A stretch of 64,000 nt of DNA, from positions 41,441 to 105,440 of the IMG/VR virus record IMGVR_UViG_3300037245_003487; one strand, written 5' to 3'. Under the pieces are notes generated by a model. That model was not told the origin of the DNA. It saw nothing but the letters and a program-made list of their open reading frames with translations, and searched no databases. The position numbers and the translations under genes were made by a program. Source of the DNA: a virus (Duplodnaviria > Heunggongvirae > Uroviricota > Caudoviricetes). Shown in pieces: positions 1-64,000 of this stretch (within the stretch, counting starts at the first letter, position 1; the number at the start of each line of letters is the position of its first letter).

Positions 1-120
1 ATTTACTCATTATATCAGCTTCATCATATATTTGAAGCCAGTAAGTATTATTCTCTTCTCTTATTTTTCTTATTTTATTTAAGATTATATTTGTTCTATC
101 ATAATCTTTTTCATTATATT

Positions 121-303
121 TTAACATTTATTCTGTAATTCCTTAACTTGTTTTCTAAATTTACAACATTGTTGATATAGATTTTCAGACTTTAAATTCT
201 TAGGCATATCCTTGATAATCATTTCTGTCCAATCTAAAATTTGATCTGTTATGTTGTTTATTTCATTTTTACCTTCACATCTGCATATTGAAAAGTCGCT
301 CAT
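121..303 (-). CDS. hypothetical small protein
   Basis: 60-aa ORF in the minus-strand gene array; no recognisable motif. Confidence 0.3.
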   Translation of the reverse strand: MSDFSICRCEGKNEINNITDQILDWTEMIIKDMPKNLKSENLYQQCCKFRKQVKELQNKC

Positions 304-307
304 TTAT

Positions 308-493
308 TTATCTCCTTATTACATATATTATAAATGTAATTATTATTAATATAATCAATGTTCCCAATTCAATCCATAAAGGAATAAAAACTATCCACCA
401 AAACCAGGCCAAAACACCAGCTAATTTTAATATTATAAATATTATTAATACCACAGTGCCTATTCCAAGTCCACCCTTTTTTGTATCACTCAT
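308..493 (-). CDS. small hydrophobic membrane protein
   Basis: 61 aa, two predicted TM helices (LGIGTVVLIIFIIL... WFWWIVFIPLWIELGTLIIL). Confidence 0.35.
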   Translation of the reverse strand: MSDTKKGGLGIGTVVLIIFIILKLAGVLAWFWWIVFIPLWIELGTLIILIIITFIIYVIRR

Positions 494-1052
494 TTATTTT
501 CTCTATCCATTCACTTTTTAAAATTCCATACCCATGTATATCTATGTATTCGCCATCGAGATAAGTTGCATCTCTAAATTCAGCTTCTTTTTTCATACCA
601 AGCTTTTTAAATACATTGAGCATCCCAATATTTGTTGCCGCTGTGCCGCTCCAAATACGATGTAGGTTCATTTTCCTAAAGGCATGATCATATAAAAACT
701 CAATAGCTTGTGTTGCTATTCCTTTGCCATGATAGCCAGTTTCACCTATCAGTATTGCCATCTCACATGATCTATTTACATAGTTAAATGACTGCAACGA
801 AACATTTCCAATATGCTTATTGTTTGATTTATTTATGATGGCCCACACCAGTGCTTCTCTATTATCAATCGCTTTAAAATAATCCTCAAAGTCTTGATCT
901 GACATTTGCCAAAGACCATGGGAATTGAAGCGTGTAGCTTTTTCGTCCATAAACCATTGGTAGTAGTCGCTATCTACCGACTCAATTAAATCCATAGATA
1001 ATGGACATAACATTATAGTTTTATTTTCATATATTGTTATTGGCATTTTCAT
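486..1052 (-). CDS. GNAT family N-acetyltransferase (RimL/PseH-like)
   Basis: 188 aa; GNAT core and acetyl-CoA binding region (IGNVSL...EMAILIGETGYHGKGIATQA...LHRIW). Confidence 0.65.
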   Translation of the reverse strand: MKMPITIYENKTIMLCPLSMDLIESVDSDYYQWFMDEKATRFNSHGLWQMSDQDFEDYFKAIDNREALVWAIINKSNNKHIGNVSLQSFNYVNRSCEMAILIGETGYHGKGIATQAIEFLYDHAFRKMNLHRIWSGTAATNIGMLNVFKKLGMKKEAEFRDATYLDGEYIDIHGYGILKSEWIEKINE

Positions 1053-1053
1053 T

Positions 1054-1248
1054 TTAACTTTCCTCTGTACAATCAGTAAAAGTACAACCTGTTATATTAG
1101 TATCATGTACTTCGCATATATCTCTAAATACGTTTAAAGCCTTTTGAATTGTTTTATTATCTTTATTGCTATTTAATATTTCTATTATAGCTTCCCTAGC
1201 CTCTATAATCGCTTCCTTTGAAGCTCCTATATTAATCATTTCACTCAT
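1054..1248 (-). CDS. hypothetical protein
   Basis: 64-aa ORF, 4-nt overlap with upstream gene. Confidence 0.3.
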   Translation of the reverse strand: MSEMINIGASKEAIIEAREAIIEILNSNKDNKTIQKALNVFRDICEVHDTNITGCTFTDCTEES

Positions 1249-2054
1249 TTTAACATCTCCTTTAATTCCTTTTTAGTTATTATTTTATGATTGTCTTCTG
1301 TTATGAAGTTGTCTGTATAACAAAATAAATTGTCGTTTTTAATTAAATTATCTTTTTCCCATAAAGGCTGTATATTACTATAATGAAAACAAAGCTTTTG
1401 TTGCTCAGGATCTTTTAAGTCAAACCATATGCAGGGAACCATATGGTCCATATGAATTTCACCATTCATAAATTTATCCCATGTCATTCCAATTATAAAT
1501 TGATTACTAAAATATTTTTTAAATTCTTCTAAAGAGCATCCTAATAATTCCATGGTTGTTTTTGATTTTTCTTTATCTTTAACAAATTTATTAATTCTAT
1601 TTCTTAGATTGACAACTATTTTTCTATTTGGATCGCTGTTGTATTTTTCTCTTTCGTTTCTATTGCGTCTTTCTTTGTTATCTTGCTTATACTGTTTTTG
1701 ATACTCCCTTACTTTTTCTATATTATTATTATGCCATATTTTATTTCTAGTCTGAACCTGATCTTTATTTTCTTGGTAATGCTTTTTATTATCCAATAAT
1801 ATTTTGTCTTTATTTTCTAAATAAAACTCCTTTTGCCGTAAATGTATTTTATCTTTATTATTATCGCCATATATTTTTGATTTTATTTTTAACTTTTCTT
1901 TATTATTTTCTCTGTAAATTTTATCCTGCAATGCTTTACATTTTTTACATTCAGTACTAAACCCATCTTTTTTACTTTTATTACTATGAAAAAATTCATA
2001 ACTTGCAAGAAACTCTATCTTGCATTTGCAGCATTTTTTATATTCTAAATCCAT
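1245..2054 (-). CDS. HNH endonuclease with N-terminal Zn-ribbon and Lys/Asn-rich repeat region (paralog of 47155-47865)
   Basis: C-terminal His-Me finger (GMTW...HMDHMVPC...CFHYSNIQPLWEKDNLIKN); N-terminal CxxC...CKKC; 17-nt overlap with the PseB-like gene. Confidence 0.6.
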   Translation of the reverse strand: MDLEYKKCCKCKIEFLASYEFFHSNKSKKDGFSTECKKCKALQDKIYRENNKEKLKIKSKIYGDNNKDKIHLRQKEFYLENKDKILLDNKKHYQENKDQVQTRNKIWHNNNIEKVREYQKQYKQDNKERRNRNEREKYNSDPNRKIVVNLRNRINKFVKDKEKSKTTMELLGCSLEEFKKYFSNQFIIGMTWDKFMNGEIHMDHMVPCIWFDLKDPEQQKLCFHYSNIQPLWEKDNLIKNDNLFCYTDNFITEDNHKIITKKELKEMLK

Positions 2055-2982
2055 CTATATCCTTTTTAGTCAATCTTCTTACATTATCACTATCCAACAT
2101 AAATCTTGTTTCATTCCAAGTACTTTCATCTATCACATAATAATTATCGTGTTCAACGCAATGATGTGATTCTTCGTAGCCAATTAAACATTCAGCTAAT
2201 TTCTCGCCTCTTCTCAGTCCGATATCCTTAATAATAGCATCTGGATATAAAATATCTATTAAATCTTTTATATTCATACTTTTTACTTTTGGAATCAATA
2301 TAGTTCCAGATTTACCATGAACAGCTTTTGTTAAAATAAAATCACAAATCGTATTGGCATCCACAAAGAACCTGGTCATCTCAGGAGAGGTCAATCCTAT
2401 GGTTTTATTTTTACTATACATCTCTTTAAACATAGGTAAGATACTGCCCGTACTCCCATATATATTGGGATAACGCACGGTGATTAATTTAGTCCTAAAT
2501 CCTGAATAATTGCTAGCATACATCATCATTTTTTCACCAGCAGCTTTCGTAATTCCATAAAAATTTATACCATATACGCTCTTATCTGAATTAGTATAAA
2601 TTACTGTATCTACTTTCTTTTCGATAGCAGCATTAATTACATTTTCAGTCCCATCTATGTTAGTTTTTTTAGCCTCCATAATGTTTGTTTCTGCTATAGG
2701 CAGCTGTTTCATCGCACAAGCATGTATAATGATATCAACGCCTTCACACGCTCTGCATAATCTTTGATAATCCCTGATATCGCCAACACAAAATTCAATA
2801 TTCTTATGCTTTTTAAATTTTAATTTCATCTTCCGATGATTCTCTTCATTTCTTGCATAAATCCTCAAACCTTTCGGATTATAATTTTCAACCAACATCT
2901 CTGTTAATTTATTACCAAGAAACCCTGTTCCGCCTGTAATTAGAATCTCCTTACCTTCATAAAATTCACTACTCATTTCCAT
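2038..2982 (-). CDS. UDP-sugar 4,6-dehydratase/epimerase, PseB/CapD (polysacc_synt_2) family
   Basis: Rossmann ILITGGTGFLGN, GDIRD, HACAMKQLPIAE, YGITKAAGEK (YxxxK). Start moved to MEMSS (RBS GAGGAG) from the longer ORF-track call. Confidence 0.7.
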   Translation of the reverse strand: MEMSSEFYEGKEILITGGTGFLGNKLTEMLVENYNPKGLRIYARNEENHRKMKLKFKKHKNIEFCVGDIRDYQRLCRACEGVDIIIHACAMKQLPIAETNIMEAKKTNIDGTENVINAAIEKKVDTVIYTNSDKSVYGINFYGITKAAGEKMMMYASNYSGFRTKLITVRYPNIYGSTGSILPMFKEMYSKNKTIGLTSPEMTRFFVDANTICDFILTKAVHGKSGTILIPKVKSMNIKDLIDILYPDAIIKDIGLRRGEKLAECLIGYEESHHCVEHDNYYVIDESTWNETRFMLDSDNVRRLTKKDIDGFRI

Positions 2983-3190
2983 CCATCTCCTCGTGATCAA
3001 ACATATCTTCCCCAGGTAAAATTTCACTACCATCTTTCAATACCACTTTGCCAAGTTTGCAATTAATAGAAATTACGTCTCCATTATCTAATTCATCCAT
3101 GTCACTATTTAAGCTACAGCAAAATGCATATTGGGGATCGCGATCCAACATGATGCACCATTTTCCAGTATTATTATCTCTACACTTCAT
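2969..3190 (-). CDS. hypothetical protein
   Basis: 73-aa ORF. Confidence 0.25.
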   Translation of the reverse strand: MKCRDNNTGKWCIMLDRDPQYAFCCSLNSDMDELDNGDVISINCKLGKVVLKDGSEILPGEDMFDHEEMDGNE

Positions 3191-3323
3191 TAATTCCCCT
3201 TATCTATATTACTATTCATCTCTACTTGATTTTTAATAATAGTACCCTGATTTTCTACTGTTCGCTTTATATTTATATTATTTTCTATAAGTATAAATAT
3301 GATAATAATTAATAATACATATA

Positions 3324-3578
3324 TCATTTACTCTCCCAAAATATACACCCATAGTCTTTGTGTAACGCCAACTCACATTTATAACTCTTTAATGTGCCTT
3401 GCGTCTCTAATAAATCATGAGTTACATGAGTATAGGCGTCATGAACTAATATTTTAAACTTTTCTTCATAAGACTCAGCTTCCATTTGAATTTCATTACA
3501 ACAAAATCCATACTTTTCAGAATATTCCAATTCTCTTTGCTTATTACGCCAAAACTTACAGTCTTTACATTTATTCAC
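3324..3578 (-). CDS. hypothetical Cys-rich protein
   Basis: 84 aa with CxxC...CC N-terminus. Confidence 0.3.
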   Translation of the reverse strand: MNKCKDCKFWRNKQRELEYSEKYGFCCNEIQMEAESYEEKFKILVHDAYTHVTHDLLETQGTLKSYKCELALHKDYGCIFWESK

Positions 3579-3856
3579 TCAATCACCTCAAAATCTTCAT
3601 ACGTATATCTTAAACAAAATTCATCTGTATTGCTTTTATTTAATTTATCTAATTCTTGTAAACATTTTTTTTCGCTTTTATACACAGCTATAATTTGTTC
3701 GAAAATTAAATCTGATATTATATACACTTTCATGATTTTTCTTTTCATCATCCCTCTCATATCATCTCTTATTTTAATAAAGTCTTCTGCCTTTACATCA
3801 CATGCATCGCCCATTTTCATCACCATATAAACATACATCCAATTATAGCTATCCAA
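3575..3856 (-). CDS. hypothetical protein
   Basis: 93-aa ORF, 4-nt overlap with downstream gene. Confidence 0.3.
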   Translation of the reverse strand: MDSYNWMYVYMVMKMGDACDVKAEDFIKIRDDMRGMMKRKIMKVYIISDLIFEQIIAVYKSEKKCLQELDKLNKSNTDEFCLRYTYEDFEVIE

Positions 3857-3952
3857 ATTCCAACCATCACACTACTTAAAAGCATTGCAGTTATACTTAA
3901 TCCAAACACGCCTAAAGTAAGAATCGCTTTTACCATATTATCACAATCCATA

Positions 3953-4837
3953 TCAATCCCTCATTCCAGTCACTGGATCAGCTCTTAAAACCAAATCATC
4001 TTTTGTTAATTCAAATTCACCATCATTAATCATCTCTAATTGATCTAGATAACAAAACAGGTTTATACAATCACTTTCAGTCCACACGTGATTATACTGT
4101 GTTTCAGCGCCTTTACGATCGTCTAAATCAAAATGTAGTTCTATTATTTCAGCACCGTTATTAATTGCTTGTCCTACTACTTCAGGAGAAACTGAATGAT
4201 CACTGTATCCAACATTCATAAATACTGAACTAAAATTCTTATCATCTGAGAATTTAACCTCACTTCCTATCATTTTCATTCCACTAAATAAATCTTTTGA
4301 TATTAAATCATCAATTTCAAATATTCTACTAACACAGGAATCTTTAATTTTAGTTGGATACTTAGAAACGCAATGCTGAAAACAAACTTCTTCCTCAATC
4401 CTTAATTCATTACATATTTTTATTATATCACTTATATTTTGATCTTCAGCTAAACCACATGATATATAAACAGGCTTTTTCTTACTTAAGCAAGCCATTA
4501 TTAAATCTTTTCGTAAAATATCAAAACTTGAAATTTTATAGAAATCTATATAAGGCTCTACTTGATCTACGCCTTCTAAATAGAATGGAGTTATACCTAT
4601 TTTCAACCCAATCCTTTTACAATAAGATGAAATTAAAGGCAGTAATGTTAAATCAAACTCTCTATCTTTTAAAATTTCTTTATTTTTACCATCTTTATAT
4701 AAAGTATCAGCCTTAAATGCCTGGAATTTTATTCCATAAAAACCTAACTCATAAGCGCTATCTATTAGTTTTTTAATACGCTCTATATCAGAATTTCCAT
4801 TTGAACCTATTTCGGCTATAAACTTTGTATTAGTCAT
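3953..4837 (-). CDS. nonulosonic acid synthase (NeuB/PseI/LegI family)
   Basis: N-terminus FIAEIGSNGNSD...ELGFYGIKFQAF matches the NeuB TIM-barrel signature (AEIG.NHNG...KFQ). Confidence 0.7.
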   Translation of the reverse strand: MTNTKFIAEIGSNGNSDIERIKKLIDSAYELGFYGIKFQAFKADTLYKDGKNKEILKDREFDLTLLPLISSYCKRIGLKIGITPFYLEGVDQVEPYIDFYKISSFDILRKDLIMACLSKKKPVYISCGLAEDQNISDIIKICNELRIEEEVCFQHCVSKYPTKIKDSCVSRIFEIDDLISKDLFSGMKMIGSEVKFSDDKNFSSVFMNVGYSDHSVSPEVVGQAINNGAEIIELHFDLDDRKGAETQYNHVWTESDCINLFCYLDQLEMINDGEFELTKDDLVLRADPVTGMRD

Positions 4838-6095
4838 TCAATGTAAACCTCCCATTATAAACTTTTAAAAACGCTAAATATATATCTTCTATATCGCTAT
4901 CTTCAAGAGGCAAACTATGAAGCAGTGTGATAAATAACTCTTTCTCTTGCATTCTTTTTAAAACAGGAAAATCATCAATGCTATGCTTACCTTTAAAAAT
5001 TGGAAAGGATCCTAAAAAACTTATATACCCATTATTAATCTGTACACCCTTATCAAGTCTACCTTCTTCTTCAGTTAACTCAGCTCTAACAGCTTCCAAA
5101 AACACGTCTCTTTCTATACCAATTGAATCTTCATCATAAATAAATGGAAGTACATAATAAGAGTTGACATCACAATTATTTTTTGCTAAACTTATTCCAG
5201 GAACAGAGCATAATTTATCTGATAATTTTTTAACATTATTTTTTCTTAATAATACAATATCATCAAGTTTCTTTAATTGCTCCCTTAAAATAACAGCCTG
5301 AATCTCTGACATCCTTAAATTCATCCCAGGATAATTGAAGTCTTTAAATTTATTTTGACCTTCTACTGGCATGTCATTAATAACAGCATCTAAATGATTT
5401 CTTCCTAATGCACACTTTATAAATAACTCATCACTATCAGTTACTATCATTCCGCCTTCACCACAAGTTAAGGTTTTGCCTTGTGTAAAACTGAAACATC
5501 CTATATGACCAGCAAATCCAGCATAAACACCATCTCTTTTACTATTTATAGCTTGAGCTGCATCCTCTATCACATATAAGTGATTATCCAATGCTATTTT
5601 ATTTATAGCTTTATAATCATATATATTACCAAATAGATCTACAACTATAATAGCTTTGGTATTTTTAGTTATTTTTCTTTTAACATCTTCAGGATCTAAA
5701 CAAAAGCTATCATCTATATCTGCAAATACAGGTATAGCACCATAATGCATACAAATAGTAGCACTGCATGACATTGAATATCCGGTAACTATAACCTCAT
5801 CACCAGGCTTTAATCCTATAGCTCCACATGCCACATATAATGCCGATGTACAGCTATTAACTGCTAATGCATTATAATTAGGATTGAATTTACGTGAAAA
5901 CTCTCTTTCGAGTTCCTTTACCTCATGGCCTCCCATAAAGTTCGATCCAAAGTTGCCACGAAAAGCTGATAGAACCTTGCTTTCCATAACCCTTTGCACT
6001 GCTTTTGCTTCCTCAGTACCTATTGTTTTTTGACTTGGAAACAGTGTTGTACGAACCTTATTTCCACCTTTTATTGCAAGTTTATCCATTAACAC
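4830..6095 (-). CDS. DegT/DnrJ/EryC1/StrS-type PLP aminotransferase (PseC-like)
   Basis: 421 aa; GDEVIVTGYSM, FSFTQGKTLTCGEGGMIVTD (PLP-lysine region); 8-nt overlap with NeuB-like gene. Confidence 0.7.
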   Translation of the reverse strand: MLMDKLAIKGGNKVRTTLFPSQKTIGTEEAKAVQRVMESKVLSAFRGNFGSNFMGGHEVKELEREFSRKFNPNYNALAVNSCTSALYVACGAIGLKPGDEVIVTGYSMSCSATICMHYGAIPVFADIDDSFCLDPEDVKRKITKNTKAIIVVDLFGNIYDYKAINKIALDNHLYVIEDAAQAINSKRDGVYAGFAGHIGCFSFTQGKTLTCGEGGMIVTDSDELFIKCALGRNHLDAVINDMPVEGQNKFKDFNYPGMNLRMSEIQAVILREQLKKLDDIVLLRKNNVKKLSDKLCSVPGISLAKNNCDVNSYYVLPFIYDEDSIGIERDVFLEAVRAELTEEEGRLDKGVQINNGYISFLGSFPIFKGKHSIDDFPVLKRMQEKELFITLLHSLPLEDSDIEDIYLAFLKVYNGRFTLND

Positions 6096-6345
6096 CTACT
6101 TTTAATAATTCTAAATCAGATTCAAAACATCTAATCTCTTCAATTTTACCATTATTATTTATGTATTCAACATCATAAACATAACATTCTTTTTCTTTAC
6201 ATAATCTCATAATTACTCCATTTAAATCATGAGTAATCAATTTAACTTTATCATCGATACCAAATTTAAAATTCATGGTATTCGGAGGATAACATCCTAT
6301 TTTACCACAATTAGGCGTTCTTATATTCGGGGTACACCAACACAT
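6082..6345 (-). CDS. hypothetical protein
   Basis: 87-aa ORF. Confidence 0.3.
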   Translation of the reverse strand: MCWCTPNIRTPNCGKIGCYPPNTMNFKFGIDDKVKLITHDLNGVIMRLCKEKECYVYDVEYINNNGKIEEIRCFESDLELLKVGVNG

Positions 6346-6357
6346 ATTTTTTCTCCT

Positions 6358-6978
6358 TTATTTTGTAAAATCTCTATATTTTAATTTAGTAATAATCCGC
6401 TCTCCATTTCTGCATTTTAATTCAATTTCTGGTCTAGCAACAATGCCTTCAGCAATAAAGTCACCCCATTGAGAATTAAAACCTTTTTTGGTAATTATTA
6501 TCATATCACGCAATGTTCCGCTCCCTATAATTGGAGTAACTTCAATTTCCAGTTCTAATGCTATTTTTTCTATATCAACTCTATTTAACCACCAGTCACC
6601 TATACTAATGTCAAATAATACAAAATCATTTACATCCTTATATTTTCCGCCTTTTTGTATTTTAGGTCCATAACCCTCTCCATACAAACAAACATCGCAA
6701 TTAAATAATTCTTTAAATTTCTCATGTTTAGATAAAAATTTACTATTCAATTCATTTAGTAATCCGATTGGTATTTGAGCATTATCAGTTTTTCCATTAA
6801 ATAATATTTTGCTATCTTTAAATTGAATTCTTATATTTGTACCATCAATTTTCTCAGTAAAAATCCATTTATTATCCTGTAAATACTCAAATTCTGGTAA
6901 TGAATATTCACTTGTTAATATTTTCATATCATCAGGATCTCTTTTAAAAACTGTTTGTATTTTATGATATTTTTTCAT
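6358..6978 (-). CDS. minimal ATP-dependent polynucleotide ligase (Rnl-like nucleotidyltransferase)
   Basis: Nucleotidyltransferase motifs I KIDGTN, III VLFDISIG, IV IAEGIVARP, V ITKLKYRDF in a 206-aa protein. Confidence 0.55.
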   Translation of the reverse strand: MKKYHKIQTVFKRDPDDMKILTSEYSLPEFEYLQDNKWIFTEKIDGTNIRIQFKDSKILFNGKTDNAQIPIGLLNELNSKFLSKHEKFKELFNCDVCLYGEGYGPKIQKGGKYKDVNDFVLFDISIGDWWLNRVDIEKIALELEIEVTPIIGSGTLRDMIIITKKGFNSQWGDFIAEGIVARPEIELKCRNGERIITKLKYRDFTK

Positions 6979-7156
6979 TTTCTCTCCTTAATTTTTTATT
7001 ATTTATAACAAGACTTTAATTTACCATTTGATTGATATATACCAGAATTAATTAATTCCTGTCTTGCTTGTTCAGGTGTATAATTTTTTATTTCCTCATG
7101 ATGTCTTCTTAATATTTCTAATTCTTTTTTTGTTTCGTTAGATATATATTCTTTTA

Positions 7157-8149
7157 TCACCTTTTATTCCTTAAATATTCTATTACTTTATGAACCTGAA
7201 CCGCATCTTCTGCAGTACATTTAAGTTCTTCATTATTATCTAAATGACTTACAACATTATCATACATATTAGGTAGGCAATTAGTTAATTCTATACTTCC
7301 ATCAATATCTGCAGTTCCAGATAAACTAGCATAATTACCATATGTATCTTCTTGTGTTACTGGGTAGAACTTAAATCCCTGAAACCAATCATCTAGAACT
7401 ATTTTACCTTGTTCTGTAATTATTTCCATTTCAAAACAAGCAGCTTTCCTGCCATCAACTGGAACCATAAATATATTAGGACATTTTTCATAAGACATCC
7501 AGATTGGAACTGTTGGGTCCTCACTTGATAAATCATTAATCCATACAGAGTCGTTCCCTAAAATTCTTCCGTCTCTAAATTCTCCAAAAAACCAATTGCA
7601 AATATCTATAGCGTGTGGTGCGTCCCTTAATAAACCTCTGTTATAATTAAATACAGCACTATAAATATTTCCAAACTTACCTTCCTTTAGATCATTTCTA
7701 AAGGCTTGAATTTCATTAGAATATCTTCTTGTGTAATTTATAGAAATCGGTATTAAATTAGAATAAAATTGATTATAAATATCTCTAGCATTTCTTAAAT
7801 TATCACAAAACGGTTTTTCACAAACAATAATCAGTGGCTCTAATATCTTTATAATTTCACTTAATAATAAATAATGAGAAGTAGTTGCTGATGAAATAAC
7901 TATTATATCTACGCTTTCCTTAATATCTGTAAAGTATAAATAGGGCTTAGTATCCCATTTTTTTGCAGCTTCAATGGCTTTTTCAAAATCCATATCTATA
8001 ACTCCAACTAAATTTATATTTTCATTTTTACAAATTGCATTTGCATGTGTTTTTGGAACAGTGTCTTTACTGTCAAATACAACGTCTTTAGATGTGCCTA
8101 TAGAGCCACATCCTATTATTATTGCATTATATTTCATAAATGACTCCAT
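7157..8149 (-). CDS. Gfo/Idh/MocA family NAD(P)-dependent sugar oxidoreductase
   Basis: N-terminal Rossmann AIIIGCGSIGTSK plus family-typical C-terminal alpha/beta domain. Confidence 0.65.
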   Translation of the reverse strand: MESFMKYNAIIIGCGSIGTSKDVVFDSKDTVPKTHANAICKNENINLVGVIDMDFEKAIEAAKKWDTKPYLYFTDIKESVDIIVISSATTSHYLLLSEIIKILEPLIIVCEKPFCDNLRNARDIYNQFYSNLIPISINYTRRYSNEIQAFRNDLKEGKFGNIYSAVFNYNRGLLRDAPHAIDICNWFFGEFRDGRILGNDSVWINDLSSEDPTVPIWMSYEKCPNIFMVPVDGRKAACFEMEIITEQGKIVLDDWFQGFKFYPVTQEDTYGNYASLSGTADIDGSIELTNCLPNMYDNVVSHLDNNEELKCTAEDAVQVHKVIEYLRNKR

Positions 8150-8652
8150 GTTCTTCTACTAACTATACCATTTATTCCACCTACGGAATAACCAAACTTT
8201 TTCCCTATTTCTTTCTTGGAGCATTTTCCAGAATCATGCATTTTCCTGATCTCTAAAACTTGCTCATTAGATAATCTTGATTGTGAAGATTTCTCTCCTC
8301 TATTTGAACTTAATCCATTTTTAAATGCGTGTATCATATTTTCATGACAGTCACACCATTCTAAATTATCTACATGATTATTATCTTTATTACCATCCTT
8401 ATGATTAACTTGTGGTTTATTACCTATATTAGTTATAAAATGTATTGCAACTAATCTATGGGCCTTACAAGACTTGTTTTTTGAATTACCCCATAAATTA
8501 ACTATACAATATCCATTTTTATCCTTTCTGTGTTTTTTCACAACACCTTTATATAATCTATTCCTTATAGTCCTATCTAAAGATCTGGTTCTGCCATAAC
8601 TTGATACTTGATAATAGCCTTCATAACCATCGATATCTTTCCAAATTTCCAT
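8134..8652 (-). CDS. HNH homing endonuclease with NUMOD4 motif
   Basis: WKDIDGYEGYYQVSSYGR (NUMOD4) then NHKDGNKDNNHVDNLEWC (HNH_3); 16-nt overlap with the oxidoreductase gene; RBS AAGGAG. Confidence 0.75.
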   Translation of the reverse strand: MEIWKDIDGYEGYYQVSSYGRTRSLDRTIRNRLYKGVVKKHRKDKNGYCIVNLWGNSKNKSCKAHRLVAIHFITNIGNKPQVNHKDGNKDNNHVDNLEWCDCHENMIHAFKNGLSSNRGEKSSQSRLSNEQVLEIRKMHDSGKCSKKEIGKKFGYSVGGINGIVSRRTWSHL

Positions 8653-8690
8653 ATTGCTCCTTAATTTAAAACTTTATTTACAAATTTACT

Positions 8691-8718
8691 GGGGACCCTC
8701 TACCACTGAGGTAATAGC
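8691..8718 (-). ncRNA. tRNA 5'-half-like fragment (acceptor + D-arm)
   Basis: Minus-strand GCTATTA-CCTCAGTGGTAGAGG. No matching anticodon or T-arm downstream; abuts the RBS of the HNH gene. Confidence 0.3.
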
Positions 8719-8769
8719 TTATTAGGCTTCTAAATAACTTATCATGAGTATTATTTAAAAGTTTTCCAT

Positions 8770-8805
8770 TACGCTATGCAGGATTCGAACCTACGACAGA
8801 ACCCC
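8770..8805 (-). ncRNA. tRNA 3'-half-like fragment (T-arm + acceptor 3' strand)
   Basis: Minus-strand GTAGG-TTCGAAT-CCTGC-ATAGCGT; no 5' partner found. Confidence 0.3.
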
Positions 8806-8830
8806 TAGTAAATCGATAATTAAATAAAAC

Positions 8831-8948
8831 GGATAGAGAGAAAGGATTTGAACCTTTCATGCCTCTAAGTGTATATATGCGCACAAGTAAATCAACTCGA
8901 AACACTTATTTTTCCATGAGAGCTTAGCCATTCAGCTTATCTCTATCC
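8831..8948 (-). tRNA. tRNA-like gene with an insertion of about 45 nt (118 nt overall)
   Basis: Acceptor GGATAGAG/CTCTATCC, D-arm AGCT-GAATGGCTA-AGCT, perfect T-arm AAAGG-TTCAAAT-CCTTT. No canonical anticodon arm; about 45 extra nt before the T-arm. Confidence 0.35.
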
Positions 8949-9067
8949 TAATTTAACTGAATGTACTACTAGATTTACACTCAGGTAATTTCAATCTTAA
9001 TTAAGAATAACACAATATGTAAATTATGTCAAGTCTATTTATATGTCATTTACATTTAATTTACAAC

Positions 9068-9829
9068 CTAATCTACTCCTGGAATTTTACTTATCTTAGA
9101 GCTATTAGCATCAAGGATATGCGGACATCTCTTGATTAGATCTATAATATCATTATATGTAAAATCAATTCTATTAAAGTAATTAATTATTTTTTTAATA
9201 ACAATTAAATCTTCTGGATGATCTAAGACTAATCTAACTTCTGGCATAAAATCATCTGCAGATTTATTTCCAACCATTATTCCGAGATTGAATAAATTCT
9301 GCAATTCACCTAAGTTATTAATAATATTCCAACCGATATGCGTTCTGTGCTGTTCATTTTCAACAATTTTATTAACTGATAATAAAATATCAGCATCAAA
9401 TATTTGTATATCAGCACCATCAAAAAAGCTTCTTGTTAGAGTATTTGAATAAAAATTATATCCGTAACTATGAAATTCATCTAACATACTATCAATCATT
9501 TCTGGGCAAATTAACTGGCAATCGCTCGTCAAATCAATAATAGTATCATTATAAAAATTAAAATCATCAATCAATCCACATACCCTTTGCATTACATCAT
9601 TCTCGCTACCAATATAATAATGCCATCCATTTTGAATACAAAGCTCAACAAGCTCCTTGTCAGCTGGATTATCAGTTGTTGCAATAAAAATTTTATCAAT
9701 TTTCTTAGATAATCTCAATCGCTCTACCATAAATTCCAATGCTGTCATGTGGCCGAAAACTGTTTGCATGATCTTGCCAGGAAATCTCGTACTACCTAGT
9801 CTACATTGTATAATTGCTATATTACTCAT
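9068..9829 (-). CDS. acylneuraminate/pseudaminate cytidylyltransferase (NeuA/PseF/SpsF family)
   Basis: N-terminus IAIIQCRLGSTRFPGKI matches the CMP-sugar synthetase P-loop-like motif. Confidence 0.65.
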   Translation of the reverse strand: MSNIAIIQCRLGSTRFPGKIMQTVFGHMTALEFMVERLRLSKKIDKIFIATTDNPADKELVELCIQNGWHYYIGSENDVMQRVCGLIDDFNFYNDTIIDLTSDCQLICPEMIDSMLDEFHSYGYNFYSNTLTRSFFDGADIQIFDADILLSVNKIVENEQHRTHIGWNIINNLGELQNLFNLGIMVGNKSADDFMPEVRLVLDHPEDLIVIKKIINYFNRIDFTYNDIIDLIKRCPHILDANSSKISKIPGVD

Positions 9830-9879
9830 ATAATCCTCCTATTAATAAAATAAAAAGCCCAAATTAATGGGCTAATAAA

Positions 9880-10251
9880 TTAAAGTTCTTCTAATGCTTT
9901 TTTCAATTCTTCTTCAGACATATTTTCTAAAGATGCATCTTGTTTTTTTTCAATAATAGAAAGTATTTTCTCTTTCTTTTCTTTTTTTACAGTAATATCT
10001 CTTTTAATTTTATTCTCTTCTTTTTTAGTATTCAAAACATGAAGCACAATATCAAATTTTAATTTAATAACACCATCTTCTTTACTGATATCTTCAAGAA
10101 AATCTTCTTCATCCATAGATTTAATTTTTTTATTCAATCCTTTGGCAATTGAATTTAAATCCTTAAGTGTGAAATCCCACAAATCTTCTACTGTTAAATT
10201 TCCTCTTGAAGATGGAAATCTTAATTTCATTTTTGCTGCTTTTTCAAACAT
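9880..10251 (-). CDS. hypothetical Lys/Glu-rich protein
   Basis: 123-aa ORF, charged C-terminus. Confidence 0.35.
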   Translation of the reverse strand: MFEKAAKMKLRFPSSRGNLTVEDLWDFTLKDLNSIAKGLNKKIKSMDEEDFLEDISKEDGVIKLKFDIVLHVLNTKKEENKIKRDITVKKEKKEKILSIIEKKQDASLENMSEEELKKALEEL

Positions 10252-10261
10252 ACTTAACTCC

Positions 10262-12319
10262 TTATATTTTTATTTTTATTATTCTTTTAAAACTACCTTC
10301 AACTTTAACAATAACATTGTTTCTTTGAGTTGAAGAAAAACCTAATCCAGATAATTGATTATTAGATGGCTCTACTCTCATTTTACCACCTAGAGCCTCA
10401 AAAACTCTTTTATGAGGTATTAATTCATCCTTAAGGAACTCATTATAAAATCCCCTTGGCTGTCCATCGTTTTTACAGTCGTCTAAAAAGAAAAAGTAAT
10501 GCTTGTTACCAATTCCTTTTTGACCATCCCAGAAATTAGGACTAAACATCAAAGATGATACCTTAGTAAATTGATTAGTATTTACACCCCAAACCTCTCT
10601 TGATGAGGATGTTGAATCTAATTCATGCTCAATAGTGAATTCACCATTTTTTAAAGTAACCTCTGCTATTGTAATCCATTCATGATGATTGGTTTTAGGG
10701 TATTCATATTGAAAAAGATTGCCATTAAATTCTATCTCAGCCTTACCTCTGCCTCCGCTTACTCTATAATTCCAATTATGAATTTTACAAATATATTTAC
10801 CTTCTGGCATCTTAGCTAGCGATGGAAAGGTTATGTTTTCTACAGGAATGTAGCCTTTAGGTGCTTGGTTAACATAATCAACATCTTGAACTCCGCCAGA
10901 TTCATAATCTTTTCTATTATTCCACCCAACTCTTCTTCCGTCGCCATAAGTATTGTGTGTTTTACGGTTACTATGAGAGTTGCCAGGCATAAACACATGT
11001 AAATCCATCAAAGACTGATTGGGTTCTATTTCATTCCATGAATGAGTAAACCTAAACACGCCATCCACTCTTCCTCCAGCCGCCTTTACTTTTTCTCTTA
11101 AAGAATCAGTAACATTACCAACATATGAATGAGTAAAATTATTACTCCACTTCATCATACTCGGAGCATTATTATCTTTAGGAGCTATTAAACTCATTAA
11201 ATTAGACTGATGTCTTGACTCAACCATCAACTCAATATTACTTGCGCCTGGAGCTATCTTCTCTACGAAATCTTTAATACTAACCTCTTCAACTTTATCA
11301 AGTTTTCTAGGATTAATAACTACTTCATCTTTTAAATCATCAAATACCGATGAGTTGGTCTTTTTAGCAACACCGTTTTTCCATATAACATTATTTATAG
11401 TAATATCTTCTAATGTAGCATGTTTTCTACTTAAAGAATTTTCATAACCAAGATCTTTAATTGTTTTTTCAGCTTCTTCAACCATTTTTTTAGTAAAAAT
11501 AGCTTTAGGTCTTTTATAGTTAGTCGGAGCAACAACTGCCTCAAACTTTTTAACAGCTGTATTTAAATCCATATCTTCTGATAAATTTATTAATAACGTC
11601 CCAATAGCTGAATTTCTTATTCTAGAAACAGGACCTGTTGAATTTAGCCAACACCAATTATCTCTGTTTTTAACAGGTACTTTATCATATTTATTTTTTA
11701 ATTTAACAAATTCTTGGATAACATACATAAATTCATCGCCTTTATAAAGCGATCCTTGACTTATAAGATCAAGTATTGTTTCTGCAGCATCTAAAGTCAA
11801 CTCCTTCATCGCTCTTTCAAATACGTTCTTAGCATCCCTGTGCTTACCCTGAACACTACCTATGGAATCACTTATCACAAACTTATTTGGAAGTTTATAA
11901 TAAAAGTGTGACCAAGTTTTTACAGTACCATCTTCTAGTAATTGCTTATTATCATCTATTCCTTGATGATATTCATTAGATACAAATACATCTCTAATAG
12001 CTGCTGATTTAACAAGCTCTGACATTTTAGCAGCCACAATATTAAATGGAAACTCTAAATCTTCTGCGTCCCAAATAGAAACAAGCTTATTTCTTTTAAT
12101 AGATACTACATTTCCACATCTTCTAATAAATTGCTTACAAGCCACACAATCATATTCCCTTCGTTCTTTATGAACTTCATTTGTTCCTTCAGGAAAACTA
12201 TCTAAATAAGTATTCCAAAGATCTTCTTTTGTCACATCAGTTTTAAATAACCTATCTTCTTTTACCATGACAGTAAACTGATCACTCACTGGTTGTTTAA
12301 AACTTTTAAAATTACTCAT
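10262..12319 (-). CDS. large conserved protein of unknown function
   Basis: 685-aa uninterrupted ORF with own sigma70-like promoter and RBS; no motif recognised by eye. Confidence 0.5.
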   Translation of the reverse strand: MSNFKSFKQPVSDQFTVMVKEDRLFKTDVTKEDLWNTYLDSFPEGTNEVHKERREYDCVACKQFIRRCGNVVSIKRNKLVSIWDAEDLEFPFNIVAAKMSELVKSAAIRDVFVSNEYHQGIDDNKQLLEDGTVKTWSHFYYKLPNKFVISDSIGSVQGKHRDAKNVFERAMKELTLDAAETILDLISQGSLYKGDEFMYVIQEFVKLKNKYDKVPVKNRDNWCWLNSTGPVSRIRNSAIGTLLINLSEDMDLNTAVKKFEAVVAPTNYKRPKAIFTKKMVEEAEKTIKDLGYENSLSRKHATLEDITINNVIWKNGVAKKTNSSVFDDLKDEVVINPRKLDKVEEVSIKDFVEKIAPGASNIELMVESRHQSNLMSLIAPKDNNAPSMMKWSNNFTHSYVGNVTDSLREKVKAAGGRVDGVFRFTHSWNEIEPNQSLMDLHVFMPGNSHSNRKTHNTYGDGRRVGWNNRKDYESGGVQDVDYVNQAPKGYIPVENITFPSLAKMPEGKYICKIHNWNYRVSGGRGKAEIEFNGNLFQYEYPKTNHHEWITIAEVTLKNGEFTIEHELDSTSSSREVWGVNTNQFTKVSSLMFSPNFWDGQKGIGNKHYFFFLDDCKNDGQPRGFYNEFLKDELIPHKRVFEALGGKMRVEPSNNQLSGLGFSSTQRNNVIVKVEGSFKRIIKIKI

Positions 12320-12340
12320 ATATTCCTCCTTTGATAATGC

Positions 12341-12369
12341 AATATAATATAATAAAACATAAAAGTCAA
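12341..12369 (-). promoter_or_regulatory. sigma70-like promoter (TTGACT-N17-TATATT) for the 685-aa gene
   Basis: Minus-strand TTGACT, 17-nt spacer, TATATT, then AAGGAGG RBS and ATG at 12319. Confidence 0.45.
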
Positions 12370-12381
12370 ATTTATTTACAT

Positions 12382-12696
12382 TTATTTTACTCCTATATCT
12401 AAATCATCTTCTGTAAATTCACCTACATCAAATATATAAAGTTTATTTTTAGCAATTACTGCTAATGCATGTCTCATATTATTAACCCATGCCTCACCTA
12501 TCATAAACCCTACTCTTTCGGATTCATTTATCTTCTCTATAACACTTTCCTTATTCCAATCAGCTCCAAGTAAAATTGACCCAGTTATAAAATTATGAAT
12601 CATTTCACCTTCATATTGCTCAACACATTTTATAGCTTCATCTTTTTCAATAAGATACACACCCTCGCTTCCTTCTGGTATTACTTTAATTTTCAT
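12382..12696 (-). CDS. hypothetical protein
   Basis: 104-aa ORF. Confidence 0.35.
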   Translation of the reverse strand: MKIKVIPEGSEGVYLIEKDEAIKCVEQYEGEMIHNFITGSILLGADWNKESVIEKINESERVGFMIGEAWVNNMRHALAVIAKNKLYIFDVGEFTEDDLDIGVK

Positions 12697-12699
12697 ATT

Positions 12700-12981
12700 T
12701 TACTCCTTTACATGAATTCTAAATGCACCCAAGTACATTCTGTTAAAAGTTATAGAATCACTATTTTCATCCTGTTTACCAGAAATACCTCCATAACGAA
12801 CGTTGAAGCCACAGCTAAAATCCTTTCCTTCTACAGAAAAAAACATTGAATCTTGACCACTTGGCTTTAATGTCATATCGGTGATCTCGGTATCTATGAC
12901 TCCATATTCAAAATCCTGCATTTTACCACCAATCCACCTTTCCTTTTTCTTAACAAATTGTTCCCAAATTGATTCTCTCAT
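12700..12981 (-). CDS. hypothetical protein
   Basis: 93-aa ORF. Confidence 0.3.
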   Translation of the reverse strand: MRESIWEQFVKKKERWIGGKMQDFEYGVIDTEITDMTLKPSGQDSMFFSVEGKDFSCGFNVRYGGISGKQDENSDSITFNRMYLGAFRIHVKE

Positions 12982-13416
12982 TTAACACTCCTTTAAAATA
13001 TTTAATGTATATATATATTTTCTTATTCTCTCTAAGTCTCTTTGCTTTAAATTACTTGAATTTTTAATTCTATCAGGAAGTAAATTATGTCTTATATCCT
13101 GAATTTTAACGCACACAGCTATAGCGCTAGACATAACCCTTTTGATATAAACATCATAATTTTCACCCTTTCTTTTAGTCAAACAATCAATCGCAAATAT
13201 AACCGACTCACTTAATCCTAATTTTTCTTTTAAATAATCTAATGTAATATCAGTGTCTTCAACTACATCATGCAACACGCCAGCTATTTTATCATTATAA
13301 TCATCCAGATGCATCATAACCCATAATGGATGCAATATATATGGCTCACCTTGCAAATCCACTTGTCCTTTATGTGCATTAGATGCCAATACTATAGCAT
13401 TTTCAAGTCTGTTCAT
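12982..13416 (-). CDS. HD-domain (p)ppGpp hydrolase (small alarmone hydrolase, SpoT/Mesh1-like)
   Basis: HKGQ...GEPYILHPL...AGVLHDVVEDT signature of the RelA/SpoT HD hydrolase domain. Confidence 0.65.
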   Translation of the reverse strand: MNRLENAIVLASNAHKGQVDLQGEPYILHPLWVMMHLDDYNDKIAGVLHDVVEDTDITLDYLKEKLGLSESVIFAIDCLTKRKGENYDVYIKRVMSSAIAVCVKIQDIRHNLLPDRIKNSSNLKQRDLERIRKYIYTLNILKEC

Positions 13417-13901
13417 ATTTCACCCTCCTTTGGCACATTGTACCTTCTATATAAAATTTCATCATCTAATTCATCGTAAGTAAAAATTCTCTCTATATCA
13501 TCGTAACTATCATATACTTGATTACTTGTGCCATCATAAAACTCGCCATCAATATAAGCTATGGCATGATCGTTAGTAGTTACAACACATCCTTCATTGC
13601 CATGATATGTTTCTATAATTTCTAAAAATAATATAGATAGATCTTCACAGTCGCCTGTCCCTAGTGTCACAGTTTCTTTCCAAGACTGCCAATACTCATC
13701 TAAACCATGAACATCCTTATCTGTTTTATACTCTATATTATCAAATATCCACTCTAAGTACCTGCGATATGGCTGCTTAAAATCAGATATCTGATTCATA
13801 TCCTTAATAAATTTATAATACTTAGGATTAACATATACATACTCTGAATTTTTACATGAAAACATTAATATAATAATACACAGTAAGTATATATTTTTCA
13901 A
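13413..13901 (-). CDS. lipoprotein, possible transglutaminase-like cysteine peptidase fold
   Basis: Signal peptide with lipobox LMFSC; GDCEDLSILF...HAIAYIDGEFYDGT (Cys/His/Asp spacing). Confidence 0.4.
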   Translation of the reverse strand: MKNIYLLCIIILMFSCKNSEYVYVNPKYYKFIKDMNQISDFKQPYRRYLEWIFDNIEYKTDKDVHGLDEYWQSWKETVTLGTGDCEDLSILFLEIIETYHGNEGCVVTTNDHAIAYIDGEFYDGTSNQVYDSYDDIERIFTYDELDDEILYRRYNVPKEGEI

Positions 13902-14938
13902 TATAATTCACCTCTACGAAATCTCCTTTCTGATACAGAATCCCTTTTAATAGCATTTAAAAATGGATTTATAGAGAAATAAGGATTATCGTATTTTCTG
14001 ATTGACCAATGCAAATGCGTACCTAATGTTTTGCCTGTATCCCCTACGAGCCCTATCAATGTTTTATAAGTTACTTTAGTAAATCCAATTTTACCATTAT
14101 ACATTGTTTTCAATGGCACTTTAATCTCTGCCAAATGACAATAATTAATTCTAAATGTTTCCATTTTACCTGTGACTTCATTTTTCCTATGACAACGTAT
14201 CACAACTGTATTACCAAATATCTTATGATTATTATAAATACTAATTACATACCCAATTGCTGGAGCATAAACTGCTTTATTTTTCTTATTTACAATATCA
14301 ATTCCAGTATGAAGCTGAGTGAATATTATAATATTTTCTTTAACCTTGACATTATAACATCTACCCCATTCTGGAATATTAAGTACCTGCTTCCAGCTTC
14401 CAGTATCCATACCAAGTCCAGTAAGGAATTCATTTATATCATCAGTTCTATTCAACCAAATTGTTCTGGAATCATATTCACTTGTAATTACAGTATTTGG
14501 ATCAGGCTTACTAAGATCTTTTGGATCTCTAATTGGAAACTTGATCCAGTCATATCTCATTATATAATTACTAATCCCATGTTTCTTAGTATATTCAGTT
14601 AAGTACATCTCATCATCAAGTTTATCAAAAATGTTATCATTAATATCCGTGTTAGTGTCACCAGCAAGTAATTCAATACCAGAGATAATATTTGCTAACT
14701 CAGCATTAACATATTTAACTTCATTTTTAAACTTACTTATAAGAGCTGTTTTAATAGCCAGTTCTTTTTCAAGTTGAGCTTTTTCCTTAGCTAATTTCTC
14801 AGCCTTAGATCGTTCTTGCTCTTCAATTGCTCTTGTTAATGCTAAATCTAACTTGATCTTATCCTGCTTATCTTCGTAAAAGTAAACAGCTAAACCAGCA
14901 ATCATAAATAAAAGCAAGAAAAAACTAATCAATTTCAT
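13898..14938 (-). CDS. M23 family metallopeptidase with N-terminal TM anchor and coiled coil
   Basis: HTGIDI ... GDTGKTLGTHLHWSI (HxxxD and HxH motifs of LytM/lysostaphin family). Confidence 0.7.
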   Translation of the reverse strand: MKLISFFLLLFMIAGLAVYFYEDKQDKIKLDLALTRAIEEQERSKAEKLAKEKAQLEKELAIKTALISKFKNEVKYVNAELANIISGIELLAGDTNTDINDNIFDKLDDEMYLTEYTKKHGISNYIMRYDWIKFPIRDPKDLSKPDPNTVITSEYDSRTIWLNRTDDINEFLTGLGMDTGSWKQVLNIPEWGRCYNVKVKENIIIFTQLHTGIDIVNKKNKAVYAPAIGYVISIYNNHKIFGNTVVIRCHRKNEVTGKMETFRINYCHLAEIKVPLKTMYNGKIGFTKVTYKTLIGLVGDTGKTLGTHLHWSIRKYDNPYFSINPFLNAIKRDSVSERRFRRGELY

Positions 14939-15306
14939 TACATCCCCCTAAAAATATTACTCATTATTTTGCCAAGCTTCTCAGCTCTTTCTTTTTGAAA
15001 TACAATACTTTCTAAACGCAACTCTTCTTTTTTGATTCTTCTTTTTTCTTGTTGTTCAGAGGAGTGATATCTTATTCGAGCTTTTTTATTTCTAAGCAAT
15101 CTGCCTTTCTCTATTTTTTCATTCTCTTCATCAATTAAGGCTTGATTACTAGCACGAATTTCATTATTAGTATCGCCACAACATTCACATATAGCATTAG
15201 TACATTGATTGAATTGTGTAAATGGAACACAGCAATCTTCGCACACTGGCTCTTCACAAGATTCGCATTTCCAATCAGTTTTCTTTCCACAAACATGACA
15301 TTTCAT
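14938..15306 (-). CDS. Cys-rich zinc-finger protein with basic C-terminus
   Basis: CHVCGKKTDWKCESCEEPVCEDCC... then Lys/Arg-rich tail. Confidence 0.35.
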   Translation of the reverse strand: MKCHVCGKKTDWKCESCEEPVCEDCCVPFTQFNQCTNAICECCGDTNNEIRASNQALIDEENEKIEKGRLLRNKKARIRYHSSEQQEKRRIKKEELRLESIVFQKERAEKLGKIMSNIFRGM

Positions 15307-15324
15307 AATTATCTCCTAAAAATA

Positions 15325-15543
15325 TTATAAGTTATTTTGCTTAATGACTATTTTAGTATTTTCAATAAAATAAGAATATTCATGGCTATAATCATTAAAT
15401 TGTTGAGTTAAATACTCTAACTCACTTATTTTAGATAATGCTTTTTTTAAAAGTATTAGCAATTGTTTGTTTTTACCCTCAAGACATTCTATTATGTTTT
15501 CTCCAAACTGAGAGCATTTATTCTTACAAATATAACATTCCAT
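15325..15543 (-). CDS. hypothetical small Cys-containing protein
   Basis: 72-aa ORF, RBS AAAGGAAA upstream. Confidence 0.3.
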   Translation of the reverse strand: MECYICKNKCSQFGENIIECLEGKNKQLLILLKKALSKISELEYLTQQFNDYSHEYSYFIENTKIVIKQNNL

Positions 15544-15636
15544 AATTATTTCCTTTAAGTTGTATTTTTTAACTATTCTTAACAGAGGATAACATAATTT
15601 TTTTATAAGTAAAGTTTATTTACAATTAAATTACCA

Positions 15637-15673
15637 GTTCCAATACAAGAATTCTTTTAAGTTATATTATAAC
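15637..15673. repeat. 37-bp direct repeat copy 1 (GTTCCAATACAAGAATTCTTTTAAGTTATATTATAAC)
   Basis: Perfect 37/37 identity with copy at 15713-15749, separated by 39 bp. Confidence 0.8.
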
Positions 15674-15712
15674 AGTTTTTTATTAATAAAATGATTTTGT
15701 TCTCCAGTGCTG

Positions 15713-15749
15713 TTCCAATACAAGAATTCTTTTAAGTTATATTATAACT
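15713..15749. repeat. 37-bp direct repeat copy 2
   Basis: Identical to 15637-15673; has a terminal 13-nt palindrome GTTATA-T-TATAAC. Confidence 0.8.
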
Positions 15750-15891
15750 TTTAGCTTTAAATTGATCCATAGCATAGTCATTAATTCATTTGCCAATTTA
15801 TAAGAAAAATAACTAAAATCCCGTATTCGCTTATACTTTTCATTTTTAATATCTTTATCTTTATCATTAATATATAATTGTATTTTTCTTG

Positions 15892-16287
15892 TTACCATAA
15901 ATTCTTTTCCTTTAATTCTTTAAGTAGTTGCTTAAAAGTTTTCTCAAGTGCTAAAAACTCATCAATATCACGTTTAACCAATACATTCTTAAGTGCATCG
16001 AGCTTTTCATATTCATCCTCACCATGCTTTTCCTTAAATGCTTTTATGTATTCATGCACGTTACCACTCAAATAACGATTGCAATAAATACATTGTGCGC
16101 TGACATTGAGTAAGTTGAACTTAATTGACTTAAACCTTCTGCTAAATAAATGACCACAATCCATTTTCCTTGGATCTCGTTCTACCTTATTGCAAGATAT
16201 ACATTGCCAGCGATCACGTTCACGAACATAATCACTCATCGCTTTAAGTGCCTTTTTCTCAGCACCTTTCTTTGTTAATTTACCCAT
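15892..16287 (-). CDS. NinG/Rap-like recombination endonuclease (tentative)
   Basis: CISCNKVERDPRKMDCGHLFSRR...CIYCN pattern resembles lambda NinG family. Confidence 0.35.
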   Translation of the reverse strand: MGKLTKKGAEKKALKAMSDYVRERDRWQCISCNKVERDPRKMDCGHLFSRRFKSIKFNLLNVSAQCIYCNRYLSGNVHEYIKAFKEKHGEDEYEKLDALKNVLVKRDIDEFLALEKTFKQLLKELKEKNLW

Positions 16288-16502
16288 TACTCATCCTTAA
16301 TTACTCTTTCAAATTTTCTATAAATTTTATAGTTCTTAATTATTTTCTCTAAATAATAAACATGATCTATATTATCAATATCTATTAATATAGAACTGAG
16401 TAATTCCTTTAGCTTACTCTTACTATCCTCTAACTCTTTTTCTTCATCAAATTCATATAAATAGCTATAATGTCCCATTATATCCTCAACTCCATAAACC
16501 AT
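16287..16502 (-). CDS. hypothetical protein
   Basis: 71-aa ORF. Confidence 0.3.
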   Translation of the reverse strand: MVYGVEDIMGHYSYLYEFDEEKELEDSKSKLKELLSSILIDIDNIDHVYYLEKIIKNYKIYRKFERVIKDE

Positions 16503-16786
16503 ACTTTAATATCATAGATTATTTGCAATAAAAATCTCATAACATCAAAATTCTTTTTTAATAATCTTCTTGCTAATTTTAATAATGATTTCCTGTATTT
16601 GTTTTTAAAATTTTCTATATAATCATTACAATTCTTTCCATACTTATAAGAGCTGCAAAAATTCCACCTCCTTTTAAAATTGCATTCCCAATAACTACTA
16701 ATCATTTGTTTATCTCTAACAAATAAGCAATTATAGCACTTATAGCACTTATAGCACTTTAATTCATTTTTCATTTCTCCTCCCAT
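16478..16786 (-). CDS. hypothetical Cys/Tyr/Lys-rich protein
   Basis: Contains 3x tandem 9-bp DNA repeat tatagcact (16731-16760) encoding CYKCYKCY. Confidence 0.3.
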   Translation of the reverse strand: MGGEMKNELKCYKCYKCYNCLFVRDKQMISSYWECNFKRRWNFCSSYKYGKNCNDYIENFKNKYRKSLLKLARRLLKKNFDVMRFLLQIIYDIKVWFMELRI

Positions 16787-16928
16787 AATAAATCATATAA
16801 ATAAAACAACACTAAATTACTACAATTAAATATCACTGTGAACCAAATAGGCTGTTTCACAAATACACATAAGGTAAATGTGAAGCCTATCATTATTACA
16901 CGCCATATAATACTTTTCCAAATTCTTC

Positions 16929-18257
16929 TCAAACTCTTAATATATCCTTTATTTCATTTTCATAATCAATACCTTGATATATTTTATCGCCATAAATACA
17001 TTTACCATCAATAACTACGACATGATTTATATTAAATCTATTATCTGTAGACTTAACTACTGCGAAGCCTTCTTGCCAGTCAGGGTTAGAAACCTTACCA
17101 GGGACTCTGTCATCAGTATGACATGTACACCCTATCTGAGTAACAGTTATTTGCTCATTAGTTCCCGTGAACGTCTTGGATAACCTTTCTATACTATGTC
17201 CATGAGCTTGAATCACAGATACATTAGTCCTTTCAAGTTCCTTCTTGATATTTACATATTCGCCATGAATGACTTTAAGTTTATTATTAATATAATATTC
17301 ACCACTTGGATAATCTTCAATAAAAGTAATTCCTAGATCATCCATTCCCAATAAATGATTCAATGAATAAGGAATATGATTAGTTCCATAAGGCTTAACT
17401 TGATACGCATAAAGCATATGCTCTTGAACAGCTTTATTTAGTCTTATCTCGTGGTTGCCATTTAAAAATATTATATCACCATCAAATATATTTCTTATTT
17501 TACTTAACAAATATCCTAATTCATTTATCGCTGGCTGCAAAGTGAAATAAAATTCCTTCTTTTTTTCATACTTACTAGCCTCTGTCATATCAAGCATATC
17601 GCCAAGTAAAATAACTTCATCAGGGTTAATATCCTCGATAATCTGTAGAATAACATCAATGCATTTCCTATCATGGAAAGGTATTAATTCTCCAGTCTGT
17701 TGGTTCTTTAAAAAACCTATTTGAGAATCAGCAAATATTAATGATGTTTTAATATTGCCTTTAAGTCTTAAACTATTCATCTTATTAAATGAATCAGCTC
17801 TTTTTTTAGGTAAGTTAAATCTAATTGGTTTAATTACTGGCAAGATCTGTTTGTCTGGATTACGCTTCACCATTTCAGCTTTAACTGACCAATTGCCAAG
17901 CCAACTTGATATCTTATGTTCTTTTATGATCCATTCTTTTTCGTTGATGCCAGCTCGTTTTTTAAGCTCCTCAAGCGATGTTATTTTAGTATCTGTAACA
18001 GTTACTTCTTTTTCATTATGCCTTTGTTCTGATTCTAACTTTGGTATTTCAATTTTTGGCATTTCTACATAAACGTCATTTTTTGGAAAAATATTCTCTC
18101 TATTATTCCAAATAGAATCAGTTTTCTGATCATGATAAAACCTTCTGCCGCAATCTTTACATTTTCTATCTAAAACCATATATCCTAATTTCTTGATAAA
18201 AACTTTACCTTTTGAATTACTACTATTACTTTCACATCTTGGACATTTTATACCCAT
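16929..18257 (-). CDS. calcineurin-like metallophosphoesterase with N-terminal zinc ribbon
   Basis: CPRCES...CKDCGRRF then MPP motifs ILLGDMLD, FLNGNHE, HGHSIE. Confidence 0.6.
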   Translation of the reverse strand: MGIKCPRCESNSSNSKGKVFIKKLGYMVLDRKCKDCGRRFYHDQKTDSIWNNRENIFPKNDVYVEMPKIEIPKLESEQRHNEKEVTVTDTKITSLEELKKRAGINEKEWIIKEHKISSWLGNWSVKAEMVKRNPDKQILPVIKPIRFNLPKKRADSFNKMNSLRLKGNIKTSLIFADSQIGFLKNQQTGELIPFHDRKCIDVILQIIEDINPDEVILLGDMLDMTEASKYEKKKEFYFTLQPAINELGYLLSKIRNIFDGDIIFLNGNHEIRLNKAVQEHMLYAYQVKPYGTNHIPYSLNHLLGMDDLGITFIEDYPSGEYYINNKLKVIHGEYVNIKKELERTNVSVIQAHGHSIERLSKTFTGTNEQITVTQIGCTCHTDDRVPGKVSNPDWQEGFAVVKSTDNRFNINHVVVIDGKCIYGDKIYQGIDYENEIKDILRV

Positions 18258-18266
18258 TACTTCTCC

Positions 18267-18752
18267 TTATTTAAATATTATAATCATTGAAGGAAACGGT
18301 GCTGAATTTTTAGATTCACTAAATTTTAACCTTCCCTTTATAAATCTTATTTTAACTCCTGGCCTGGTCCTATTATTTTCTCTATCCCAAATATATTTAT
18401 GAAATCCAATAGTGTCAGTTCTAGCTGGTAAAAGAAAAACGCCCATAGTCTCAAAGTCTCTTCCTTTATTTATTTTAATTTCATTAATCATTTTTTCAAC
18501 CCATTTTTTCCATTCGGAATAAGGGGGGTTGCACCAGGCCACTTCACCATACCAACTTTGTTCTAAACCATTATTATCTTTTGTATAATAATTATTACAT
18601 TTAGCATTTTCCCAATTAGCAGCAACATCAATGGTAAAACAAAATTCTTCATTTAATTCTTTATATAGATCATTTGGCGTTTCCCATTCATCTGAATTAC
18701 TTGTAAAACAAGCTTCTTTATTACTCATTAATTTCACTCCATTTCTTATCAA
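18267..18752 (-). CDS. dam: phage-type DNA N6-adenine methyltransferase (Dam, N6_Mtase family)
   Basis: DEWETPNDLY...FTIDVAA...NAKC...WCNPPYS. Confidence 0.75.
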   Translation of the reverse strand: MIRNGVKLMSNKEACFTSNSDEWETPNDLYKELNEEFCFTIDVAANWENAKCNNYYTKDNNGLEQSWYGEVAWCNPPYSEWKKWVEKMINEIKINKGRDFETMGVFLLPARTDTIGFHKYIWDRENNRTRPGVKIRFIKGRLKFSESKNSAPFPSMIIIFK

Positions 18753-19065
18753 GGGCTTTTTCTATTAATTGTATTATTCTATCGCATCCAGACCAACCCA
18801 CATCAAACAACGCATTAGTCTCTTTTACCATATAAATCAAAGCCTTAATCATTTCAGGCGCACAAGCAATTAATGTTTGATTTGCTTTAGCTTGCTTCAA
18901 TGTTATTGTATCTTGAAGTCTCTCATAATTTTTACTAAGTGGATCATTCACTTTAACTTTAACGATAGTAGCTCCGCCTAAATTAAATATATATCCACAA
19001 TCACATCCATTTATATCATTTAAACAAACACCGCCCCATTCTCCATCTGTAAAATCAAATTTCAT
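18721..19065 (-). CDS. hypothetical protein (C-terminal LIEK..KKWSEI motif)
   Basis: 114 aa; shares C-terminal peptide with adjacent gene. Confidence 0.3.
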   Translation of the reverse strand: MKFDFTDGEWGGVCLNDINGCDCGYIFNLGGATIVKVKVNDPLSKNYERLQDTITLKQAKANQTLIACAPEMIKALIYMVKETNALFDVGWSGCDRIIQLIEKALDKKWSEINE

Positions 19066-19394
19066 ATTTCACTCCATTTTTTACCAGTTATTTTTTCTAT
19101 TAAATTAACTTCTTCTTCCATTAATTCATTAAAAAACTTTAATCCTTTTTTATCCTTTAAATTTTTAACATAAATTTCATACATAAATTTAGATTTATCG
19201 ATTAAATTTTTTAATAACTCATCTTCATAATTATCAACTGGATTACGTGGTTTGTATCTTACACAGTTTATTCCGTGTTCAGGCTCATCTATAACCGCCT
19301 CATCACAACTTGACACGTAATAAGCTCCATCACAAGCATCCATTATAGTATACAAGATACAGCTACCGCAACATTTGTTTGCTATTTGCTTCAT
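19062..19394 (-). CDS. hypothetical Cys-rich protein (C-terminal LIEK..KKWSEI motif)
   Basis: 110 aa. Confidence 0.3.
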   Translation of the reverse strand: MKQIANKCCGSCILYTIMDACDGAYYVSSCDEAVIDEPEHGINCVRYKPRNPVDNYEDELLKNLIDKSKFMYEIYVKNLKDKKGLKFFNELMEEEVNLIEKITGKKWSEI

Positions 19395-19488
19395 AATTAC
19401 TCCTTTAATAAAAATAGCAGGATTTTCACCCTGCCATACTTTAACATTTTTATTTAATTCTGTAAAGCCTATTTACATTTGTTTTACA

Positions 19489-22400
19489 TTAACCGCAACG
19501 GCTCCATGAACATTTTGGGCATTTAACACATCCTTCTTGGAATATCAACTCTCCACCACACTGGCATTTCTCTGTAGACTTAGTGCCTTCTTTAATGTAC
19601 TTCTTTAATGCTCTAGCTATACATTTCTCAAAGTCAGCTAATAACCCACCAGACTTATTTATCTGCTCAATAATAAAGTGCAATGGAACTTGATGTCTTA
19701 AGCAGGTTGAAACTAATCTAGTTACAGCTTCATGAGTTTTATTATCAAATATAGCATTAAGATCTGATATAATAATTTCATCTTCAATTTCTATTTGATA
19801 TCTACCTTTTGTAGCCTTGATAATATTAACTTCTTTAACTTTCGATGGTATATCTACATTTTCTATTTTTCCAGCAAAAGTTTCATAAGGACAATCATCT
19901 ACAATACCAATAAATACAATCCATTTCTCGCCATTAACTTGCACTCTATGAACATCATGATGAACAGATTTAGGTCTTTTAGGAGCACATCTTTCGCAGT
20001 CCTCATCGTTGGTAATAAGTATACCTTCTCTGCTACCTTTACGATAAACAGTTACACCGATTATACCTTTCTTATGAGCCGCTTTATAAATATCACTTAT
20101 TTCTTTCTTTGATATATTTTCAGGTAAATTCAAGGTTTTGCTTACTGATAATGATACATTGTTAGCAACTTTCTCTAGTATATTTAAATGCTCCATTGGA
20201 GTTAAATCATTTGATACTTGAAAAATAGCTTTATGTTCATCTGATAAATATTTAGATTCTTGACATGATCCAGTTAAGGAAACTTCTAATAAAATCTTAG
20301 ACTTATCCTCAAGATAATTTTCAGATAAAAACTCATCAAATACAGGATCTGTTTGATACATAATCTCATACTCACCATTACCTAACTCAACTTTTCTTTT
20401 ATACGTTAAAGCGAATACAGGCTCTATTCCACTTGATGTGTCTGCAATCGTTGATATACTTCCTGTCGGTGCAATTGATGTAATACATGAATTTCTAATT
20501 CCATATTTTTTTATATCCAATTTTAATTGTTTAATATTTACATCTAAAATTTTATCTTCAGTAAAAAATCTTTTATTGGCATCCATAAAAACATCATAAT
20601 CAAACGCTGGATAAGGACCTAGTTTTACAGCAATTTTAACAGATACTTCCATTCCTTTAATTGTCATATATCTATTTATCTTTTCAGTAAAATTCAAAGC
20701 TAGTTGAGAGTCATAAGGGATTCTTAATTTATACATAGCATGAGCTAATCCCATTTCTCCTAATCCTATAGGGCGTATCTTTTCTGTAACTTCTTTAATT
20801 TTGGGAATAGGAAATTTATTTACATCTATTACTTTATCAAGGAAAATAACAGATCTTTTGATTTGTCTGCCTAATTCATCCCAGTTAAATTCACCATCGT
20901 CAACAAATTTAACTAAATTTATAGAACCTAAGTTACAGCTTGCATAAGGCACATTTATAAACTCAAAACAATTTGAAATATTTAATCCATTACACCAAAA
21001 TGTATGTGAATCATTATCAACTGTAATATCAAAAACTTCCATTTCACCTAATTCTGTTTTTTCTTTAATATCAAAATTCACTTTATTTCTATTGGATTTT
21101 TTAATTTCTTTTACTATTTTAGCTAATTTATCATTTTTATATTTCTGTATAAATGCAATATCATGGTAAAATAAATCTCTATCAGATGTTATATTTAAAT
21201 CATACGACTTTTTACTGATATACTCTCCATTATCCCATTTTATTTTTGATGGTTTATTAGTTGTGTAATAAGATTTAATCCCTATGGAAGACAACATTAT
21301 CTGTACTTGTTCTATCAATTTAAGTGACGTAGCCTTCAAAGTAACTCTTTCGCCACAGATAGATCCGTTAGCTGAATACAATCCTCTTAAAAATGATTTA
21401 ATTGAATTTGATGTTGTATACATATATCTTTCAGGTATTTCTCTTATAGGCAACAAATCTAACTCTTCTTTTTTTACATTAGTTTTAACTCGGTAAGTTT
21501 TAGGATCACTTGGATAGGTTTTTTTAAGAATAAAACTACTTATCTCTGAATTAAAATAGTCGTGGTCATTTTCTCCTATAGTCAAGTAAACATCATAATT
21601 TTTACCTGGATTTAAATTTCTCGATCCATCGCCAACAATTAATCCATCCATAATTAATTGAAGATCAAATTCATCAAACTTTTCATAATTGCCAACCAAC
21701 ACATCTATATTTTCAGCTTTTTTTAGTTCTATTTTTAATCCTTTAGACATAATTTGATGATTGTCGGTAGCATATAAATGCCCTGCGCTAGTAACCCACT
21801 TATGAACTTTTTTTATTCCACTCGACCATTTATTAGTAATTTTAGTCCATCCTTCGCCAGACCATACACAATCGCCTATATTCAAATCCTTTAATTGTTT
21901 AGGTCCATATGGCGTTAATAGTATTGAAAATTCTGGAATACATGGATTTGGGCATACAGTGGTATCAACGTTCTTAACCGAACACCTATCCCATGCGATA
22001 TCATAATTTATCAAACTTGGCTCTGCATTAGCCCATGATAATTCTATAATTTCATCCCATAACTCTTCAACGCTTACTTCCTGAAAAGTACCATCTATTA
22101 ATTTTATACTTTTACCGTTTTTAAATTTAACCTTATGCACATCATTAGGTTGATTATCTAGTTTATCGTAAAAATCATTATACATTTTAACAGATAGATT
22201 AAATCTTGCTAAAGGAGCTTTTATTTTACCATCTGCGACCAATTTTTTTATTTCCAAAGACAACACCTTTGATCTTATAAAATTTAGTATATCCGGGTGA
22301 TATACACTAAGTATTCCTCCGCCAGCTCCTTTTCTAGCCCCACCTTGATTTATGCTATTCAAAACATCATTAAAATTAGATAAAAATGGCATTGGACCAG

Positions 22401-22755
22401 ATGATTTAGCATTATTTAATGTTTTAATTATCTCATAAGAGCTTCTTAATGGAGAAAAATCATATCCAACTCCTCCACAAGCCTTAGTTACCAAAGCACA
22501 CTCTTTAATTGAATCATAAATTCCTTCTATACTATCTTCTAATTTCATAGGAAAACATGATGATAAAGTTCCTTCCCTTTTACCACCAGTATTAGCATTC
22601 ATTAATGTAGGTGTTGAAGGTATAAACCTCATTTCTAATATATCATTTTCTATTTCTGGGTAGATATCTGACACTCTTTTAGTAAGTTCTTCCCAGGACG
22701 ACTCACCTTCAATAAAATATCTATCTCGTAATAATTTTAATATTGACTCTTTCAA
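19489..22755 (-). CDS. ribonucleotide reductase catalytic subunit (probably class II NrdJ-like), interrupted by an intein
   Basis: Extein motifs ...CPNP|C...FEFINVPYASCNLGSINL, GLGEMGLAHAM, C-terminal CxxC...CxxC. 764 aa after intein removal. Confidence 0.75.
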   Translation of the reverse strand: MKESILKLLRDRYFIEGESSWEELTKRVSDIYPEIENDILEMRFIPSTPTLMNANTGGKREGTLSSCFPMKLEDSIEGIYDSIKECALVTKACGGVGYDFSPLRSSYEIIKTLNNAKSSGPMPFLSNFNDVLNSINQGGARKGAGGGILSVYHPDILNFIRSKVLSLEIKKLVADGKIKAPLARFNLSVKMYNDFYDKLDNQPNDVHKVKFKNGKSIKLIDGTFQEVSVEELWDEIIELSWANAEPSLINYDIAWDRCSVKNVDTTVCPNPCIPEFSILLTPYGPKQLKDLNIGDCVWSGEGWTKITNKWSSGIKKVHKWVTSAGHLYATDNHQIMSKGLKIELKKAENIDVLVGNYEKFDEFDLQLIMDGLIVGDGSRNLNPGKNYDVYLTIGENDHDYFNSEISSFILKKTYPSDPKTYRVKTNVKKEELDLLPIREIPERYMYTTSNSIKSFLRGLYSANGSICGERVTLKATSLKLIEQVQIMLSSIGIKSYYTTNKPSKIKWDNGEYISKKSYDLNITSDRDLFYHDIAFIQKYKNDKLAKIVKEIKKSNRNKVNFDIKEKTELGEMEVFDITVDNDSHTFWCNGLNISNCFEFINVPYASCNLGSINLVKFVDDGEFNWDELGRQIKRSVIFLDKVIDVNKFPIPKIKEVTEKIRPIGLGEMGLAHAMYKLRIPYDSQLALNFTEKINRYMTIKGMEVSVKIAVKLGPYPAFDYDVFMDANKRFFTEDKILDVNIKQLKLDIKKYGIRNSCITSIAPTGSISTIADTSSGIEPVFALTYKRKVELGNGEYEIMYQTDPVFDEFLSENYLEDKSKILLEVSLTGSCQESKYLSDEHKAIFQVSNDLTPMEHLNILEKVANNVSLSVSKTLNLPENISKKEISDIYKAAHKKGIIGVTVYRKGSREGILITNDEDCERCAPKRPKSVHHDVHRVQVNGEKWIVFIGIVDDCPYETFAGKIENVDIPSKVKEVNIIKATKGRYQIEIEDEIIISDLNAIFDNKTHEAVTRLVSTCLRHQVPLHFIIEQINKSGGLLADFEKCIARALKKYIKEGTKSTEKCQCGGELIFQEGCVKCPKCSWSRCG
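20971..21942 (-). mobile_element. intein with LAGLIDADG homing-endonuclease domain inside the RNR gene
   Basis: Starts CIPEFSILL after NP; DOD blocks LIMDGLIVGDGS and FLRGLYSANGS; C-terminal block FDITVDNDSHTFWCNGLNISN followed by Cys+1. Confidence 0.7.
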
Positions 22756-23111
22756 TTGTTCTCCTTTTTAGTATTTTTTTCCATATACTTCATTTTTAAT
22801 TCTATATGTTTTTCAATATCAATACCTAATCCACCACATAAATCAAATAATCTGATAAATGTATCGCAAATTTCATCCTCAAATTGATCTTTTATTTCAG
22901 TTTCAAATAAAGATTTAAATTCCCAGCCATCTTTTAATAATTGATTATACATATCAAAATCAGTAAATCTACCCTTTCTATGGGCCTCTATAGCCTCACC
23001 AAGCTCCGACACTACTAACATAAGTAATTCACCTACATTACGATCTTTATCCCAAAAACCTTTCTCTTTTGCCGTCTCATGACACTGTTCTACTAAGTTC
23101 TTTAATTCCAT
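22752..23111 (-). CDS. mazG: MazG-like nucleoside triphosphate pyrophosphohydrolase
   Basis: EKGFWDK...ELLMLVVSELGEAIEAHRKG signature. Confidence 0.7.
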   Translation of the reverse strand: MELKNLVEQCHETAKEKGFWDKDRNVGELLMLVVSELGEAIEAHRKGRFTDFDMYNQLLKDGWEFKSLFETEIKDQFEDEICDTFIRLFDLCGGLGIDIEKHIELKMKYMEKNTKKENN

Positions 23112-23121
23112 TTATTCTCCT

Positions 23122-23358
23122 TTAATTATTTATTATTATCGTACCATAATTAGTAATATTATATTCGTTCTTTATTATTGGTGTCGCAGTAGGTTCTACC
23201 GTTGGTATGGGAGTCATTAATTCCCTGGAAATTCTATTACTTTGCATTTGACATGGAATAGTGCATAAAAATACAAGTATTACCATAATTACAAGTATAG
23301 CAATTAAAGTTTTTGCGTCTCCATCACTATAATCATCGTCGCCATCATAATATCCCAT
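23122..23358 (-). CDS. small membrane-anchored Pro/Thr-linker protein, paralog 1 of 3
   Basis: TM helix, PT-rich linker, C-terminal NYGTIIINN. Confidence 0.35.
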   Translation of the reverse strand: MGYYDGDDDYSDGDAKTLIAILVIMVILVFLCTIPCQMQSNRISRELMTPIPTVEPTATPIIKNEYNITNYGTIIINN

Positions 23359-23630
23359 TATAATTCTCCATAATTATTTATTATTACTGTTCCGTAATTA
23401 TTTATTACTATATCACCTTTCATCGGTGTTGGAGTATGGGAAGGCGTTGCAGTAGGCGTAATGCTTAATTCTCTATATTTCCTTATTGCTCTTTCTTTTG
23501 AAATACTACTAGTTGTTGAAGTTATCATTCGGGTTTTATCACGATTCATTTGACATTCAATCGTTAATAATGTTACAATTATTACTATTATTATAATTGT
23601 TATTATAATTCCTTTGTAATTTTTACCCAT
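23358..23630 (-). CDS. small membrane-anchored Pro/Thr-linker protein, paralog 2 of 3
   Basis: TM, TPTATPSHTPTP linker, INNYGTVIINNYGEL. Confidence 0.35.
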   Translation of the reverse strand: MGKNYKGIIITIIIIVIIVTLLTIECQMNRDKTRMITSTTSSISKERAIRKYRELSITPTATPSHTPTPMKGDIVINNYGTVIINNYGEL

Positions 23631-23950
23631 TACAATTCTCCATTATATATATTAATTATTCCACCATCATGGTTATCGATTATAATATTACCTCGTGGTG
23701 TCATTGTTGGCGTTGGTGTTACATAGTAATATCCTGTTGGTATTGGAGCAAATGTCGGTGTTGGAGAACTACATTGATCCTCATTTTTATCCGTATTTCC
23801 TCCTTTTAAAGCCATTGATCCAGAAAAAACAACAAGAAATATCCCTACCAATCCAAATACTACGACTACGCTATCTTTTTCCTCATGCACTAAACATAAA
23901 AGCACAACTATCACTATTACACTTATTAATAAAAAAATCACTGCCCACAT
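23630..23950 (-). CDS. small membrane-anchored Pro/Thr-linker protein, paralog 3 of 3
   Basis: Two TM helices, PTPTFAPIPT...TPTPTMTP, IINIYNGEL. Confidence 0.35.
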   Translation of the reverse strand: MWAVIFLLISVIVIVVLLCLVHEEKDSVVVVFGLVGIFLVVFSGSMALKGGNTDKNEDQCSSPTPTFAPIPTGYYYVTPTPTMTPRGNIIIDNHDGGIINIYNGEL

Positions 23951-23975
23951 ATTAAACTCCTTTATAAATTAAAAT

Positions 23976-24046
23976 TGCTCCCACCTGGAGTCGAACCAGA
24001 ATTCACAGATTAAAAATCTGTTACTTTACCATTAAGTCATGGGAAC
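23976..24046 (-). tRNA. tRNA-Lys (anticodon UUU)
   Basis: Hand-folded cloverleaf: acceptor GTTCCCA/TGGGAGC, D ACTT/AAGT, anticodon arm ACAGA-TTTTTAA-TCTGT, T TCTGG-TTCGACT-CCAGG. Confidence 0.8.
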
Positions 24047-24048
24047 AT

Positions 24049-24133
24049 TGCGCCATGGTGGAGTTGAACCACCCGAGCCAATTAAGACACCAAATTTACA
24101 GTCTGGACCGCTACCCCTACGGTATAATGACGC
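24049..24133 (-). tRNA. tRNA-Tyr (anticodon GUA), long variable arm
   Basis: 85 nt; acceptor GCGTCAT/ATGGCGC, anticodon arm CCAGA-CTGTAAA-TTTGG, T GGTGG-TTCAACT-CCACC. Confidence 0.7.
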
Positions 24134-24164
24134 GTAAAACGAGGTGAATTAACACCCCCTAAAA

Positions 24165-25163
24165 TTATTTACTTTCTGCGTTATTAATCACATCTGCTTT
24201 TTGAAGTGATTTCAATGAAACAGCATTAATTTGCTTGTAAGCATCATCAAGTTTTTTAGCAATTATAACAGCTTCTTTTTCAAGTTGAGCAATTCTATCA
24301 TCTTTCATTGTAACTGAATTATTTAAAACTTTAATATCAGCTTCATAACTAGCAGTAATGAATCTTTTAGCAGTTTCAACTTTTTTCTTAGTCAAACCAT
24401 CAATTCCTTCTTCCAATTTAGCTAATCTTACAGATTCTTTTTCAGCTTCTACAGTAAATTTAATTCTAAGCTCTTCAATCTCTGTAGTTTTTTTATCAGC
24501 TTCTTCAATTTTATCTGCAACTTGTTTTTCTTTCACTGCAATTCTTGCATCAACAACTTTTTCTTTACCTTTTAAGTTTTCATTAATTTGATTTTCAGTA
24601 TCTCTTTTATCAATCTTAAGATCATATTCCTGTTGCTCTTGAGTCCTTGCAAGATCTTCTTCATTGTCTGATTTTAACTTAGCTATAGTTGCAGTAGTTT
24701 CTTTTAACTTTGCATTATAGTTTTTAGTTAATTCAGTATCCATCTCAGAATACTTAGTTTTCAACTCTTTTGTATCAGTTGCATTGTCAAGTCTTACAGC
24801 CTTCTGTGCATCAATCAATCCAGCTAATGTTTCAGTCTCTTTTTTAACTCCATAAAGTTCTTCTAATTCAGCTTTCACTAATTCAATAGCAGTCTGAATA
24901 TTTTTGTACTCTTTTGAAGCAAATAATAAACCTGAATTTAGACCATCAAGCTCACTGATTAACTGATTTTTGATCTCATTAATCTGCTCTCCATAACCCT
25001 CAATTGTAGTCTCTACTTTACCTAAAATTGCTTTGTTTTCAGCATTCTTAGCATCTGCCACAGGATTGAATTTTCCTGCTTTAAGCTCTTTAATTTCTGT
25101 GATTTTAGTATCTAAGTAAGCTAAAATTTCCTTCTTAGTACTTTTCTCATTAATTTTCGCCAT
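24165..25163 (-). CDS. coiled-coil protein of unknown function
   Basis: 332 aa, Glu/Lys-rich heptad-like sequence throughout. Confidence 0.4.
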   Translation of the reverse strand: MAKINEKSTKKEILAYLDTKITEIKELKAGKFNPVADAKNAENKAILGKVETTIEGYGEQINEIKNQLISELDGLNSGLLFASKEYKNIQTAIELVKAELEELYGVKKETETLAGLIDAQKAVRLDNATDTKELKTKYSEMDTELTKNYNAKLKETTATIAKLKSDNEEDLARTQEQQEYDLKIDKRDTENQINENLKGKEKVVDARIAVKEKQVADKIEEADKKTTEIEELRIKFTVEAEKESVRLAKLEEGIDGLTKKKVETAKRFITASYEADIKVLNNSVTMKDDRIAQLEKEAVIIAKKLDDAYKQINAVSLKSLQKADVINNAESK

Positions 25164-25177
25164 TTACACTCCTTGTT

Positions 25178-25559
25178 TTATTTTGATTTAAAATTATATA
25201 TAGGCTTAACAAAACAATGAATATCAACAGTTTCACTTATTGCATTTATAATCATATCTTTATCTTTGTACGCTCCTTTTACTTCGTCTAACGTCTCTTT
25301 ACATAAAGAAGTAGTATAAATACCCTTTTCTTCCATTGATTTTCTTGCATCTTCTAAGCTTAATTCTTTTTTAGCTTTTGACCTGGACAAAACTCTACCA
25401 GCTCCATAATGACAATCAGGCATAATAGCAATATAAGATTTTCCAAATGCAGGATGATTAAGAAAACCATAAATTTGTTTCCTTGTTGCTTCATCTAAAT
25501 ATGAGTCATCTGGAAGCATAATGTTCGCAGAATTATACTGCGCTTTAATTGTAATCATT
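25178..25559 (-). CDS. RtcB N-terminal-domain-like protein (truncated relative to RtcB RNA ligase)
   Basis: LDEATRKQIYGFLNHPAFGKSYIAIMPDCHYGAGRV aligns with the RtcB N-terminal region (AVMPDVHLGKG). Only 127 aa; start set at MITIK with RBS AAGGAG. Confidence 0.4.
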
Positions 25560-25604
25560 TTATACTCCTTTCCTATCACTAATATCTGTTCTAATATAAT
25601 ATCC

Positions 25605-25907
25605 TTATCTACTAAAATCGTACTTCTTAACAATATCTTCAACGCAATGCATTACATCAAATAACATTTCCTGTTTTGTTGTTAGATTACCATCTGAAGA
25701 TGCTAAAAGCTTACCTAATCTTTCCTGAAGATTATTTTCTTTAGCTCTTATAATAGCTACTCTTTTAGCTTTTTGTTTATCCCATTGATCTAATGGATTA
25801 CATAAGCTATAACCAATTTGATCCTTAGATATAGCCACGACTACACCAACAGGCTTTCCACGACCTTTTTCATCAGCTTTCTTTTCCCTCAAATACTTTA
25901 TAACCAT
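25605..25907 (-). CDS. hypothetical protein
   Basis: 100-aa ORF. Confidence 0.3.
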   Translation of the reverse strand: MVIKYLREKKADEKGRGKPVGVVVAISKDQIGYSLCNPLDQWDKQKAKRVAIIRAKENNLQERLGKLLASSDGNLTTKQEMLFDVMHCVEDIVKKYDFSR

Positions 25908-25921
25908 ATTATTCTCCTTTA

Positions 25922-26080
25922 TTTAATAATTTATCATAAGCTTCTCTATCATTTTGATAAATCCAGTAAAGCCCAATAACTATCAATGCCTTTATAGGCT
26001 CATCACCTAAATCATCAACTATAATAGGCCATGATTCCTTAAAATTATCTGGAAATTTTTCTAATTTTTCAAACATATTC
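25922..26080 (-). CDS. hypothetical small protein
   Basis: about 52-aa ORF MFEKLEKFPDNFKESW... not in the supplied track. Confidence 0.2.
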
Positions 26081-26273
26081 AATCCTTTAATAAAAATACA
26101 ACCAAGGAATTTGCAGCCCTGGTTGTTTTTAGTTTAGTTTTTACTGAACTATAACAGGCATTTTCATTACGCTCTGATTTACTTCAGCCGATCTTGTTAC
26201 ATTAAGACATGAACGCTATAGTTTTTACCGTTGTTAATAGTCAACTTTCCAGACATCTGCATAATATCTGTAT

Positions 26274-26347
26274 TAGCTAGGGTGGGAATCGGACCCACAT
26301 TTGACTGCCTTATGAGAGCAGTGTGTTACCAGTACACTACCTAGCGA
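26274..26347 (-). tRNA. tRNA-Met (anticodon CAU; elongator-type or Ile2-type)
   Basis: D GTGT/ACAC, anticodon arm CTGCT-CTCATAA-GGCAG, T GTGGG-TCCGATT-CCCAC; C1-U72 mismatch. Confidence 0.65.
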
Positions 26348-26349
26348 CG

Positions 26350-26497
26350 TATTGCCAACAGTAGGACTTGAACCCACGAATGCCAACATACACAAGTTAT
26401 CAACTTATAAATGCTTGTTTAAATGCTGATGAAACATTCAATTCAAATAGGCAACCTCCAGTTTAATCTGGTGCTCTGCCACTGAGCTATATTGGCG
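26350..26497 (-). tRNA. tRNA-like gene with an insertion of about 70 nt (148 nt overall)
   Basis: Acceptor GCCAATA/TGTTGGC, D-arm GCTC-AGTGGCA-GAGC, T-arm GTGGG-TTCAAGT-CCTAC. No canonical anticodon arm; TGTTGGCA occurs twice flanking the T-arm. Confidence 0.35.
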
Positions 26498-26502
26498 TTA
26501 AA

Positions 26503-26970
26503 TTACTTCAATTCATCAAATAATACTACAGAATTCTCTAACACTTTCATTAACTGCTTCGTAATATTAAACTTCTTTGAATTAATCTCAATGGAAGTTT
26601 TAATATTACCATCATTATGTCTTTCACTGGCAGCTTTCCAATCACAAAACATTTCAATAATATCTATAATAGTCATATCATTAACACCGTTTTTAAAGTG
26701 ATTTGGATGGTGTCTATTATTTGCATAGTGATGATCGAGTGCTGGTTTCATTTCTTCCAGGAAGCCCTTGTATTCTTCGCTATTATACGTTGATTCAGCT
26801 AATCTTGGTGTATACTCAGCAAACACCTCTAATTCTGGACTTTCCAATTTACTATTATCGTGATTTAACCCCCTAGTAATTAACTGTTTACACACAAGCA
26901 TTAAATATTCATTAACTTTTTCCCTATGCTTCCTAGTGGATTCATTAGAGACTAATTCTTTCGTATTCAT
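26503..26970 (-). CDS. hypothetical protein
   Basis: Start moved to MNTKEL (RBS AGGAGAA); the longer ORF-track call would overlap tRNA-Glu. Confidence 0.4.
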   Translation of the reverse strand: MNTKELVSNESTRKHREKVNEYLMLVCKQLITRGLNHDNSKLESPELEVFAEYTPRLAESTYNSEEYKGFLEEMKPALDHHYANNRHHPNHFKNGVNDMTIIDIIEMFCDWKAASERHNDGNIKTSIEINSKKFNITKQLMKVLENSVVLFDELK

Positions 26971-26999
26971 AATTCTCCTACAAATATTATAAAAAATAT

Positions 27000-27070
27000 T
27001 AACGCTATGGGGAGTTGAACCCCGCTTGATGGGTCGAAAACCCACGATCCTACCGATAGATGATAGCGTC
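27000..27070 (-). tRNA. tRNA-Glu (anticodon UUC)
   Basis: Acceptor GACGCTA/TAGCGTT, D ATCT-ATCGGTA-GGAT, anticodon arm GTGGG-TTTTCGA-CCCAT, T (C)GGGG-TTCAACT-CCCC(A). Confidence 0.7.
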
Positions 27071-27124
27071 ATTCACACACTCTACCATAATTATTAATCA
27101 AAGTAAAGTATTTTTACGTTTATT

Positions 27125-27715
27125 TTACATATTTTCTAATAATTTATTCATTTTACTATCAATATCATCTTTTTTAATTCTATTATACTCTCTAATTTCC
27201 TTAAATCTATCAGTAACATAATTTCTAAACTGTTCAAACTGAAGTGGCTTTACAATAAAATATCTATAGCTAAAAGTTTGAATTTCAAAGCCATACCCCT
27301 CGTTCCAAATACAATATGTCTCACCTCCTATACTAAGGTAAAAATAATTCGAGCTACTATCTTCAAGACGTAATTTATCTTTATGTTTATTTAAAAATTC
27401 AATATCTATAAATTCAACACTAACAGCATCTCCATCTTTTATTATTTCTTTTTTAAGTTTAGCCAAATAAGCTTTATACTCTTTACTACCAACTTGTCTA
27501 AAAGTAGGTTTTGGTGTTATCACAGGCTTCATAGTCGGTTCAGGTGTAACATAAACAATAATAGTCTCAGGTCTATAAAATTCTGGTGTAACGTAAATAG
27601 TTATAACTTCTGGCTCTACAACTTCCTCTCTATAAGTCCCATTGCACTTAATAATAAAGAACGTACCAATAAACACTATAACTAGCACTATTACGTATTT
27701 CAATAAATCACTCAT
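27125..27715 (-). CDS. membrane-anchored protein with PE/PT-rich repeats
   Basis: N-terminal TM; repeated ...IYVTPEFYRPETIIVYVTPEPT... Confidence 0.35.
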   Translation of the reverse strand: MSDLLKYVIVLVIVFIGTFFIIKCNGTYREEVVEPEVITIYVTPEFYRPETIIVYVTPEPTMKPVITPKPTFRQVGSKEYKAYLAKLKKEIIKDGDAVSVEFIDIEFLNKHKDKLRLEDSSSNYFYLSIGGETYCIWNEGYGFEIQTFSYRYFIVKPLQFEQFRNYVTDRFKEIREYNRIKKDDIDSKMNKLLENM

Positions 27716-28140
27716 AATATCCTCTTTACTAGCTGACTTAAAAATTTACCATCATATTTATTAGGATGGTTATCTTTAAACCACATCATGATCTTACTAA
27801 AGTTATTTTGAAGTAAAACTAAATGACTAATCATGGTAATCATTTCCATTTCAGAAAGTTGTTCTGGAAGATATTGTTTAAGAATTTCTATCTCACAATT
27901 ACATGAATTAATACGAGCTTCGTAACTCTGGGGTTTTTCTTTTTTAAAAACATTTCTATTAATTTTTAAGTTATTAATATACTTCTTAACAATATCAACT
28001 ACTTGATATTCCATGATAACACCATTATTATCTTTCATGTGCTTTTGAGCATCACTCATGACACATTTAAGCAAATTACATTTAAACTTATCACCATTTT
28101 TCATAGCAAAATTAATATCTTGCCTTATCTTTTCGTACAT
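27712..28140 (-). CDS. GatB/YqeY domain protein
   Basis: MYEKIRQDINFAMKNGDK...YLPEQLSEMEMITMI pattern; start set at MYEK with RBS GGAGGAA (the longer ORF is mostly hydrophobic junk). Confidence 0.5.
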   Translation of the reverse strand: MYEKIRQDINFAMKNGDKFKCNLLKCVMSDAQKHMKDNNGVIMEYQVVDIVKKYINNLKINRNVFKKEKPQSYEARINSCNCEIEILKQYLPEQLSEMEMITMISHLVLLQNNFSKIMMWFKDNHPNKYDGKFLSQLVKRIL

Positions 28141-28141
28141 A

Positions 28142-28381
28142 TTAATATTCCTCCAATTCTTTAATATACATAACTTTTCCACCCCTTGACTCGAATATAT
28201 TATTATCATTACAATCAAAAAATCTATAATTAATACATGTGGTAAAAATACAGCTATCCCATTTTTCATAATAACAAGCATCGATACTTATTTTACTTCC
28301 ATTAATAAACATAATCTCGTATGTTTTTCCAAAAGACGATAAACAAATAAACAAAAACAAAACAATTAAAATTTTCTTCAT
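28142..28381 (-). CDS. small secreted Cys-rich protein
   Basis: Signal peptide MKKILIVLFLFICLSSFG. Confidence 0.35.
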   Translation of the reverse strand: MKKILIVLFLFICLSSFGKTYEIMFINGSKISIDACYYEKWDSCIFTTCINYRFFDCNDNNIFESRGGKVMYIKELEEY

Positions 28382-28384
28382 AAC

Positions 28385-28591
28385 TTACTCCTCATCTTGA
28401 TCTACCAAGTATTCCTTTAAATCATCATGTGAAATTTGACTTAAATTAAAATCACAAAAATAAAGATCTCCGTTGGTAATTCCTCTAGCTAATACATAAT
28501 CATTACCCACAACCTCTATGCGCTTATCTTCATATGAATCTCTACCAAAATAACCACCACAATATCCATATAAAATTGAACCTACATACAT
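28385..28591 (-). CDS. hypothetical protein
   Basis: 68-aa ORF. Confidence 0.3.
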   Translation of the reverse strand: MYVGSILYGYCGGYFGRDSYEDKRIEVVGNDYVLARGITNGDLYFCDFNLSQISHDDLKEYLVDQDEE

Positions 28592-28601
28592 ATTTTACTC
28601 C

Positions 28602-28835
28602 TTAAAATTCACCCATAACCGCTTTATCATTCATGTATTTAAAAAACACTTTATCATCTTCTGTTTCTGGTCCAAAAAAACCAGAAAATTTAACATCTGA
28701 ATTATTTTTACGAAAATCAATAATAGCTTGAAACATCCTAACTTTTGCTTCTAATTTTTTAATGCTATAATTTCTATAATCCCATCCACAAGTACAAATA
28801 TGATTCCAGCAATGACTACAATCACTTAATGACAT
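28602..28835 (-). CDS. hypothetical protein
   Basis: 77-aa ORF. Confidence 0.3.
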   Translation of the reverse strand: MSLSDCSHCWNHICTCGWDYRNYSIKKLEAKVRMFQAIIDFRKNNSDVKFSGFFGPETEDDKVFFKYMNDKAVMGEF

Positions 28836-28838
28836 ACT

Positions 28839-29210
28839 TTACTCCTTTTCATGTGGATATGGCACAAATCTAAAAGCAGAAAACTTACTAACACTATATA
28901 CTTCTAAATCTGGATTAACCCCATCTCTATTCATTAAATAGCAAGCTGTTGAATTCATAAGACATCCTCCGCCTCTATTACATAAATAACCACCAAACAT
29001 ATATATTGGCCCACCAAGATCTTCTACAAGATTATGTTTATCGGAAATTACAAATACATTTCCAGTTTCACCAATAATTACATCACCAATACCAGGCTTC
29101 CATTTTTCTTGAATATTTTTATTGAAAATACAATCAATCATGTATTGCTTACTCAAGCCTTTAAAATTATTAGGCAAATGAAATTCCAAAGCCTCTTTAT
29201 TAAATTTCAT
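28839..29210 (-). CDS. hypothetical protein
   Basis: 123-aa ORF. Confidence 0.35.
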   Translation of the reverse strand: MKFNKEALEFHLPNNFKGLSKQYMIDCIFNKNIQEKWKPGIGDVIIGETGNVFVISDKHNLVEDLGGPIYMFGGYLCNRGGGCLMNSTACYLMNRDGVNPDLEVYSVSKFSAFRFVPYPHEKE

Positions 29211-29212
29211 AT

Positions 29213-29590
29213 TTACTCCTTAGAAAACTCATCGAGCTTCTTTCTAACATCAACCATTACTTCGCAAACATCAATGCCTTTTCCATAACTACTTATAGCT
29301 GTTTTTAATAACTCTCTCGATATTATACCAAGTTGACATGCTCTTAAAATCCCTATAGTTTTAGTTAAATCCTCACCACAAACATCTTTATATAACATCC
29401 AAATATCAGCTCCGTATATCTCGCATGTGTCCATCATTAACACAGCTCCCGTTCCACCCATTGCACCTTGTGGATCTATAGACTCTGCTTTTTCAATAAT
29501 CTGCATTAATACAGAAATTGCACCTGGATTTCCATCACTCATTTTTAACAATGCTTCCATTGTTGAATCATTTCCGTTAATTTTACTCAC
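29213..29590 (-). CDS. hypothetical protein
   Basis: 125-aa ORF. Confidence 0.35.
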   Translation of the reverse strand: MSKINGNDSTMEALLKMSDGNPGAISVLMQIIEKAESIDPQGAMGGTGAVLMMDTCEIYGADIWMLYKDVCGEDLTKTIGILRACQLGIISRELLKTAISSYGKGIDVCEVMVDVRKKLDEFSKE

Positions 29591-29593
29591 ATT

Positions 29594-29755
29594 TTACTCC
29601 TTTATTAAATCATAATCCTCAATATAAAATACATCAGTATCACCGCTTAAAATATATATCAATTGACCTAATCTTAATTGTGGTTGCTTAAGCCATAAAT
29701 TATATAACTTCCAGATCATTTCATATTTTTGACTTTCTTTAATTGCTCTTTTCAT
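29594..29755 (-). CDS. hypothetical small protein
   Basis: Start moved to MKRAIKE (RBS AAGGAG); longer ORF-track version overlaps tRNA-Gly. Confidence 0.3.
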   Translation of the reverse strand: MKRAIKESQKYEMIWKLYNLWLKQPQLRLGQLIYILSGDTDVFYIEDYDLIKE

Positions 29756-29772
29756 AAATACTCCTTTAACAT

Positions 29773-29844
29773 AGCAGGTAGACGGAATCGAACCGACATC
29801 CAATGGATGGAAACCACTTATAATAACCATTATACTATACCTGC
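29773..29844 (-). tRNA. tRNA-Gly (anticodon UCC)
   Basis: Acceptor GCAGGTA/TACCTGC, anticodon arm AGTGG-TTTCCAT-CCATT, T GTCGG-TTCGATT-CCGTC (one mismatch). Confidence 0.6.
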
Positions 29845-29935
29845 GAATTAAGCAAGTCCAGCATAAGACCATCCTATTATTAAAGTACTTTCATTTAACA
29901 TATAAATGGATCGTTTACATACCTGTAACTTGCAT

Positions 29936-30006
29936 TATGACAAAGTAGATTCGAACTACTGCATCCCAGATTTTCAGTCTGGTACCCTACCACTAGGTGA
30001 TTGCCA
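29936..30006 (-). tRNA. tRNA-Phe-like (anticodon GAA), imperfect acceptor and D stems
   Basis: Perfect anticodon arm CCAGA-CTGAAAA-TCTGG and T-arm AGTAG-TTCGAAT-CTACT; acceptor and D stems do not pair canonically. Confidence 0.4.
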
Positions 30007-30011
30007 CATAT

Positions 30012-30036
30012 CAGGCATTAGGTGATTTGAACACCT
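30012..30036 (-). ncRNA. tRNA 3'-half-like element (T-arm AGGTG-TTCAAAT-CACCT + acceptor 3' strand), preceded by A10 run
   Basis: D-arm-like 5' element GGCGTAT-TA-GCTT..AAGC lies about 90 nt upstream (30111-30140). Could be one tRNA-like gene with a large insertion. Confidence 0.3.
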
Positions 30037-30489
30037 TTTTTTTTACAACTTAGGTATGCGCTTTTTTACATATGATATTACAAGCAACAGTGACTAAGAC
30101 TTACATAAAACGCTTTATACCAATATTAAGCTAATACGCCTATAAAATTAAGTAAACATGAAGGCGATGCGATCCATGGTTGGAATTTAACAGCTTACCT
30201 GCATTCACTTCCCTCATGACCATTTACTTGAGGTGCTTACTTAATTGATTGATTGTTGTTGTTTCAAATGCTCGCATTAGGAATCACCTCTCGCTTAACA
30301 TTAAGATAGTTTTATGACTTCTTAACGGTCCTACTAATTAGATTTCCGTTTTCTTTGAAAAACGATAAACAGGTATCTATCTGGGTCCACAGTCATGGAA
30401 TCGTACTATTTCTACTCACAGCTTGCCAGCCTTGTAGGAGCTATCATATCCATGCTTTATACGTACGCAGCTACCGCACGATGCTTAAT

Positions 30490-30559
30490 TTGCATTGACT
30501 GGAATCGAACCAGCTACTATACCAGCGAACCGATACTTGCTACCAAACAATCCAATGCA
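30490..30559 (-). tRNA. tRNA-like gene (anticodon arm unresolved)
   Basis: Perfect 7-bp acceptor TGCATTG/CAATGCA, T-arm GCTGG-TTCGATT-CCAGT, D-loop TTGGTAG; anticodon stem not foldable by hand. Confidence 0.35.
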
Positions 30560-30567
30560 CCCAATAA

Positions 30568-30801
30568 TTAACTTTTCATTTTATCAGCCAAAGCATTAAG
30601 AATTTCTAATTCATCAATACCTTTATCGACTAATTTTTTCCAAAACCCAAAAATCTTACCTACATCTCCAGCTTTAGCATCTAATGCACGACCAGCTTCA
30701 GCAACTAATTCCTTTTGCTCTCCAGTTCTTTCTCTTTTCTCATCTTCCAACTCATTCCAAGAAGTAAAAAGAACCTTAACTTGTTTTAACTTATCACTCA
30801 T
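30568..30801 (-). CDS. hypothetical protein
   Basis: 77-aa ORF. Confidence 0.35.
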   Translation of the reverse strand: MSDKLKQVKVLFTSWNELEDEKRERTGEQKELVAEAGRALDAKAGDVGKIFGFWKKLVDKGIDELEILNALADKMKS

Positions 30802-30911
30802 TATTAACTCCTTTTTTGCACGATAACTTTACTCATGATAACGTGCGAAATATAAGTTATAATAACACAATTAAATAATATTGCAATATATTTTACACTT
30901 ACATTACAATA

Positions 30912-31070
30912 TTTATTTTATCGTATCACAATTGTTAAACATTAATCCTATGTAGCTCTTAACAGTACATATTCTACCACATTCACATTTAGTATTAAGA
31001 TTATGATCTTTTTTACCAGCAACATCCTTTTTACAATCAGGACACCAGAATATTTTATTTTTTCTACCCA
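30912..31070 (-). CDS. small zinc-ribbon protein
   Basis: 52 aa, CPDCKK...CECGRIC; not in the supplied track. Confidence 0.25.
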
Positions 31071-31336
31071 TCAATCACTCCATCATAATAATCTTGCGCT
31101 TTCTTTTTAAGCTCTTCAGCGTTTTCTAAGTAATATTCAGAATTATATTTACGTTTCTTATTGATATTATCCTGGTAATATTCTTTTGAACTTTCCTTAG
31201 ACTTTTTATTACGACACTTCTTACATGTAGTTCGTAGGGACTTACCATTCTTGTGAAAGAATTTAGGATCATGTGGTAATATATCTCCACAATCACCTTT
31301 ACATGTAATATACTTTTGATTACCAATCTTTTCCAT
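31064..31336 (-). CDS. Zn-finger/Lys-rich protein homologous to the N-terminal domain of the HNH paralogs (no HNH domain)
   Basis: CKGDCGD...CKKCRNKKSKESSKEYYQDNINKKRKYNSEYY resembles N-termini of 1245-2054 and 47155-47865. Confidence 0.4.
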   Translation of the reverse strand: MEKIGNQKYITCKGDCGDILPHDPKFFHKNGKSLRTTCKKCRNKKSKESSKEYYQDNINKKRKYNSEYYLENAEELKKKAQDYYDGVIDG

Positions 31337-31441
31337 ATTGTTCCTTAATTTAAAAATAAAAATGCAGTAGAATTATGGCTATACCTTGCCTAAGGTGGAT
31401 TTATGCATCTAGCGACCACGCACAAAACTACTGCATTAAAT

Positions 31442-31514
31442 TAACGGCAGGTGGATTTGAACCACCGATCACGATATCAAAAACCGTTGCATTTGGCCAG
31501 ACTATGCTATACCG
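31442..31514 (-). tRNA. tRNA-Gln (anticodon UUG)
   Basis: Acceptor AGCGGTA/TGCCGTT (two GU), D GCAT/ATGC, anticodon arm ACGGT-TTTTGAT-ATCGT, T GGTGG-TTCAAAT-CCACC. Confidence 0.7.
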
Positions 31515-31523
31515 CTATAATTA

Positions 31524-32474
31524 TTATTCTATAGACATTAGTAAACTACTGCCTTCAGGTAATATTTTACTTGGCAATTGTCCATTCCAAGCTTTTGACC
31601 AATTCAATCTTGCTTGTGCATTCATTAAAGCTATTTCAATACCTACTTGTTTTTTTCTTGCGTCTGCAGCTGCGGCAAATCTCAATGCTGCTTGTTTTTC
31701 TGCTTCTGCCATTGATATGTTTTTTGTATTAATCTCAGCCTGTGCATCTTTTTCCATTTCTGCAACAAACTTTTTATTAATAGCAGTTTGAATTGCTTTA
31801 TCTCTATAAACTAATCCACCTGAGAATCCTATAGTAGTTATAGTTAACCCATAACTCTTATATTCTTTATTTATATAAGTTGATAATGCTTCTGATATTT
31901 CAGTTTTTTTAGATCTTCCATCAGCTAAATCATATTTAGAAAATTCACTTGTTAAAAACTTAACCGCAGAGGCTCTAACATTTTTATCCATAACATGTCC
32001 ATTTAATGACTTGCCTGTATAATAATATAGAAATCTTGCAGTATCTTCTTCAGTAACCATTCCGGTACATACAACTCCAACTGAAAATTCTATAGAATCT
32101 TTTGACTCAACCCATATAGCCTGTTTTTTAGCTTCAGTTCCTGTGTCCGAAGAATCAGTCCACTCTCTACTAACTGGGCTTCTATTAACTTTAATCAATA
32201 ACATGGTTTCAATCCATTTACCCATAGAATTATATCTTCCAGTTTTTAGCCATCTCGTAGGCATAGTAATACGTTTAGCACCAACTTTTGCTTCTTCAAG
32301 AAACTCAATTGAATTAAATTTAGCTTGACCTTTTTTTGAAGATCCCTCAAGCGGTATCAAGAAAGCTGTTTCATTAGCTTTAATCTCTCTAATAACTTCT
32401 TTTTGATATGGCTTTCTACATGAAATAGATCCTAAAACCATAATAACTACTAATAATAAAATAAATTTTCTCAT
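31524..32474 (-). CDS. SPFH/band-7 domain lipoprotein
   Basis: Signal peptide with SISC lipobox; SPFH domain and Ala/Glu/Lys-rich C-terminal helix. Confidence 0.55.
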   Translation of the reverse strand: MRKFILLLVVIMVLGSISCRKPYQKEVIREIKANETAFLIPLEGSSKKGQAKFNSIEFLEEAKVGAKRITMPTRWLKTGRYNSMGKWIETMLLIKVNRSPVSREWTDSSDTGTEAKKQAIWVESKDSIEFSVGVVCTGMVTEEDTARFLYYYTGKSLNGHVMDKNVRASAVKFLTSEFSKYDLADGRSKKTEISEALSTYINKEYKSYGLTITTIGFSGGLVYRDKAIQTAINKKFVAEMEKDAQAEINTKNISMAEAEKQAALRFAAAADARKKQVGIEIALMNAQARLNWSKAWNGQLPSKILPEGSSLLMSIE

Positions 32475-32744
32475 TCAATACTCCTTGTAAAAATATTTTT
32501 TTAATAAAACTATACCACGTATAGTAAATAAACAATAAATAAAAATATAAGACATGTTTATAATCTTTAAAATACCACCACTAGCTACAAACCTCGATTG
32601 AGCATATCCGTCATCATTTAATTGACCGATAGCACTCTCAACTTCAATTGTTACAGTAGCAATATTATTATAAACCTGTATTACTATAAACTGAGATATA
32701 ATTAAAACTATTATCATAATTCCCAATATAATTAAACCTTTCAT
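32475..32744 (-). CDS. small membrane protein
   Basis: 89 aa, two TM segments. Confidence 0.35.
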   Translation of the reverse strand: MKGLIILGIMIIVLIISQFIVIQVYNNIATVTIEVESAIGQLNDDGYAQSRFVASGGILKIINMSYIFIYCLFTIRGIVLLKKYFYKEY

Positions 32745-32760
32745 TTTTTACGCTCCTTTC

Positions 32761-33198
32761 TTAACACTCCATTTTATATTCCCACAGCATCTCTTTAATA
32801 TCCATCCCAATAGCCTCAATCTTTTTAACGATAAAATTTAAAAACTCTTTAAACTTCATCTCATCAATACTATCAAAGGATATACTCTGTGTTTCTCTCT
32901 GAACTTCTCCAGTTAAAGGATTCTCAACATCCTTATATCCAAAAAACTCTTGCTTAAAAGCCATATGAACATAATCTGGTGAAAGGTCCTTAAAGTGACC
33001 TACAGCATGAACTATCTGCCAATACTTTCCTAATGATTTTAAAGAACGACCTTTTGATATCTTTACTTGATATACTTCGCCTTCTTTAAGTTGTTTCTCA
33101 ACAAGTACCATTTCTTCAAATGTTGTTGGTACAAAGTATGGCCTGCTACCATCTCTTGATCTATCAAATACTAATTTACATGTTATCTTTTGCATCAC
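32761..33198 (-). CDS. hypothetical protein
   Basis: 145-aa ORF. Confidence 0.35.
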   Translation of the reverse strand: MMQKITCKLVFDRSRDGSRPYFVPTTFEEMVLVEKQLKEGEVYQVKISKGRSLKSLGKYWQIVHAVGHFKDLSPDYVHMAFKQEFFGYKDVENPLTGEVQRETQSISFDSIDEMKFKEFLNFIVKKIEAIGMDIKEMLWEYKMEC

Positions 33199-33377
33199 TC
33201 ACTCTCCAGTCTATCATCCAATCCTTTATCAATCACTTGATAGGTTTTATTACCTAAATTGATTGTATTTTTATATATTTCACTTTCTGTTATCCAGGAT
33301 AATCCTGATTGCCAGATGTTAAATAAAACAACTAAAAATATTATCAATATACATGCCTTAATAATCCATTTAATCAT
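33195..33377 (-). CDS. small membrane protein
   Basis: 60 aa, one TM. Confidence 0.3.
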   Translation of the reverse strand: MIKWIIKACILIIFLVVLFNIWQSGLSWITESEIYKNTINLGNKTYQVIDKGLDDRLESE

Positions 33378-33459
33378 ATTGTCCTCTCCTTTAAAACTTA
33401 TGTAAAACAGTTATACTATATCTATTTTAATAAGTCAAACTTTTTTACAGTTAAGTTAC

Positions 33460-33490
33460 AAAAAAAATGGGCATCTAATGACACCCATTT
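33460..33490 (-). terminator. rho-independent terminator downstream of ssb
   Basis: Minus-strand hairpin AAATGGG...CCCATTT followed by T8. Confidence 0.45.
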
Positions 33491-33501
33491 AAATATTACA
33501 T

Positions 33502-33915
33502 TTAGAAGGGGATCGAATCATCTCCATTATTTTGTGGTGTATAGCTTTGATCTGCATTAGTTGCAGGAACTGATCCACCTTGAACTGGAGTTAAAAATTG
33601 AACTGTATTAGCTACAATTTCAACTTTAGATCTTCCTTGCTGTGTAGTTTCATCAGTCCATCTGTTTTGCCTCAACATTCCTGTTACAGCAACCTTACTG
33701 CCTTTCTTTAGGTACTTTTCACAGTTTACAGCCTGATTGCTCCATACTACAATATCAAAAAAATTAACTTCTTCTTTAATTTCTTCACCTTGTTTAAATG
33801 TGTAATTATTAGCTATTGACATTTTAGTCACTGGAGTCCCTGCTGAAGTAAACTTAATTTCGGGGTCCCTCACTAAATTCCCAATTACACTAACAATATT
33901 TAAGTCTTTTCCCAT
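33502..33915 (-). CDS. ssb: single-stranded DNA-binding protein
   Basis: OB-fold N-terminus (IVSVIGNLVRDPEIKFTSAG...VVW...KYLKKGSKVAVTG) and acidic tail DDSIPF. Confidence 0.85.
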   Translation of the reverse strand: MGKDLNIVSVIGNLVRDPEIKFTSAGTPVTKMSIANNYTFKQGEEIKEEVNFFDIVVWSNQAVNCEKYLKKGSKVAVTGMLRQNRWTDETTQQGRSKVEIVANTVQFLTPVQGGSVPATNADQSYTPQNNGDDSIPF

Positions 33916-34105
33916 TATTTCTCCTTATTAAATTATTTGTAAAATCATAAATATAATAGTAATTATCACATATATAACAAATGGTGATAATCCAATAAAG
34001 TAAAAAACTACTGGATTCCATATGTTACAAACATTACATATATAATCACCTGCTATAAATAGAATTATACCTAATACAGCACATGAAACCATTGCAATAA
34101 TCATA

Positions 34106-34354
34106 TTATACTCCTAGCTCACCATCGTCATCAATAAACATATTATCTCCATTTTTAAACATATTAAATCTTTGTATCCAATAATCTATCTCTGTTTTAT
34201 CTTCGGATGACAAAGCTTTATCTATGAATATTAAAAATTTTAATATTATACTTTGTTGATTAATAGTGACATTGTTAAGAAATTTTTCTTCAGACTTTTC
34301 TTTAATCAATTCTTGCTGCTCTTCAAATTCCTTTCTTTTTTCTTCATCACTCAT
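34106..34354 (-). CDS. hypothetical protein
   Basis: 82-aa ORF. Confidence 0.3.
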   Translation of the reverse strand: MSDEEKRKEFEEQQELIKEKSEEKFLNNVTINQQSIILKFLIFIDKALSSEDKTEIDYWIQRFNMFKNGDNMFIDDDGELGV

Positions 34355-34365
34355 TGAACCCCCTA

Positions 34366-35433
34366 TTATTCTACTCCAGGTGGCAGTGCTTCATTTTTTT
34401 GCTCACTATCAGCATTAAATTCAAGATCAGGTTCTTTTCCATCAGAGTCTATTTCAGGTCCTTTAGAAACCTTTTCCTGTCTTTCCTGTTCTTTTTTAGC
34501 ATCAACCTTTTTTATTAAATCCTCAATATAATATTTGTCTTCAAGATATTTTTCCTCAGTATAAGGTTTATTTTTTTGTTTAAAAAGAACTTTAAAATAA
34601 TTAAGTTTATCATCGCCTATATTCAGATGAACTTTTGTTGCTAATTTTTTTATTTCATCTCTAGCATTATTATAATTAAAAACTGTTTTAACTGGCCTAT
34701 TACCGATAGTATTATGTGGTCGTGTATCCCGAAGTGGTGGTTTTTTAACTAATTTTTCTACTTCCTCACCTGAATTCAACCAATCCATTAACATCTCACC
34801 AGTCTCTTTTGTAATAATACAATCCTTACCCTCAAATAAATGAGTCCTGTCTTTATCTGAACTAGCAACATGATTTTTATTCAATGCCAAAATTGTTGTT
34901 AATTCAAAATCAGTATCCTCTCTCTGTACAGGTGCAGTACCAACTTTTTCTATAGTCATTTTACCATTAGAATTTTTTCCAGTTTCGTAGTGAGGCTTAG
35001 CTCTTAATGTACATATTATATGCATTGGCGAACTTAATATTGTATCAATAAATAAATCATGCCTTGGAGTTACCTTTCCCCATGCAATATAAGAGTTTCC
35101 TCCTATTTTATTTACTATATCAAGACATCCACCTTTACCTTTCCATTCATGGCTAATACTGTCAATAATAAGCACATCATATCCAGCTTCTTCAGCATCT
35201 TTAATTCCTTGAATATAACTCTCAGGTGTATATGGAGGTTTAAGTTCCATAGTATCAAAATCAAAATGATCTGAATAAAGACTCGCAGATCCTTTTTCTG
35301 AATCTAAAACAGCTATATTATTAGATATACCAGATGCTAATAATAAAGAGCTATATGTTTTTCCGCTTCCAGAAGCGCCTTGAATACCCATCTTTAATTT
35401 TTGCTGTTTTTTTGCAGCTTTTTTAAATCCCAT
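34366..35433 (-). CDS. RecA-fold ATPase (AAA_24/Sak4-like) with C-terminal extension
   Basis: Walker A GIQGASGSGKTYSS, Walker B VLIIDSISHEW. Confidence 0.55.
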   Translation of the reverse strand: MGFKKAAKKQQKLKMGIQGASGSGKTYSSLLLASGISNNIAVLDSEKGSASLYSDHFDFDTMELKPPYTPESYIQGIKDAEEAGYDVLIIDSISHEWKGKGGCLDIVNKIGGNSYIAWGKVTPRHDLFIDTILSSPMHIICTLRAKPHYETGKNSNGKMTIEKVGTAPVQREDTDFELTTILALNKNHVASSDKDRTHLFEGKDCIITKETGEMLMDWLNSGEEVEKLVKKPPLRDTRPHNTIGNRPVKTVFNYNNARDEIKKLATKVHLNIGDDKLNYFKVLFKQKNKPYTEEKYLEDKYYIEDLIKKVDAKKEQERQEKVSKGPEIDSDGKEPDLEFNADSEQKNEALPPGVE

Positions 35434-35442
35434 TAATCCTCC

Positions 35443-35736
35443 TTACCGTATATTTTGTGTTCCAATTAATGATGCGTTAACACCTGTTAATGTTTCAAAT
35501 TTCTTTGCTAAACCCCTGATATTTTCTAACCATTTATCGTCTATGTATTCTACTTTTATATCGTCAACTGTAAACCCAACAATACTATTTTCCATGTCAG
35601 CATCATAATACAAATTCATTATTACCATGCCATTTTGTTCTACCCAGTCACAGGGATCGCTTTCAAATTCCTCTGGAATAATTATTTGATCTCCACTATT
35701 ACCTACAATCATTCCTCCGCTATAATCAAATCCCAT
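35443..35736 (-). CDS. hypothetical protein
   Basis: 97-aa ORF. Confidence 0.3.
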   Translation of the reverse strand: MGFDYSGGMIVGNSGDQIIIPEEFESDPCDWVEQNGMVIMNLYYDADMENSIVGFTVDDIKVEYIDDKWLENIRGLAKKFETLTGVNASLIGTQNIR

Positions 35737-35951
35737 TAATCCTCCTCGTTAAATTGATCGCCAATTTTATCACTAACCCACTTAATTAACGATTTAATTT
35801 TATAAAATGGTATAATGCTTAAAAATACATCTTTTTTTGAATCAAAAATATCATCTAAATAACCACAATCAATACCACTGCATATACAAGCCAAAATTAC
35901 TATTTCATAAATAATAGCAAATATAATTATTAAAGTTATAAGCACACCCAT
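35736..35951 (-). CDS. small TM protein with IPFY motif, paralog 1 of 3
   Basis: N-terminal TM, ...IIPFYKIK... Confidence 0.35.
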   Translation of the reverse strand: MGVLITLIIIFAIIYEIVILACICSGIDCGYLDDIFDSKKDVFLSIIPFYKIKSLIKWVSDKIGDQFNEED

Positions 35952-36172
35952 TACACGCCCTCCTTATCAAATTGCTCATTAACTACATATTTAATTTTTA
36001 TAAATAGTAATTTTAAACCATAAAAAGGTATCCAACTTTTAATAAAGTTATTTTTTGTTAAAAACATACCTTCAAGTTCCCGACAATCAATTGAAATAAA
36101 CGTAACTCCAATCATAATTACATAATATAAAACCAATAGAAATACTAAGATACCTATCAATATCCCCATCAC
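35951..36172 (-). CDS. small TM protein with IPFY motif, paralog 2 of 3
   Basis: N-terminal TM, ...WIPFYGLK... Confidence 0.35.
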   Translation of the reverse strand: MMGILIGILVFLLVLYYVIMIGVTFISIDCRELEGMFLTKNNFIKSWIPFYGLKLLFIKIKYVVNEQFDKEGV

Positions 36173-36357
36173 ACACCCTCCTTACAATCAACAAATAACT
36201 TATATCCACCATAAAATGGTATAGAATAAGTCCATGGAGTTTCTAGAAATTTCTCCATTACAACTTCACTAATTGAAGTACCTGAAAAATACAGTACTGC
36301 ATAAACCCCACCAAAAATAACGTAATAAAAAAACAATAACATAAAAATCGCTACCAT
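36169..36357 (-). CDS. small TM protein with IPFY motif, paralog 3 of 3
   Basis: N-terminal TM, ...SIPFYGGYK... Confidence 0.35.
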   Translation of the reverse strand: MVAIFMLLFFYYVIFGGVYAVLYFSGTSISEVVMEKFLETPWTYSIPFYGGYKLFVDCKEGV

Positions 36358-36369
36358 ATCAACTCTCCT

Positions 36370-37206
36370 TTAATAATATTTTTTTACTGATGATATTATT
36401 TCAACACCAGATGGAATAATATATGATACACCATCCCAATTCCTATAATTATTTATAGAAACCTCATTAGCAAATCGTCCATCTTCAACGTCTTGCTCAT
36501 CTAATTTAAATAACTTATAATTATACAAGTTATCGTATTCAAATATAAAGAAATAAAAATAACTCGGCTTACCTGTTATCTGTTCAAGCCCATCGCCATA
36601 TAAAGCAGCTTGTCTGTGATAATTAAACTTCCTTATGCTATAAATAAATTTATCAACATCATCAGTTTTTTTTAAATCTATAATAATATTGTGATTAGGA
36701 TATTCAATCCATATATCCATCTTACCTTTCATTTGCATGGTTTTTTCAGTTATAAAATCTTCATCATCCCAATATATCGCCATTTCTTTTTTACATTCAT
36801 CCATATTAAATATTTCAAAAAATCTAACACTTGACGACATATCATCACATAATTCATTGAAATCATATTTTATTTCATAATTCATTATGTTATTATTTAT
36901 AGATTTTATTCTTTGAAAATCTTTATTTAATATTAATTCCTTACCAACATTATCAGTTTTTATTTTCTTATAATCTTTACTTCTACGATCCTTTATGGAT
37001 TCATCAAGAACAAGGTATTGCTCTTTGAATAATTCAGGTTGTAAAATATAATCATGAACTGATAATCCTATTTCCATGGCCTTAGTTCTTTTAAAGCCAT
37101 CTTTTAAATACTGAGGACCTTTATCGAATAACAATAATTTGCTATTCGATAGTCCTTCTGATGCAAAGTACTCAATGTCGGATATTTTTTTAATTAAATT
37201 TGCCAT
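36370..37206 (-). CDS. PD-(D/E)xK nuclease (RecB/Cas4/lambda-exonuclease-like)
   Basis: D(IWIEY)...IIDLKKT...YHRQAALYG (D-EXK plus QxxxY). Confidence 0.55.
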   Translation of the reverse strand: MANLIKKISDIEYFASEGLSNSKLLLFDKGPQYLKDGFKRTKAMEIGLSVHDYILQPELFKEQYLVLDESIKDRRSKDYKKIKTDNVGKELILNKDFQRIKSINNNIMNYEIKYDFNELCDDMSSSVRFFEIFNMDECKKEMAIYWDDEDFITEKTMQMKGKMDIWIEYPNHNIIIDLKKTDDVDKFIYSIRKFNYHRQAALYGDGLEQITGKPSYFYFFIFEYDNLYNYKLFKLDEQDVEDGRFANEVSINNYRNWDGVSYIIPSGVEIISSVKKYY

Positions 37207-37262
37207 TCTTAATTTATATCATAATTAAAAAACAATGTCAATATGTTTTACAATCTCCTTAC
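37207..37262 (-). promoter_or_regulatory. promoter TTGACA-N17-TATAAA with conserved upstream element GTAAGGAGATTGTAAAACATA; near-leaderless start of nuclease gene
   Basis: -10 ends 6 nt before ATG at 37206; 26-nt element identical to copy at 38056-38081. Confidence 0.45.
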
Positions 37263-37298
37263 AATATAATCCAACTATCTCTGACTTAAATCCTCCTT

Positions 37299-37324
37299 AA
37301 AAAAGAGACTACAGAGGTAGTCTC
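37299..37324 (-). terminator. rho-independent terminator (stem GAGACTAC/GTAGTCTC + T6)
   Basis: 8-bp perfect stem, 4-nt loop, T-run on minus strand downstream of gene 37348-38007. Confidence 0.5.
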
Positions 37325-37347
37325 GAGTTTATAATTATTAATATAAA

Positions 37348-38007
37348 TTAAATAGCACCTTTTATATGAGGAGCTGAATATCTGCAATCATTACCACTTA
37401 ATGATAATTGAGAATACCAAACTAATTGCGGCATCAATTCACGAGTTAATATATTAGTTTCCTCATATGTTTTTGAACTATCTTCTGGGCCATGAACTAA
37501 ATACCATGAATAATTAATTCCAACAGCTTTCAGCTTTTGACAAATTTCTTTTAATTGGTCATTACTAAATTTAGGTTTATTATAACTATCTCTTAATTTT
37601 TCATTTGCAGATTCAACCCCAAACCAAACCTCTCTTATCCCTTTTTTATATAGCTCTTCAATTTTATCAATATAATTTTTATAAAAAAATGCCACACATC
37701 CCTCGATTGTTAATGGAGTCTCATTTTGATATTGTAATACTTCAAATATATCAGTATTACAATCTTCAAAAAAATCCAATACAAACAACCAGGTTTTCGT
37801 GTTTTTAAATCTACTTATTTCATTTTTTAAATTATTAAGCTTCACAGATTCAAGCTTTAAAACATGATGGTCAATATCAGCTGGCGCGCATCCACAACCA
37901 TTATCGCACGCAGATTCGCTTATATTTGGGTTTCTATACTTTTCAAAGCAATAATGACCACATTCATTTCTTATATTAATAACATTATATAAAATTCTAT
38001 GACTCAT
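37348..38007 (-). CDS. radical-SAM-like protein with atypical Cys motif (tentative)
   Basis: CGHYC...CDNGCGC near N-terminus; REVWFGVESANEKLRDSYNKPKF...LKAVGINYSWYLVHGPEDS resembles the radical SAM barrel. Confidence 0.3.
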   Translation of the reverse strand: MSHRILYNVINIRNECGHYCFEKYRNPNISESACDNGCGCAPADIDHHVLKLESVKLNNLKNEISRFKNTKTWLFVLDFFEDCNTDIFEVLQYQNETPLTIEGCVAFFYKNYIDKIEELYKKGIREVWFGVESANEKLRDSYNKPKFSNDQLKEICQKLKAVGINYSWYLVHGPEDSSKTYEETNILTRELMPQLVWYSQLSLSGNDCRYSAPHIKGAI

Positions 38008-38013
38008 AAATCC

Positions 38014-38081
38014 TCCTTTGATATTTAATTACTTATAACATATATATTTCAATGAGTCAATATGTTTTACAATCTCCTTAC
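38014..38081 (-). promoter_or_regulatory. promoter TTGACT-N17-TATAAG with the same conserved upstream element
   Basis: Second copy of GTAAGGAGATTGTAAAACATATTGAC, followed by leader with AAGGAGG RBS. Confidence 0.45.
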
Positions 38082-39758
38082 GTTATCTCTAATTTCCTGC
38101 AATGTAAAGTCTTTAAGTAATTTACCATCTTTAAATACCGTTTTTAAAATACCAGTCTTCTCAACTTCTGGAGTAACTTCTTCATGTAGTTTAAAGTTTT
38201 CATCAACCATAAGCAATCCTTTTGCTGATTTTTTAAGGCCATCATCGGTTACAGGATCTTTGAAGATATTACGAGCCTCACCATTAACTACTCCATATGT
38301 AGCCTTCATTGCAAAACCCAGCGAGTCCCTTGTTAAAAAATTGTAGGAAAATGACCCGATCCCTAAAACAACATTTGTTGACGTAAACCCTTTAGATTCA
38401 AGCCTTTTACAGATTTCCTCACATCTCTTCATTGTTATTGCATCGCCATAAATAGCTCCAATATGGGTATCAAGCTGCTTAAAGCCTTTACTATTGACTT
38501 CGCCACCAAATGTATTCCATAGAAGCTCAATAACGCCTAAATCTTCAGGTCTAACCTCTAATCTTTCATAACTAACTGATTTTATTCCATCAACAACATA
38601 ATGATCATTATCATTCATATCATGCATTTTGCCTATTTCAGCTATTACTACAACTCTATAGATTTCAGATCCTATTTTACAAGTATCATTATATTCATCA
38701 CAATAACTATCGTCATCACAGTTTTCTACAAAGAAATCCCATGCAACATCGGTATAATAAGATTTTATATCATTAGTAGATGTTAAATATTTATCGCATT
38801 GAGTAAATACTTTTCCACATATTATATCTACAGGATCTCCGCTATCAGGTCTAATTACAACCTTACCATCTCTTGCCATAACTTCATTTTTAAGTTTTGG
38901 TAAATAATCAGTTAATACTTTCCATAAATCCCATGTATCAGATACAAGTGATATTATTCCAGATGGATATACTTTTGTGATTAGTCTTTTAAAAAGACCA
39001 AATTCGTCATTATCACCATTTAATGAAACAACAGAATGCTCAGTCGCACCAACGCTTCCGCCCACTAACTCTTTATCACAATTAGCACCATAATATTCTT
39101 CCATAAACGGTATTGCAGGTATCGTATCAGTTCCAGTAAATGATGTTAAATGACCTGACATTGAAGCGAGTTCTAATCCACCCATTCCCCTAAATGAAAA
39201 ATCATGTCCTTGCCAATCTACAAACTCTGGTATATCACTTGTTTTTTCTGCATAACCATCAAGTATTTCTCTATATTTAGCAGCAATAGTAGCGGTCGTC
39301 ATCGGAGACCAAATAATACATGACATTATACTTTCAATATAATTTGTCACCCAAAAAAATTCAGGTAAAGTATTCTTAATTGTAATACATGGAATTCTCA
39401 TTGGGCATTTAGTTCCTTCTTCCATAGCTTTAATCTCAAGTGGTAAATAACCAAGATCATGTAAAGCCTCGATATGATCCATTTTCACTACATCCGGACC
39501 TAATGAATTATCAAGTATTCTTTTGTATTCACCAACAACTTGCTCTTTAGGTAAATCAAAAAATCCTTCATTAAATTGATTAATCAGATATTCTTTAATA
39601 AAATACTGTAATCCAAATACGACTACTTCATTAATCCCTTCAATCCTTGAGCCTCTTGGTGTCCAATTTGAATAGACCATCTCAGTTCCTTCTGGATACT
39701 GATAAATATGACCTGTCTTGTAAAAATCTGCTAACAGCAGTGGGTTAATTCTTCTCAT
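38067..39758 (-). CDS. nicotinamide phosphoribosyltransferase family protein (NadV/NAMPT-like; candidate Namat)
   Basis: N-terminal LLADFYKTGHIYQYP signature of NAMPT; 563 aa. Confidence 0.7.
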   Translation of the reverse strand: MRRINPLLLADFYKTGHIYQYPEGTEMVYSNWTPRGSRIEGINEVVVFGLQYFIKEYLINQFNEGFFDLPKEQVVGEYKRILDNSLGPDVVKMDHIEALHDLGYLPLEIKAMEEGTKCPMRIPCITIKNTLPEFFWVTNYIESIMSCIIWSPMTTATIAAKYREILDGYAEKTSDIPEFVDWQGHDFSFRGMGGLELASMSGHLTSFTGTDTIPAIPFMEEYYGANCDKELVGGSVGATEHSVVSLNGDNDEFGLFKRLITKVYPSGIISLVSDTWDLWKVLTDYLPKLKNEVMARDGKVVIRPDSGDPVDIICGKVFTQCDKYLTSTNDIKSYYTDVAWDFFVENCDDDSYCDEYNDTCKIGSEIYRVVVIAEIGKMHDMNDNDHYVVDGIKSVSYERLEVRPEDLGVIELLWNTFGGEVNSKGFKQLDTHIGAIYGDAITMKRCEEICKRLESKGFTSTNVVLGIGSFSYNFLTRDSLGFAMKATYGVVNGEARNIFKDPVTDDGLKKSAKGLLMVDENFKLHEEVTPEVEKTGILKTVFKDGKLLKDFTLQEIRDNVRRL

Positions 39759-40570
39759 AAATCCTCCTTTATTAATTTAATTTGTCTATATTTATATACT
39801 TCTAATATTTTTTCATCCCATAAAGTAACACTATATATACTGCTTATCAATCCATCAAATACACCTAATCCTTTACTAAAAATACCATGAGATACAAATA
39901 ACCTTACTGTCTCAGCACCACGATCTTTAAGTATTTTAGCTATCTCAATAAAGGTCCTTCCTCCATCACAAATATCATCTATGATTAAACAATCTTTGCC
40001 TTTAAAATTATCACATTTTATTTCAGTATGAATTATTTCACCTGTATGTGGGTTTCTAATTTTACTACATCCAGCAACTGCCAAATCAAGTTTATTACCT
40101 ATTGCCCATATTTTCTTTCTAGCACCTTCATCTGGTGAAATCAAAATTGTGTTGCCATGAATTGGAACTTGCTTAATTAAAGGCATTATATCAATTTCAT
40201 AGCACTTATTTAATAACGCTGTACTTACTGGGGAATGATTATCAAGAGTGCGTACTACGTTATAATTCTGACTATTAATTAAATCACAAAATACTTTAAT
40301 ACTTAATGATTCACCTGGAACCATAACACGATCTTGTCTTGCATATGGCACGTAAGGAAGAATGAGTCTCATAAAACCTGGGCCTATGCGCCTTAGTGCA
40401 TCAGTAACTAATAACAACTTCATTATATCATTTGAATTTCGTATAAAAGCTTCAATAGTTATAACTGGATCAATTTCACCTTTAATTTTTACATGCTCTT
40501 CGCCACCATTAAAAGTAAAAAATTCACATTCTATTTTTCTATAACCAAAACCGTAAACTTTAATCATCAT
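39755..40570 (-). CDS. ribose-phosphate pyrophosphokinase family protein (Prs-like; candidate Adps)
   Basis: LPYVPYARQDR and PRPP-binding LIIDDICDGGRT; 4-nt overlap with the NAMPT-like gene. Confidence 0.65.
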   Translation of the reverse strand: MMIKVYGFGYRKIECEFFTFNGGEEHVKIKGEIDPVITIEAFIRNSNDIMKLLLVTDALRRIGPGFMRLILPYVPYARQDRVMVPGESLSIKVFCDLINSQNYNVVRTLDNHSPVSTALLNKCYEIDIMPLIKQVPIHGNTILISPDEGARKKIWAIGNKLDLAVAGCSKIRNPHTGEIIHTEIKCDNFKGKDCLIIDDICDGGRTFIEIAKILKDRGAETVRLFVSHGIFSKGLGVFDGLISSIYSVTLWDEKILEVYKYRQIKLIKEDL

Positions 40571-40880
40571 TCACTCCTTTATTATTTTCATTAAAATAAT
40601 CTTGTTCTTTTGACTCATACTCAGTAACATATCGCTTACCAAATTTTATTACAAACACACAAAAACAACAATCAATTCCATCTAATGTTAATTTATCAAA
40701 TGCATTAAGACCATCTTTTTTGCTTTTAAAATAAGCATGAGAACTAAATCCTTGATCGCATCCATTATGTTGACTTTTTTTAATATCAGTAGTCCAGTCC
40801 TCGCATTTATAACACCACCAATGTCTATCCCATCTTACAATTTCATAGCTAACTGAGTAAATTCTCCTTAACCATTTCAT
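40560..40880 (-). CDS. hypothetical Cys/Trp-rich protein
   Basis: 106-aa ORF. Confidence 0.3.
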   Translation of the reverse strand: MKWLRRIYSVSYEIVRWDRHWWCYKCEDWTTDIKKSQHNGCDQGFSSHAYFKSKKDGLNAFDKLTLDGIDCCFCVFVIKFGKRYVTEYESKEQDYFNENNKGVNDD

Positions 40881-40939
40881 AATTACACTCCTTTAAGTTA
40901 ATTAGTTATATCATGACATTTAATTAATGTCAAATTTAT

Positions 40940-42199
40940 TTACACATTACTTACAGAGGGAGGGTGTTTTAGATACCAAAGCTTTGGATTAACAAATCTC
41001 CTCATGGGGCAATTAAATATCATATCGTAATTTAATCTTCTTCCACCACGATTCTTCTTAACAAAAAATCTTAATAATCTAGCGTTTCCATTATTACCAA
41101 CAGACTCATTAATTGTTTTCATCATAATAACAACATCTGCATCATTGGCTATCTTGCCGTTACCTCTAATATGAGCTGTTTCAGGCTCTTCATCCTTTTT
41201 TCCCTCCTTGGTTATTGCACATAAAGCACATATCGGTATTTTTAACTTTTTAGCTAATTTTTTTAGGTTTTTAGATGTATATCTCGAGTCATTATCTTGA
41301 TTTTTTGGCTCATCAATCATTTGAAGGTAATCAACATATACCATATCAACATTAAAATCCTGCTTCATAGTAATAATATTGCCTTTAACATCATCCCATT
41401 GATCTAACTCATCAACAATAAATATTGGAAGCTCATACATTCTCTCTAATGCATTTATAAATTTATCTTTTTCAACTTCTGATAATTCATTTAGTTCTAA
41501 CTTAAGATTATCAACGCCTGCTAGACTACATGCCATTAATTGGTAAATTTCATCACTTTCCATTTCACATGAAATCAATCCAACTTTTACGCCTTCTTGT
41601 GCTTGCTTAATAATTCTTTGTATAATATAACTTGTTTTACCAACGCTTTCACCTGCTGCTATGAGAATAAAATCTGTTTTTTTATAGCCCCTTTGCATAT
41701 CATCAATAGCCTCAATAGCACTATGGACCTTTGGAATTTGAAATCCTTGCTTAAGTTTTTCTATAAGTTTGTAACAAGCATCCTTTGTGTCTTGAATATT
41801 TTTCTCTTCAGGAAGTTTAATATTATCAATAAATGCTTGCATTGTAGCTTTAATCTCATGAATACTCTCATCTTTACGATCATTAAGTTGATGGCCATAT
41901 ATATTGACTTTTCTGACTAAATTCCTTGCTAGTATGTCATTTAAGTGAATTATATACTTTTCTTCTTCAAATTCAGAATCATATATTTTATAAAATTCAT
42001 TTAAAGGAAAGTTTCTTTGCTCAGTGATATAGTTTATTATACTATCCCTTGTGAATCCAGAATTTTTTTTATGCAAAGTATCTATGATATCATATAGTTT
42101 TATAGATAAATCATCTGCAAATATGTTTCCATGTTCCTTTAAATTTTCAAATAAAATAGGATTGTTTATTACAACTCCTAATAAATTATGTTCAAGCAT
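40940..42199 (-). CDS. DnaB-like replicative helicase
   Basis: RecA-fold core AAGESVGKTSY (Walker A), YVDYLQMID (H4), DnaB-like N-terminal domain. Confidence 0.65.
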   Translation of the reverse strand: MLEHNLLGVVINNPILFENLKEHGNIFADDLSIKLYDIIDTLHKKNSGFTRDSIINYITEQRNFPLNEFYKIYDSEFEEEKYIIHLNDILARNLVRKVNIYGHQLNDRKDESIHEIKATMQAFIDNIKLPEEKNIQDTKDACYKLIEKLKQGFQIPKVHSAIEAIDDMQRGYKKTDFILIAAGESVGKTSYIIQRIIKQAQEGVKVGLISCEMESDEIYQLMACSLAGVDNLKLELNELSEVEKDKFINALERMYELPIFIVDELDQWDDVKGNIITMKQDFNVDMVYVDYLQMIDEPKNQDNDSRYTSKNLKKLAKKLKIPICALCAITKEGKKDEEPETAHIRGNGKIANDADVVIMMKTINESVGNNGNARLLRFFVKKNRGGRRLNYDMIFNCPMRRFVNPKLWYLKHPPSVSNV

Positions 42200-42200
42200 T

Positions 42201-42392
42201 TTAACTCCTCATGATCTTTTTACCAAACTCTTTCCATTGCCTGCCATTCCAATTTTTCATATCATTTTCTAATTCCATATTAGCAAAATACATTTCAATC
42301 AATTGCTGCTTAAGCCATTTATCTGATTCATATTTTATTAGAATTTCATAATCTAAATTTTCAATTGCATTTCTAATTTCTTCCTTTGTCAA
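42201..42392 (-). CDS. hypothetical protein
   Basis: 63-aa ORF. Confidence 0.3.
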   Translation of the reverse strand: MTKEEIRNAIENLDYEILIKYESDKWLKQQLIEMYFANMELENDMKNWNGRQWKEFGKKIMRS

Positions 42393-43204
42393 AATTCAAT
42401 ATCCTGAATATCTTCATAATTTAAATTCTTAGGACCATCACTGCCTATTGGTTGTACACTACAACTCTCTCTAACCCACTGAATTATAGCACCATAATCA
42501 GATGCGTAAGTCTTATCATTTGCAAGCTTATATCCACATAACTTCTCAATCATTTTTTCTGTCTGTTTCCTACCATATTTATCTATTAGTGAGTTATAAT
42601 CCTTCTCTCTGATCCAAATATTATCACGATATTGTTTTATATCATCATAATCTAAATATTTTTTAGTCTTAGTGGTTGTTTTAGTAATTACTTTTTTAGG
42701 TTTCTCACTAACTTGTTTTTTTTGCGGTTGTGAAACTGAAGTTTCATCCGTATTTATATTAGTATTAATATTAATATTAAGATTAATATAGTTCGAAGGC
42801 TTTGAAAGGCTTTCGAAGGCTATATAAAGGCTTTCTCCATCCTTTATTAAAGCGTTTCCACAGAGCCAGGTAACTAATTCAATTGGAGACTCATTAATTA
42901 TCTTTTCTATGCCTGTTTTTATATTTGGATTTAATTTTTGATGTTTTATTGTATTTCTGCAAACTATAAAGTCATTTTTATATAAAATTTTACCATCAGC
43001 TTCGAATTTTTCAAATATTTTTAATATCTCATCATTTTTTAAACCAGTTTCATACGATATTCTATTTATTCCAACTTCATAAATACCTGCAATATTTGCG
43101 GATGGATTTGTAAAGCAGTAAATAAATAAATATCTCTCTGTTGATTCTAATTTTTCAACATACGGATCTCTCCAAAAATCTGTATTAAAGTATCTATTTG
43201 GCAT
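42389..43204 (-). CDS. phage replisome organiser / replication initiator (N-terminal Phage_rep_org_N-like)
   Basis: FWRDPYVEKLESTERYLFIYCFTNPSANIAGIYE; low-complexity linker encoded by the iteron region. Confidence 0.5.
   Translation of the reverse strand: MPNRYFNTDFWRDPYVEKLESTERYLFIYCFTNPSANIAGIYEVGINRISYETGLKNDEILKIFEKFEADGKILYKNDFIVCRNTIKHQKLNPNIKTGIEKIINESPIELVTWLCGNALIKDGESLYIAFESLSKPSNYINLNININTNINTDETSVSQPQKKQVSEKPKKVITKTTTKTKKYLDYDDIKQYRDNIWIREKDYNSLIDKYGRKQTEKMIEKLCGYKLANDKTYASDYGAIIQWVRESCSVQPIGSDGPKNLNYEDIQDIEF
42751..42840. repeat. putative origin: AT-rich tract plus four AAGGCT(TT) iterons inside the initiator gene
   Basis: attaatattaatattaagattaatata then gaaggcttt/gaaaggcttt/cgaaggct/aaaggctttc at 9-14 bp spacing. 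Confidence 0.45.
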
Positions 43205-43580
43205 TATCTCTCCTTAATTGCTCTTCATATATTTCAAATGCTTTTTCACAGGCTGCAATTAATGCTTTTTCCCTATCGTCCTTTCTGTATATTTCACATT
43301 CATCATCGTTTCCAATTGTTGACCAATGTTTATTTGCTGGTCTATTTTTACCTGTGTCTATATCAATATCTTTCTCATCAAAGAAAAAAGGCATTATGGA
43401 TAATATAAAATCATTATCGATATATTTTATGGACTTCCAATTATCTCCATAATGAAAATATTTATCATCACTTCTCTGCTCTGAATATTCAGTCTGTCTC
43501 CATAAATTTTTATATTTACTCTGAATCCACTTATAAAATTCTCTCCACCCATTTTCATGGATTATCATTTTTTCAAACAT
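43194..43580 (-). CDS. hypothetical protein
   Basis: 128-aa ORF. Confidence 0.35.
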   Translation of the reverse strand: MFEKMIIHENGWREFYKWIQSKYKNLWRQTEYSEQRSDDKYFHYGDNWKSIKYIDNDFILSIMPFFFDEKDIDIDTGKNRPANKHWSTIGNDDECEIYRKDDREKALIAACEKAFEIYEEQLRRDNAK

Positions 43581-43589
43581 ATTAACTCC

Positions 43590-44864
43590 TTAGTAATATT
43601 TTTTAACGATAAATTCCAAATCTTTATCGTTAAAATCTTTGTATTTAACGTTATTTTTATCTAGCTCATTTTTTAAATAATCAGCTATTTTTAAATTTAA
43701 TATATTTTTTATATGTGGTATGGATATTAAAGTTATTCCATTTTCTATACATAATCGCTTTTTCCTTTCATCTCGCTCTTGTTGATCAATAAAGCCTTGT
43801 TCGGTTCTATGAAACCAGGGCGAAAATTCATAATGTTGCAATCCATTATGTTCAAAACCTAATTTTAATTCTTCATTGTATATATCTATCTCTAATCTAC
43901 CCCATCCTATTGGAACTATTTTATTAAATTTCTTATTAAAAATTAATTCGATAATTTCTTTACAACACGCTTCGCTTTTATAAAAATTATTAGTATAGCA
44001 CGTAGGACACCAGTGACCATTTTGTATTGGTGTCCAAGCAATCTTCCATTGATGCCCAAATTCACATTTCCAAATATACTTCGTTTTATTGTTTATATAT
44101 TTAATTGATAAACATTCCCCATTTTTACCTTGTGCAAATTGTTGAAGGTCTTCAATAATATATCCCCTTTTTTTTTCACCGTTTTTTCTATAAGCACATT
44201 TCCTACACCATTTCCCACTTTTTACACTTCCAGGAGTTGCTTCCCATGTATGTCCTTCTAAACATTGCCACTCTAATTTTGTACTGTTATTTATATATTT
44301 ATCAGATAAACATAATCCACATCTGTATTCAGCCAATTTTTTCATTTCTTCAATTGTTAATAACAATCTATTTGCACATTTAGGACACCATTCCCCTCTT
44401 TTGATATTTTCCCATCTCGCTCCCCAGACATAACCGCACTGGCACTTCCATTTATATTTCGTACCCATACTTATATATTTTTCTGATAAACATTTACCAT
44501 CTTTCTTAATTGCAAATTCTTGTAAATCATTAATTGTATGAACTCTATTTCCTATTGCATTTTTAATAAAAGCACATTTCGGACACCAATGACCTCTTCT
44601 TATATCATTCCATCTTGCTTCCCAGATATGCCCCTCAGAACATATCCATTTATATTTTGTTTTTGTATTATTATATTTAACAGATAGACAATCTCCTCTT
44701 TTCTTTTTTGATTCATTTTTTAAATCATCAATTATATAATAATCCTTTTTTTCTTTTACTTTTTTATTCCCACTTTTAGCAGCATGGCTTTTACAACAAT
44801 TTTTAGCATTTTTATTCTTAGTCTTAAATTCCTCTCCGCACCACTCACATTCTTTAATTTCCAT
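43590..44864 (-). CDS. five tandem zinc-ribbon repeats plus C-terminal Vsr/PD-(D/E)xK-like domain (putative homing/nicking endonuclease)
   Basis: 5x (GH.WEA.W..I..G.WCPKCA); C-terminus WGRLEIDIY...FEHNGLQH...ENGITLISIP. Start set at MEIKECEW (RBS AAGGAGAGG) rather than TTG at 44882. Confidence 0.45.
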   Translation of the reverse strand: MEIKECEWCGEEFKTKNKNAKNCCKSHAAKSGNKKVKEKKDYYIIDDLKNESKKKRGDCLSVKYNNTKTKYKWICSEGHIWEARWNDIRRGHWCPKCAFIKNAIGNRVHTINDLQEFAIKKDGKCLSEKYISMGTKYKWKCQCGYVWGARWENIKRGEWCPKCANRLLLTIEEMKKLAEYRCGLCLSDKYINNSTKLEWQCLEGHTWEATPGSVKSGKWCRKCAYRKNGEKKRGYIIEDLQQFAQGKNGECLSIKYINNKTKYIWKCEFGHQWKIAWTPIQNGHWCPTCYTNNFYKSEACCKEIIELIFNKKFNKIVPIGWGRLEIDIYNEELKLGFEHNGLQHYEFSPWFHRTEQGFIDQQERDERKKRLCIENGITLISIPHIKNILNLKIADYLKNELDKNNVKYKDFNDKDLEFIVKKYY

Positions 44865-44883
44865 ACCTCTCCTTATAATCAAA

Positions 44884-44915
44884 AAAAGAGGTGTTAATCA
44901 CCCCTTTTAACGATA
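44884..44915. terminator. bidirectional hairpin terminator
   Basis: A7-GAGGTG-TTAAT-CACCCCT-T4; readable on both strands. Confidence 0.4.
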
Positions 44916-45102
44916 AGCTTTAATTCTAAAGACAAAGCTTATATAAAACTTATTTTATAGTATGATCTTAAATCATCTAAATTGATATTATCATACCTGG
45001 GAAAATAAATCAAGCGATTTATATGGTTGCTACAATTTATTTACATTTAGATCAAAAAATAGTCCGATCTAAGGAGCAAGATCGAACTATTAAAGGAGTG
45101 AA

Positions 45103-45127
45103 TGAAAAAGTTAACCGAAGTTAACTT
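45103..45127 (-). terminator. terminator hairpin overlapping the stop codon of gene 45121-45486
   Basis: AAGTTAAC-TTCG-GTTAACTT followed by T5 on minus strand. Confidence 0.45.
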
Positions 45128-45486
45128 GTATTAGTTGCAATTGCAATTCCTGCAATAACTCCACTTACCACTGATACACTAAGAAAACAAGCTCCTACCG
45201 TAACACCTATTAAAATAGCTTGACGTTTGCGTAATATCTGGTATTCCATTTCTAAAGCATCAAATTGAGTAGAGAGATCTTTATTTGAGTTTTCTAATAT
45301 TTCAATTTTATCTAAAGCTAATGGATGTTTTTCTTGAAGTGTTAAGTATTCTATAATATACTCCATAGGTATCCATCCACCAGATTGACCATTATAGTCC
45401 ATTGGAATAGCTTTATTTGCGTTTATGATTGGCGTTGATACTATTAAAAATATCAGCAGCATCCATATTATTGATTGTCTCATCAA
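45121..45486 (-). CDS. secreted/membrane protein (signal peptide + C-terminal TM), lysis-region
   Basis: MMRQSIIWMLLIFLIVSTPIINA; C-terminal TM. 74-nt overlap with upstream gene (spanin-like arrangement). Confidence 0.35.
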   Translation of the reverse strand: MMRQSIIWMLLIFLIVSTPIINANKAIPMDYNGQSGGWIPMEYIIEYLTLQEKHPLALDKIEILENSNKDLSTQFDALEMEYQILRKRQAILIGVTVGACFLSVSVVSGVIAGIAIATNTS

Positions 45487-45730
45487 TCTTTTCCTCTTGC
45501 TTATTTATTTTATCAATTTTCTCTTTAGTTTCTTTAACTATTTTATTTTTTTTCTTAACTATTTTCTTAGCTTTCCCAGTGAGATTATTACCACCGCTAG
45601 TTAATAAGCCAGCTCCTAGTATTAATCCAGCTACTTTATAAGCGCCTAATGCTATTAGTATTGTAATTGTAATTATAGCTATTGCTAATATTATTATAGT
45701 TATTTTGTGTTTTTTTATAAATTTCAACAT
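45413..45730 (-). CDS. N-terminal TM protein with Lys-rich coiled tail (holin or i-spanin-like)
   Basis: Two hydrophobic segments then KKKNKIVKETKEKIDKINKQEEK. Confidence 0.35.
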   Translation of the reverse strand: MLKFIKKHKITIIILAIAIITITILIALGAYKVAGLILGAGLLTSGGNNLTGKAKKIVKKKNKIVKETKEKIDKINKQEEKIDETINNMDAADIFNSINANHKRK

Positions 45731-45731
45731 A

Positions 45732-45941
45732 TCAATCTCCTTTGAAATATTTAGACATAGCCCATTTTTCCAAGATCACTCCTCCGATAAATGTTACGCT
45801 ATTTAGCATTATCATTACTACTAAAGGTACACCAATTATATTTAATAATGTAGGTGATGTTATTAAAGTAATAAAATATATAGCAATGTAAATAAGCATA
45901 GTTGTAAAAAAACCTATAACTTTTCTGCTTTTAAAATTCAT
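45732..45941 (-). CDS. two-TM small protein (holin candidate)
   Basis: 69 aa, 2-3 TM helices directly upstream of M23 peptidase. Confidence 0.4.
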   Translation of the reverse strand: MNFKSRKVIGFFTTMLIYIAIYFITLITSPTLLNIIGVPLVVMIMLNSVTFIGGVILEKWAMSKYFKGD

Positions 45942-45950
45942 ATTTTCTCC

Positions 45951-46436
45951 TTAAATGTATATATCACTGTTCTTGCAATAATTAAAAAGCTGCATAGGAT
46001 CAAAATAGATCCTCGGCTTCCTTTCTTTAGCCACATAAGAATTCATATTATGCTTCAGTGATTTGATGAATTTCTTATCTAATTGATAGGTGAAAATTTC
46101 ATAGTGGGCGTGAATTCCTGTGCTGTTACCTGAGCTACCTGCAATACCAACTATGTCATCAGGTCTTAAAAACATATTTCTCTGTAACCAATTTGGCTTT
46201 TCTTGTAAATGAAATATATTAATATAAAACATAACTTCATTTAGTTTCGTTTTCAATTGCACGAAAAAACCTTCTCGCTCACCTTCTGAAATTCTATTCA
46301 CCAGCGATGAAAACCCTGCCCACACGTGTAATTTATCATCAAATCCATAATCTACACCAACGTGGTATTCTGACTCACCACGAAGCTCTCTGAGTCCAAA
46401 TGGAGATGTTATTCGTAGATCCTTATATTTATTCAT
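45951..46436 (-). CDS. M23 family peptidase (endolysin candidate)
   Basis: HVGVDYG ... GSSGNSTGIHAHYEI (HxxxD / HxH). Confidence 0.65.
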   Translation of the reverse strand: MNKYKDLRITSPFGLRELRGESEYHVGVDYGFDDKLHVWAGFSSLVNRISEGEREGFFVQLKTKLNEVMFYINIFHLQEKPNWLQRNMFLRPDDIVGIAGSSGNSTGIHAHYEIFTYQLDKKFIKSLKHNMNSYVAKERKPRIYFDPMQLFNYCKNSDIYI

Positions 46437-47088
46437 TACCTTTCATTCCATTTAATACTTTTTTCAATTCACTTATTTCATTGTCATATTCTACACTAAC
46501 ACTTTTAATTCCATCAAATATATAAGATAAATGCTTATCGAAAATAAATTTAGTTTCATTTTTTATATCATCACAAACTTTTTCATATGAAACACCAAAA
46601 ATATCTCCATCATATATTTTTCTACCATATTCAATGACACTAGTTAATATATATTTTATCTTATCAGAGCGATAATTATTCCAATGCATACCTGTTTTAC
46701 TACTTAATGAATTATTGTATATTGCTACAACAATAAGCTCGTATGTGAATGCTTTAAGCTCATTAAGATAACTCTTTAGGAGACGACCGATCATTGAATT
46801 TGAATCAACTTCTAGTGCATTACAGTGCAAATTAAATAACTCCGCATATAATATATCTTGCTCTTCTCTCGCAAGCCTCTTTTCCTCTTTTATCTTTTCA
46901 TGTTTTAATTCTGCTATTCTAGCTGCAGTCCTCTCTATGCCGTCTTCTTTTAATCTTCTATTATAAGTATCTTTTTTCTTATACATCTTTGTTTGAATGA
47001 AGATCACTATATTTGGTATGCTTATGATTATAGCTGTAACTATACCAACGATTAAACTACTTAAAGCCCTTATATCTCCAAAATTCAT
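46429..47088 (-). CDS. membrane-anchored coiled-coil protein
   Basis: N-terminal TM then Glu/Lys-rich coiled coil. Confidence 0.35.
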   Translation of the reverse strand: MNFGDIRALSSLIVGIVTAIIISIPNIVIFIQTKMYKKKDTYNRRLKEDGIERTAARIAELKHEKIKEEKRLAREEQDILYAELFNLHCNALEVDSNSMIGRLLKSYLNELKAFTYELIVVAIYNNSLSSKTGMHWNNYRSDKIKYILTSVIEYGRKIYDGDIFGVSYEKVCDDIKNETKFIFDKHLSYIFDGIKSVSVEYDNEISELKKVLNGMKGNE

Positions 47089-47154
47089 TATAAATCCTTT
47101 TCCAAAATTGTATTTTTTTAAGCAATTCCTTTCGCTTAGCTTTTTTATTAATTA

Positions 47155-47865
47155 TCATATTATTTTATCTTTTTTTATTAAATTATCATTTTTCCATAAA
47201 GGCTGCATATTAGTATAATGAAAACAAATCTCTTGTTCTTCTGAATTTTTTAATTCAAAGGCGGAACATGGTAAAATATGATCTATGTGCCAACCGTGAT
47301 AACCGTAATTCTCCCAAGTCATGCCTGGTGTAAATAGTGATTCAAGGTGTTTTTTGAAATATTCAACAGAACACCCTAGTAAATTTTCAGTTGTTTTAGA
47401 TTTAGAATTTCCATTTAATACTTTATTTATTCTATTTCTTGAATTATGTAATATTCTATAAGACATATCTGTATTATATCTATTTTTTTTATAAATAAAA
47501 TGATTATAATCTATTCTTTTTTTATTTTCATTATAATATGCTATAAATTTATCTTTATTATTCTTATAATATACTTTTCTTTTTTCCTTTATCTCTTCTT
47601 TATTATCCTCATAATATTTTTTTTTATACTTCTTATTGTACTCTTTATTTTTTTCTTTATTTTTTATACTATATATTCTAGATTTTTCATTAATTTTATC
47701 TCTATTTTTAGCCCTATATTCATTTGCGTATATTTTTTTACATATTTTACATTGAGAAGCAAAGCCATATTTACCGCTTTTTTCTTTTTGAAAATTATTT
47801 AAATTTAATTCTTTTCCACACTTCGTGCAAATTTTTGTTTTATTATTTTCCAAATTTTTTTCCAT
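47155..47865 (-). CDS. HNH endonuclease with N-terminal Zn-ribbon and Lys/Asn-rich repeat region (paralog of 1245-2054)
   Basis: CTKCGK...CKICKK; GMTWENYGYHGWHIDHILPC...CFHYTNMQPLWKNDNLIKKDK. Confidence 0.6.
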   Translation of the reverse strand: MEKNLENNKTKICTKCGKELNLNNFQKEKSGKYGFASQCKICKKIYANEYRAKNRDKINEKSRIYSIKNKEKNKEYNKKYKKKYYEDNKEEIKEKRKVYYKNNKDKFIAYYNENKKRIDYNHFIYKKNRYNTDMSYRILHNSRNRINKVLNGNSKSKTTENLLGCSVEYFKKHLESLFTPGMTWENYGYHGWHIDHILPCSAFELKNSEEQEICFHYTNMQPLWKNDNLIKKDKII

Positions 47866-48101
47866 ATTTTATTATCTTTTTTTCTAGCCGTATTCTTAAT
47901 AACTTCATTTAGTAAATCCCACCCTGAGTAATCTTTACTTTCTCCATAATACTTACTTAAAATTTTAACGATAGCTTCTATATCCCCCTGGTGTTGAGGT
48001 AGATAGTTTAATCCACGTTCCACACCAGTTGAATGAATAATTTCTTCCAGATCTATGATTCTCGCCTTGAGAGATATTAAAAGTTCATTATTGAAATGCA
48101 T
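47805..48101 (-). CDS. hypothetical protein
   Basis: 98-aa ORF. Confidence 0.3.
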   Translation of the reverse strand: MHFNNELLISLKARIIDLEEIIHSTGVERGLNYLPQHQGDIEAIVKILSKYYGESKDYSGWDLLNEVIKNTARKKDNKIWKKIWKIIKQKFARSVEKN

Positions 48102-48109
48102 GTTTTATC

Positions 48110-50287
48110 CTATGTAAAAATATCCCCTGTGGAATAGTTATCTGATATTTGAGTATCACCAGAATCAATCCAATTGTTACTAGCATTTAATGCGGCATCA
48201 CTTGTTAGCGCAGAACCATATGTACAACCATTAAATCCATTGGCTACACCACTAGAAGAGGTAATGCTATCAGCTTCACATGCAGAAAATGTAGAGCAAC
48301 TACTAAACCCCCTAGCGTCTCCACTATCAGCACTTATTGAAAAAGCTTCACTAGCTGATATTTTAGTGCAACTAGCGAATCCATAAACTGTTTGATTTCC
48401 ATTTCCAATTAAGGATTGGGCAAAGCAAGCTGACATTCTTGAGCATCCAGAAAATCCAGTTAATGCATAATTTCCGTTTTGTGTAAAAGTAAAAACACCG
48501 CAGCTAGTCATTCTACCGCAAGAATTAAATGCTATAGCAGTACCTGATGAATGTGTTAAACCAGTAACATAACATCCGCTTATATAAGAACAATTGCTAT
48601 ATATAACCAAGGTATTTGAAGAATCTGATATTACGGTTTTAATTTGCACATTGCTTATGCAATTACTACTATCGACAACCTTTACGATATCGGCTCCGCC
48701 ACCAGAATAGGTAAAATTAGATATAATTCCACCTGAAACATTATCACAATTCGATAAAGCTCTCGTTTCATTGTTTCCAGATCCAGAATTTTCTAAATCA
48801 TCTATAGTAAAGCCTGTAACACAGTCGCAATTTTTAAGTCCATAAAGATCACAAGATACTGTATCTAAATCTGATATTTTTATACTTGAAATATTATTAC
48901 TATCTATTATCCCACATAAATCGCCAGTACCAGAAGTATCTAGTGTTTCTATCCTACAGCTAGAAACTTGAGTACATGCATTCATTCCTTCAACAGTACC
49001 TGCACTATTATGTGATTTATTTAACTGTAATATTAAGCTACTACCGATTTCAGTACATGAATGCATTCCATAAACAGAGCCACCAACTGATTTAACTTCA
49101 AGATCATATATTGATATAGCAGATAATCTTTCTGCATATTGACATCCATATACATCACCGCCTGATGCGCCCTTACCTAATGCAAGTATAATAACAGCTG
49201 ATATATTATAACAAGCGGTTAGACCTGCAGCTGCTCCTTTAATACCATGCACATCACCACTCGTACAGTCAAGATCTTGTATAGATCCAGCTGATATATA
49301 TAAGCTTCCAGTTCCACTAAGACCTCTGATACCAATTGTCCCTGAAACTGAGTCTAGCTCTTTTATTTGAAATGCATTTAAACGGTTACATCTTTCTATT
49401 CCATACGTAAAACTTGCCGTAGAATTAAGTTTTTCAATTATAATTCCTGCTAGATAATTACATGCTAACATTCCTATGCATATACCTGAAGATTCAAGAT
49501 CGTATACTTGACAACTTGACATGTTCCAGCATGATGAAAATCCCGTCATTGTACCATTATTTGTATCGCAATTCTGAATTAAACAACCTAAGTACTTAGT
49601 TGTTCTATTTTGGTCAGATGTACCACCTTGAAATCCTACAAAATTTGTAGTACTATATCTTTGAGTGGTTTTACAATTTTGAAATAATACTTTTTCTGCA
49701 TTTAAACAAAATGATTGAGTTACTGTATTTGTATTAGTTCCAGCACCTCTAACTTCAACATTATAAAGTGCAGCACTTTCAGTGGTTACATCTATATAAC
49801 CTCTCGCATTACCAAAATTAAAATATCCACCTGGCTCTGCAAATATAATTTCGCAATTATTAGTTTGAATATAACCCCATGTTTCAGCGCCTTCTAAAAA
49901 TGATATAGGACCACTACATAGATACCCACCAGTTATGGCAGATATATAAATAGATTTATATTCATCTTTTATTTGATATTCATTTGCGCCACCAGTGGAC
50001 TCAATCATAGCATTAAATTCAGCCTGAGAATTTACAACATAGTCATAAATATCCCTTCTAGCTATTGCCTGAGTCAAACCATCCTTAGTATCGCTTCCTT
50101 GCGATTGTATCGCAATACCTTGTGACTCAACAGCTCTACATATTTCTTCTTGCACATTAGTAAGCCAAGCTGCAGGAACCGTAGTCCCTGGAGGCCCATC
50201 TTTAAATATATTTCTACCTTCTGAATCTGTTGTTTTATTTGCAGCTTCTATTCTTGATGCCATAATTAATCTCCTGCAATTCCCCAT
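48110..50287 (-). CDS. tail fibre / tailspike protein with beta-helix repeats
   Basis: Conserved fibre N-terminus (PAAWLTNVQEEICRAV), then Ser/Gly/Cys/Thr-rich pseudo-repeats (GFSSC..., GFNSC...). Confidence 0.6.
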   Translation of the reverse strand: MGNCRRLIMASRIEAANKTTDSEGRNIFKDGPPGTTVPAAWLTNVQEEICRAVESQGIAIQSQGSDTKDGLTQAIARRDIYDYVVNSQAEFNAMIESTGGANEYQIKDEYKSIYISAITGGYLCSGPISFLEGAETWGYIQTNNCEIIFAEPGGYFNFGNARGYIDVTTESAALYNVEVRGAGTNTNTVTQSFCLNAEKVLFQNCKTTQRYSTTNFVGFQGGTSDQNRTTKYLGCLIQNCDTNNGTMTGFSSCWNMSSCQVYDLESSGICIGMLACNYLAGIIIEKLNSTASFTYGIERCNRLNAFQIKELDSVSGTIGIRGLSGTGSLYISAGSIQDLDCTSGDVHGIKGAAAGLTACYNISAVIILALGKGASGGDVYGCQYAERLSAISIYDLEVKSVGGSVYGMHSCTEIGSSLILQLNKSHNSAGTVEGMNACTQVSSCRIETLDTSGTGDLCGIIDSNNISSIKISDLDTVSCDLYGLKNCDCVTGFTIDDLENSGSGNNETRALSNCDNVSGGIISNFTYSGGGADIVKVVDSSNCISNVQIKTVISDSSNTLVIYSNCSYISGCYVTGLTHSSGTAIAFNSCGRMTSCGVFTFTQNGNYALTGFSGCSRMSACFAQSLIGNGNQTVYGFASCTKISASEAFSISADSGDARGFSSCSTFSACEADSITSSSGVANGFNGCTYGSALTSDAALNASNNWIDSGDTQISDNYSTGDIFT

Positions 50288-50874
50288 CTACCTGGTGAAA
50301 AATACCATTTTCCTGTAACGCTATCAGGTGCGCTCATATCTTGAACTGTAATACCTAACATGTATACACTATCAGCCGCTAATGACCAGTTTATACTACC
50401 TGGACCAGAAGTAATGCTAGCTAAATAAATTGGATTATTGATTGGTATTGAAGCTACTGAGTATAATGAGTGATATACTATACCTTCTAATAATATTTCT
50501 AATGTTGTAGCATTTGATGCTATTGTTGGTTCATTCATTACCAAACCAACTCTGCCGTTCATTGTAGATGTAGTAGCTTCTGCTCTTACCCATTCGCCAT
50601 CTGTTGATTGTTTTACTGGAGCCATCCAGCTTAAATCAGATCCAGCTGTTTGACTATAAAGCTTCCAGCCCTTTCCAGTTTTATCTGTTGTTATGTAATC
50701 AGACTTTGGCTTGTTCCAGAAATCACCTGGATTTACAAATTCTGGTTCCATTATTGTTACTAAAAAATCCCTTATGTCTTGTGCTGAAATTTGCCCAGTG
50801 ACATTATCAGCCATGAGTGTTATCAACGCTGCACGTGTTCTTTGTGTATCGCTCAAAATATTTCTCCTATTCAT
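50266..50874 (-). CDS. tail fibre-associated / baseplate wedge protein
   Basis: Position between gp48-like and fibre genes; 22-nt overlap with fibre gene. Confidence 0.35.
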   Translation of the reverse strand: MNRRNILSDTQRTRAALITLMADNVTGQISAQDIRDFLVTIMEPEFVNPGDFWNKPKSDYITTDKTGKGWKLYSQTAGSDLSWMAPVKQSTDGEWVRAEATTSTMNGRVGLVMNEPTIASNATTLEILLEGIVYHSLYSVASIPINNPIYLASITSGPGSINWSLAADSVYMLGITVQDMSAPDSVTGKWYFSPGRWGIAGD

Positions 50875-50904
50875 GTTTCCATGATTTATTTTTTATTTTT
50901 TCCA

Positions 50905-51711
50905 CTATTGTGGTTTTTTAAATCCTAATCCAAACTCAGAATGCGAACAATGTCCACCTGAATCTCTATCAAATTGTTGTGAAAATGCTTGATGAAAACT
51001 TCCTTTCCAAGCAATTCCATCATAATCTTTATTATTAGCGAATGCATTTGAAAACATTCCATCATAATCTAATTCTTTTTCTTGTAATAATCCCCATGAA
51101 TTATCATAAGAAGGAACTCTACTAAATCCTCTACCAAAAGCATTAGTGAATTCTACATTGTAAAATTGATATAATAAATGAGTATGAGCTGGTTTAAGTT
51201 TTTGAAACTTAGACATTAATCTGCTTATGTTAACTTCATATGGCTCCTCTACAGAAGCTATATCTATATCAACTCTCCAATAAAAGATATTGTTTTGATC
51301 TCCACATGGATCTCCAGCTTGTCCAAATCCAGCCCAAAAAGGTCTAAATTCTGTTACATCAATATCATAACCTAAATTTTCAGCTAATTCTTGAAAATAA
51401 GCCTCATCTTGTTCACCTCTTTTTAACAAAGATAAAGTTAATTCATCTTTTCTTCTATCTATTGTATTCCCTAAAGTCAAGCCTTCTTCTGGTAAATCAA
51501 AATCGGTTTCATGTTCTGTTATAAGTTCACTTGTTGTTGATATAAAACTTTCATCTACTAAATCATCAGTTCTATCATCAAGTCTATTAAATTCTATTGC
51601 CAATCCTTTAAAGAAATTAACAAATAATGTTCCAGACTGTCTTGTCCAATATTTACCTCTTGGCAATAAGGATAATAATAAATTTTTATAATTTTCTGAA
51701 GTTTTTGCCAT
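50905..51711 (-). CDS. Mu gp48-like baseplate protein (DUF2313/YmfQ family)
   Basis: LLSLLPRGKYWTR...LAIEFNRLDDRTDDL pattern and gene order. Confidence 0.55.
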   Translation of the reverse strand: MAKTSENYKNLLLSLLPRGKYWTRQSGTLFVNFFKGLAIEFNRLDDRTDDLVDESFISTTSELITEHETDFDLPEEGLTLGNTIDRRKDELTLSLLKRGEQDEAYFQELAENLGYDIDVTEFRPFWAGFGQAGDPCGDQNNIFYWRVDIDIASVEEPYEVNISRLMSKFQKLKPAHTHLLYQFYNVEFTNAFGRGFSRVPSYDNSWGLLQEKELDYDGMFSNAFANNKDYDGIAWKGSFHQAFSQQFDRDSGGHCSHSEFGLGFKKPQ

Positions 51712-51713
51712 AA

Positions 51714-52817
51714 TTACCCGCTATAATCACTAAAAGTTATGTCACCTAAAACATGTACTCTATTGGTCGCTACAGAAACATCATCCGTAGGTGATAATAT
51801 CCTACATCTTTCCTCTCCTAATGATAAGGAAATAGCTTCATACATTCTTGATAAATATATAGTTTTTCCAGGCCCACCATCATTAAGAAATAAATCCTCT
51901 AATTGAGCTGTTATAGTAGCCTGAACAGCTGTAGTATTTGGGTATATTTCTATCGACATATTAATAGTATCTGCAGATGCATCAATAACAAAAAATCCTG
52001 GCTCCGCAGTTACTGGTATTCCTATTTGTTTACCAGTAATATCATCTGTGTGTTGAACTATCCACGCTCTTAAAGCATCTCTATCAGTTGAATCTGGAAA
52101 AATATTATCCTCTCCATCTCTAACATAAACAAGACCAATTGTTCCAACTCCATAATATTCAGGCAAAGGCCATGCCCTTGTAATTGTTGTAGAATATTCT
52201 AATGCCCAAGCTTCGTAATCAGATTCTGCTCCACCATGTGGTGGTTGTCTTTTTCTTGTTAAAATTCTAGCTCTATAACTATCATTTGATTCTTCATCAA
52301 TTCCGCCTGTAATTCCAACAGAAGAAACTGTTAAAGATGACGTAACCCCTACTATTGGGGATATAAACGTTAATGTCGTACTTCCATTTTCATTATAATC
52401 AGATCCAGATTCATCAGCTTGTATGCTTAATGTAGCTCCACCACTTGCTATAGTTGCTATAGCTGTTGTATTATATATATTACCAGTACTTGATTGTAAT
52501 TGAGTTCCAGCAGCTATTACTATTCCATTAGTACCGCCAACAGTGCCTGTTCCAGATGCCTGTGTACCAAAATCTTTTGATATTCCATATTCTGATCCAT
52601 GTACCTGTAAAGATTCTGCATCTGCTGTTGTTATAAAAATTTGATTTTTAGTATAAGCTAAATAATCATATGTTAAATGAAAAGCTCCAGCTAAAACTTT
52701 TGCTATTATTTTAAAAACAGACCTTCTTAAAAAGTCAGTTGGAGAGCTAATCTCAGCTTTTATATCTGATTCAATTCTATCTTTTATTGTAGCTATCGTA
52801 GGTCTTGTAAAAGGCAT
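51714..52817 (-). CDS. baseplate J-like protein (Mu gp47 / P2 gpJ)
   Basis: PTIATIKDRIESDI...AGAFHLTYDYLAYTKNQIFITTADAESLQVHG. Confidence 0.65.
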   Translation of the reverse strand: MPFTRPTIATIKDRIESDIKAEISSPTDFLRRSVFKIIAKVLAGAFHLTYDYLAYTKNQIFITTADAESLQVHGSEYGISKDFGTQASGTGTVGGTNGIVIAAGTQLQSSTGNIYNTTAIATIASGGATLSIQADESGSDYNENGSTTLTFISPIVGVTSSLTVSSVGITGGIDEESNDSYRARILTRKRQPPHGGAESDYEAWALEYSTTITRAWPLPEYYGVGTIGLVYVRDGEDNIFPDSTDRDALRAWIVQHTDDITGKQIGIPVTAEPGFFVIDASADTINMSIEIYPNTTAVQATITAQLEDLFLNDGGPGKTIYLSRMYEAISLSLGEERCRILSPTDDVSVATNRVHVLGDITFSDYSG

Positions 52818-52818
52818 A

Positions 52819-53289
52819 CTATACTCCTAATTGTGATTCCCATAAATCATTAAATTTAAATACTTCCAATGATTCGTCAAATTTAAAAATTCTTACTTCC
52901 ATATTTAATATATCATTCCCAGGAGTTCCTTCCCTTGTAACGTCTACTTCAATTGTTTGACATACTTCATCATCGACCATCCACTCTAATGCTTCTAATG
53001 CATATTGCTGCGTCAACTCTAGTACTTCATCTGTAGTTTTCATTCTTTCGATAAGCCAAAGTTTAGACCCGATTTTATCTTCTTGAACATCTGATAAGGT
53101 ATCACCCCACCAGCCTCTTTTATCATTAAAGTCATCAATATTATCATAAATATCAGCCCTTCTATTTGTGAATAGACTTATATTTACAGCAGTTTCAAAT
53201 CCTTCTTCTCTGTCAAAATCACCGTTATTTAAAGTGAAATTTCCAGTTCCTGTGTCTTGATCATAACTTAATTTTATATCTTTTGCCAT
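52819..53289 (-). CDS. Mu gp46-like baseplate protein (Phage_GP46)
   Basis: GDFDREEGFETAVNISLFTNRRA...RGWWGD...SKLWLIER. Confidence 0.6.
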   Translation of the reverse strand: MAKDIKLSYDQDTGTGNFTLNNGDFDREEGFETAVNISLFTNRRADIYDNIDDFNDKRGWWGDTLSDVQEDKIGSKLWLIERMKTTDEVLELTQQYALEALEWMVDDEVCQTIEVDVTREGTPGNDILNMEVRIFKFDESLEVFKFNDLWESQLGV

Positions 53290-53660
53290 TATTCTGTATC
53301 CGTTTTTACTTTAGTTTGATTTGCATCTGTAATCTCAACATCAACTGTAAAATTACATACTGTTTGTGCATCTGGCTCTAATCCAATAACATTAATTGTA
53401 ACTTCATCGCCTTCTGTCATAACACTTGAGTTCCAAACCTGACACTTTGTCTTAGATGCAACTGGCATACTACCAGCGCCTGAAGCGCCACTACAAGAAT
53501 CCTTACTTGCTCCTGTAACTGCTATAATAACACCTTGTAAATAAGCACCCTTTCCTTCAGGTTTAAATTTTGTAGAAGGAGAACTCGCAGGAATAGCTGT
53601 TCCATTTTCAGTACAATCCAAAGTCATTCCAACTACTGCTACTAATTTTTGTCCAGCCAT
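53289..53660 (-). CDS. small Gly/Ser/Cys-rich baseplate-associated protein
   Basis: Position between spike and gp46-like genes. Confidence 0.3.
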   Translation of the reverse strand: MAGQKLVAVVGMTLDCTENGTAIPASSPSTKFKPEGKGAYLQGVIIAVTGASKDSCSGASGAGSMPVASKTKCQVWNSSVMTEGDEVTINVIGLEPDAQTVCNFTVDVEITDANQTKVKTDTE

Positions 53661-54247
53661 TATTGTAATACCTCCAAACTAGGCAATGGGCCACTGCCAT
53701 TTATAGTTACTTTAGTTGCTTCCATTGTTATATCATTACCATTTAAATCTTCTAATACCATTCCAGTACTATTCATTGTTATTGTGTTGGTATTTTTATC
53801 TTCAATTATAATTCCATTAGAATCAATTGTTATTAAATTACCATCAAATGTTTTAATCTCAATAGTATTATCAGGTTTAATAGTAATCCTATTACCATTA
53901 CTATCTGTACTATCCTTGCCATATAAACAAACTTCACCTTCATTCAAGTCATTTGGACGAAGATCTCTGTCATGTATTAATATATTTACAGCACTATCTC
54001 TAAATCCAGATATATTTAAATTAATACCTTCTGCATCTATATAAGGATAGGTTTCTAATCCGTAAGGCTGTAATCTTTCTATATCAGTGTTAGCACCATC
54101 ATCACTATCACCACCTAACCCTTGAGTTTGAATTAACTGTGTTTTAGTTGTTTTAGTATTAATATCTTTTAATATTACTCTTGCAACTAAATTACGTATT
54201 CTTCTGCTATATGGTTGTATCATTCTTCCAAAATCACTTAATGTCAT
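53660..54247 (-). CDS. baseplate spike (Mu gp45 / P2 gpV family)
   Basis: MIQPYSRRIRNLVARVI...ERLQPYGLETYP...NEGEVCLYG then repetitive beta-strand C-terminus. Confidence 0.55.
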   Translation of the reverse strand: MTLSDFGRMIQPYSRRIRNLVARVILKDINTKTTKTQLIQTQGLGGDSDDGANTDIERLQPYGLETYPYIDAEGINLNISGFRDSAVNILIHDRDLRPNDLNEGEVCLYGKDSTDSNGNRITIKPDNTIEIKTFDGNLITIDSNGIIIEDKNTNTITMNSTGMVLEDLNGNDITMEATKVTINGSGPLPSLEVLQ

Positions 54248-55437
54248 CTTCCACCCCTAGTTAAAGATCCGCCTCTATTAATAAATCTTGGCATAACTAC
54301 ATTGATTCTTGATGTATTAAACCTAGAAGCGCCTGGTGTTTTTCTTTCAACAACAGAGTCTCCTGCAGTACCATCAGATAATGTATTATATTTATCTATA
54401 TCAATATTTGCAGCATAAGTACTAGGATGAACTAATTTTAATTTAGTTTTAAAACCACTTCCTTGACTATAAGTAAAAACAACTTCTGATATCAATAATG
54501 GTCTAAAAATAAATAAATTATAATCTAATACCATGATCTCTTCATTTATTTTCCAATTAACTTGAGAAATTGGCTTTGTCCATCCTTCAACTACATATTC
54601 TAATGATCTTGAATGACCAGCTCTGTAGTTACGTTCAAATAAAGCTCTTGTCATGCAACTTGCGGCATTTGTTGATCTATCTTCTATTATAACATAAGGC
54701 CTATGCCTTTGAATTTTATCATCATTAAAATGAGCACCTATTTTCATCCAATCTTCTGGTTTGCTTTTTTCATCACCGCCATTGTCCCCGCCTATACAAA
54801 TATATTCACCGAATCTATCAGTATTGCTTTGATTAAATCTAGCCTCTAAAACCATATCTGATGATAATTTACCAACTACAATTTTCGATGGTCCTTTTGT
54901 TATTGTTAAATTTCCATCACCCATTGAAATAGGCATAACGCCAATTTGATGACATACCTTTAAAATGGCTTCTAATATAGTTTCTCCAACCTCTGCGCTA
55001 ACTCCTTTACCTGGAATCTTAGTTTTCATTTCTTTAATTGCTGTTTTATCAATAACTAAATTTATCCCAAATGGAGATATTAGTTTGGTGAACCAAAATT
55101 CTGGAGTTACAGATTTAGCTTCTAAAGTTCTGTCCACATGACAATCAACTATATCACAAAGTTTATCTCTACCAGCAAAATCTATACTCATACTAGTTGC
55201 ATTATATGCGACAGGTATTTTTTCTATGTATCCATTTCCAACTAATTGACCATTAATTAAAGCCAAATATTCATTTTCTAAAAAAACACCTTCTATCAAT
55301 GGGTCTTGAGGATTAAACATCGCAGTTTTTAAAGATATAGATCCACATAAATTATCCATACTTTGAGTTATACGAATGGATTTCCAGTTTGTTAAAACCT
55401 TCCATTTATTAACAATTAAGGTAAATTCATTAATCAT
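54244..55437 (-). CDS. baseplate hub / late-control-D-like protein (Mu gp44 / P2 gpD)
   Basis: Size, position after DNA-circulation protein and before spike. Confidence 0.45.
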   Translation of the reverse strand: MINEFTLIVNKWKVLTNWKSIRITQSMDNLCGSISLKTAMFNPQDPLIEGVFLENEYLALINGQLVGNGYIEKIPVAYNATSMSIDFAGRDKLCDIVDCHVDRTLEAKSVTPEFWFTKLISPFGINLVIDKTAIKEMKTKIPGKGVSAEVGETILEAILKVCHQIGVMPISMGDGNLTITKGPSKIVVGKLSSDMVLEARFNQSNTDRFGEYICIGGDNGGDEKSKPEDWMKIGAHFNDDKIQRHRPYVIIEDRSTNAASCMTRALFERNYRAGHSRSLEYVVEGWTKPISQVNWKINEEIMVLDYNLFIFRPLLISEVVFTYSQGSGFKTKLKLVHPSTYAANIDIDKYNTLSDGTAGDSVVERKTPGASRFNTSRINVVMPRFINRGGSLTRGGR

Positions 55438-56405
55438 TTATCTAAAATCCTTATTTTGTCTCCTCCTGGTAAGAATCCAGGATGCTTGATTTGTTCTTTA
55501 TTTCTAAAATAAATTTCTTCACTTCTATTTATATCTTCGTATTTATCATAAGCTAATACTAAAGAATTCTCGGGTCCAGCTTTTGGTATATAATTATAAG
55601 ACTTCGATAATCCTTCTGCTAATAATAACATTTGATTTATAATAGTCTCTCTCATTCTATCGCCAACTTCAAATAATACATTATTATCAACCTGTGTTGT
55701 ACTACTGCCAACGCCTATAGCTGATGCTCCTGTTGATTCAGTTGAACTTAAATCATTTAAATAATTATCAAATCCAGTTTTAATTAAATCTTTATATTCT
55801 AATAACTCTTCTTGACTAAAAAAATCAGTCCTTATAGCTATTCTACATATATTAGTTAGCATTAAATATTTAAATGTTTCAATTATCAGAACAATATTAT
55901 GTGATTGTTCAGTTGTTGCATATCCTAGATCCACAATAACAAAATTATTAATAGCGTATAACATATTATTAATCAAAGATCTTCCTAGTGAATTAGGAAC
56001 TACATCGCCATTTAGTTTTACAAATGTACCTCTTGATATACCAGAATACTCACCTATTTCACCGCCTGAAAGGATAGTTGAAATTGTCATGAATATTGCA
56101 TATCTATCTGTGTCTTTTTGATTAACTATATAATCATTCTGAGTAGCGAATCCTTGGGTAGATGCTTGTTCATTTTGTATTTTTGATCCTAGTCCAGCTA
56201 TTATAGAAAATGAATTTGCTGAATTTTTTAATGCATTAAAAACGTCTGTTGAATTATCTATAACTGAAGTTATGGTACTTCTAATATAATTAATATTATT
56301 TTTAGTTTCATCTATAGCTTGTGTAGGAATTCCAATTATATTAGATATAGATTCCTGACAAGTCTCTAAGCATCTTAAGATTGTTGTGTATGTATTTAAA
56401 GCCAT
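55434..56405 (-). CDS. tail protein, probable C-terminal part of Mu gp43-like DNA circulation protein
   Basis: Follows DNA_circ_N homolog; 4-nt overlaps. Confidence 0.35.
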   Translation of the reverse strand: MALNTYTTILRCLETCQESISNIIGIPTQAIDETKNNINYIRSTITSVIDNSTDVFNALKNSANSFSIIAGLGSKIQNEQASTQGFATQNDYIVNQKDTDRYAIFMTISTILSGGEIGEYSGISRGTFVKLNGDVVPNSLGRSLINNMLYAINNFVIVDLGYATTEQSHNIVLIIETFKYLMLTNICRIAIRTDFFSQEELLEYKDLIKTGFDNYLNDLSSTESTGASAIGVGSSTTQVDNNVLFEVGDRMRETIINQMLLLAEGLSKSYNYIPKAGPENSLVLAYDKYEDINRSEEIYFRNKEQIKHPGFLPGGDKIRILDK

Positions 56406-56419
56406 TATTTATCCTAATA

Positions 56420-56926
56420 TTAATTTTGCATGAATTGGCCAGACGTGTCCATGTTTTGTGTAAAATTATCAGCTGATTGATCAGTACTTACGTTTGAAAA
56501 ATTGTCAACAATTTCTTTTCCTTCCTGAATAAAATTAGGTAATCTCGCTCCAGCCTCAACAAATGTAGCTGTAAATCTAACAATTCCACCTTCTTGGAAG
56601 TTTTCTTTAATTTTAGCTTGGCCTTTTATAGAAACCCTTTTTACACCTAAAAATGGATGAACTAAAACACCAGGTCCAAAACTTTGAAAAGCAGTCATTA
56701 ATCTATTTCTATCTGTGAAATAATTAAAATCATTAGTTGTGTTTTGAACGATATAACCTTCAATTGTATACTCAGTAGCCTTTCGACCTAAATCCTGCAC
56801 ATATGGGTTACTTCTATTCGCATATTCATGAACAACAGTTCTTCTACCCACAGATGTTTCAGCTGAACTTACCTTAAATGATATATTTTTAAAACTTGCA
56901 TTGAGTAATTTATTTCTCCATGACAT
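56420..56926 (-). CDS. DNA circulation protein N-terminal domain (Mu gp43 N-like)
   Basis: MSWRNKLLNASFKNISFKV...VGRRTVVHEYANRSNPYVQDLGRKA...FGPGVLVHPFLG. Confidence 0.55.
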   Translation of the reverse strand: MSWRNKLLNASFKNISFKVSSAETSVGRRTVVHEYANRSNPYVQDLGRKATEYTIEGYIVQNTTNDFNYFTDRNRLMTAFQSFGPGVLVHPFLGVKRVSIKGQAKIKENFQEGGIVRFTATFVEAGARLPNFIQEGKEIVDNFSNVSTDQSADNFTQNMDTSGQFMQN

Positions 56927-56927
56927 A

Positions 56928-59060
56928 TTACGCTCCTGGTGTTATGAATGGTGCTGTTCTACCAAATAGACTTTCATTTAATATAGCTAGAGGACCTGTA
57001 ACGTTTATTTGTCTTGCATCATTTCCGTCTTTAGCTATTTCATTGCCTTCTGCTAACAGGTCATTTACTTTTTTTTGCTCATCAAGCACTTTATTTAATA
57101 CTGGAACTACCCCTGCATTAAGCGCATCTATTGATTCATTACGACCAAATCCTTGCGATATATAAGAGTCAAGCACGTTCTTTTTTATTTTTCCATCTGC
57201 CCAGAATATTCTTTTATTTTGTTCTTTGAGTGAATTAGCCTTTCTACTTTCCCTATCTTGTTGAAAATTAAAAAATATTCTTCTTGTTTGAAGTACTTGA
57301 TCTGAAAAATTATTTAAGTCATCATTTAATTCTTTAAATGTTCCAAATCCTTCTGATGTTCCCCTAGCCTTCCCAAGTTTACTTTTAGCGTCAAGATATC
57401 TAAATGATTCAGAAAACGGAACATTTTTACCATATTTTCTTTCAATTTCATCTACTATAGGTTTATAAAACGCTATATCACTCTCAGCATCTCTCTTTTT
57501 TAATTTTTTTAATTGTGTTAATCCTGGATCTTTTATAAAAGCTTGTTTTTCAAGAACTTTTTGTGTAAACAATTCTTGTCTTTCCAAAATTTTTCTATTC
57601 ATCCTACCAACTTCTTCTTTTGATAAGTTTTCTACACCCTTTCTTGCTTCATCTAAAGCATTTCTATAATCACCGTATGTACCAGTTAATTCCTTATTCA
57701 ATCTTATTAATTTTTCTTGCGCTGTTTCAGCTTCATGAAATTGCATAACTATACTTGCTATTGCAATACCTAGTAATGTAAGTGCGACTATGGCTAGTGC
57801 TATTGGATTTGCAGCTAAAAAACCTATTGCCACGCTTATTTTTCCAATAATTATTAATAATGGACCCAGTGCTGCTGTTATAGAAACTATTCTTAATACC
57901 ATTTCCTTTTGCTTTTTTGTCATCTTAGAAAGAGCGTCTGCAAAACTTGAAAATTTATTAACCCACTTTTCAAATTTTGGCAATAAAACCTCACCAAAAC
58001 TTGAAGCCAGCTCCTGTATAGTTGCTATAAATTTATTCCATGCAACTCCAGCTCTATTTATGTGATTTTGCTGAATATCAAATGCTAGATTAGTAGCCCC
58101 CATAGAAGTGAACATTTCTTTGTATTTACTTTCAAATTCCTCTACTTGATTACCAGTTAATGCAAAAGCAGCTAAAAGTGCTCTTACTCTAGGAAATAAA
58201 GCAGCCATTGCTTGTTCATTACCTTTAGTAAATTCTTTAAGTTTTTGCATCATAGTAAGAATACCATCTTCTTTTAAGGTTTTTCTTAAACTTCCTTGAA
58301 AATGTACAATTGCTGCATCCATACCTTTAGTTGGCTTTAATAATCCATTAAATATACCTCTCATTTGAACAGCCACTTCGTTAGCATCACCAGTGATACC
58401 AGTTAACGCTGCGAATGTTCCAAATAAAGATTCTTGTTTAATGCCTAATTGCGCTGATAATGCAGTAACTTTTGTTATAGCATTGGCCATATCAGGAAAA
58501 GATGTTTGACCTAATTCATTTGTTTTAAATGCAAGATCTGATACTTTTTGTAATGCTTGATTAGAAGTATCGCCATAAGCTTTCGTTACAGCAGAAAGTA
58601 AATTTAAAGCGCTTGAAGTATCGGTACTTCCAGCTACAGCAGCTTTAGTAACTATACGCATTTTTTCCATAGCGTTAATACTTTCTTCTGCTGTTTTAGG
58701 AGGAAATGCTGATATAACCCAAAATAAACCTTGGGCTATGTCTTTAGAGCTTTTACCTGTCTCTTTAGATAGCTCAAAAACACCCTTTTTCAATTTATCT
58801 ATAGCTGCTAATGCTGGTCCCTTGCCAAATTTAGCTAATAAAGTACCGACCCTACCCATTGATTTATTAAAATCGTTAGCTGTTTTAATGGCAGCTACGC
58901 CTAAACCAACTAATGGTAATGTTACACCCATGGTCATTTTACGACCAGCTGCTGACATTTTTTTTCCAAATACACCCATTTTTTGAGATATAGTTTTTAA
59001 TCTTTTAGTAAGACGATCATCTAATTTTATTAGTACCGAAACGGTAGATGTTTTGCCCAT
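56928..59060 (-). CDS. tail tape measure protein
   Basis: 710 aa, helical with central TM-like segment, TP901-core-like region; 3-nt overlap with downstream gene. Confidence 0.75.
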   Translation of the reverse strand: MGKTSTVSVLIKLDDRLTKRLKTISQKMGVFGKKMSAAGRKMTMGVTLPLVGLGVAAIKTANDFNKSMGRVGTLLAKFGKGPALAAIDKLKKGVFELSKETGKSSKDIAQGLFWVISAFPPKTAEESINAMEKMRIVTKAAVAGSTDTSSALNLLSAVTKAYGDTSNQALQKVSDLAFKTNELGQTSFPDMANAITKVTALSAQLGIKQESLFGTFAALTGITGDANEVAVQMRGIFNGLLKPTKGMDAAIVHFQGSLRKTLKEDGILTMMQKLKEFTKGNEQAMAALFPRVRALLAAFALTGNQVEEFESKYKEMFTSMGATNLAFDIQQNHINRAGVAWNKFIATIQELASSFGEVLLPKFEKWVNKFSSFADALSKMTKKQKEMVLRIVSITAALGPLLIIIGKISVAIGFLAANPIALAIVALTLLGIAIASIVMQFHEAETAQEKLIRLNKELTGTYGDYRNALDEARKGVENLSKEEVGRMNRKILERQELFTQKVLEKQAFIKDPGLTQLKKLKKRDAESDIAFYKPIVDEIERKYGKNVPFSESFRYLDAKSKLGKARGTSEGFGTFKELNDDLNNFSDQVLQTRRIFFNFQQDRESRKANSLKEQNKRIFWADGKIKKNVLDSYISQGFGRNESIDALNAGVVPVLNKVLDEQKKVNDLLAEGNEIAKDGNDARQINVTGPLAILNESLFGRTAPFITPGA

Positions 59061-59175
59061 TATGTTCCTTTTGAGTTAAGCCATTTAACACCATCAAACC
59101 AAAAAAATAAATCTGATACTGTCATTTCCCAGATTTCAGATGGTTGAAAAGAGTATTTTTCAGCTATTACCCATA

Positions 59176-59475
59176 CTAGCTCGTAGTAGTTTCTAGGGAT
59201 TCCTCGGACTCCCCCATCATTAACCCCGAAACAATCTCTACTAGACTCATGTAGTCTACAACATTTACTTCTTCAATGTCTGCTTCAGTTAATCCAGTTA
59301 ATTCTGCAATTACTGGAATATATTTATGAGGGGATAAGTCTGTGCCATTATATAATTCTGCTGGTATTAATTTTAAATGTTTTGTTTTTAATTCTTTGAT
59401 TGTAACGTTTGTGATTGTAGTTGTTTTTCCATCATTTTCAATTTTGACTGGTTTTTTTAGTTTATATTTTTTCAT
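59176..59475 (-). CDS. tail assembly chaperone (tentative)
   Basis: Small acidic protein between tube and tape measure genes. Confidence 0.4.
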   Translation of the reverse strand: MKKYKLKKPVKIENDGKTTTITNVTIKELKTKHLKLIPAELYNGTDLSPHKYIPVIAELTGLTEADIEEVNVVDYMSLVEIVSGLMMGESEESLETTTS

Positions 59476-59507
59476 AAAATTTGCTCCTTAAGCTATTATG
59501 TTTTAGT

Positions 59508-59909
59508 TTAGCTTCCTGGTTCTTCTTCCCATTTGGCTCCCATGAACCTTAATGCTGTTTCACCTTCTCCTGCTGTTACAGTGAAGTTGTTAGAACAAGT
59601 TGCTTCTCTCATTGTATATTTTTTACCATTACCACCAGCTGCCTGGAATAGTAATGTTCCATTTTCAAATACTTGTGCATAAGTTTCCAGAGCAAATCCA
59701 GCTGTATCTGTTACTGTTACTTCACAAGCTGCTATTACTGGTTCTTCAACAAATCCATGAAGACCTGTATCTCCCAAAACTTCCTTTCTTTCTACTGGGA
59801 TACCACCAGGGGTATTAAGCCCTATTCCACTTGCTGTAGCTCCAGCTTTATTAATTAGTAGTTCTCCATTAAGATAAATTTCAACTCTACCTAATACTTT
59901 TCCTGCCAT
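59508..59909 (-). CDS. tail tube protein
   Basis: 133 aa directly after sheath gene (Mu M-like position). Confidence 0.55.
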   Translation of the reverse strand: MAGKVLGRVEIYLNGELLINKAGATASGIGLNTPGGIPVERKEVLGDTGLHGFVEEPVIAACEVTVTDTAGFALETYAQVFENGTLLFQAAGGNGKKYTMREATCSNNFTVTAGEGETALRFMGAKWEEEPGS

Positions 59910-59985
59910 TATTTTCTCCTATAGCAAGCAGGGCGATTAAACCCTGCATATATTTTGTTATTTTAAAAACCTGTATACCCTTTGT

Positions 59986-61545
59986 TTATAGGATGAACTG
60001 TAATTTTGATGCTGCGATCCTAAATTGGTTGATCAAGTCTGCGGGTAATAAAATATTGACTCTTGATTTATCAGTTTCATCTCTTTCAACTATTAGATTG
60101 GTTTTAAACTCTTCTAAATTTTCAATTAAACCTCTGTCCCTTAACTGTGAAAATAATGCAATTATCTCGCTCCTAATAACACTAGGAGTAACAACATTAC
60201 TTCCTGGGAATACTGGAAAAGAATTATCAGCAAGTTTCATTCTTGGTATGATAAATCTAGTTAACATTCTTGCTTTAAATTGATATCTTATTTCAGATAT
60301 TGTTGCTAAAGTATTTACATCTAAATAACTTGCATCAGAAATTCCAATACTATTTGTTTGATAGGTTGTTATAGCTCTATCAATTACAACATTTCCATTG
60401 AAATCAACTCTATAAGTAGCTATACCATCGGTTAATAAAACGTCCCTTTCAGCCCTTGTGAATCTATTAACTACAGGTGGTGGTAAAATTTCATCTAATT
60501 TAATATAATGCAATGGCCTTGCTGGATCATCATTAAGATACTTAGCAGCTTTTGCTCCATATGCAGCAGCCCATTCATCTGGTCCTGTTGGAGAATCATG
60601 ACATCCCATAATTGTATTATGAGGACTATTTCTTGTATTTCCTAATGTTGTACAGCTAGCAAGTGCCCCTCTTACAAATGTAAATCCTTGACCTTGTAGA
60701 TCTTCCAAAGGATCATATCTATTTGCAAGTTCGTCTTCTATAGAAGTAAGTGCATCAGCTTCAATTGAAGGTTGAATTATATATTCATATTGTTGATTAT
60801 CAACAATAGCCCAGACATCATCTAAATCTGCATAAGCACCAACCCCACTATTAGTGACCATAAATGTACTCATTGATGGAGCAACATTAGAGCCATTAGC
60901 GGTTCCAAAACATGTAGGATAATCCTGGCCGTCATAATAATTAAATCTTACATCGATATAATTACCATTTAATCCAGAATTTTTAGCATTCAAGTGTAAG
61001 ACTGCGCTTACAGCATCAAGACTAGCAAATACTGGATAACTATTATTAGCAGTTGATTGTGCATCACCGATTTTTGTAAAAATTACACTTGCTATATCAC
61101 TAGCTAACCATCCTGAAGTGATTTGAGTATAACACTTATATCCACCAATAAGTAAATATAGATATTCACCATTTGTAGAAGCACTTCCTCCATTATGACT
61201 TAAGATTCCTGAAAAGTCTATTTTAGCACTTGCTCTTGCTGTACCAGTACTAACCGTAACAGCATGTAGCTCTGTATTAGGATTGTTAATCTTAAATACA
61301 TTACACATTCTTGCTAATTCACATCCTGGCCCAAAAAAACCATCAGCCAAGCCATCAGATGTTATATTGTATAAAGTCAATGTTTCAGCAGTTGCATTAT
61401 ATCCATCATATGCATTACTATTGCCTATCATAAGCACTTTATGGGGATTAGCTACTAGCCCTTTTAAAGCTCTTGAGTTATCAACCTCTGTATATATTGA
61501 TGGAGTTCTTACGGTATCAGGTATATTGTTAAAACTAATAGCCAT
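59986..61545 (-). CDS. contractile tail sheath protein
   Basis: 519 aa; N-terminus MAISFNNIPDTVRTPSIYTEVDNSRA typical of sheath proteins. Confidence 0.7.
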   Translation of the reverse strand: MAISFNNIPDTVRTPSIYTEVDNSRALKGLVANPHKVLMIGNSNAYDGYNATAETLTLYNITSDGLADGFFGPGCELARMCNVFKINNPNTELHAVTVSTGTARASAKIDFSGILSHNGGSASTNGEYLYLLIGGYKCYTQITSGWLASDIASVIFTKIGDAQSTANNSYPVFASLDAVSAVLHLNAKNSGLNGNYIDVRFNYYDGQDYPTCFGTANGSNVAPSMSTFMVTNSGVGAYADLDDVWAIVDNQQYEYIIQPSIEADALTSIEDELANRYDPLEDLQGQGFTFVRGALASCTTLGNTRNSPHNTIMGCHDSPTGPDEWAAAYGAKAAKYLNDDPARPLHYIKLDEILPPPVVNRFTRAERDVLLTDGIATYRVDFNGNVVIDRAITTYQTNSIGISDASYLDVNTLATISEIRYQFKARMLTRFIIPRMKLADNSFPVFPGSNVVTPSVIRSEIIALFSQLRDRGLIENLEEFKTNLIVERDETDKSRVNILLPADLINQFRIAASKLQFIL

Positions 61546-61784
61546 TATTTACCTTCCTTTTTATTTTTAATTTCTTTTTTAATTTCTATTTTAGGTGGAT
61601 CGCAAATAACAATGCTTTTATCATTTAATCTACGTCTCCAATATTTTCCAGCCCGTCCTACCCAGGCCACCCACATTCCTTTAGTAGGTAATGGAGTAAG
61701 TTGTAAAGGATCTCTAACAAGCAATCCCTCAACAGGTTTTACATATTTATAACCTTTCATATTAATCTCCTGTATATTTCTCAA
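61545..61784 (-). CDS. hypothetical tail-module protein
   Basis: 79-aa basic protein upstream of sheath. Confidence 0.3.
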   Translation of the reverse strand: MRNIQEINMKGYKYVKPVEGLLVRDPLQLTPLPTKGMWVAWVGRAGKYWRRRLNDKSIVICDPPKIEIKKEIKNKKEGK

Positions 61785-62529
61785 ATCCAGATTGGAATCC
61801 TCTTGCGAACTGTCCTTGTTCTGGATGGTCTTTCATATCTATATAAACTGCTGTATTATCAGGCAACCTAACAGTTGGGAATCCATCATCAACTGGTAAA
61901 TCACCAGTATAAGGAATTCTTGAGCTAGGTGTCAGGATAATATTAGCATATATAATATCCCAATTATAAGCCTTTTGATCGTAATCATGAGGTCTTGGTG
62001 CTAATGCATATATAAGATCAGTTGTTTTCTGTTTTGTTAAAGGATCTATATCTGTTACGTATTCAGGTCTTAATCTTGAGTAATACTCAAATTCGAACTG
62101 ATAAAACATATAAGCATTATTAACACTTATCATTCTTTCACCACGAAAATAAACCAAGCTCTCGCTATTTTCAGTTTCCCATCCTATCATCGATCTAAAC
62201 AATCCATTTCGTATATCGTGCAGTTTATCAAAAGCCACAATTCCAGTTTTCTGTTTTTGTGATTCATCATTTCCTAATGCAACTACAATACCAAATCTTT
62301 CATATACTCTTTGAATTACAACATTATCACTTGTATTTGGATCTGCATCTGCAAATAATGGAATTACAAAGGCCATATCAGCTCTTAGTGTGTTTTTAAC
62401 AGCCATATCAAGTTCAGCTGCACCAGCAATTAAATCTCCAAAATATGGGATTATATTGCCATCTGAAACATAAGAAATTTTTTGTTTATCATCTCTTAAC
62501 TTTAGAACTATTTCACCAATTCGCATCAA
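61762..62529 (-). CDS. hypothetical virion/tail completion protein
   Basis: 255 aa in structural operon. Confidence 0.35.
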   Translation of the reverse strand: MMRIGEIVLKLRDDKQKISYVSDGNIIPYFGDLIAGAAELDMAVKNTLRADMAFVIPLFADADPNTSDNVVIQRVYERFGIVVALGNDESQKQKTGIVAFDKLHDIRNGLFRSMIGWETENSESLVYFRGERMISVNNAYMFYQFEFEYYSRLRPEYVTDIDPLTKQKTTDLIYALAPRPHDYDQKAYNWDIIYANIILTPSSRIPYTGDLPVDDGFPTVRLPDNTAVYIDMKDHPEQGQFARGFQSGFEKYTGD

Positions 62530-62962
62530 TTATCCTTTTAATCATCCTCGCTACATCCTCTGCTACGGTCAACCTATCGGCTGCAGGAAAAACAGAAGGT
62601 CTTGCGAGCATATTTTTAGTACCTTCTTCAAGATAATTAATATAAAATCCACTATCATTAAAAGTTACAGTCGCCTGTTTATTTGGAAGATCAAAACGAC
62701 TGATCATACTTTTGATTAAATTACCAGTTGCAATTGCAGGTGGAAATCCAGGTTTAGACGGCTTGTAATATCTACCATCTTTTCCTAAATATTTAAATCT
62801 ACCTGAATCTTTTTGGGTATTTTTCATGGAATTATAAATGTCTTGTCTTAACTTTTTAACTTGTCTATATAATTCTTTATTTAATTCAGATTCAATTACA
62901 CTTGAAGCTATTTTAAATTTTTGCATAGCTTCTTTTATACCTATGACTCTAAATACCATCAT
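62513..62962 (-). CDS. HK97 gp10-like neck / tail-completion protein
   Basis: ...KPSKPGFPPAIATGNLIKS... and position. Confidence 0.5.
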   Translation of the reverse strand: MMVFRVIGIKEAMQKFKIASSVIESELNKELYRQVKKLRQDIYNSMKNTQKDSGRFKYLGKDGRYYKPSKPGFPPAIATGNLIKSMISRFDLPNKQATVTFNDSGFYINYLEEGTKNMLARPSVFPAADRLTVAEDVARMIKRIIDANW

Positions 62963-62963
62963 T

Positions 62964-63476
62964 CTATTCGGGATAACCAGTACCTCTCTCTTCTTCTTCC
63001 ATACACTTTAAGGTAATCATTCTGCTATGTACATCATCAGGTATTACTTTTGTTATTCTAAAAAGCTTACCTCTGTATTGATTTTCTCTTTCAAGAAAAA
63101 CAAAATAATCAGCCTTAATTGGATTCATATCTATTACAGAATCAGTTCCTTCGCCAAATGCATTTGTAAAGGCAGTGCCTAAAGCATTTGTACTCCAACT
63201 ATCATATCCGTTACCAAAACCATCACCCATGCCTTTATGCGTTTTACCAATTACACTTGAGTATCTAACGACAAATCTATGAGATTCATAAACTTCATCA
63301 TTAGTTCCACGAATTGGATAATAACCAGCAACATTGCCAGTTCTTACATAATCTAATTTAGCCCATAAGCGAACTAATTTTTTATAAGTTAAATCGAATC
63401 CACCATCTGATCTAGGTGTTTGAATACCTCTCCATATTTGAATACGATTCCTTAATTTCGGTGCAAGCCATGCCAT
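62964..63476 (-). CDS. head-tail joining (head closure) protein
   Basis: RNRIQIWRG...W..L...WAKL...SHRFVVRY...GKLFRITKVIPD...ITLKCME matches Phage_H_T_join pattern. Confidence 0.6.
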   Translation of the reverse strand: MAWLAPKLRNRIQIWRGIQTPRSDGGFDLTYKKLVRLWAKLDYVRTGNVAGYYPIRGTNDEVYESHRFVVRYSSVIGKTHKGMGDGFGNGYDSWSTNALGTAFTNAFGEGTDSVIDMNPIKADYFVFLERENQYRGKLFRITKVIPDDVHSRMITLKCMEEEERGTGYPE

Positions 63477-63862
63477 TAATATTTAATCCCTTGATCTGTT
63501 CTAAATATATCCATTATAAACCTTGCTTTTGGTGGTAATGGCGTAGTAAAATCCCTTGTTTCATATAATTTTGTTACACCAGTCATTATTCCGTCTTTAA
63601 TTTCATGTGGCACACTTGATGCCGCTGCTCCATATCCTGCTATATATGTTATTCTATAGCCACCTACTTCTCTTTCTGAATTTTCAGGCAATGCAGCACT
63701 TTTCTTTATTATTAATCTTCCAGGTAATGAATCTGTATCTGTCATATAATTATCACTCGAATAAGTAGTTGCAGTATCATCCTCATCAACCGTTTCAACA
63801 CTTGTCACAGAAATTAAAGGAGACATAGGTAATTCTATAATATTAGTATTCCATGAATCCAT
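63476..63862 (-). CDS. gp6-like head-tail connector protein
   Basis: 128 aa, ...GGYRITYIAGYG... and position. Confidence 0.45.
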   Translation of the reverse strand: MDSWNTNIIELPMSPLISVTSVETVDEDDTATTYSSDNYMTDTDSLPGRLIIKKSAALPENSEREVGGYRITYIAGYGAAASSVPHEIKDGIMTGVTKLYETRDFTTPLPPKARFIMDIFRTDQGIKY

Positions 63863-64000
63863 GGATAATCTTATAGTTTGAGTGATTATAGATTTTCCTA
63901 AGTATAATTCGACTTGTTTTCTTATAGTTTTTATAAACCCTTCAAGTAGTTCGTCTTCATCGGTACCGTCTATTCTTGCGAATATTTTAACTTCTTCTAC

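Follow-up and report, generated by a model that had tools for sequence, protein, structure and literature searches.

A probable NARP1 NAD+ reconstitution module carrying an extra domain in Namat, encoded by an uncultured myovirus

Results

A NARP1-type gene pair

Two adjacent genes encoding a Prs-like and a NAMPT-like protein were identified in a 64,000-nucleotide stretch of viral DNA (the window). The pair most likely constitutes a NARP1 (NAD+ reconstitution pathway 1) module of a ~122-kb uncultured myovirus, a reading to which we assign a probability of roughly 85%. The first-pass annotation of this DNA had proposed the same pathway, and the present analysis supports it: the pair displays every sequence-level feature published for NARP1 (PMC12774641, PMC13586617, bioRxiv 10.1101/2024.02.11.579819), and both proteins fall in NARP1 clades. 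The Prs-like and NAMPT-like genes are hereafter named adps and namat. A [quoted passage not shown] pair is thereby re-annotated as a probable NARP1 NAD+ reconstitution module.

Both open reading frames were found on the minus strand where that annotation had placed them (Table 1), with the gene caller starting adps at the second ATG to give a 270-aa product. The peptides it had quoted (LLADFYKTGHIYQYP, LPYVPYARQDR, DDICDGGRT and CDKYLTST...CDDDSYCDEYNDTCKIG) are all present in the translations. The reported ATGA stop/start overlap is real, so that the two genes are adjacent and co-oriented with a 4-nt overlap, and they share a common upstream promoter-like element. By profile matching, the family assignments of both proteins lie far beyond chance. 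The NAMPT-like protein matches PF04095/PF18127, NF006629 (2.3e-160) and phrog_448 (1.4e-190), and the Prs-like protein matches PF13793/PF00156/PF14572, TIGR01251 (1.4e-41) and phrog_619 (1.5e-76). Pairing of the adps-namat type was also observed in SPbetaL1, ICP1, Tsamsa, wV8, LP-066, B55, MW202524, L021 and Cellulophaga. Kolpuevirus was considered as a possible case of Namat without Adps; this was rejected, as the Kolpuevirus Adps sits 3' of Namat.

Table 1 Features of the candidate NARP1 locus (positions are those of the window).
Feature	Position	Strand	Description
Promoter-like element	40906..40933	-	Sigma-70-type, TTGACA-N17-TATAA, upstream of orf106
orf106	40560..40880	-	106 aa, Cys-rich, first cistron; 11-nt overlap with adps start; ribosome-binding site AAAGGAGT at 40887-40894
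adps	39755..40570	-	Prs-like, putative ADP-ribose diphosphokinase, 271 aa; ribosome-binding site AAAGGAGT at 40573-40580
Adps PP loop	39950..39979	-	DDICDGGRTF, residues 198-207; counterpart of the ICP1 Adps ATP-donor site
namat	38067..39758	-	NAMPT-like, putative nicotinamide ADP-ribose transferase, 563 aa; ATG overlaps adps TGA; ribosome-binding site AAAGGAGG at 39763-39770
SCL clamp residues	39645..39653	-	G36-S37-R38, by alignment with SPbetaL1 (PMC12774641)
Inserted domain in Namat	38544..38813	-	Acidic, alpha+beta (residues ~316-405); occupies the loop that follows the catalytic RPDSG strand
SCH clamp motif	38325..38357	-	GSFSYNFLTRD, residues 468-478, with adenine-stacking aromatics F470 and F474
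Promoter-like motif, second copy	38033..38060	-	Between namat stop and orf219
orf219	37348..38007	-	219 aa, downstream; weak, sub-threshold radical-SAM similarity
Terminator-like hairpin and T-run	37305..37324	-	After orf219; consensus scan only

The Prs-like protein as Adps

The Prs-like protein is classified as Adps. It scored 182 bits against the Adps HMM and 89 bits against the Prs HMM. In the tree, the protein grouped with the ICP1 and Pakpunavirus Adps at 100% bootstrap, and the split between Adps and Prs received 89% with three Prs outgroups, two of which were verified against PDB.

The reported hallmarks of Adps are loss of the C-terminal alpha11-12, the PP loop, a catalytic Lys and the acceptor residues (PMC13586617). 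The C-terminal alpha11-alpha12 filament/regulatory module is missing from the window protein, which is 271 aa in length compared to 315-318 aa for Prs; its alignment with Prs stops ~35 residues before the end of the latter, and it lacks the LAEAIRR...S(V/I)S motif. The PP loop is the same in Felixounavirus wV8, reads DDICDGAASF in ICP1, and corresponds to DDM(I/A)DT(G/C)GT(L/I) in canonical Prs. Loop residues C201, D202, G203 and F207 match the ICP1 loop (C215-S220 plus lid Phe221). The catalytic Lys, K170, is equivalent to ICP1 K185, and acceptor residues F20, R78, H112, D147, D198, D199 and D202 are equivalent to ICP1 F18, R87, H121, D161, D212, D213 and D216. Phe92 of ICP1 is replaced by Met83 in the window Adps, and Met is likewise found in the Felixounavirus and Cellulophaga homologs.

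The NAMPT-like protein as Namat

The NAMPT-like protein is classified as Namat and not as canonical NadV. It is 57.9% identical to the crystallised SPbetaL1 Namat versus 30% to NARP2-type Nampt, and scored 591 bits against 9w5x, the Namat crystal-structure sequence, versus ~225 bits against NAMPT. The Namat HMM gave 719 bits and the NARP2-type Nampt HMM 202 bits. A neighbor-joining tree placed the protein in the Adps-associated Namat clade with 100% bootstrap, apart from the Nmnat-associated Nampt, the outgroup in this case being small (two NARP2-type sequences).

The catalytic core is intact, as F187, R190, D211, R303 and D305 correspond to SPbetaL1 F189, R192, D215, R306 and D308, and the catalytic His is conserved as H241. 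Nineteen of the 20 NAD+-contact residues are identical to those of SPbetaL1 Namat and the remaining one is a conservative substitution (Y396 to F474). In published Namat enzymes, the residue stacked on adenine comes from the SCL (beta1-beta2 loop) and is Arg, Lys or Tyr, and the SCH follows the consensus GS-X-phi-X-phi-X-phi-TRD (PMC12774641). R38 of the window protein aligns with SPbetaL1 Arg40, the residue that stacks on adenine. The SCH motif was present in all 120 of the nearest homologs. Its three small-residue positions are occupied here by Ser, Asn and Leu, respectively; Asn or Val is usual at the third position, and Leu was found there in no other protein among the 120. The full-length model, built from an alignment of Namat homologs only, had a pLDDT of 91.4, and its best structural match was 9w5x (TM 0.94).

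Proposed mechanism

The gene structure, family and clade membership, conservation of every key residue and predicted fold are shown above; from homology to characterised enzymes we infer both enzyme activities, the substrate preference and the anti-defence role. ADP-ribose would occupy the Prs acceptor groove of Adps, where F20 and R78 would hold its adenine and D198/D199 its distal ribose, and the remodelled PP loop (D202-F207) would bind ATP. K170 on the beta-hairpin would assist transfer of the beta,gamma-diphosphate to the ribose 1''-OH, yielding ADPR-PP and AMP. In the Namat dimer, nicotinamide would be stacked between F187 and Y13', together with D211, and the ribose held by R303/D305, while the adenine of ADPR-PP would be clamped between F470/F474 of the SCH and R38' of the SCL. 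Namat would then convert ADPR-PP and nicotinamide to NAD+ and PPi, for a predicted net reaction of ADPR + nicotinamide + ATP to NAD+ + AMP + PPi. A sigma-70-type promoter in the replication module would drive one transcript of both genes together with a small ORF, with adps and namat translationally coupled. The likely role of the module is restoration of NAD+ after its cleavage by host NADase immune effectors such as Thoeris, DSR, SIR2-HerA and SEFIR.

Alternative roles for the pair

NARP1-type chemistry might instead maintain NAD+ levels generally in the infected cell, with no dedicated counter-defence; it could, for instance, recycle the ADPR released by NAD-consuming reactions. The closest relatives of the pair include a housekeeping NrtR-Adps-Namat operon located beside rpsP/rimM on the Cellulophaga chromosome, and since this operon is chromosomal and NrtR-regulated, the NARP1 pathway has a housekeeping recycling role as well. 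ADPR is also reported to de-repress NrtR (PMC2330246). The window pair itself lies inside a replication/nucleotide-metabolism module with RNR, SSB and DnaB, and several sugar-pathway enzymes that depend on NAD(P) are among the phage's products. Against a purely homeostatic role, uninfected cells that lack defence systems contain little free ADPR, and the scanned window ORFs include no phage enzyme that cleaves NAD+. Phages carrying NARP1 showed no NAD+ increase when the defence system was absent, and NARP1 is overwhelmingly phage-encoded and protective against five NADase systems (bioRxiv 10.1101/2024.02.11.579819). This role is considered improbable as an alternative to counter-defence.

Classical nicotinamide salvage is a second and quite improbable reading, in which the Prs-like protein would supply PRPP, the NAMPT-like protein would form NMN, and a host NMN adenylyltransferase (NadD/NadM/NadR) would complete NAD+. 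Such prs-nadV operons have historically been interpreted in this manner (PMC2330246). In vitro, Namat enzymes can still make NMN from PRPP (PMC12774641), and the window protein is likely to have some classical Nampt activity for this reason. In addition, overall similarity alone cannot settle the substrate, because 9ke8, which was named and crystallised as NadV with NMN, is close in sequence and scored 430 bits against the window Namat. The Prs-like protein also cleared the cut-off of TIGR01251, a broad subfamily model (142 bits versus 113), but this was the only one passed: all Prs equivalog cut-offs of NCBIfam were missed by far (NF002095, 126 bits versus 296), as was that of the subfamily model NF002320 (113 bits versus 297), and the Adps HMM score was twice that of the Prs HMM.

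The residue-level evidence also argues against salvage. The window Namat has both the aromatic SCH clamp and the SCL Arg, whereas PRPP-preferring phage Nampts have GMGGGLLQ; at the SCH position, NARP2-type proteins read GMGGGLLQ..(T/D)RD. The canonical DTGGT ribose-5-phosphate loop of Prs, its flexible-loop motif and the C-terminal module are absent from the Prs-like protein. The first-pass annotation had named retention of ribose-5-phosphate-specific Prs residues and clustering with canonical NadV as signs against its reading; the Prs loop and C-terminus proved absent, and the NAMPT homolog did not cluster with PRPP-preferring Nampt. Such pairs can thus be classified from sequence alone by the residue-level rules in the literature (the clamp of Namat, and the PP loop and C-terminal loss of Adps), which favor NARP1 for the window pair.

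Search for other NAD+ pathway genes

As the first-pass annotation had stated, the window contains no NMNAT: none was identified by Pfam among 55 ORFs (all ORFs of at least 150 aa except one in the tail module, plus 10 of 120-150 aa), and none by a six-frame GxFxPxHxGH scan. Neither a PF01467-type domain nor an HxGH motif was found in the 64 kb together with ~14 kb of flanks of the ~122-kb genome. With a Namat-type clamp and no Nmnat in this interval, the pair does not have the makeup of NARP2. The scanned window ORFs likewise gave no match to Macro, Nudix, PnuC or NadR domains, and the NARP3 set (a PnuC-like transporter and a NadR-like bifunctional enzyme) was not represented, with no PnuC, NadR or AAA_28 match among them.

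NARP1-AP (Adps-Adpp-Namat, e.g. Vibrio phage Gary; bioRxiv 10.64898/2026.01.28.702374) shares the Adps and Namat core of the window module and differs in its Macro-domain phosphatase, which was detected neither within two genes of the pair nor elsewhere in the window. No Macro domain (PF14519, PF01661, PF20016) was found in the four flanking ORFs (orf106, DnaB, orf219 and a PDDEXK exonuclease) by hmmscan, a less sensitive method than the HHpred used in the original NARP1-AP study. Since the window appears by hmmscan to lack this phosphatase, the module should not rescue NAD+ from the ADPR-1''-phosphate made by aRES.

Comparison with known systems

The NARP1 module of Bacillus phage SPbetaL1 (Adps WIT26982, Namat WIT26983; Namat structures 9w5x/9w5w) resembles that of the window in its adps to namat order, SCH motif and SCL Arg type. 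Its Namat is insertion-free at 491 aa, and its Adps is of the Firmicute-phage subtype (PP loop DDLSSFGGT) and only ~30% identical to the window Adps. Vibrio phage ICP1 (Adps gp228, Namat gp229; structures and kinetics in PMC13586617) shares the DDICDG.. [quoted passage not shown] The Felixounavirus system (the Bas63 genus; wV8 gp135/gp136) has the PP loop DDICDGGRTF, the Namat SCH motif and an insertion in the equivalent loop, but its Namat is only 42% identical and its insert is unmatched by the HMM of the window-type domain. NARP2 (KVP40-type Nampt and Nmnat; Nampt of Vibrio phage K491 and Klebsiella phage KP1) shares the NAMPT fold and the catalytic F, D, R and His; it differs in its 30% identity, in having GMGGGLLQ instead of the aromatic clamp, and in that Adps is not adjacent. 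In competition, the KVP40 Nampt favors PRPP over ADPR-PP.

Bacterial nrtR-prs-nadV operons or NARP1 loci are represented by Paenibacillus foliorum pfNARP1 (PMC12774641), by Shewanella, Acinetobacter and Cytophaga (PMC2330246), and by Cellulophaga lytica L008. The last of these shares the gene order and motifs of the window pair, with an Adps-like protein of 42% identity and a Namat-like protein of 66% identity that is the closest insertion-free relative among those with a named source. It differs in being a chromosomal housekeeping locus that is preceded by the ADPR-responsive regulator NrtR and lacks the inserted domain, whereas the window copy lies in a phage replication module behind a phage promoter.

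NARP1 is found in roughly 4% of sequenced phages. Because the pathway is already known and common, the window pair adds a member to it and not a new concept.

An inserted domain in Namat

The only unusual feature of the window NARP1 module is a small extra domain inserted in Namat. The insertion is about 85 aa in length, and residues ~316-405 take the place of a stretch of ~10 residues in the structure sequence of SPbetaL1 Namat, whose linker here reads DPEAKDELVR. It had been described in the first-pass annotation as a Cys/Asp-rich stretch of ~80 aa not typical of NAMPT. The insertion itself and its departure from NAMPT were borne out; it is not atypical for Namat, because the same loop is commonly occupied in Adps-linked homologs including the Bas63 genus, and the Cys-rich character is particular to the window sequence and not conserved. 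A metal-binding Cys cluster was rejected on the observation that, of the four insertion Cys, only that of CKIG recurs widely; other Namat-embedded copies of the domain are without most of the window's insertion cysteines. Uniqueness of an insertion to the window Namat was also rejected, as inserts also occupy the equivalent loop in the Namats of the Tsamsa-like, crAss-like, Felixounavirus, Listeria P100-like and Pakpunavirus lineages.

The domain has a pI of 4.24 and is predicted to fold as a helix and three strands (topology H-E-E-E), with a pLDDT of 84.5 when modelled alone and 83-94 inside the full-length model. Relatives were sought by exhaustive phmmer and profile searches. These identified a family of free-standing, acidic, unannotated phage proteins of ~130 aa, encoded in replication and early regions and numbering at least 180, and an HMM built from the free-standing proteins alone matched Namat residues 322-401 at 59 bits. 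The free-standing family had no Pfam, PHROG or PDB relative. The same HMM gave no match to the inserts of the other Namat lineages, and profile-profile comparison of the other lineages' insert with the window domain by hhalign returned a probability of 6% and E = 0.006.

That the insertion has disabled Namat, leaving the gene decaying or repurposed, can be given almost no weight: the domain does break the loop right after the catalytic RPDSG strand and has a lower GC content than the rest of namat (0.278 versus 0.345), but the frame is intact with all 20 ligand-contact positions conserved, the model shows the insert as a separate domain of good confidence and a core that still superposes on 9w5x, the domain is kept in Namat-like proteins diverged to 39-52% identity, and the Adps-linked Bas63-genus homologs likewise carry an insert at the equivalent loop.

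Our best guess is that the inserted domain leaves the core chemistry to the rest of Namat and serves in docking or regulation, as an accessory module placed on the catalytic side of the barrel. More speculatively, and with low probability, it may be a portable phage module giving Namat a second function, for example Adps docking with channelling of the labile ADPR-PP, or binding of a host NADase effector or an ADPR-derived ligand. The insert-free SPbetaL1 Namat does not bind Adps. If the domain does have such a function, the window Namat would combine two counter-defence functions in one protein, and its free-standing relatives would represent an undescribed anti-defence or NAD-related family. 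Any activity of the domain's own would point to a new accessory layer of NAD+-centred counter-defence. The one new lead of this analysis is that the loop following the catalytic RPDSG strand of Namat is a hotspot for insertions, holding in this lineage a domain shared with the small acidic phage proteins.

Flanking genes and genome context

The upstream promoter-like element is the probable start of an orf106-adps-namat transcript, judging from its sequence and position. TTGACW-N17-TATAA occurs four times in the window, in each case intergenic and on the coding strand, compared to 0.43 occurrences expected by chance. No Pfam, NCBIfam or PHROG match was obtained for orf106. No homolog of it adjoins the NARP1 pairs of L008, L021 and L022, which makes a conserved part in NARP1 unlikely. 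The downstream orf219 scored 22.4 bits against PF04055, under the 29.5-bit cut-off, and had no PHROG match and no homolog adjoining other NARP1 loci; it probably lies outside the NARP1 pathway.

The window had no DNA-level match among known phages. The source is a myovirus, uncultured, with a genome of ~122 kb. A Bacteroidota host, considered from the Cellulophaga-like Namat, is made less likely by strong ribosome-binding sites of sequence AGGAGG and by promoters of the TTGACA/TATAAT type. The tail sheath shares only ~37% identity with those of Mu-like phages.

Identification of the probable adps-namat gene pair

The two translationally coupled reading frames were found exactly as the first-pass annotation had described them, with coordinates, lengths and the ATGA overlap between the Prs-like stop and the NAMPT-like start all checked; the sequence AAAGGAGG lies just before the overlap. 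Both family assignments, Prs and NAMPT, came from Pfam, NCBIfam and PHROGs, the lowest E-value being 1e-190. The same two proteins, identical, are present on a 122.6-kb metagenomic contig, annotated there as just "ribose-phosphate pyrophosphokinase" and "nicotinamide phosphoribosyltransferase".

In the published NARP1 system, the phage "Prs" (Adps) pyrophosphorylates ADP-ribose and the phage "Nampt" (Namat) couples nicotinamide with ADPR-PP; Adps forms a clade apart from cellular Prs, and Namat one apart from the Nampt that accompanies Nmnat in NARP2 (Osterman et al., bioRxiv 10.1101/2024.02.11.579819). The pair represents a new member of this already known system, its biochemistry being predicted by homology with high confidence (roughly 85%). 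This agrees with the earlier proposal of a NARP1 module, which was upheld by the clamp residues, Adps hallmarks, profile scores and neighbor-joining (NJ) clades described below.

Features of the NARP1 region and of the surrounding phage genome
Feature	Window position	Strand	Remarks
orf106	40560-40880	-	106 aa, Cys-rich, orphan; 11-nt overlap with adps start
adps (Prs-like)	39755-40570	-	271 aa
namat (NAMPT-like)	38067-39758	-	563 aa
orf219	37348-38007	-	219 aa, orphan; sub-threshold radical-SAM similarity
TTGACW-N17-TATAA	40906-40933	-	upstream of orf106
TTGACW-N17-TATAA	38033-38060	-	just past namat
TTGACW-N17-TATAA (two copies)	37214-37241; 33411-33438	-	motif scan
Ribonucleotide reductase, class II-type	19489-22755	-	1088 aa; barrel + TSCPD domain
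RtcB-like ORF	25178-25642	-	154 aa
Homing-endonuclease-like gene, HNH-type, free-standing	43590-44882	-	CapR-homology + treble-clef zinc-finger domains; replication module
Homing-endonuclease-like gene, HNH/NUMOD4, free-standing	8134-8652	-	sugar cluster

Assignment of Namat

Against PDB sequences, the window Namat scored 591 bits to the Namat crystal structures 9w5x/9w5w and ~225 bits to mammalian NAMPT. Identity was 57.9% with SPbetaL1 Namat and 52.9% with ICP1 Namat, compared to 30% with the NARP2-type Nampts of Vibrio phage K491 and Klebsiella phage KP1. The entry 9ke8, named NadV, crystallised with NMN and presumably from Haemophilus ducreyi (our reading of "Hd"), also reached 430 bits, so overall similarity is insufficient for assigning Namat and the clamp residues decide. 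The Namat selectivity clamp comprises the SCH motif GS-X-phi-X-phi-X-phi-TRD, where X is aromatic, and an SCL loop Arg/Lys/Tyr (PMC12774641). The window protein has GSFSYNFLTRD at SCH, whereas NARP2-type proteins have GMGGGLLQ..(T/D)RD, and the motif is present in all 120 of its 120 nearest database homologs. Arg38 is equivalent to the SCL Arg40 of SPbetaL1, the catalytic His is His241, and 19 of the 20 SPbetaL1 NAD+-contact residues are identical, the remaining Y396 aligning with F474. In a profile comparison, the protein scored 719 bits on a Namat HMM from whose training set it and its close relatives had been left out, against 202 bits on a NARP2-type HMM. The Namat clade including the window protein had 100% bootstrap support in the NJ tree.

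Assignment of Adps

Three features characterize Adps: a PP loop repurposed for ATP donor binding, a catalytic Lys185 carried by a beta-hairpin alongside acceptor residues that are kept, and the absence, through loss, of the alpha11-12 module at the C-terminus (PMC13586617). Window Adps shares 35–40% identity with ICP1 Adps, whose ADPR-PP product was demonstrated by LC-MS, and 25–30% with E. coli Prs. Its PP loop, DDICDGGRTF, is the same as in Felixounavirus wV8 (Bas63 genus) and has the C, D, G and lid Phe in common with the ICP1 loop DDICDGAASF, whereas the Prs of E. coli, human and B. subtilis reads DDM(I/A)DT(G/C/A)GT(L/I); the human and B. subtilis references were checked as 100% identical to 8dbc_A and 1dkr_A. 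Residues K170, H112, D147, D198, D199, D202, R78 and F20 correspond to ICP1 K185, H121, D161, D212, D213, D216, R87 and F18, while ICP1 F92 is replaced by Met, as also in the Felixounavirus and Cellulophaga homologs. A K-x-R-x-x-x-TG-x-I hairpin occurs in most Namat-linked homologs (including ICP1, SPbetaL1 and wV8) but not in Prs, and by alignment window Adps lacks the last ~35 residues of Prs. The protein scored 182 bits on an Adps HMM against 89 bits on a Prs HMM, and all NCBIfam Prs equivalog models fell far below cut-off. The NJ tree split Adps from Prs at 89% bootstrap and grouped window Adps with the ICP1 and Pakpunavirus proteins at 100%.

Other NAD+ pathways

The first reading had noted no NMNAT in the window, which held. 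A Pfam scan of 55 window ORFs and a six-frame NMNAT motif scan found no NMNAT, Macro, Nudix, RyR, PnuC or NadR domain in the window, nor were any found in ~14 kb of flanks recovered from other contigs; on the sequence covered, the module is accordingly classed as plain NARP1 rather than as NARP1-AP, NARP2 or NARP3. Elsewhere, Pseudomonas phage vB_PaeM_B55 carries a small ORF between adps and namat and a Macro-domain protein two genes downstream of Namat (L014:4392-4871), a placement consistent with the published NARP1-AP architecture.

Bacterial relatives

Among the Namat relatives that lack the insertion, the nearest (66–71% identity) include proteins encoded on the chromosomes of Cellulophaga and other Bacteroidota. 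A chromosomal operon of Cellulophaga lytica (CP064870.1; L008:6376-9449), adjoining rpsP-rimM, encodes in order NrtR (Nudix + WHD_NrtR), an Adps-like protein (280 aa) with the Adps-type PP loop DDICDGGGT, and a Namat-like protein (482 aa) with the SCH motif. From these sequences, it is predicted to be a bacterial NARP1-like ADPR recycler under an ADPR-responsive NrtR-family regulator. NrtR-regulated prs-nadV operons de-repressed by ADP-ribose were reported in 2008, when their dedicated Prs paralog was unexplained (PMC2330246), and bacterial NARP1 has since been demonstrated to be active (PMC12774641). Given the chromosomal NrtR operons and the active bacterial system, the ADPR plus nicotinamide biochemistry is not exclusively anti-defence. 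A putative anti-defence role in the phage is inferred from the phage literature.

Inserted domain in Namat

The sole new lead is this extra domain, together with the free-standing proteins related to it in phages. The Cys/Asp-rich insertion of about 80 aa previously noted is real, spanning residues ~316–405, but the cysteines remarked upon are not conserved. It is flanked on one side by the short helix that comes after the catalytic RPDSG strand and on the other by the barrel helix that follows, and from the barrel topology would project from the catalytic face. The full-length AlphaFold model was confident (pLDDT 91.4; 83–94 over the insert), with a helix (329–346) followed by three long antiparallel strands (355–362, 365–379 and 385–400); modelling the insert alone reproduced this topology (pLDDT 84.5). 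Neither PDB nor BFVD yielded a convincing relative by structure or by sequence.

Exhaustive phmmer with the insert alone against 1.84 billion representatives returned 14 proteins, four of them Namat-like with the same insert and most others free-standing (123–162 aa). A profile search widened the free-standing family to 182 members, mostly 127–135 aa, and the family matches nothing in Pfam or PHROGs. Its members come from genomes of Paenibacillus and Clostridium and from large viral contigs, where they lie within phage replication modules, for example immediately after a family-A DNA polymerase. An HMM built from free-standing members only scored 59 bits to window Namat residues 322–401. The insert is acidic (pI 4.24; family median 4.43). 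Its retention in Namat-like proteins diverged to 39–52% identity argues that the domain is functional. Adps-linked Tsamsa-like, crAss-like, Felixounavirus, P100-like and Pakpunavirus homologs carry inserts at the same loop, which the HMM of the free-standing family did not detect.

Several variant genes were also observed. On a 4113-bp Logan contig (SRR27598060; L022), the Namat-like protein P0242 has the same inserted domain and a deviant SCH, GSYLYGGNVTRD; its neighbors are a nucleoside 2-deoxyribosyltransferase-like gene and an AAA_28 gene (NadR-type kinase domain family), with an Adps fragment two genes upstream, and together these genes may form a longer operon related to NAD. The metagenomic protein P0241 (469 aa) has the insert closest to that of the window (45% identity); its first ~57 residues resemble, by eye, the Adps N-terminus and are joined directly to Namat sequence from "WQGHDFS" on, for which a gene fusion, a deletion or misassembly are possible explanations. 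In Pectobacterium phage DU_PP_I (MF979560.1, 136508-138872), the Namat homolog is annotated as two CDS pieces on either side of an HNH endonuclease, which suggests that a homing endonuclease or intron has interrupted the gene.

Genomic setting

This myovirus, whose baseplate and sheath are Mu-like, has no DNA-level relative among 50,697 phage records. All window genes lie on one strand, and DnaB, a replisome organiser, SSB, a RecE-like exonuclease and Dam are also encoded. The NARP1 pair is within the replication module, likewise in the closest phage-like relative (L021). The promoter-like TTGACW-N17-TATAA occurs four times in the window, always coding-strand and intergenic, against 0.43 expected by chance; the copies flanking orf106 and namat suggest that orf106-adps-namat are transcribed together. 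Although Namat is Cellulophaga-like, the recurrence of this motif, along with strong AAAGGAG(G/T) ribosome-binding sites, speaks against a host in the Bacteroidota. The orf219 protein has CGHYCFEK in place of the canonical CxxxCxxC, and no homologs of orf106 or orf219 were found beside the other NARP1 loci compared.

Two assemblies were compared (L018, Logan SRR11832402_6319, 122,431 bp; the other 122,610 bp). Mapping of the GNAT gene puts window position 64000 beyond the L018 start, so the assemblies are circular permutations, suggesting a circularly permuted or terminally redundant genome.

A nonulosonic-acid (pseudaminic/legionaminic-like) pathway at window 486-9829 continues into L018:11473-14181 and comprises GNAT, PseB-like dehydratase, NeuB, DegT aminotransferase, GFO oxidoreductase and CMP-sugar cytidylyltransferase genes. 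Genes for an RNA ligase and for an HNH/NUMOD4 endonuclease break up the cluster, and a 902-aa Maf/MptE-like glycosyltransferase lies just outside the window. The ribonucleotide reductase contains a LAGLIDADG intein at roughly residues 305–591. Seven tRNA genes (Lys, Tyr, Met, Glu, Gly, Phe and Gln) are found among small ORFs at 23975-31517. Since its match to RtcB is confined to the C-terminal 80 residues (profile 347–425 of 426), the RtcB-like ORF is possibly an RNA ligase that has been split or degraded.
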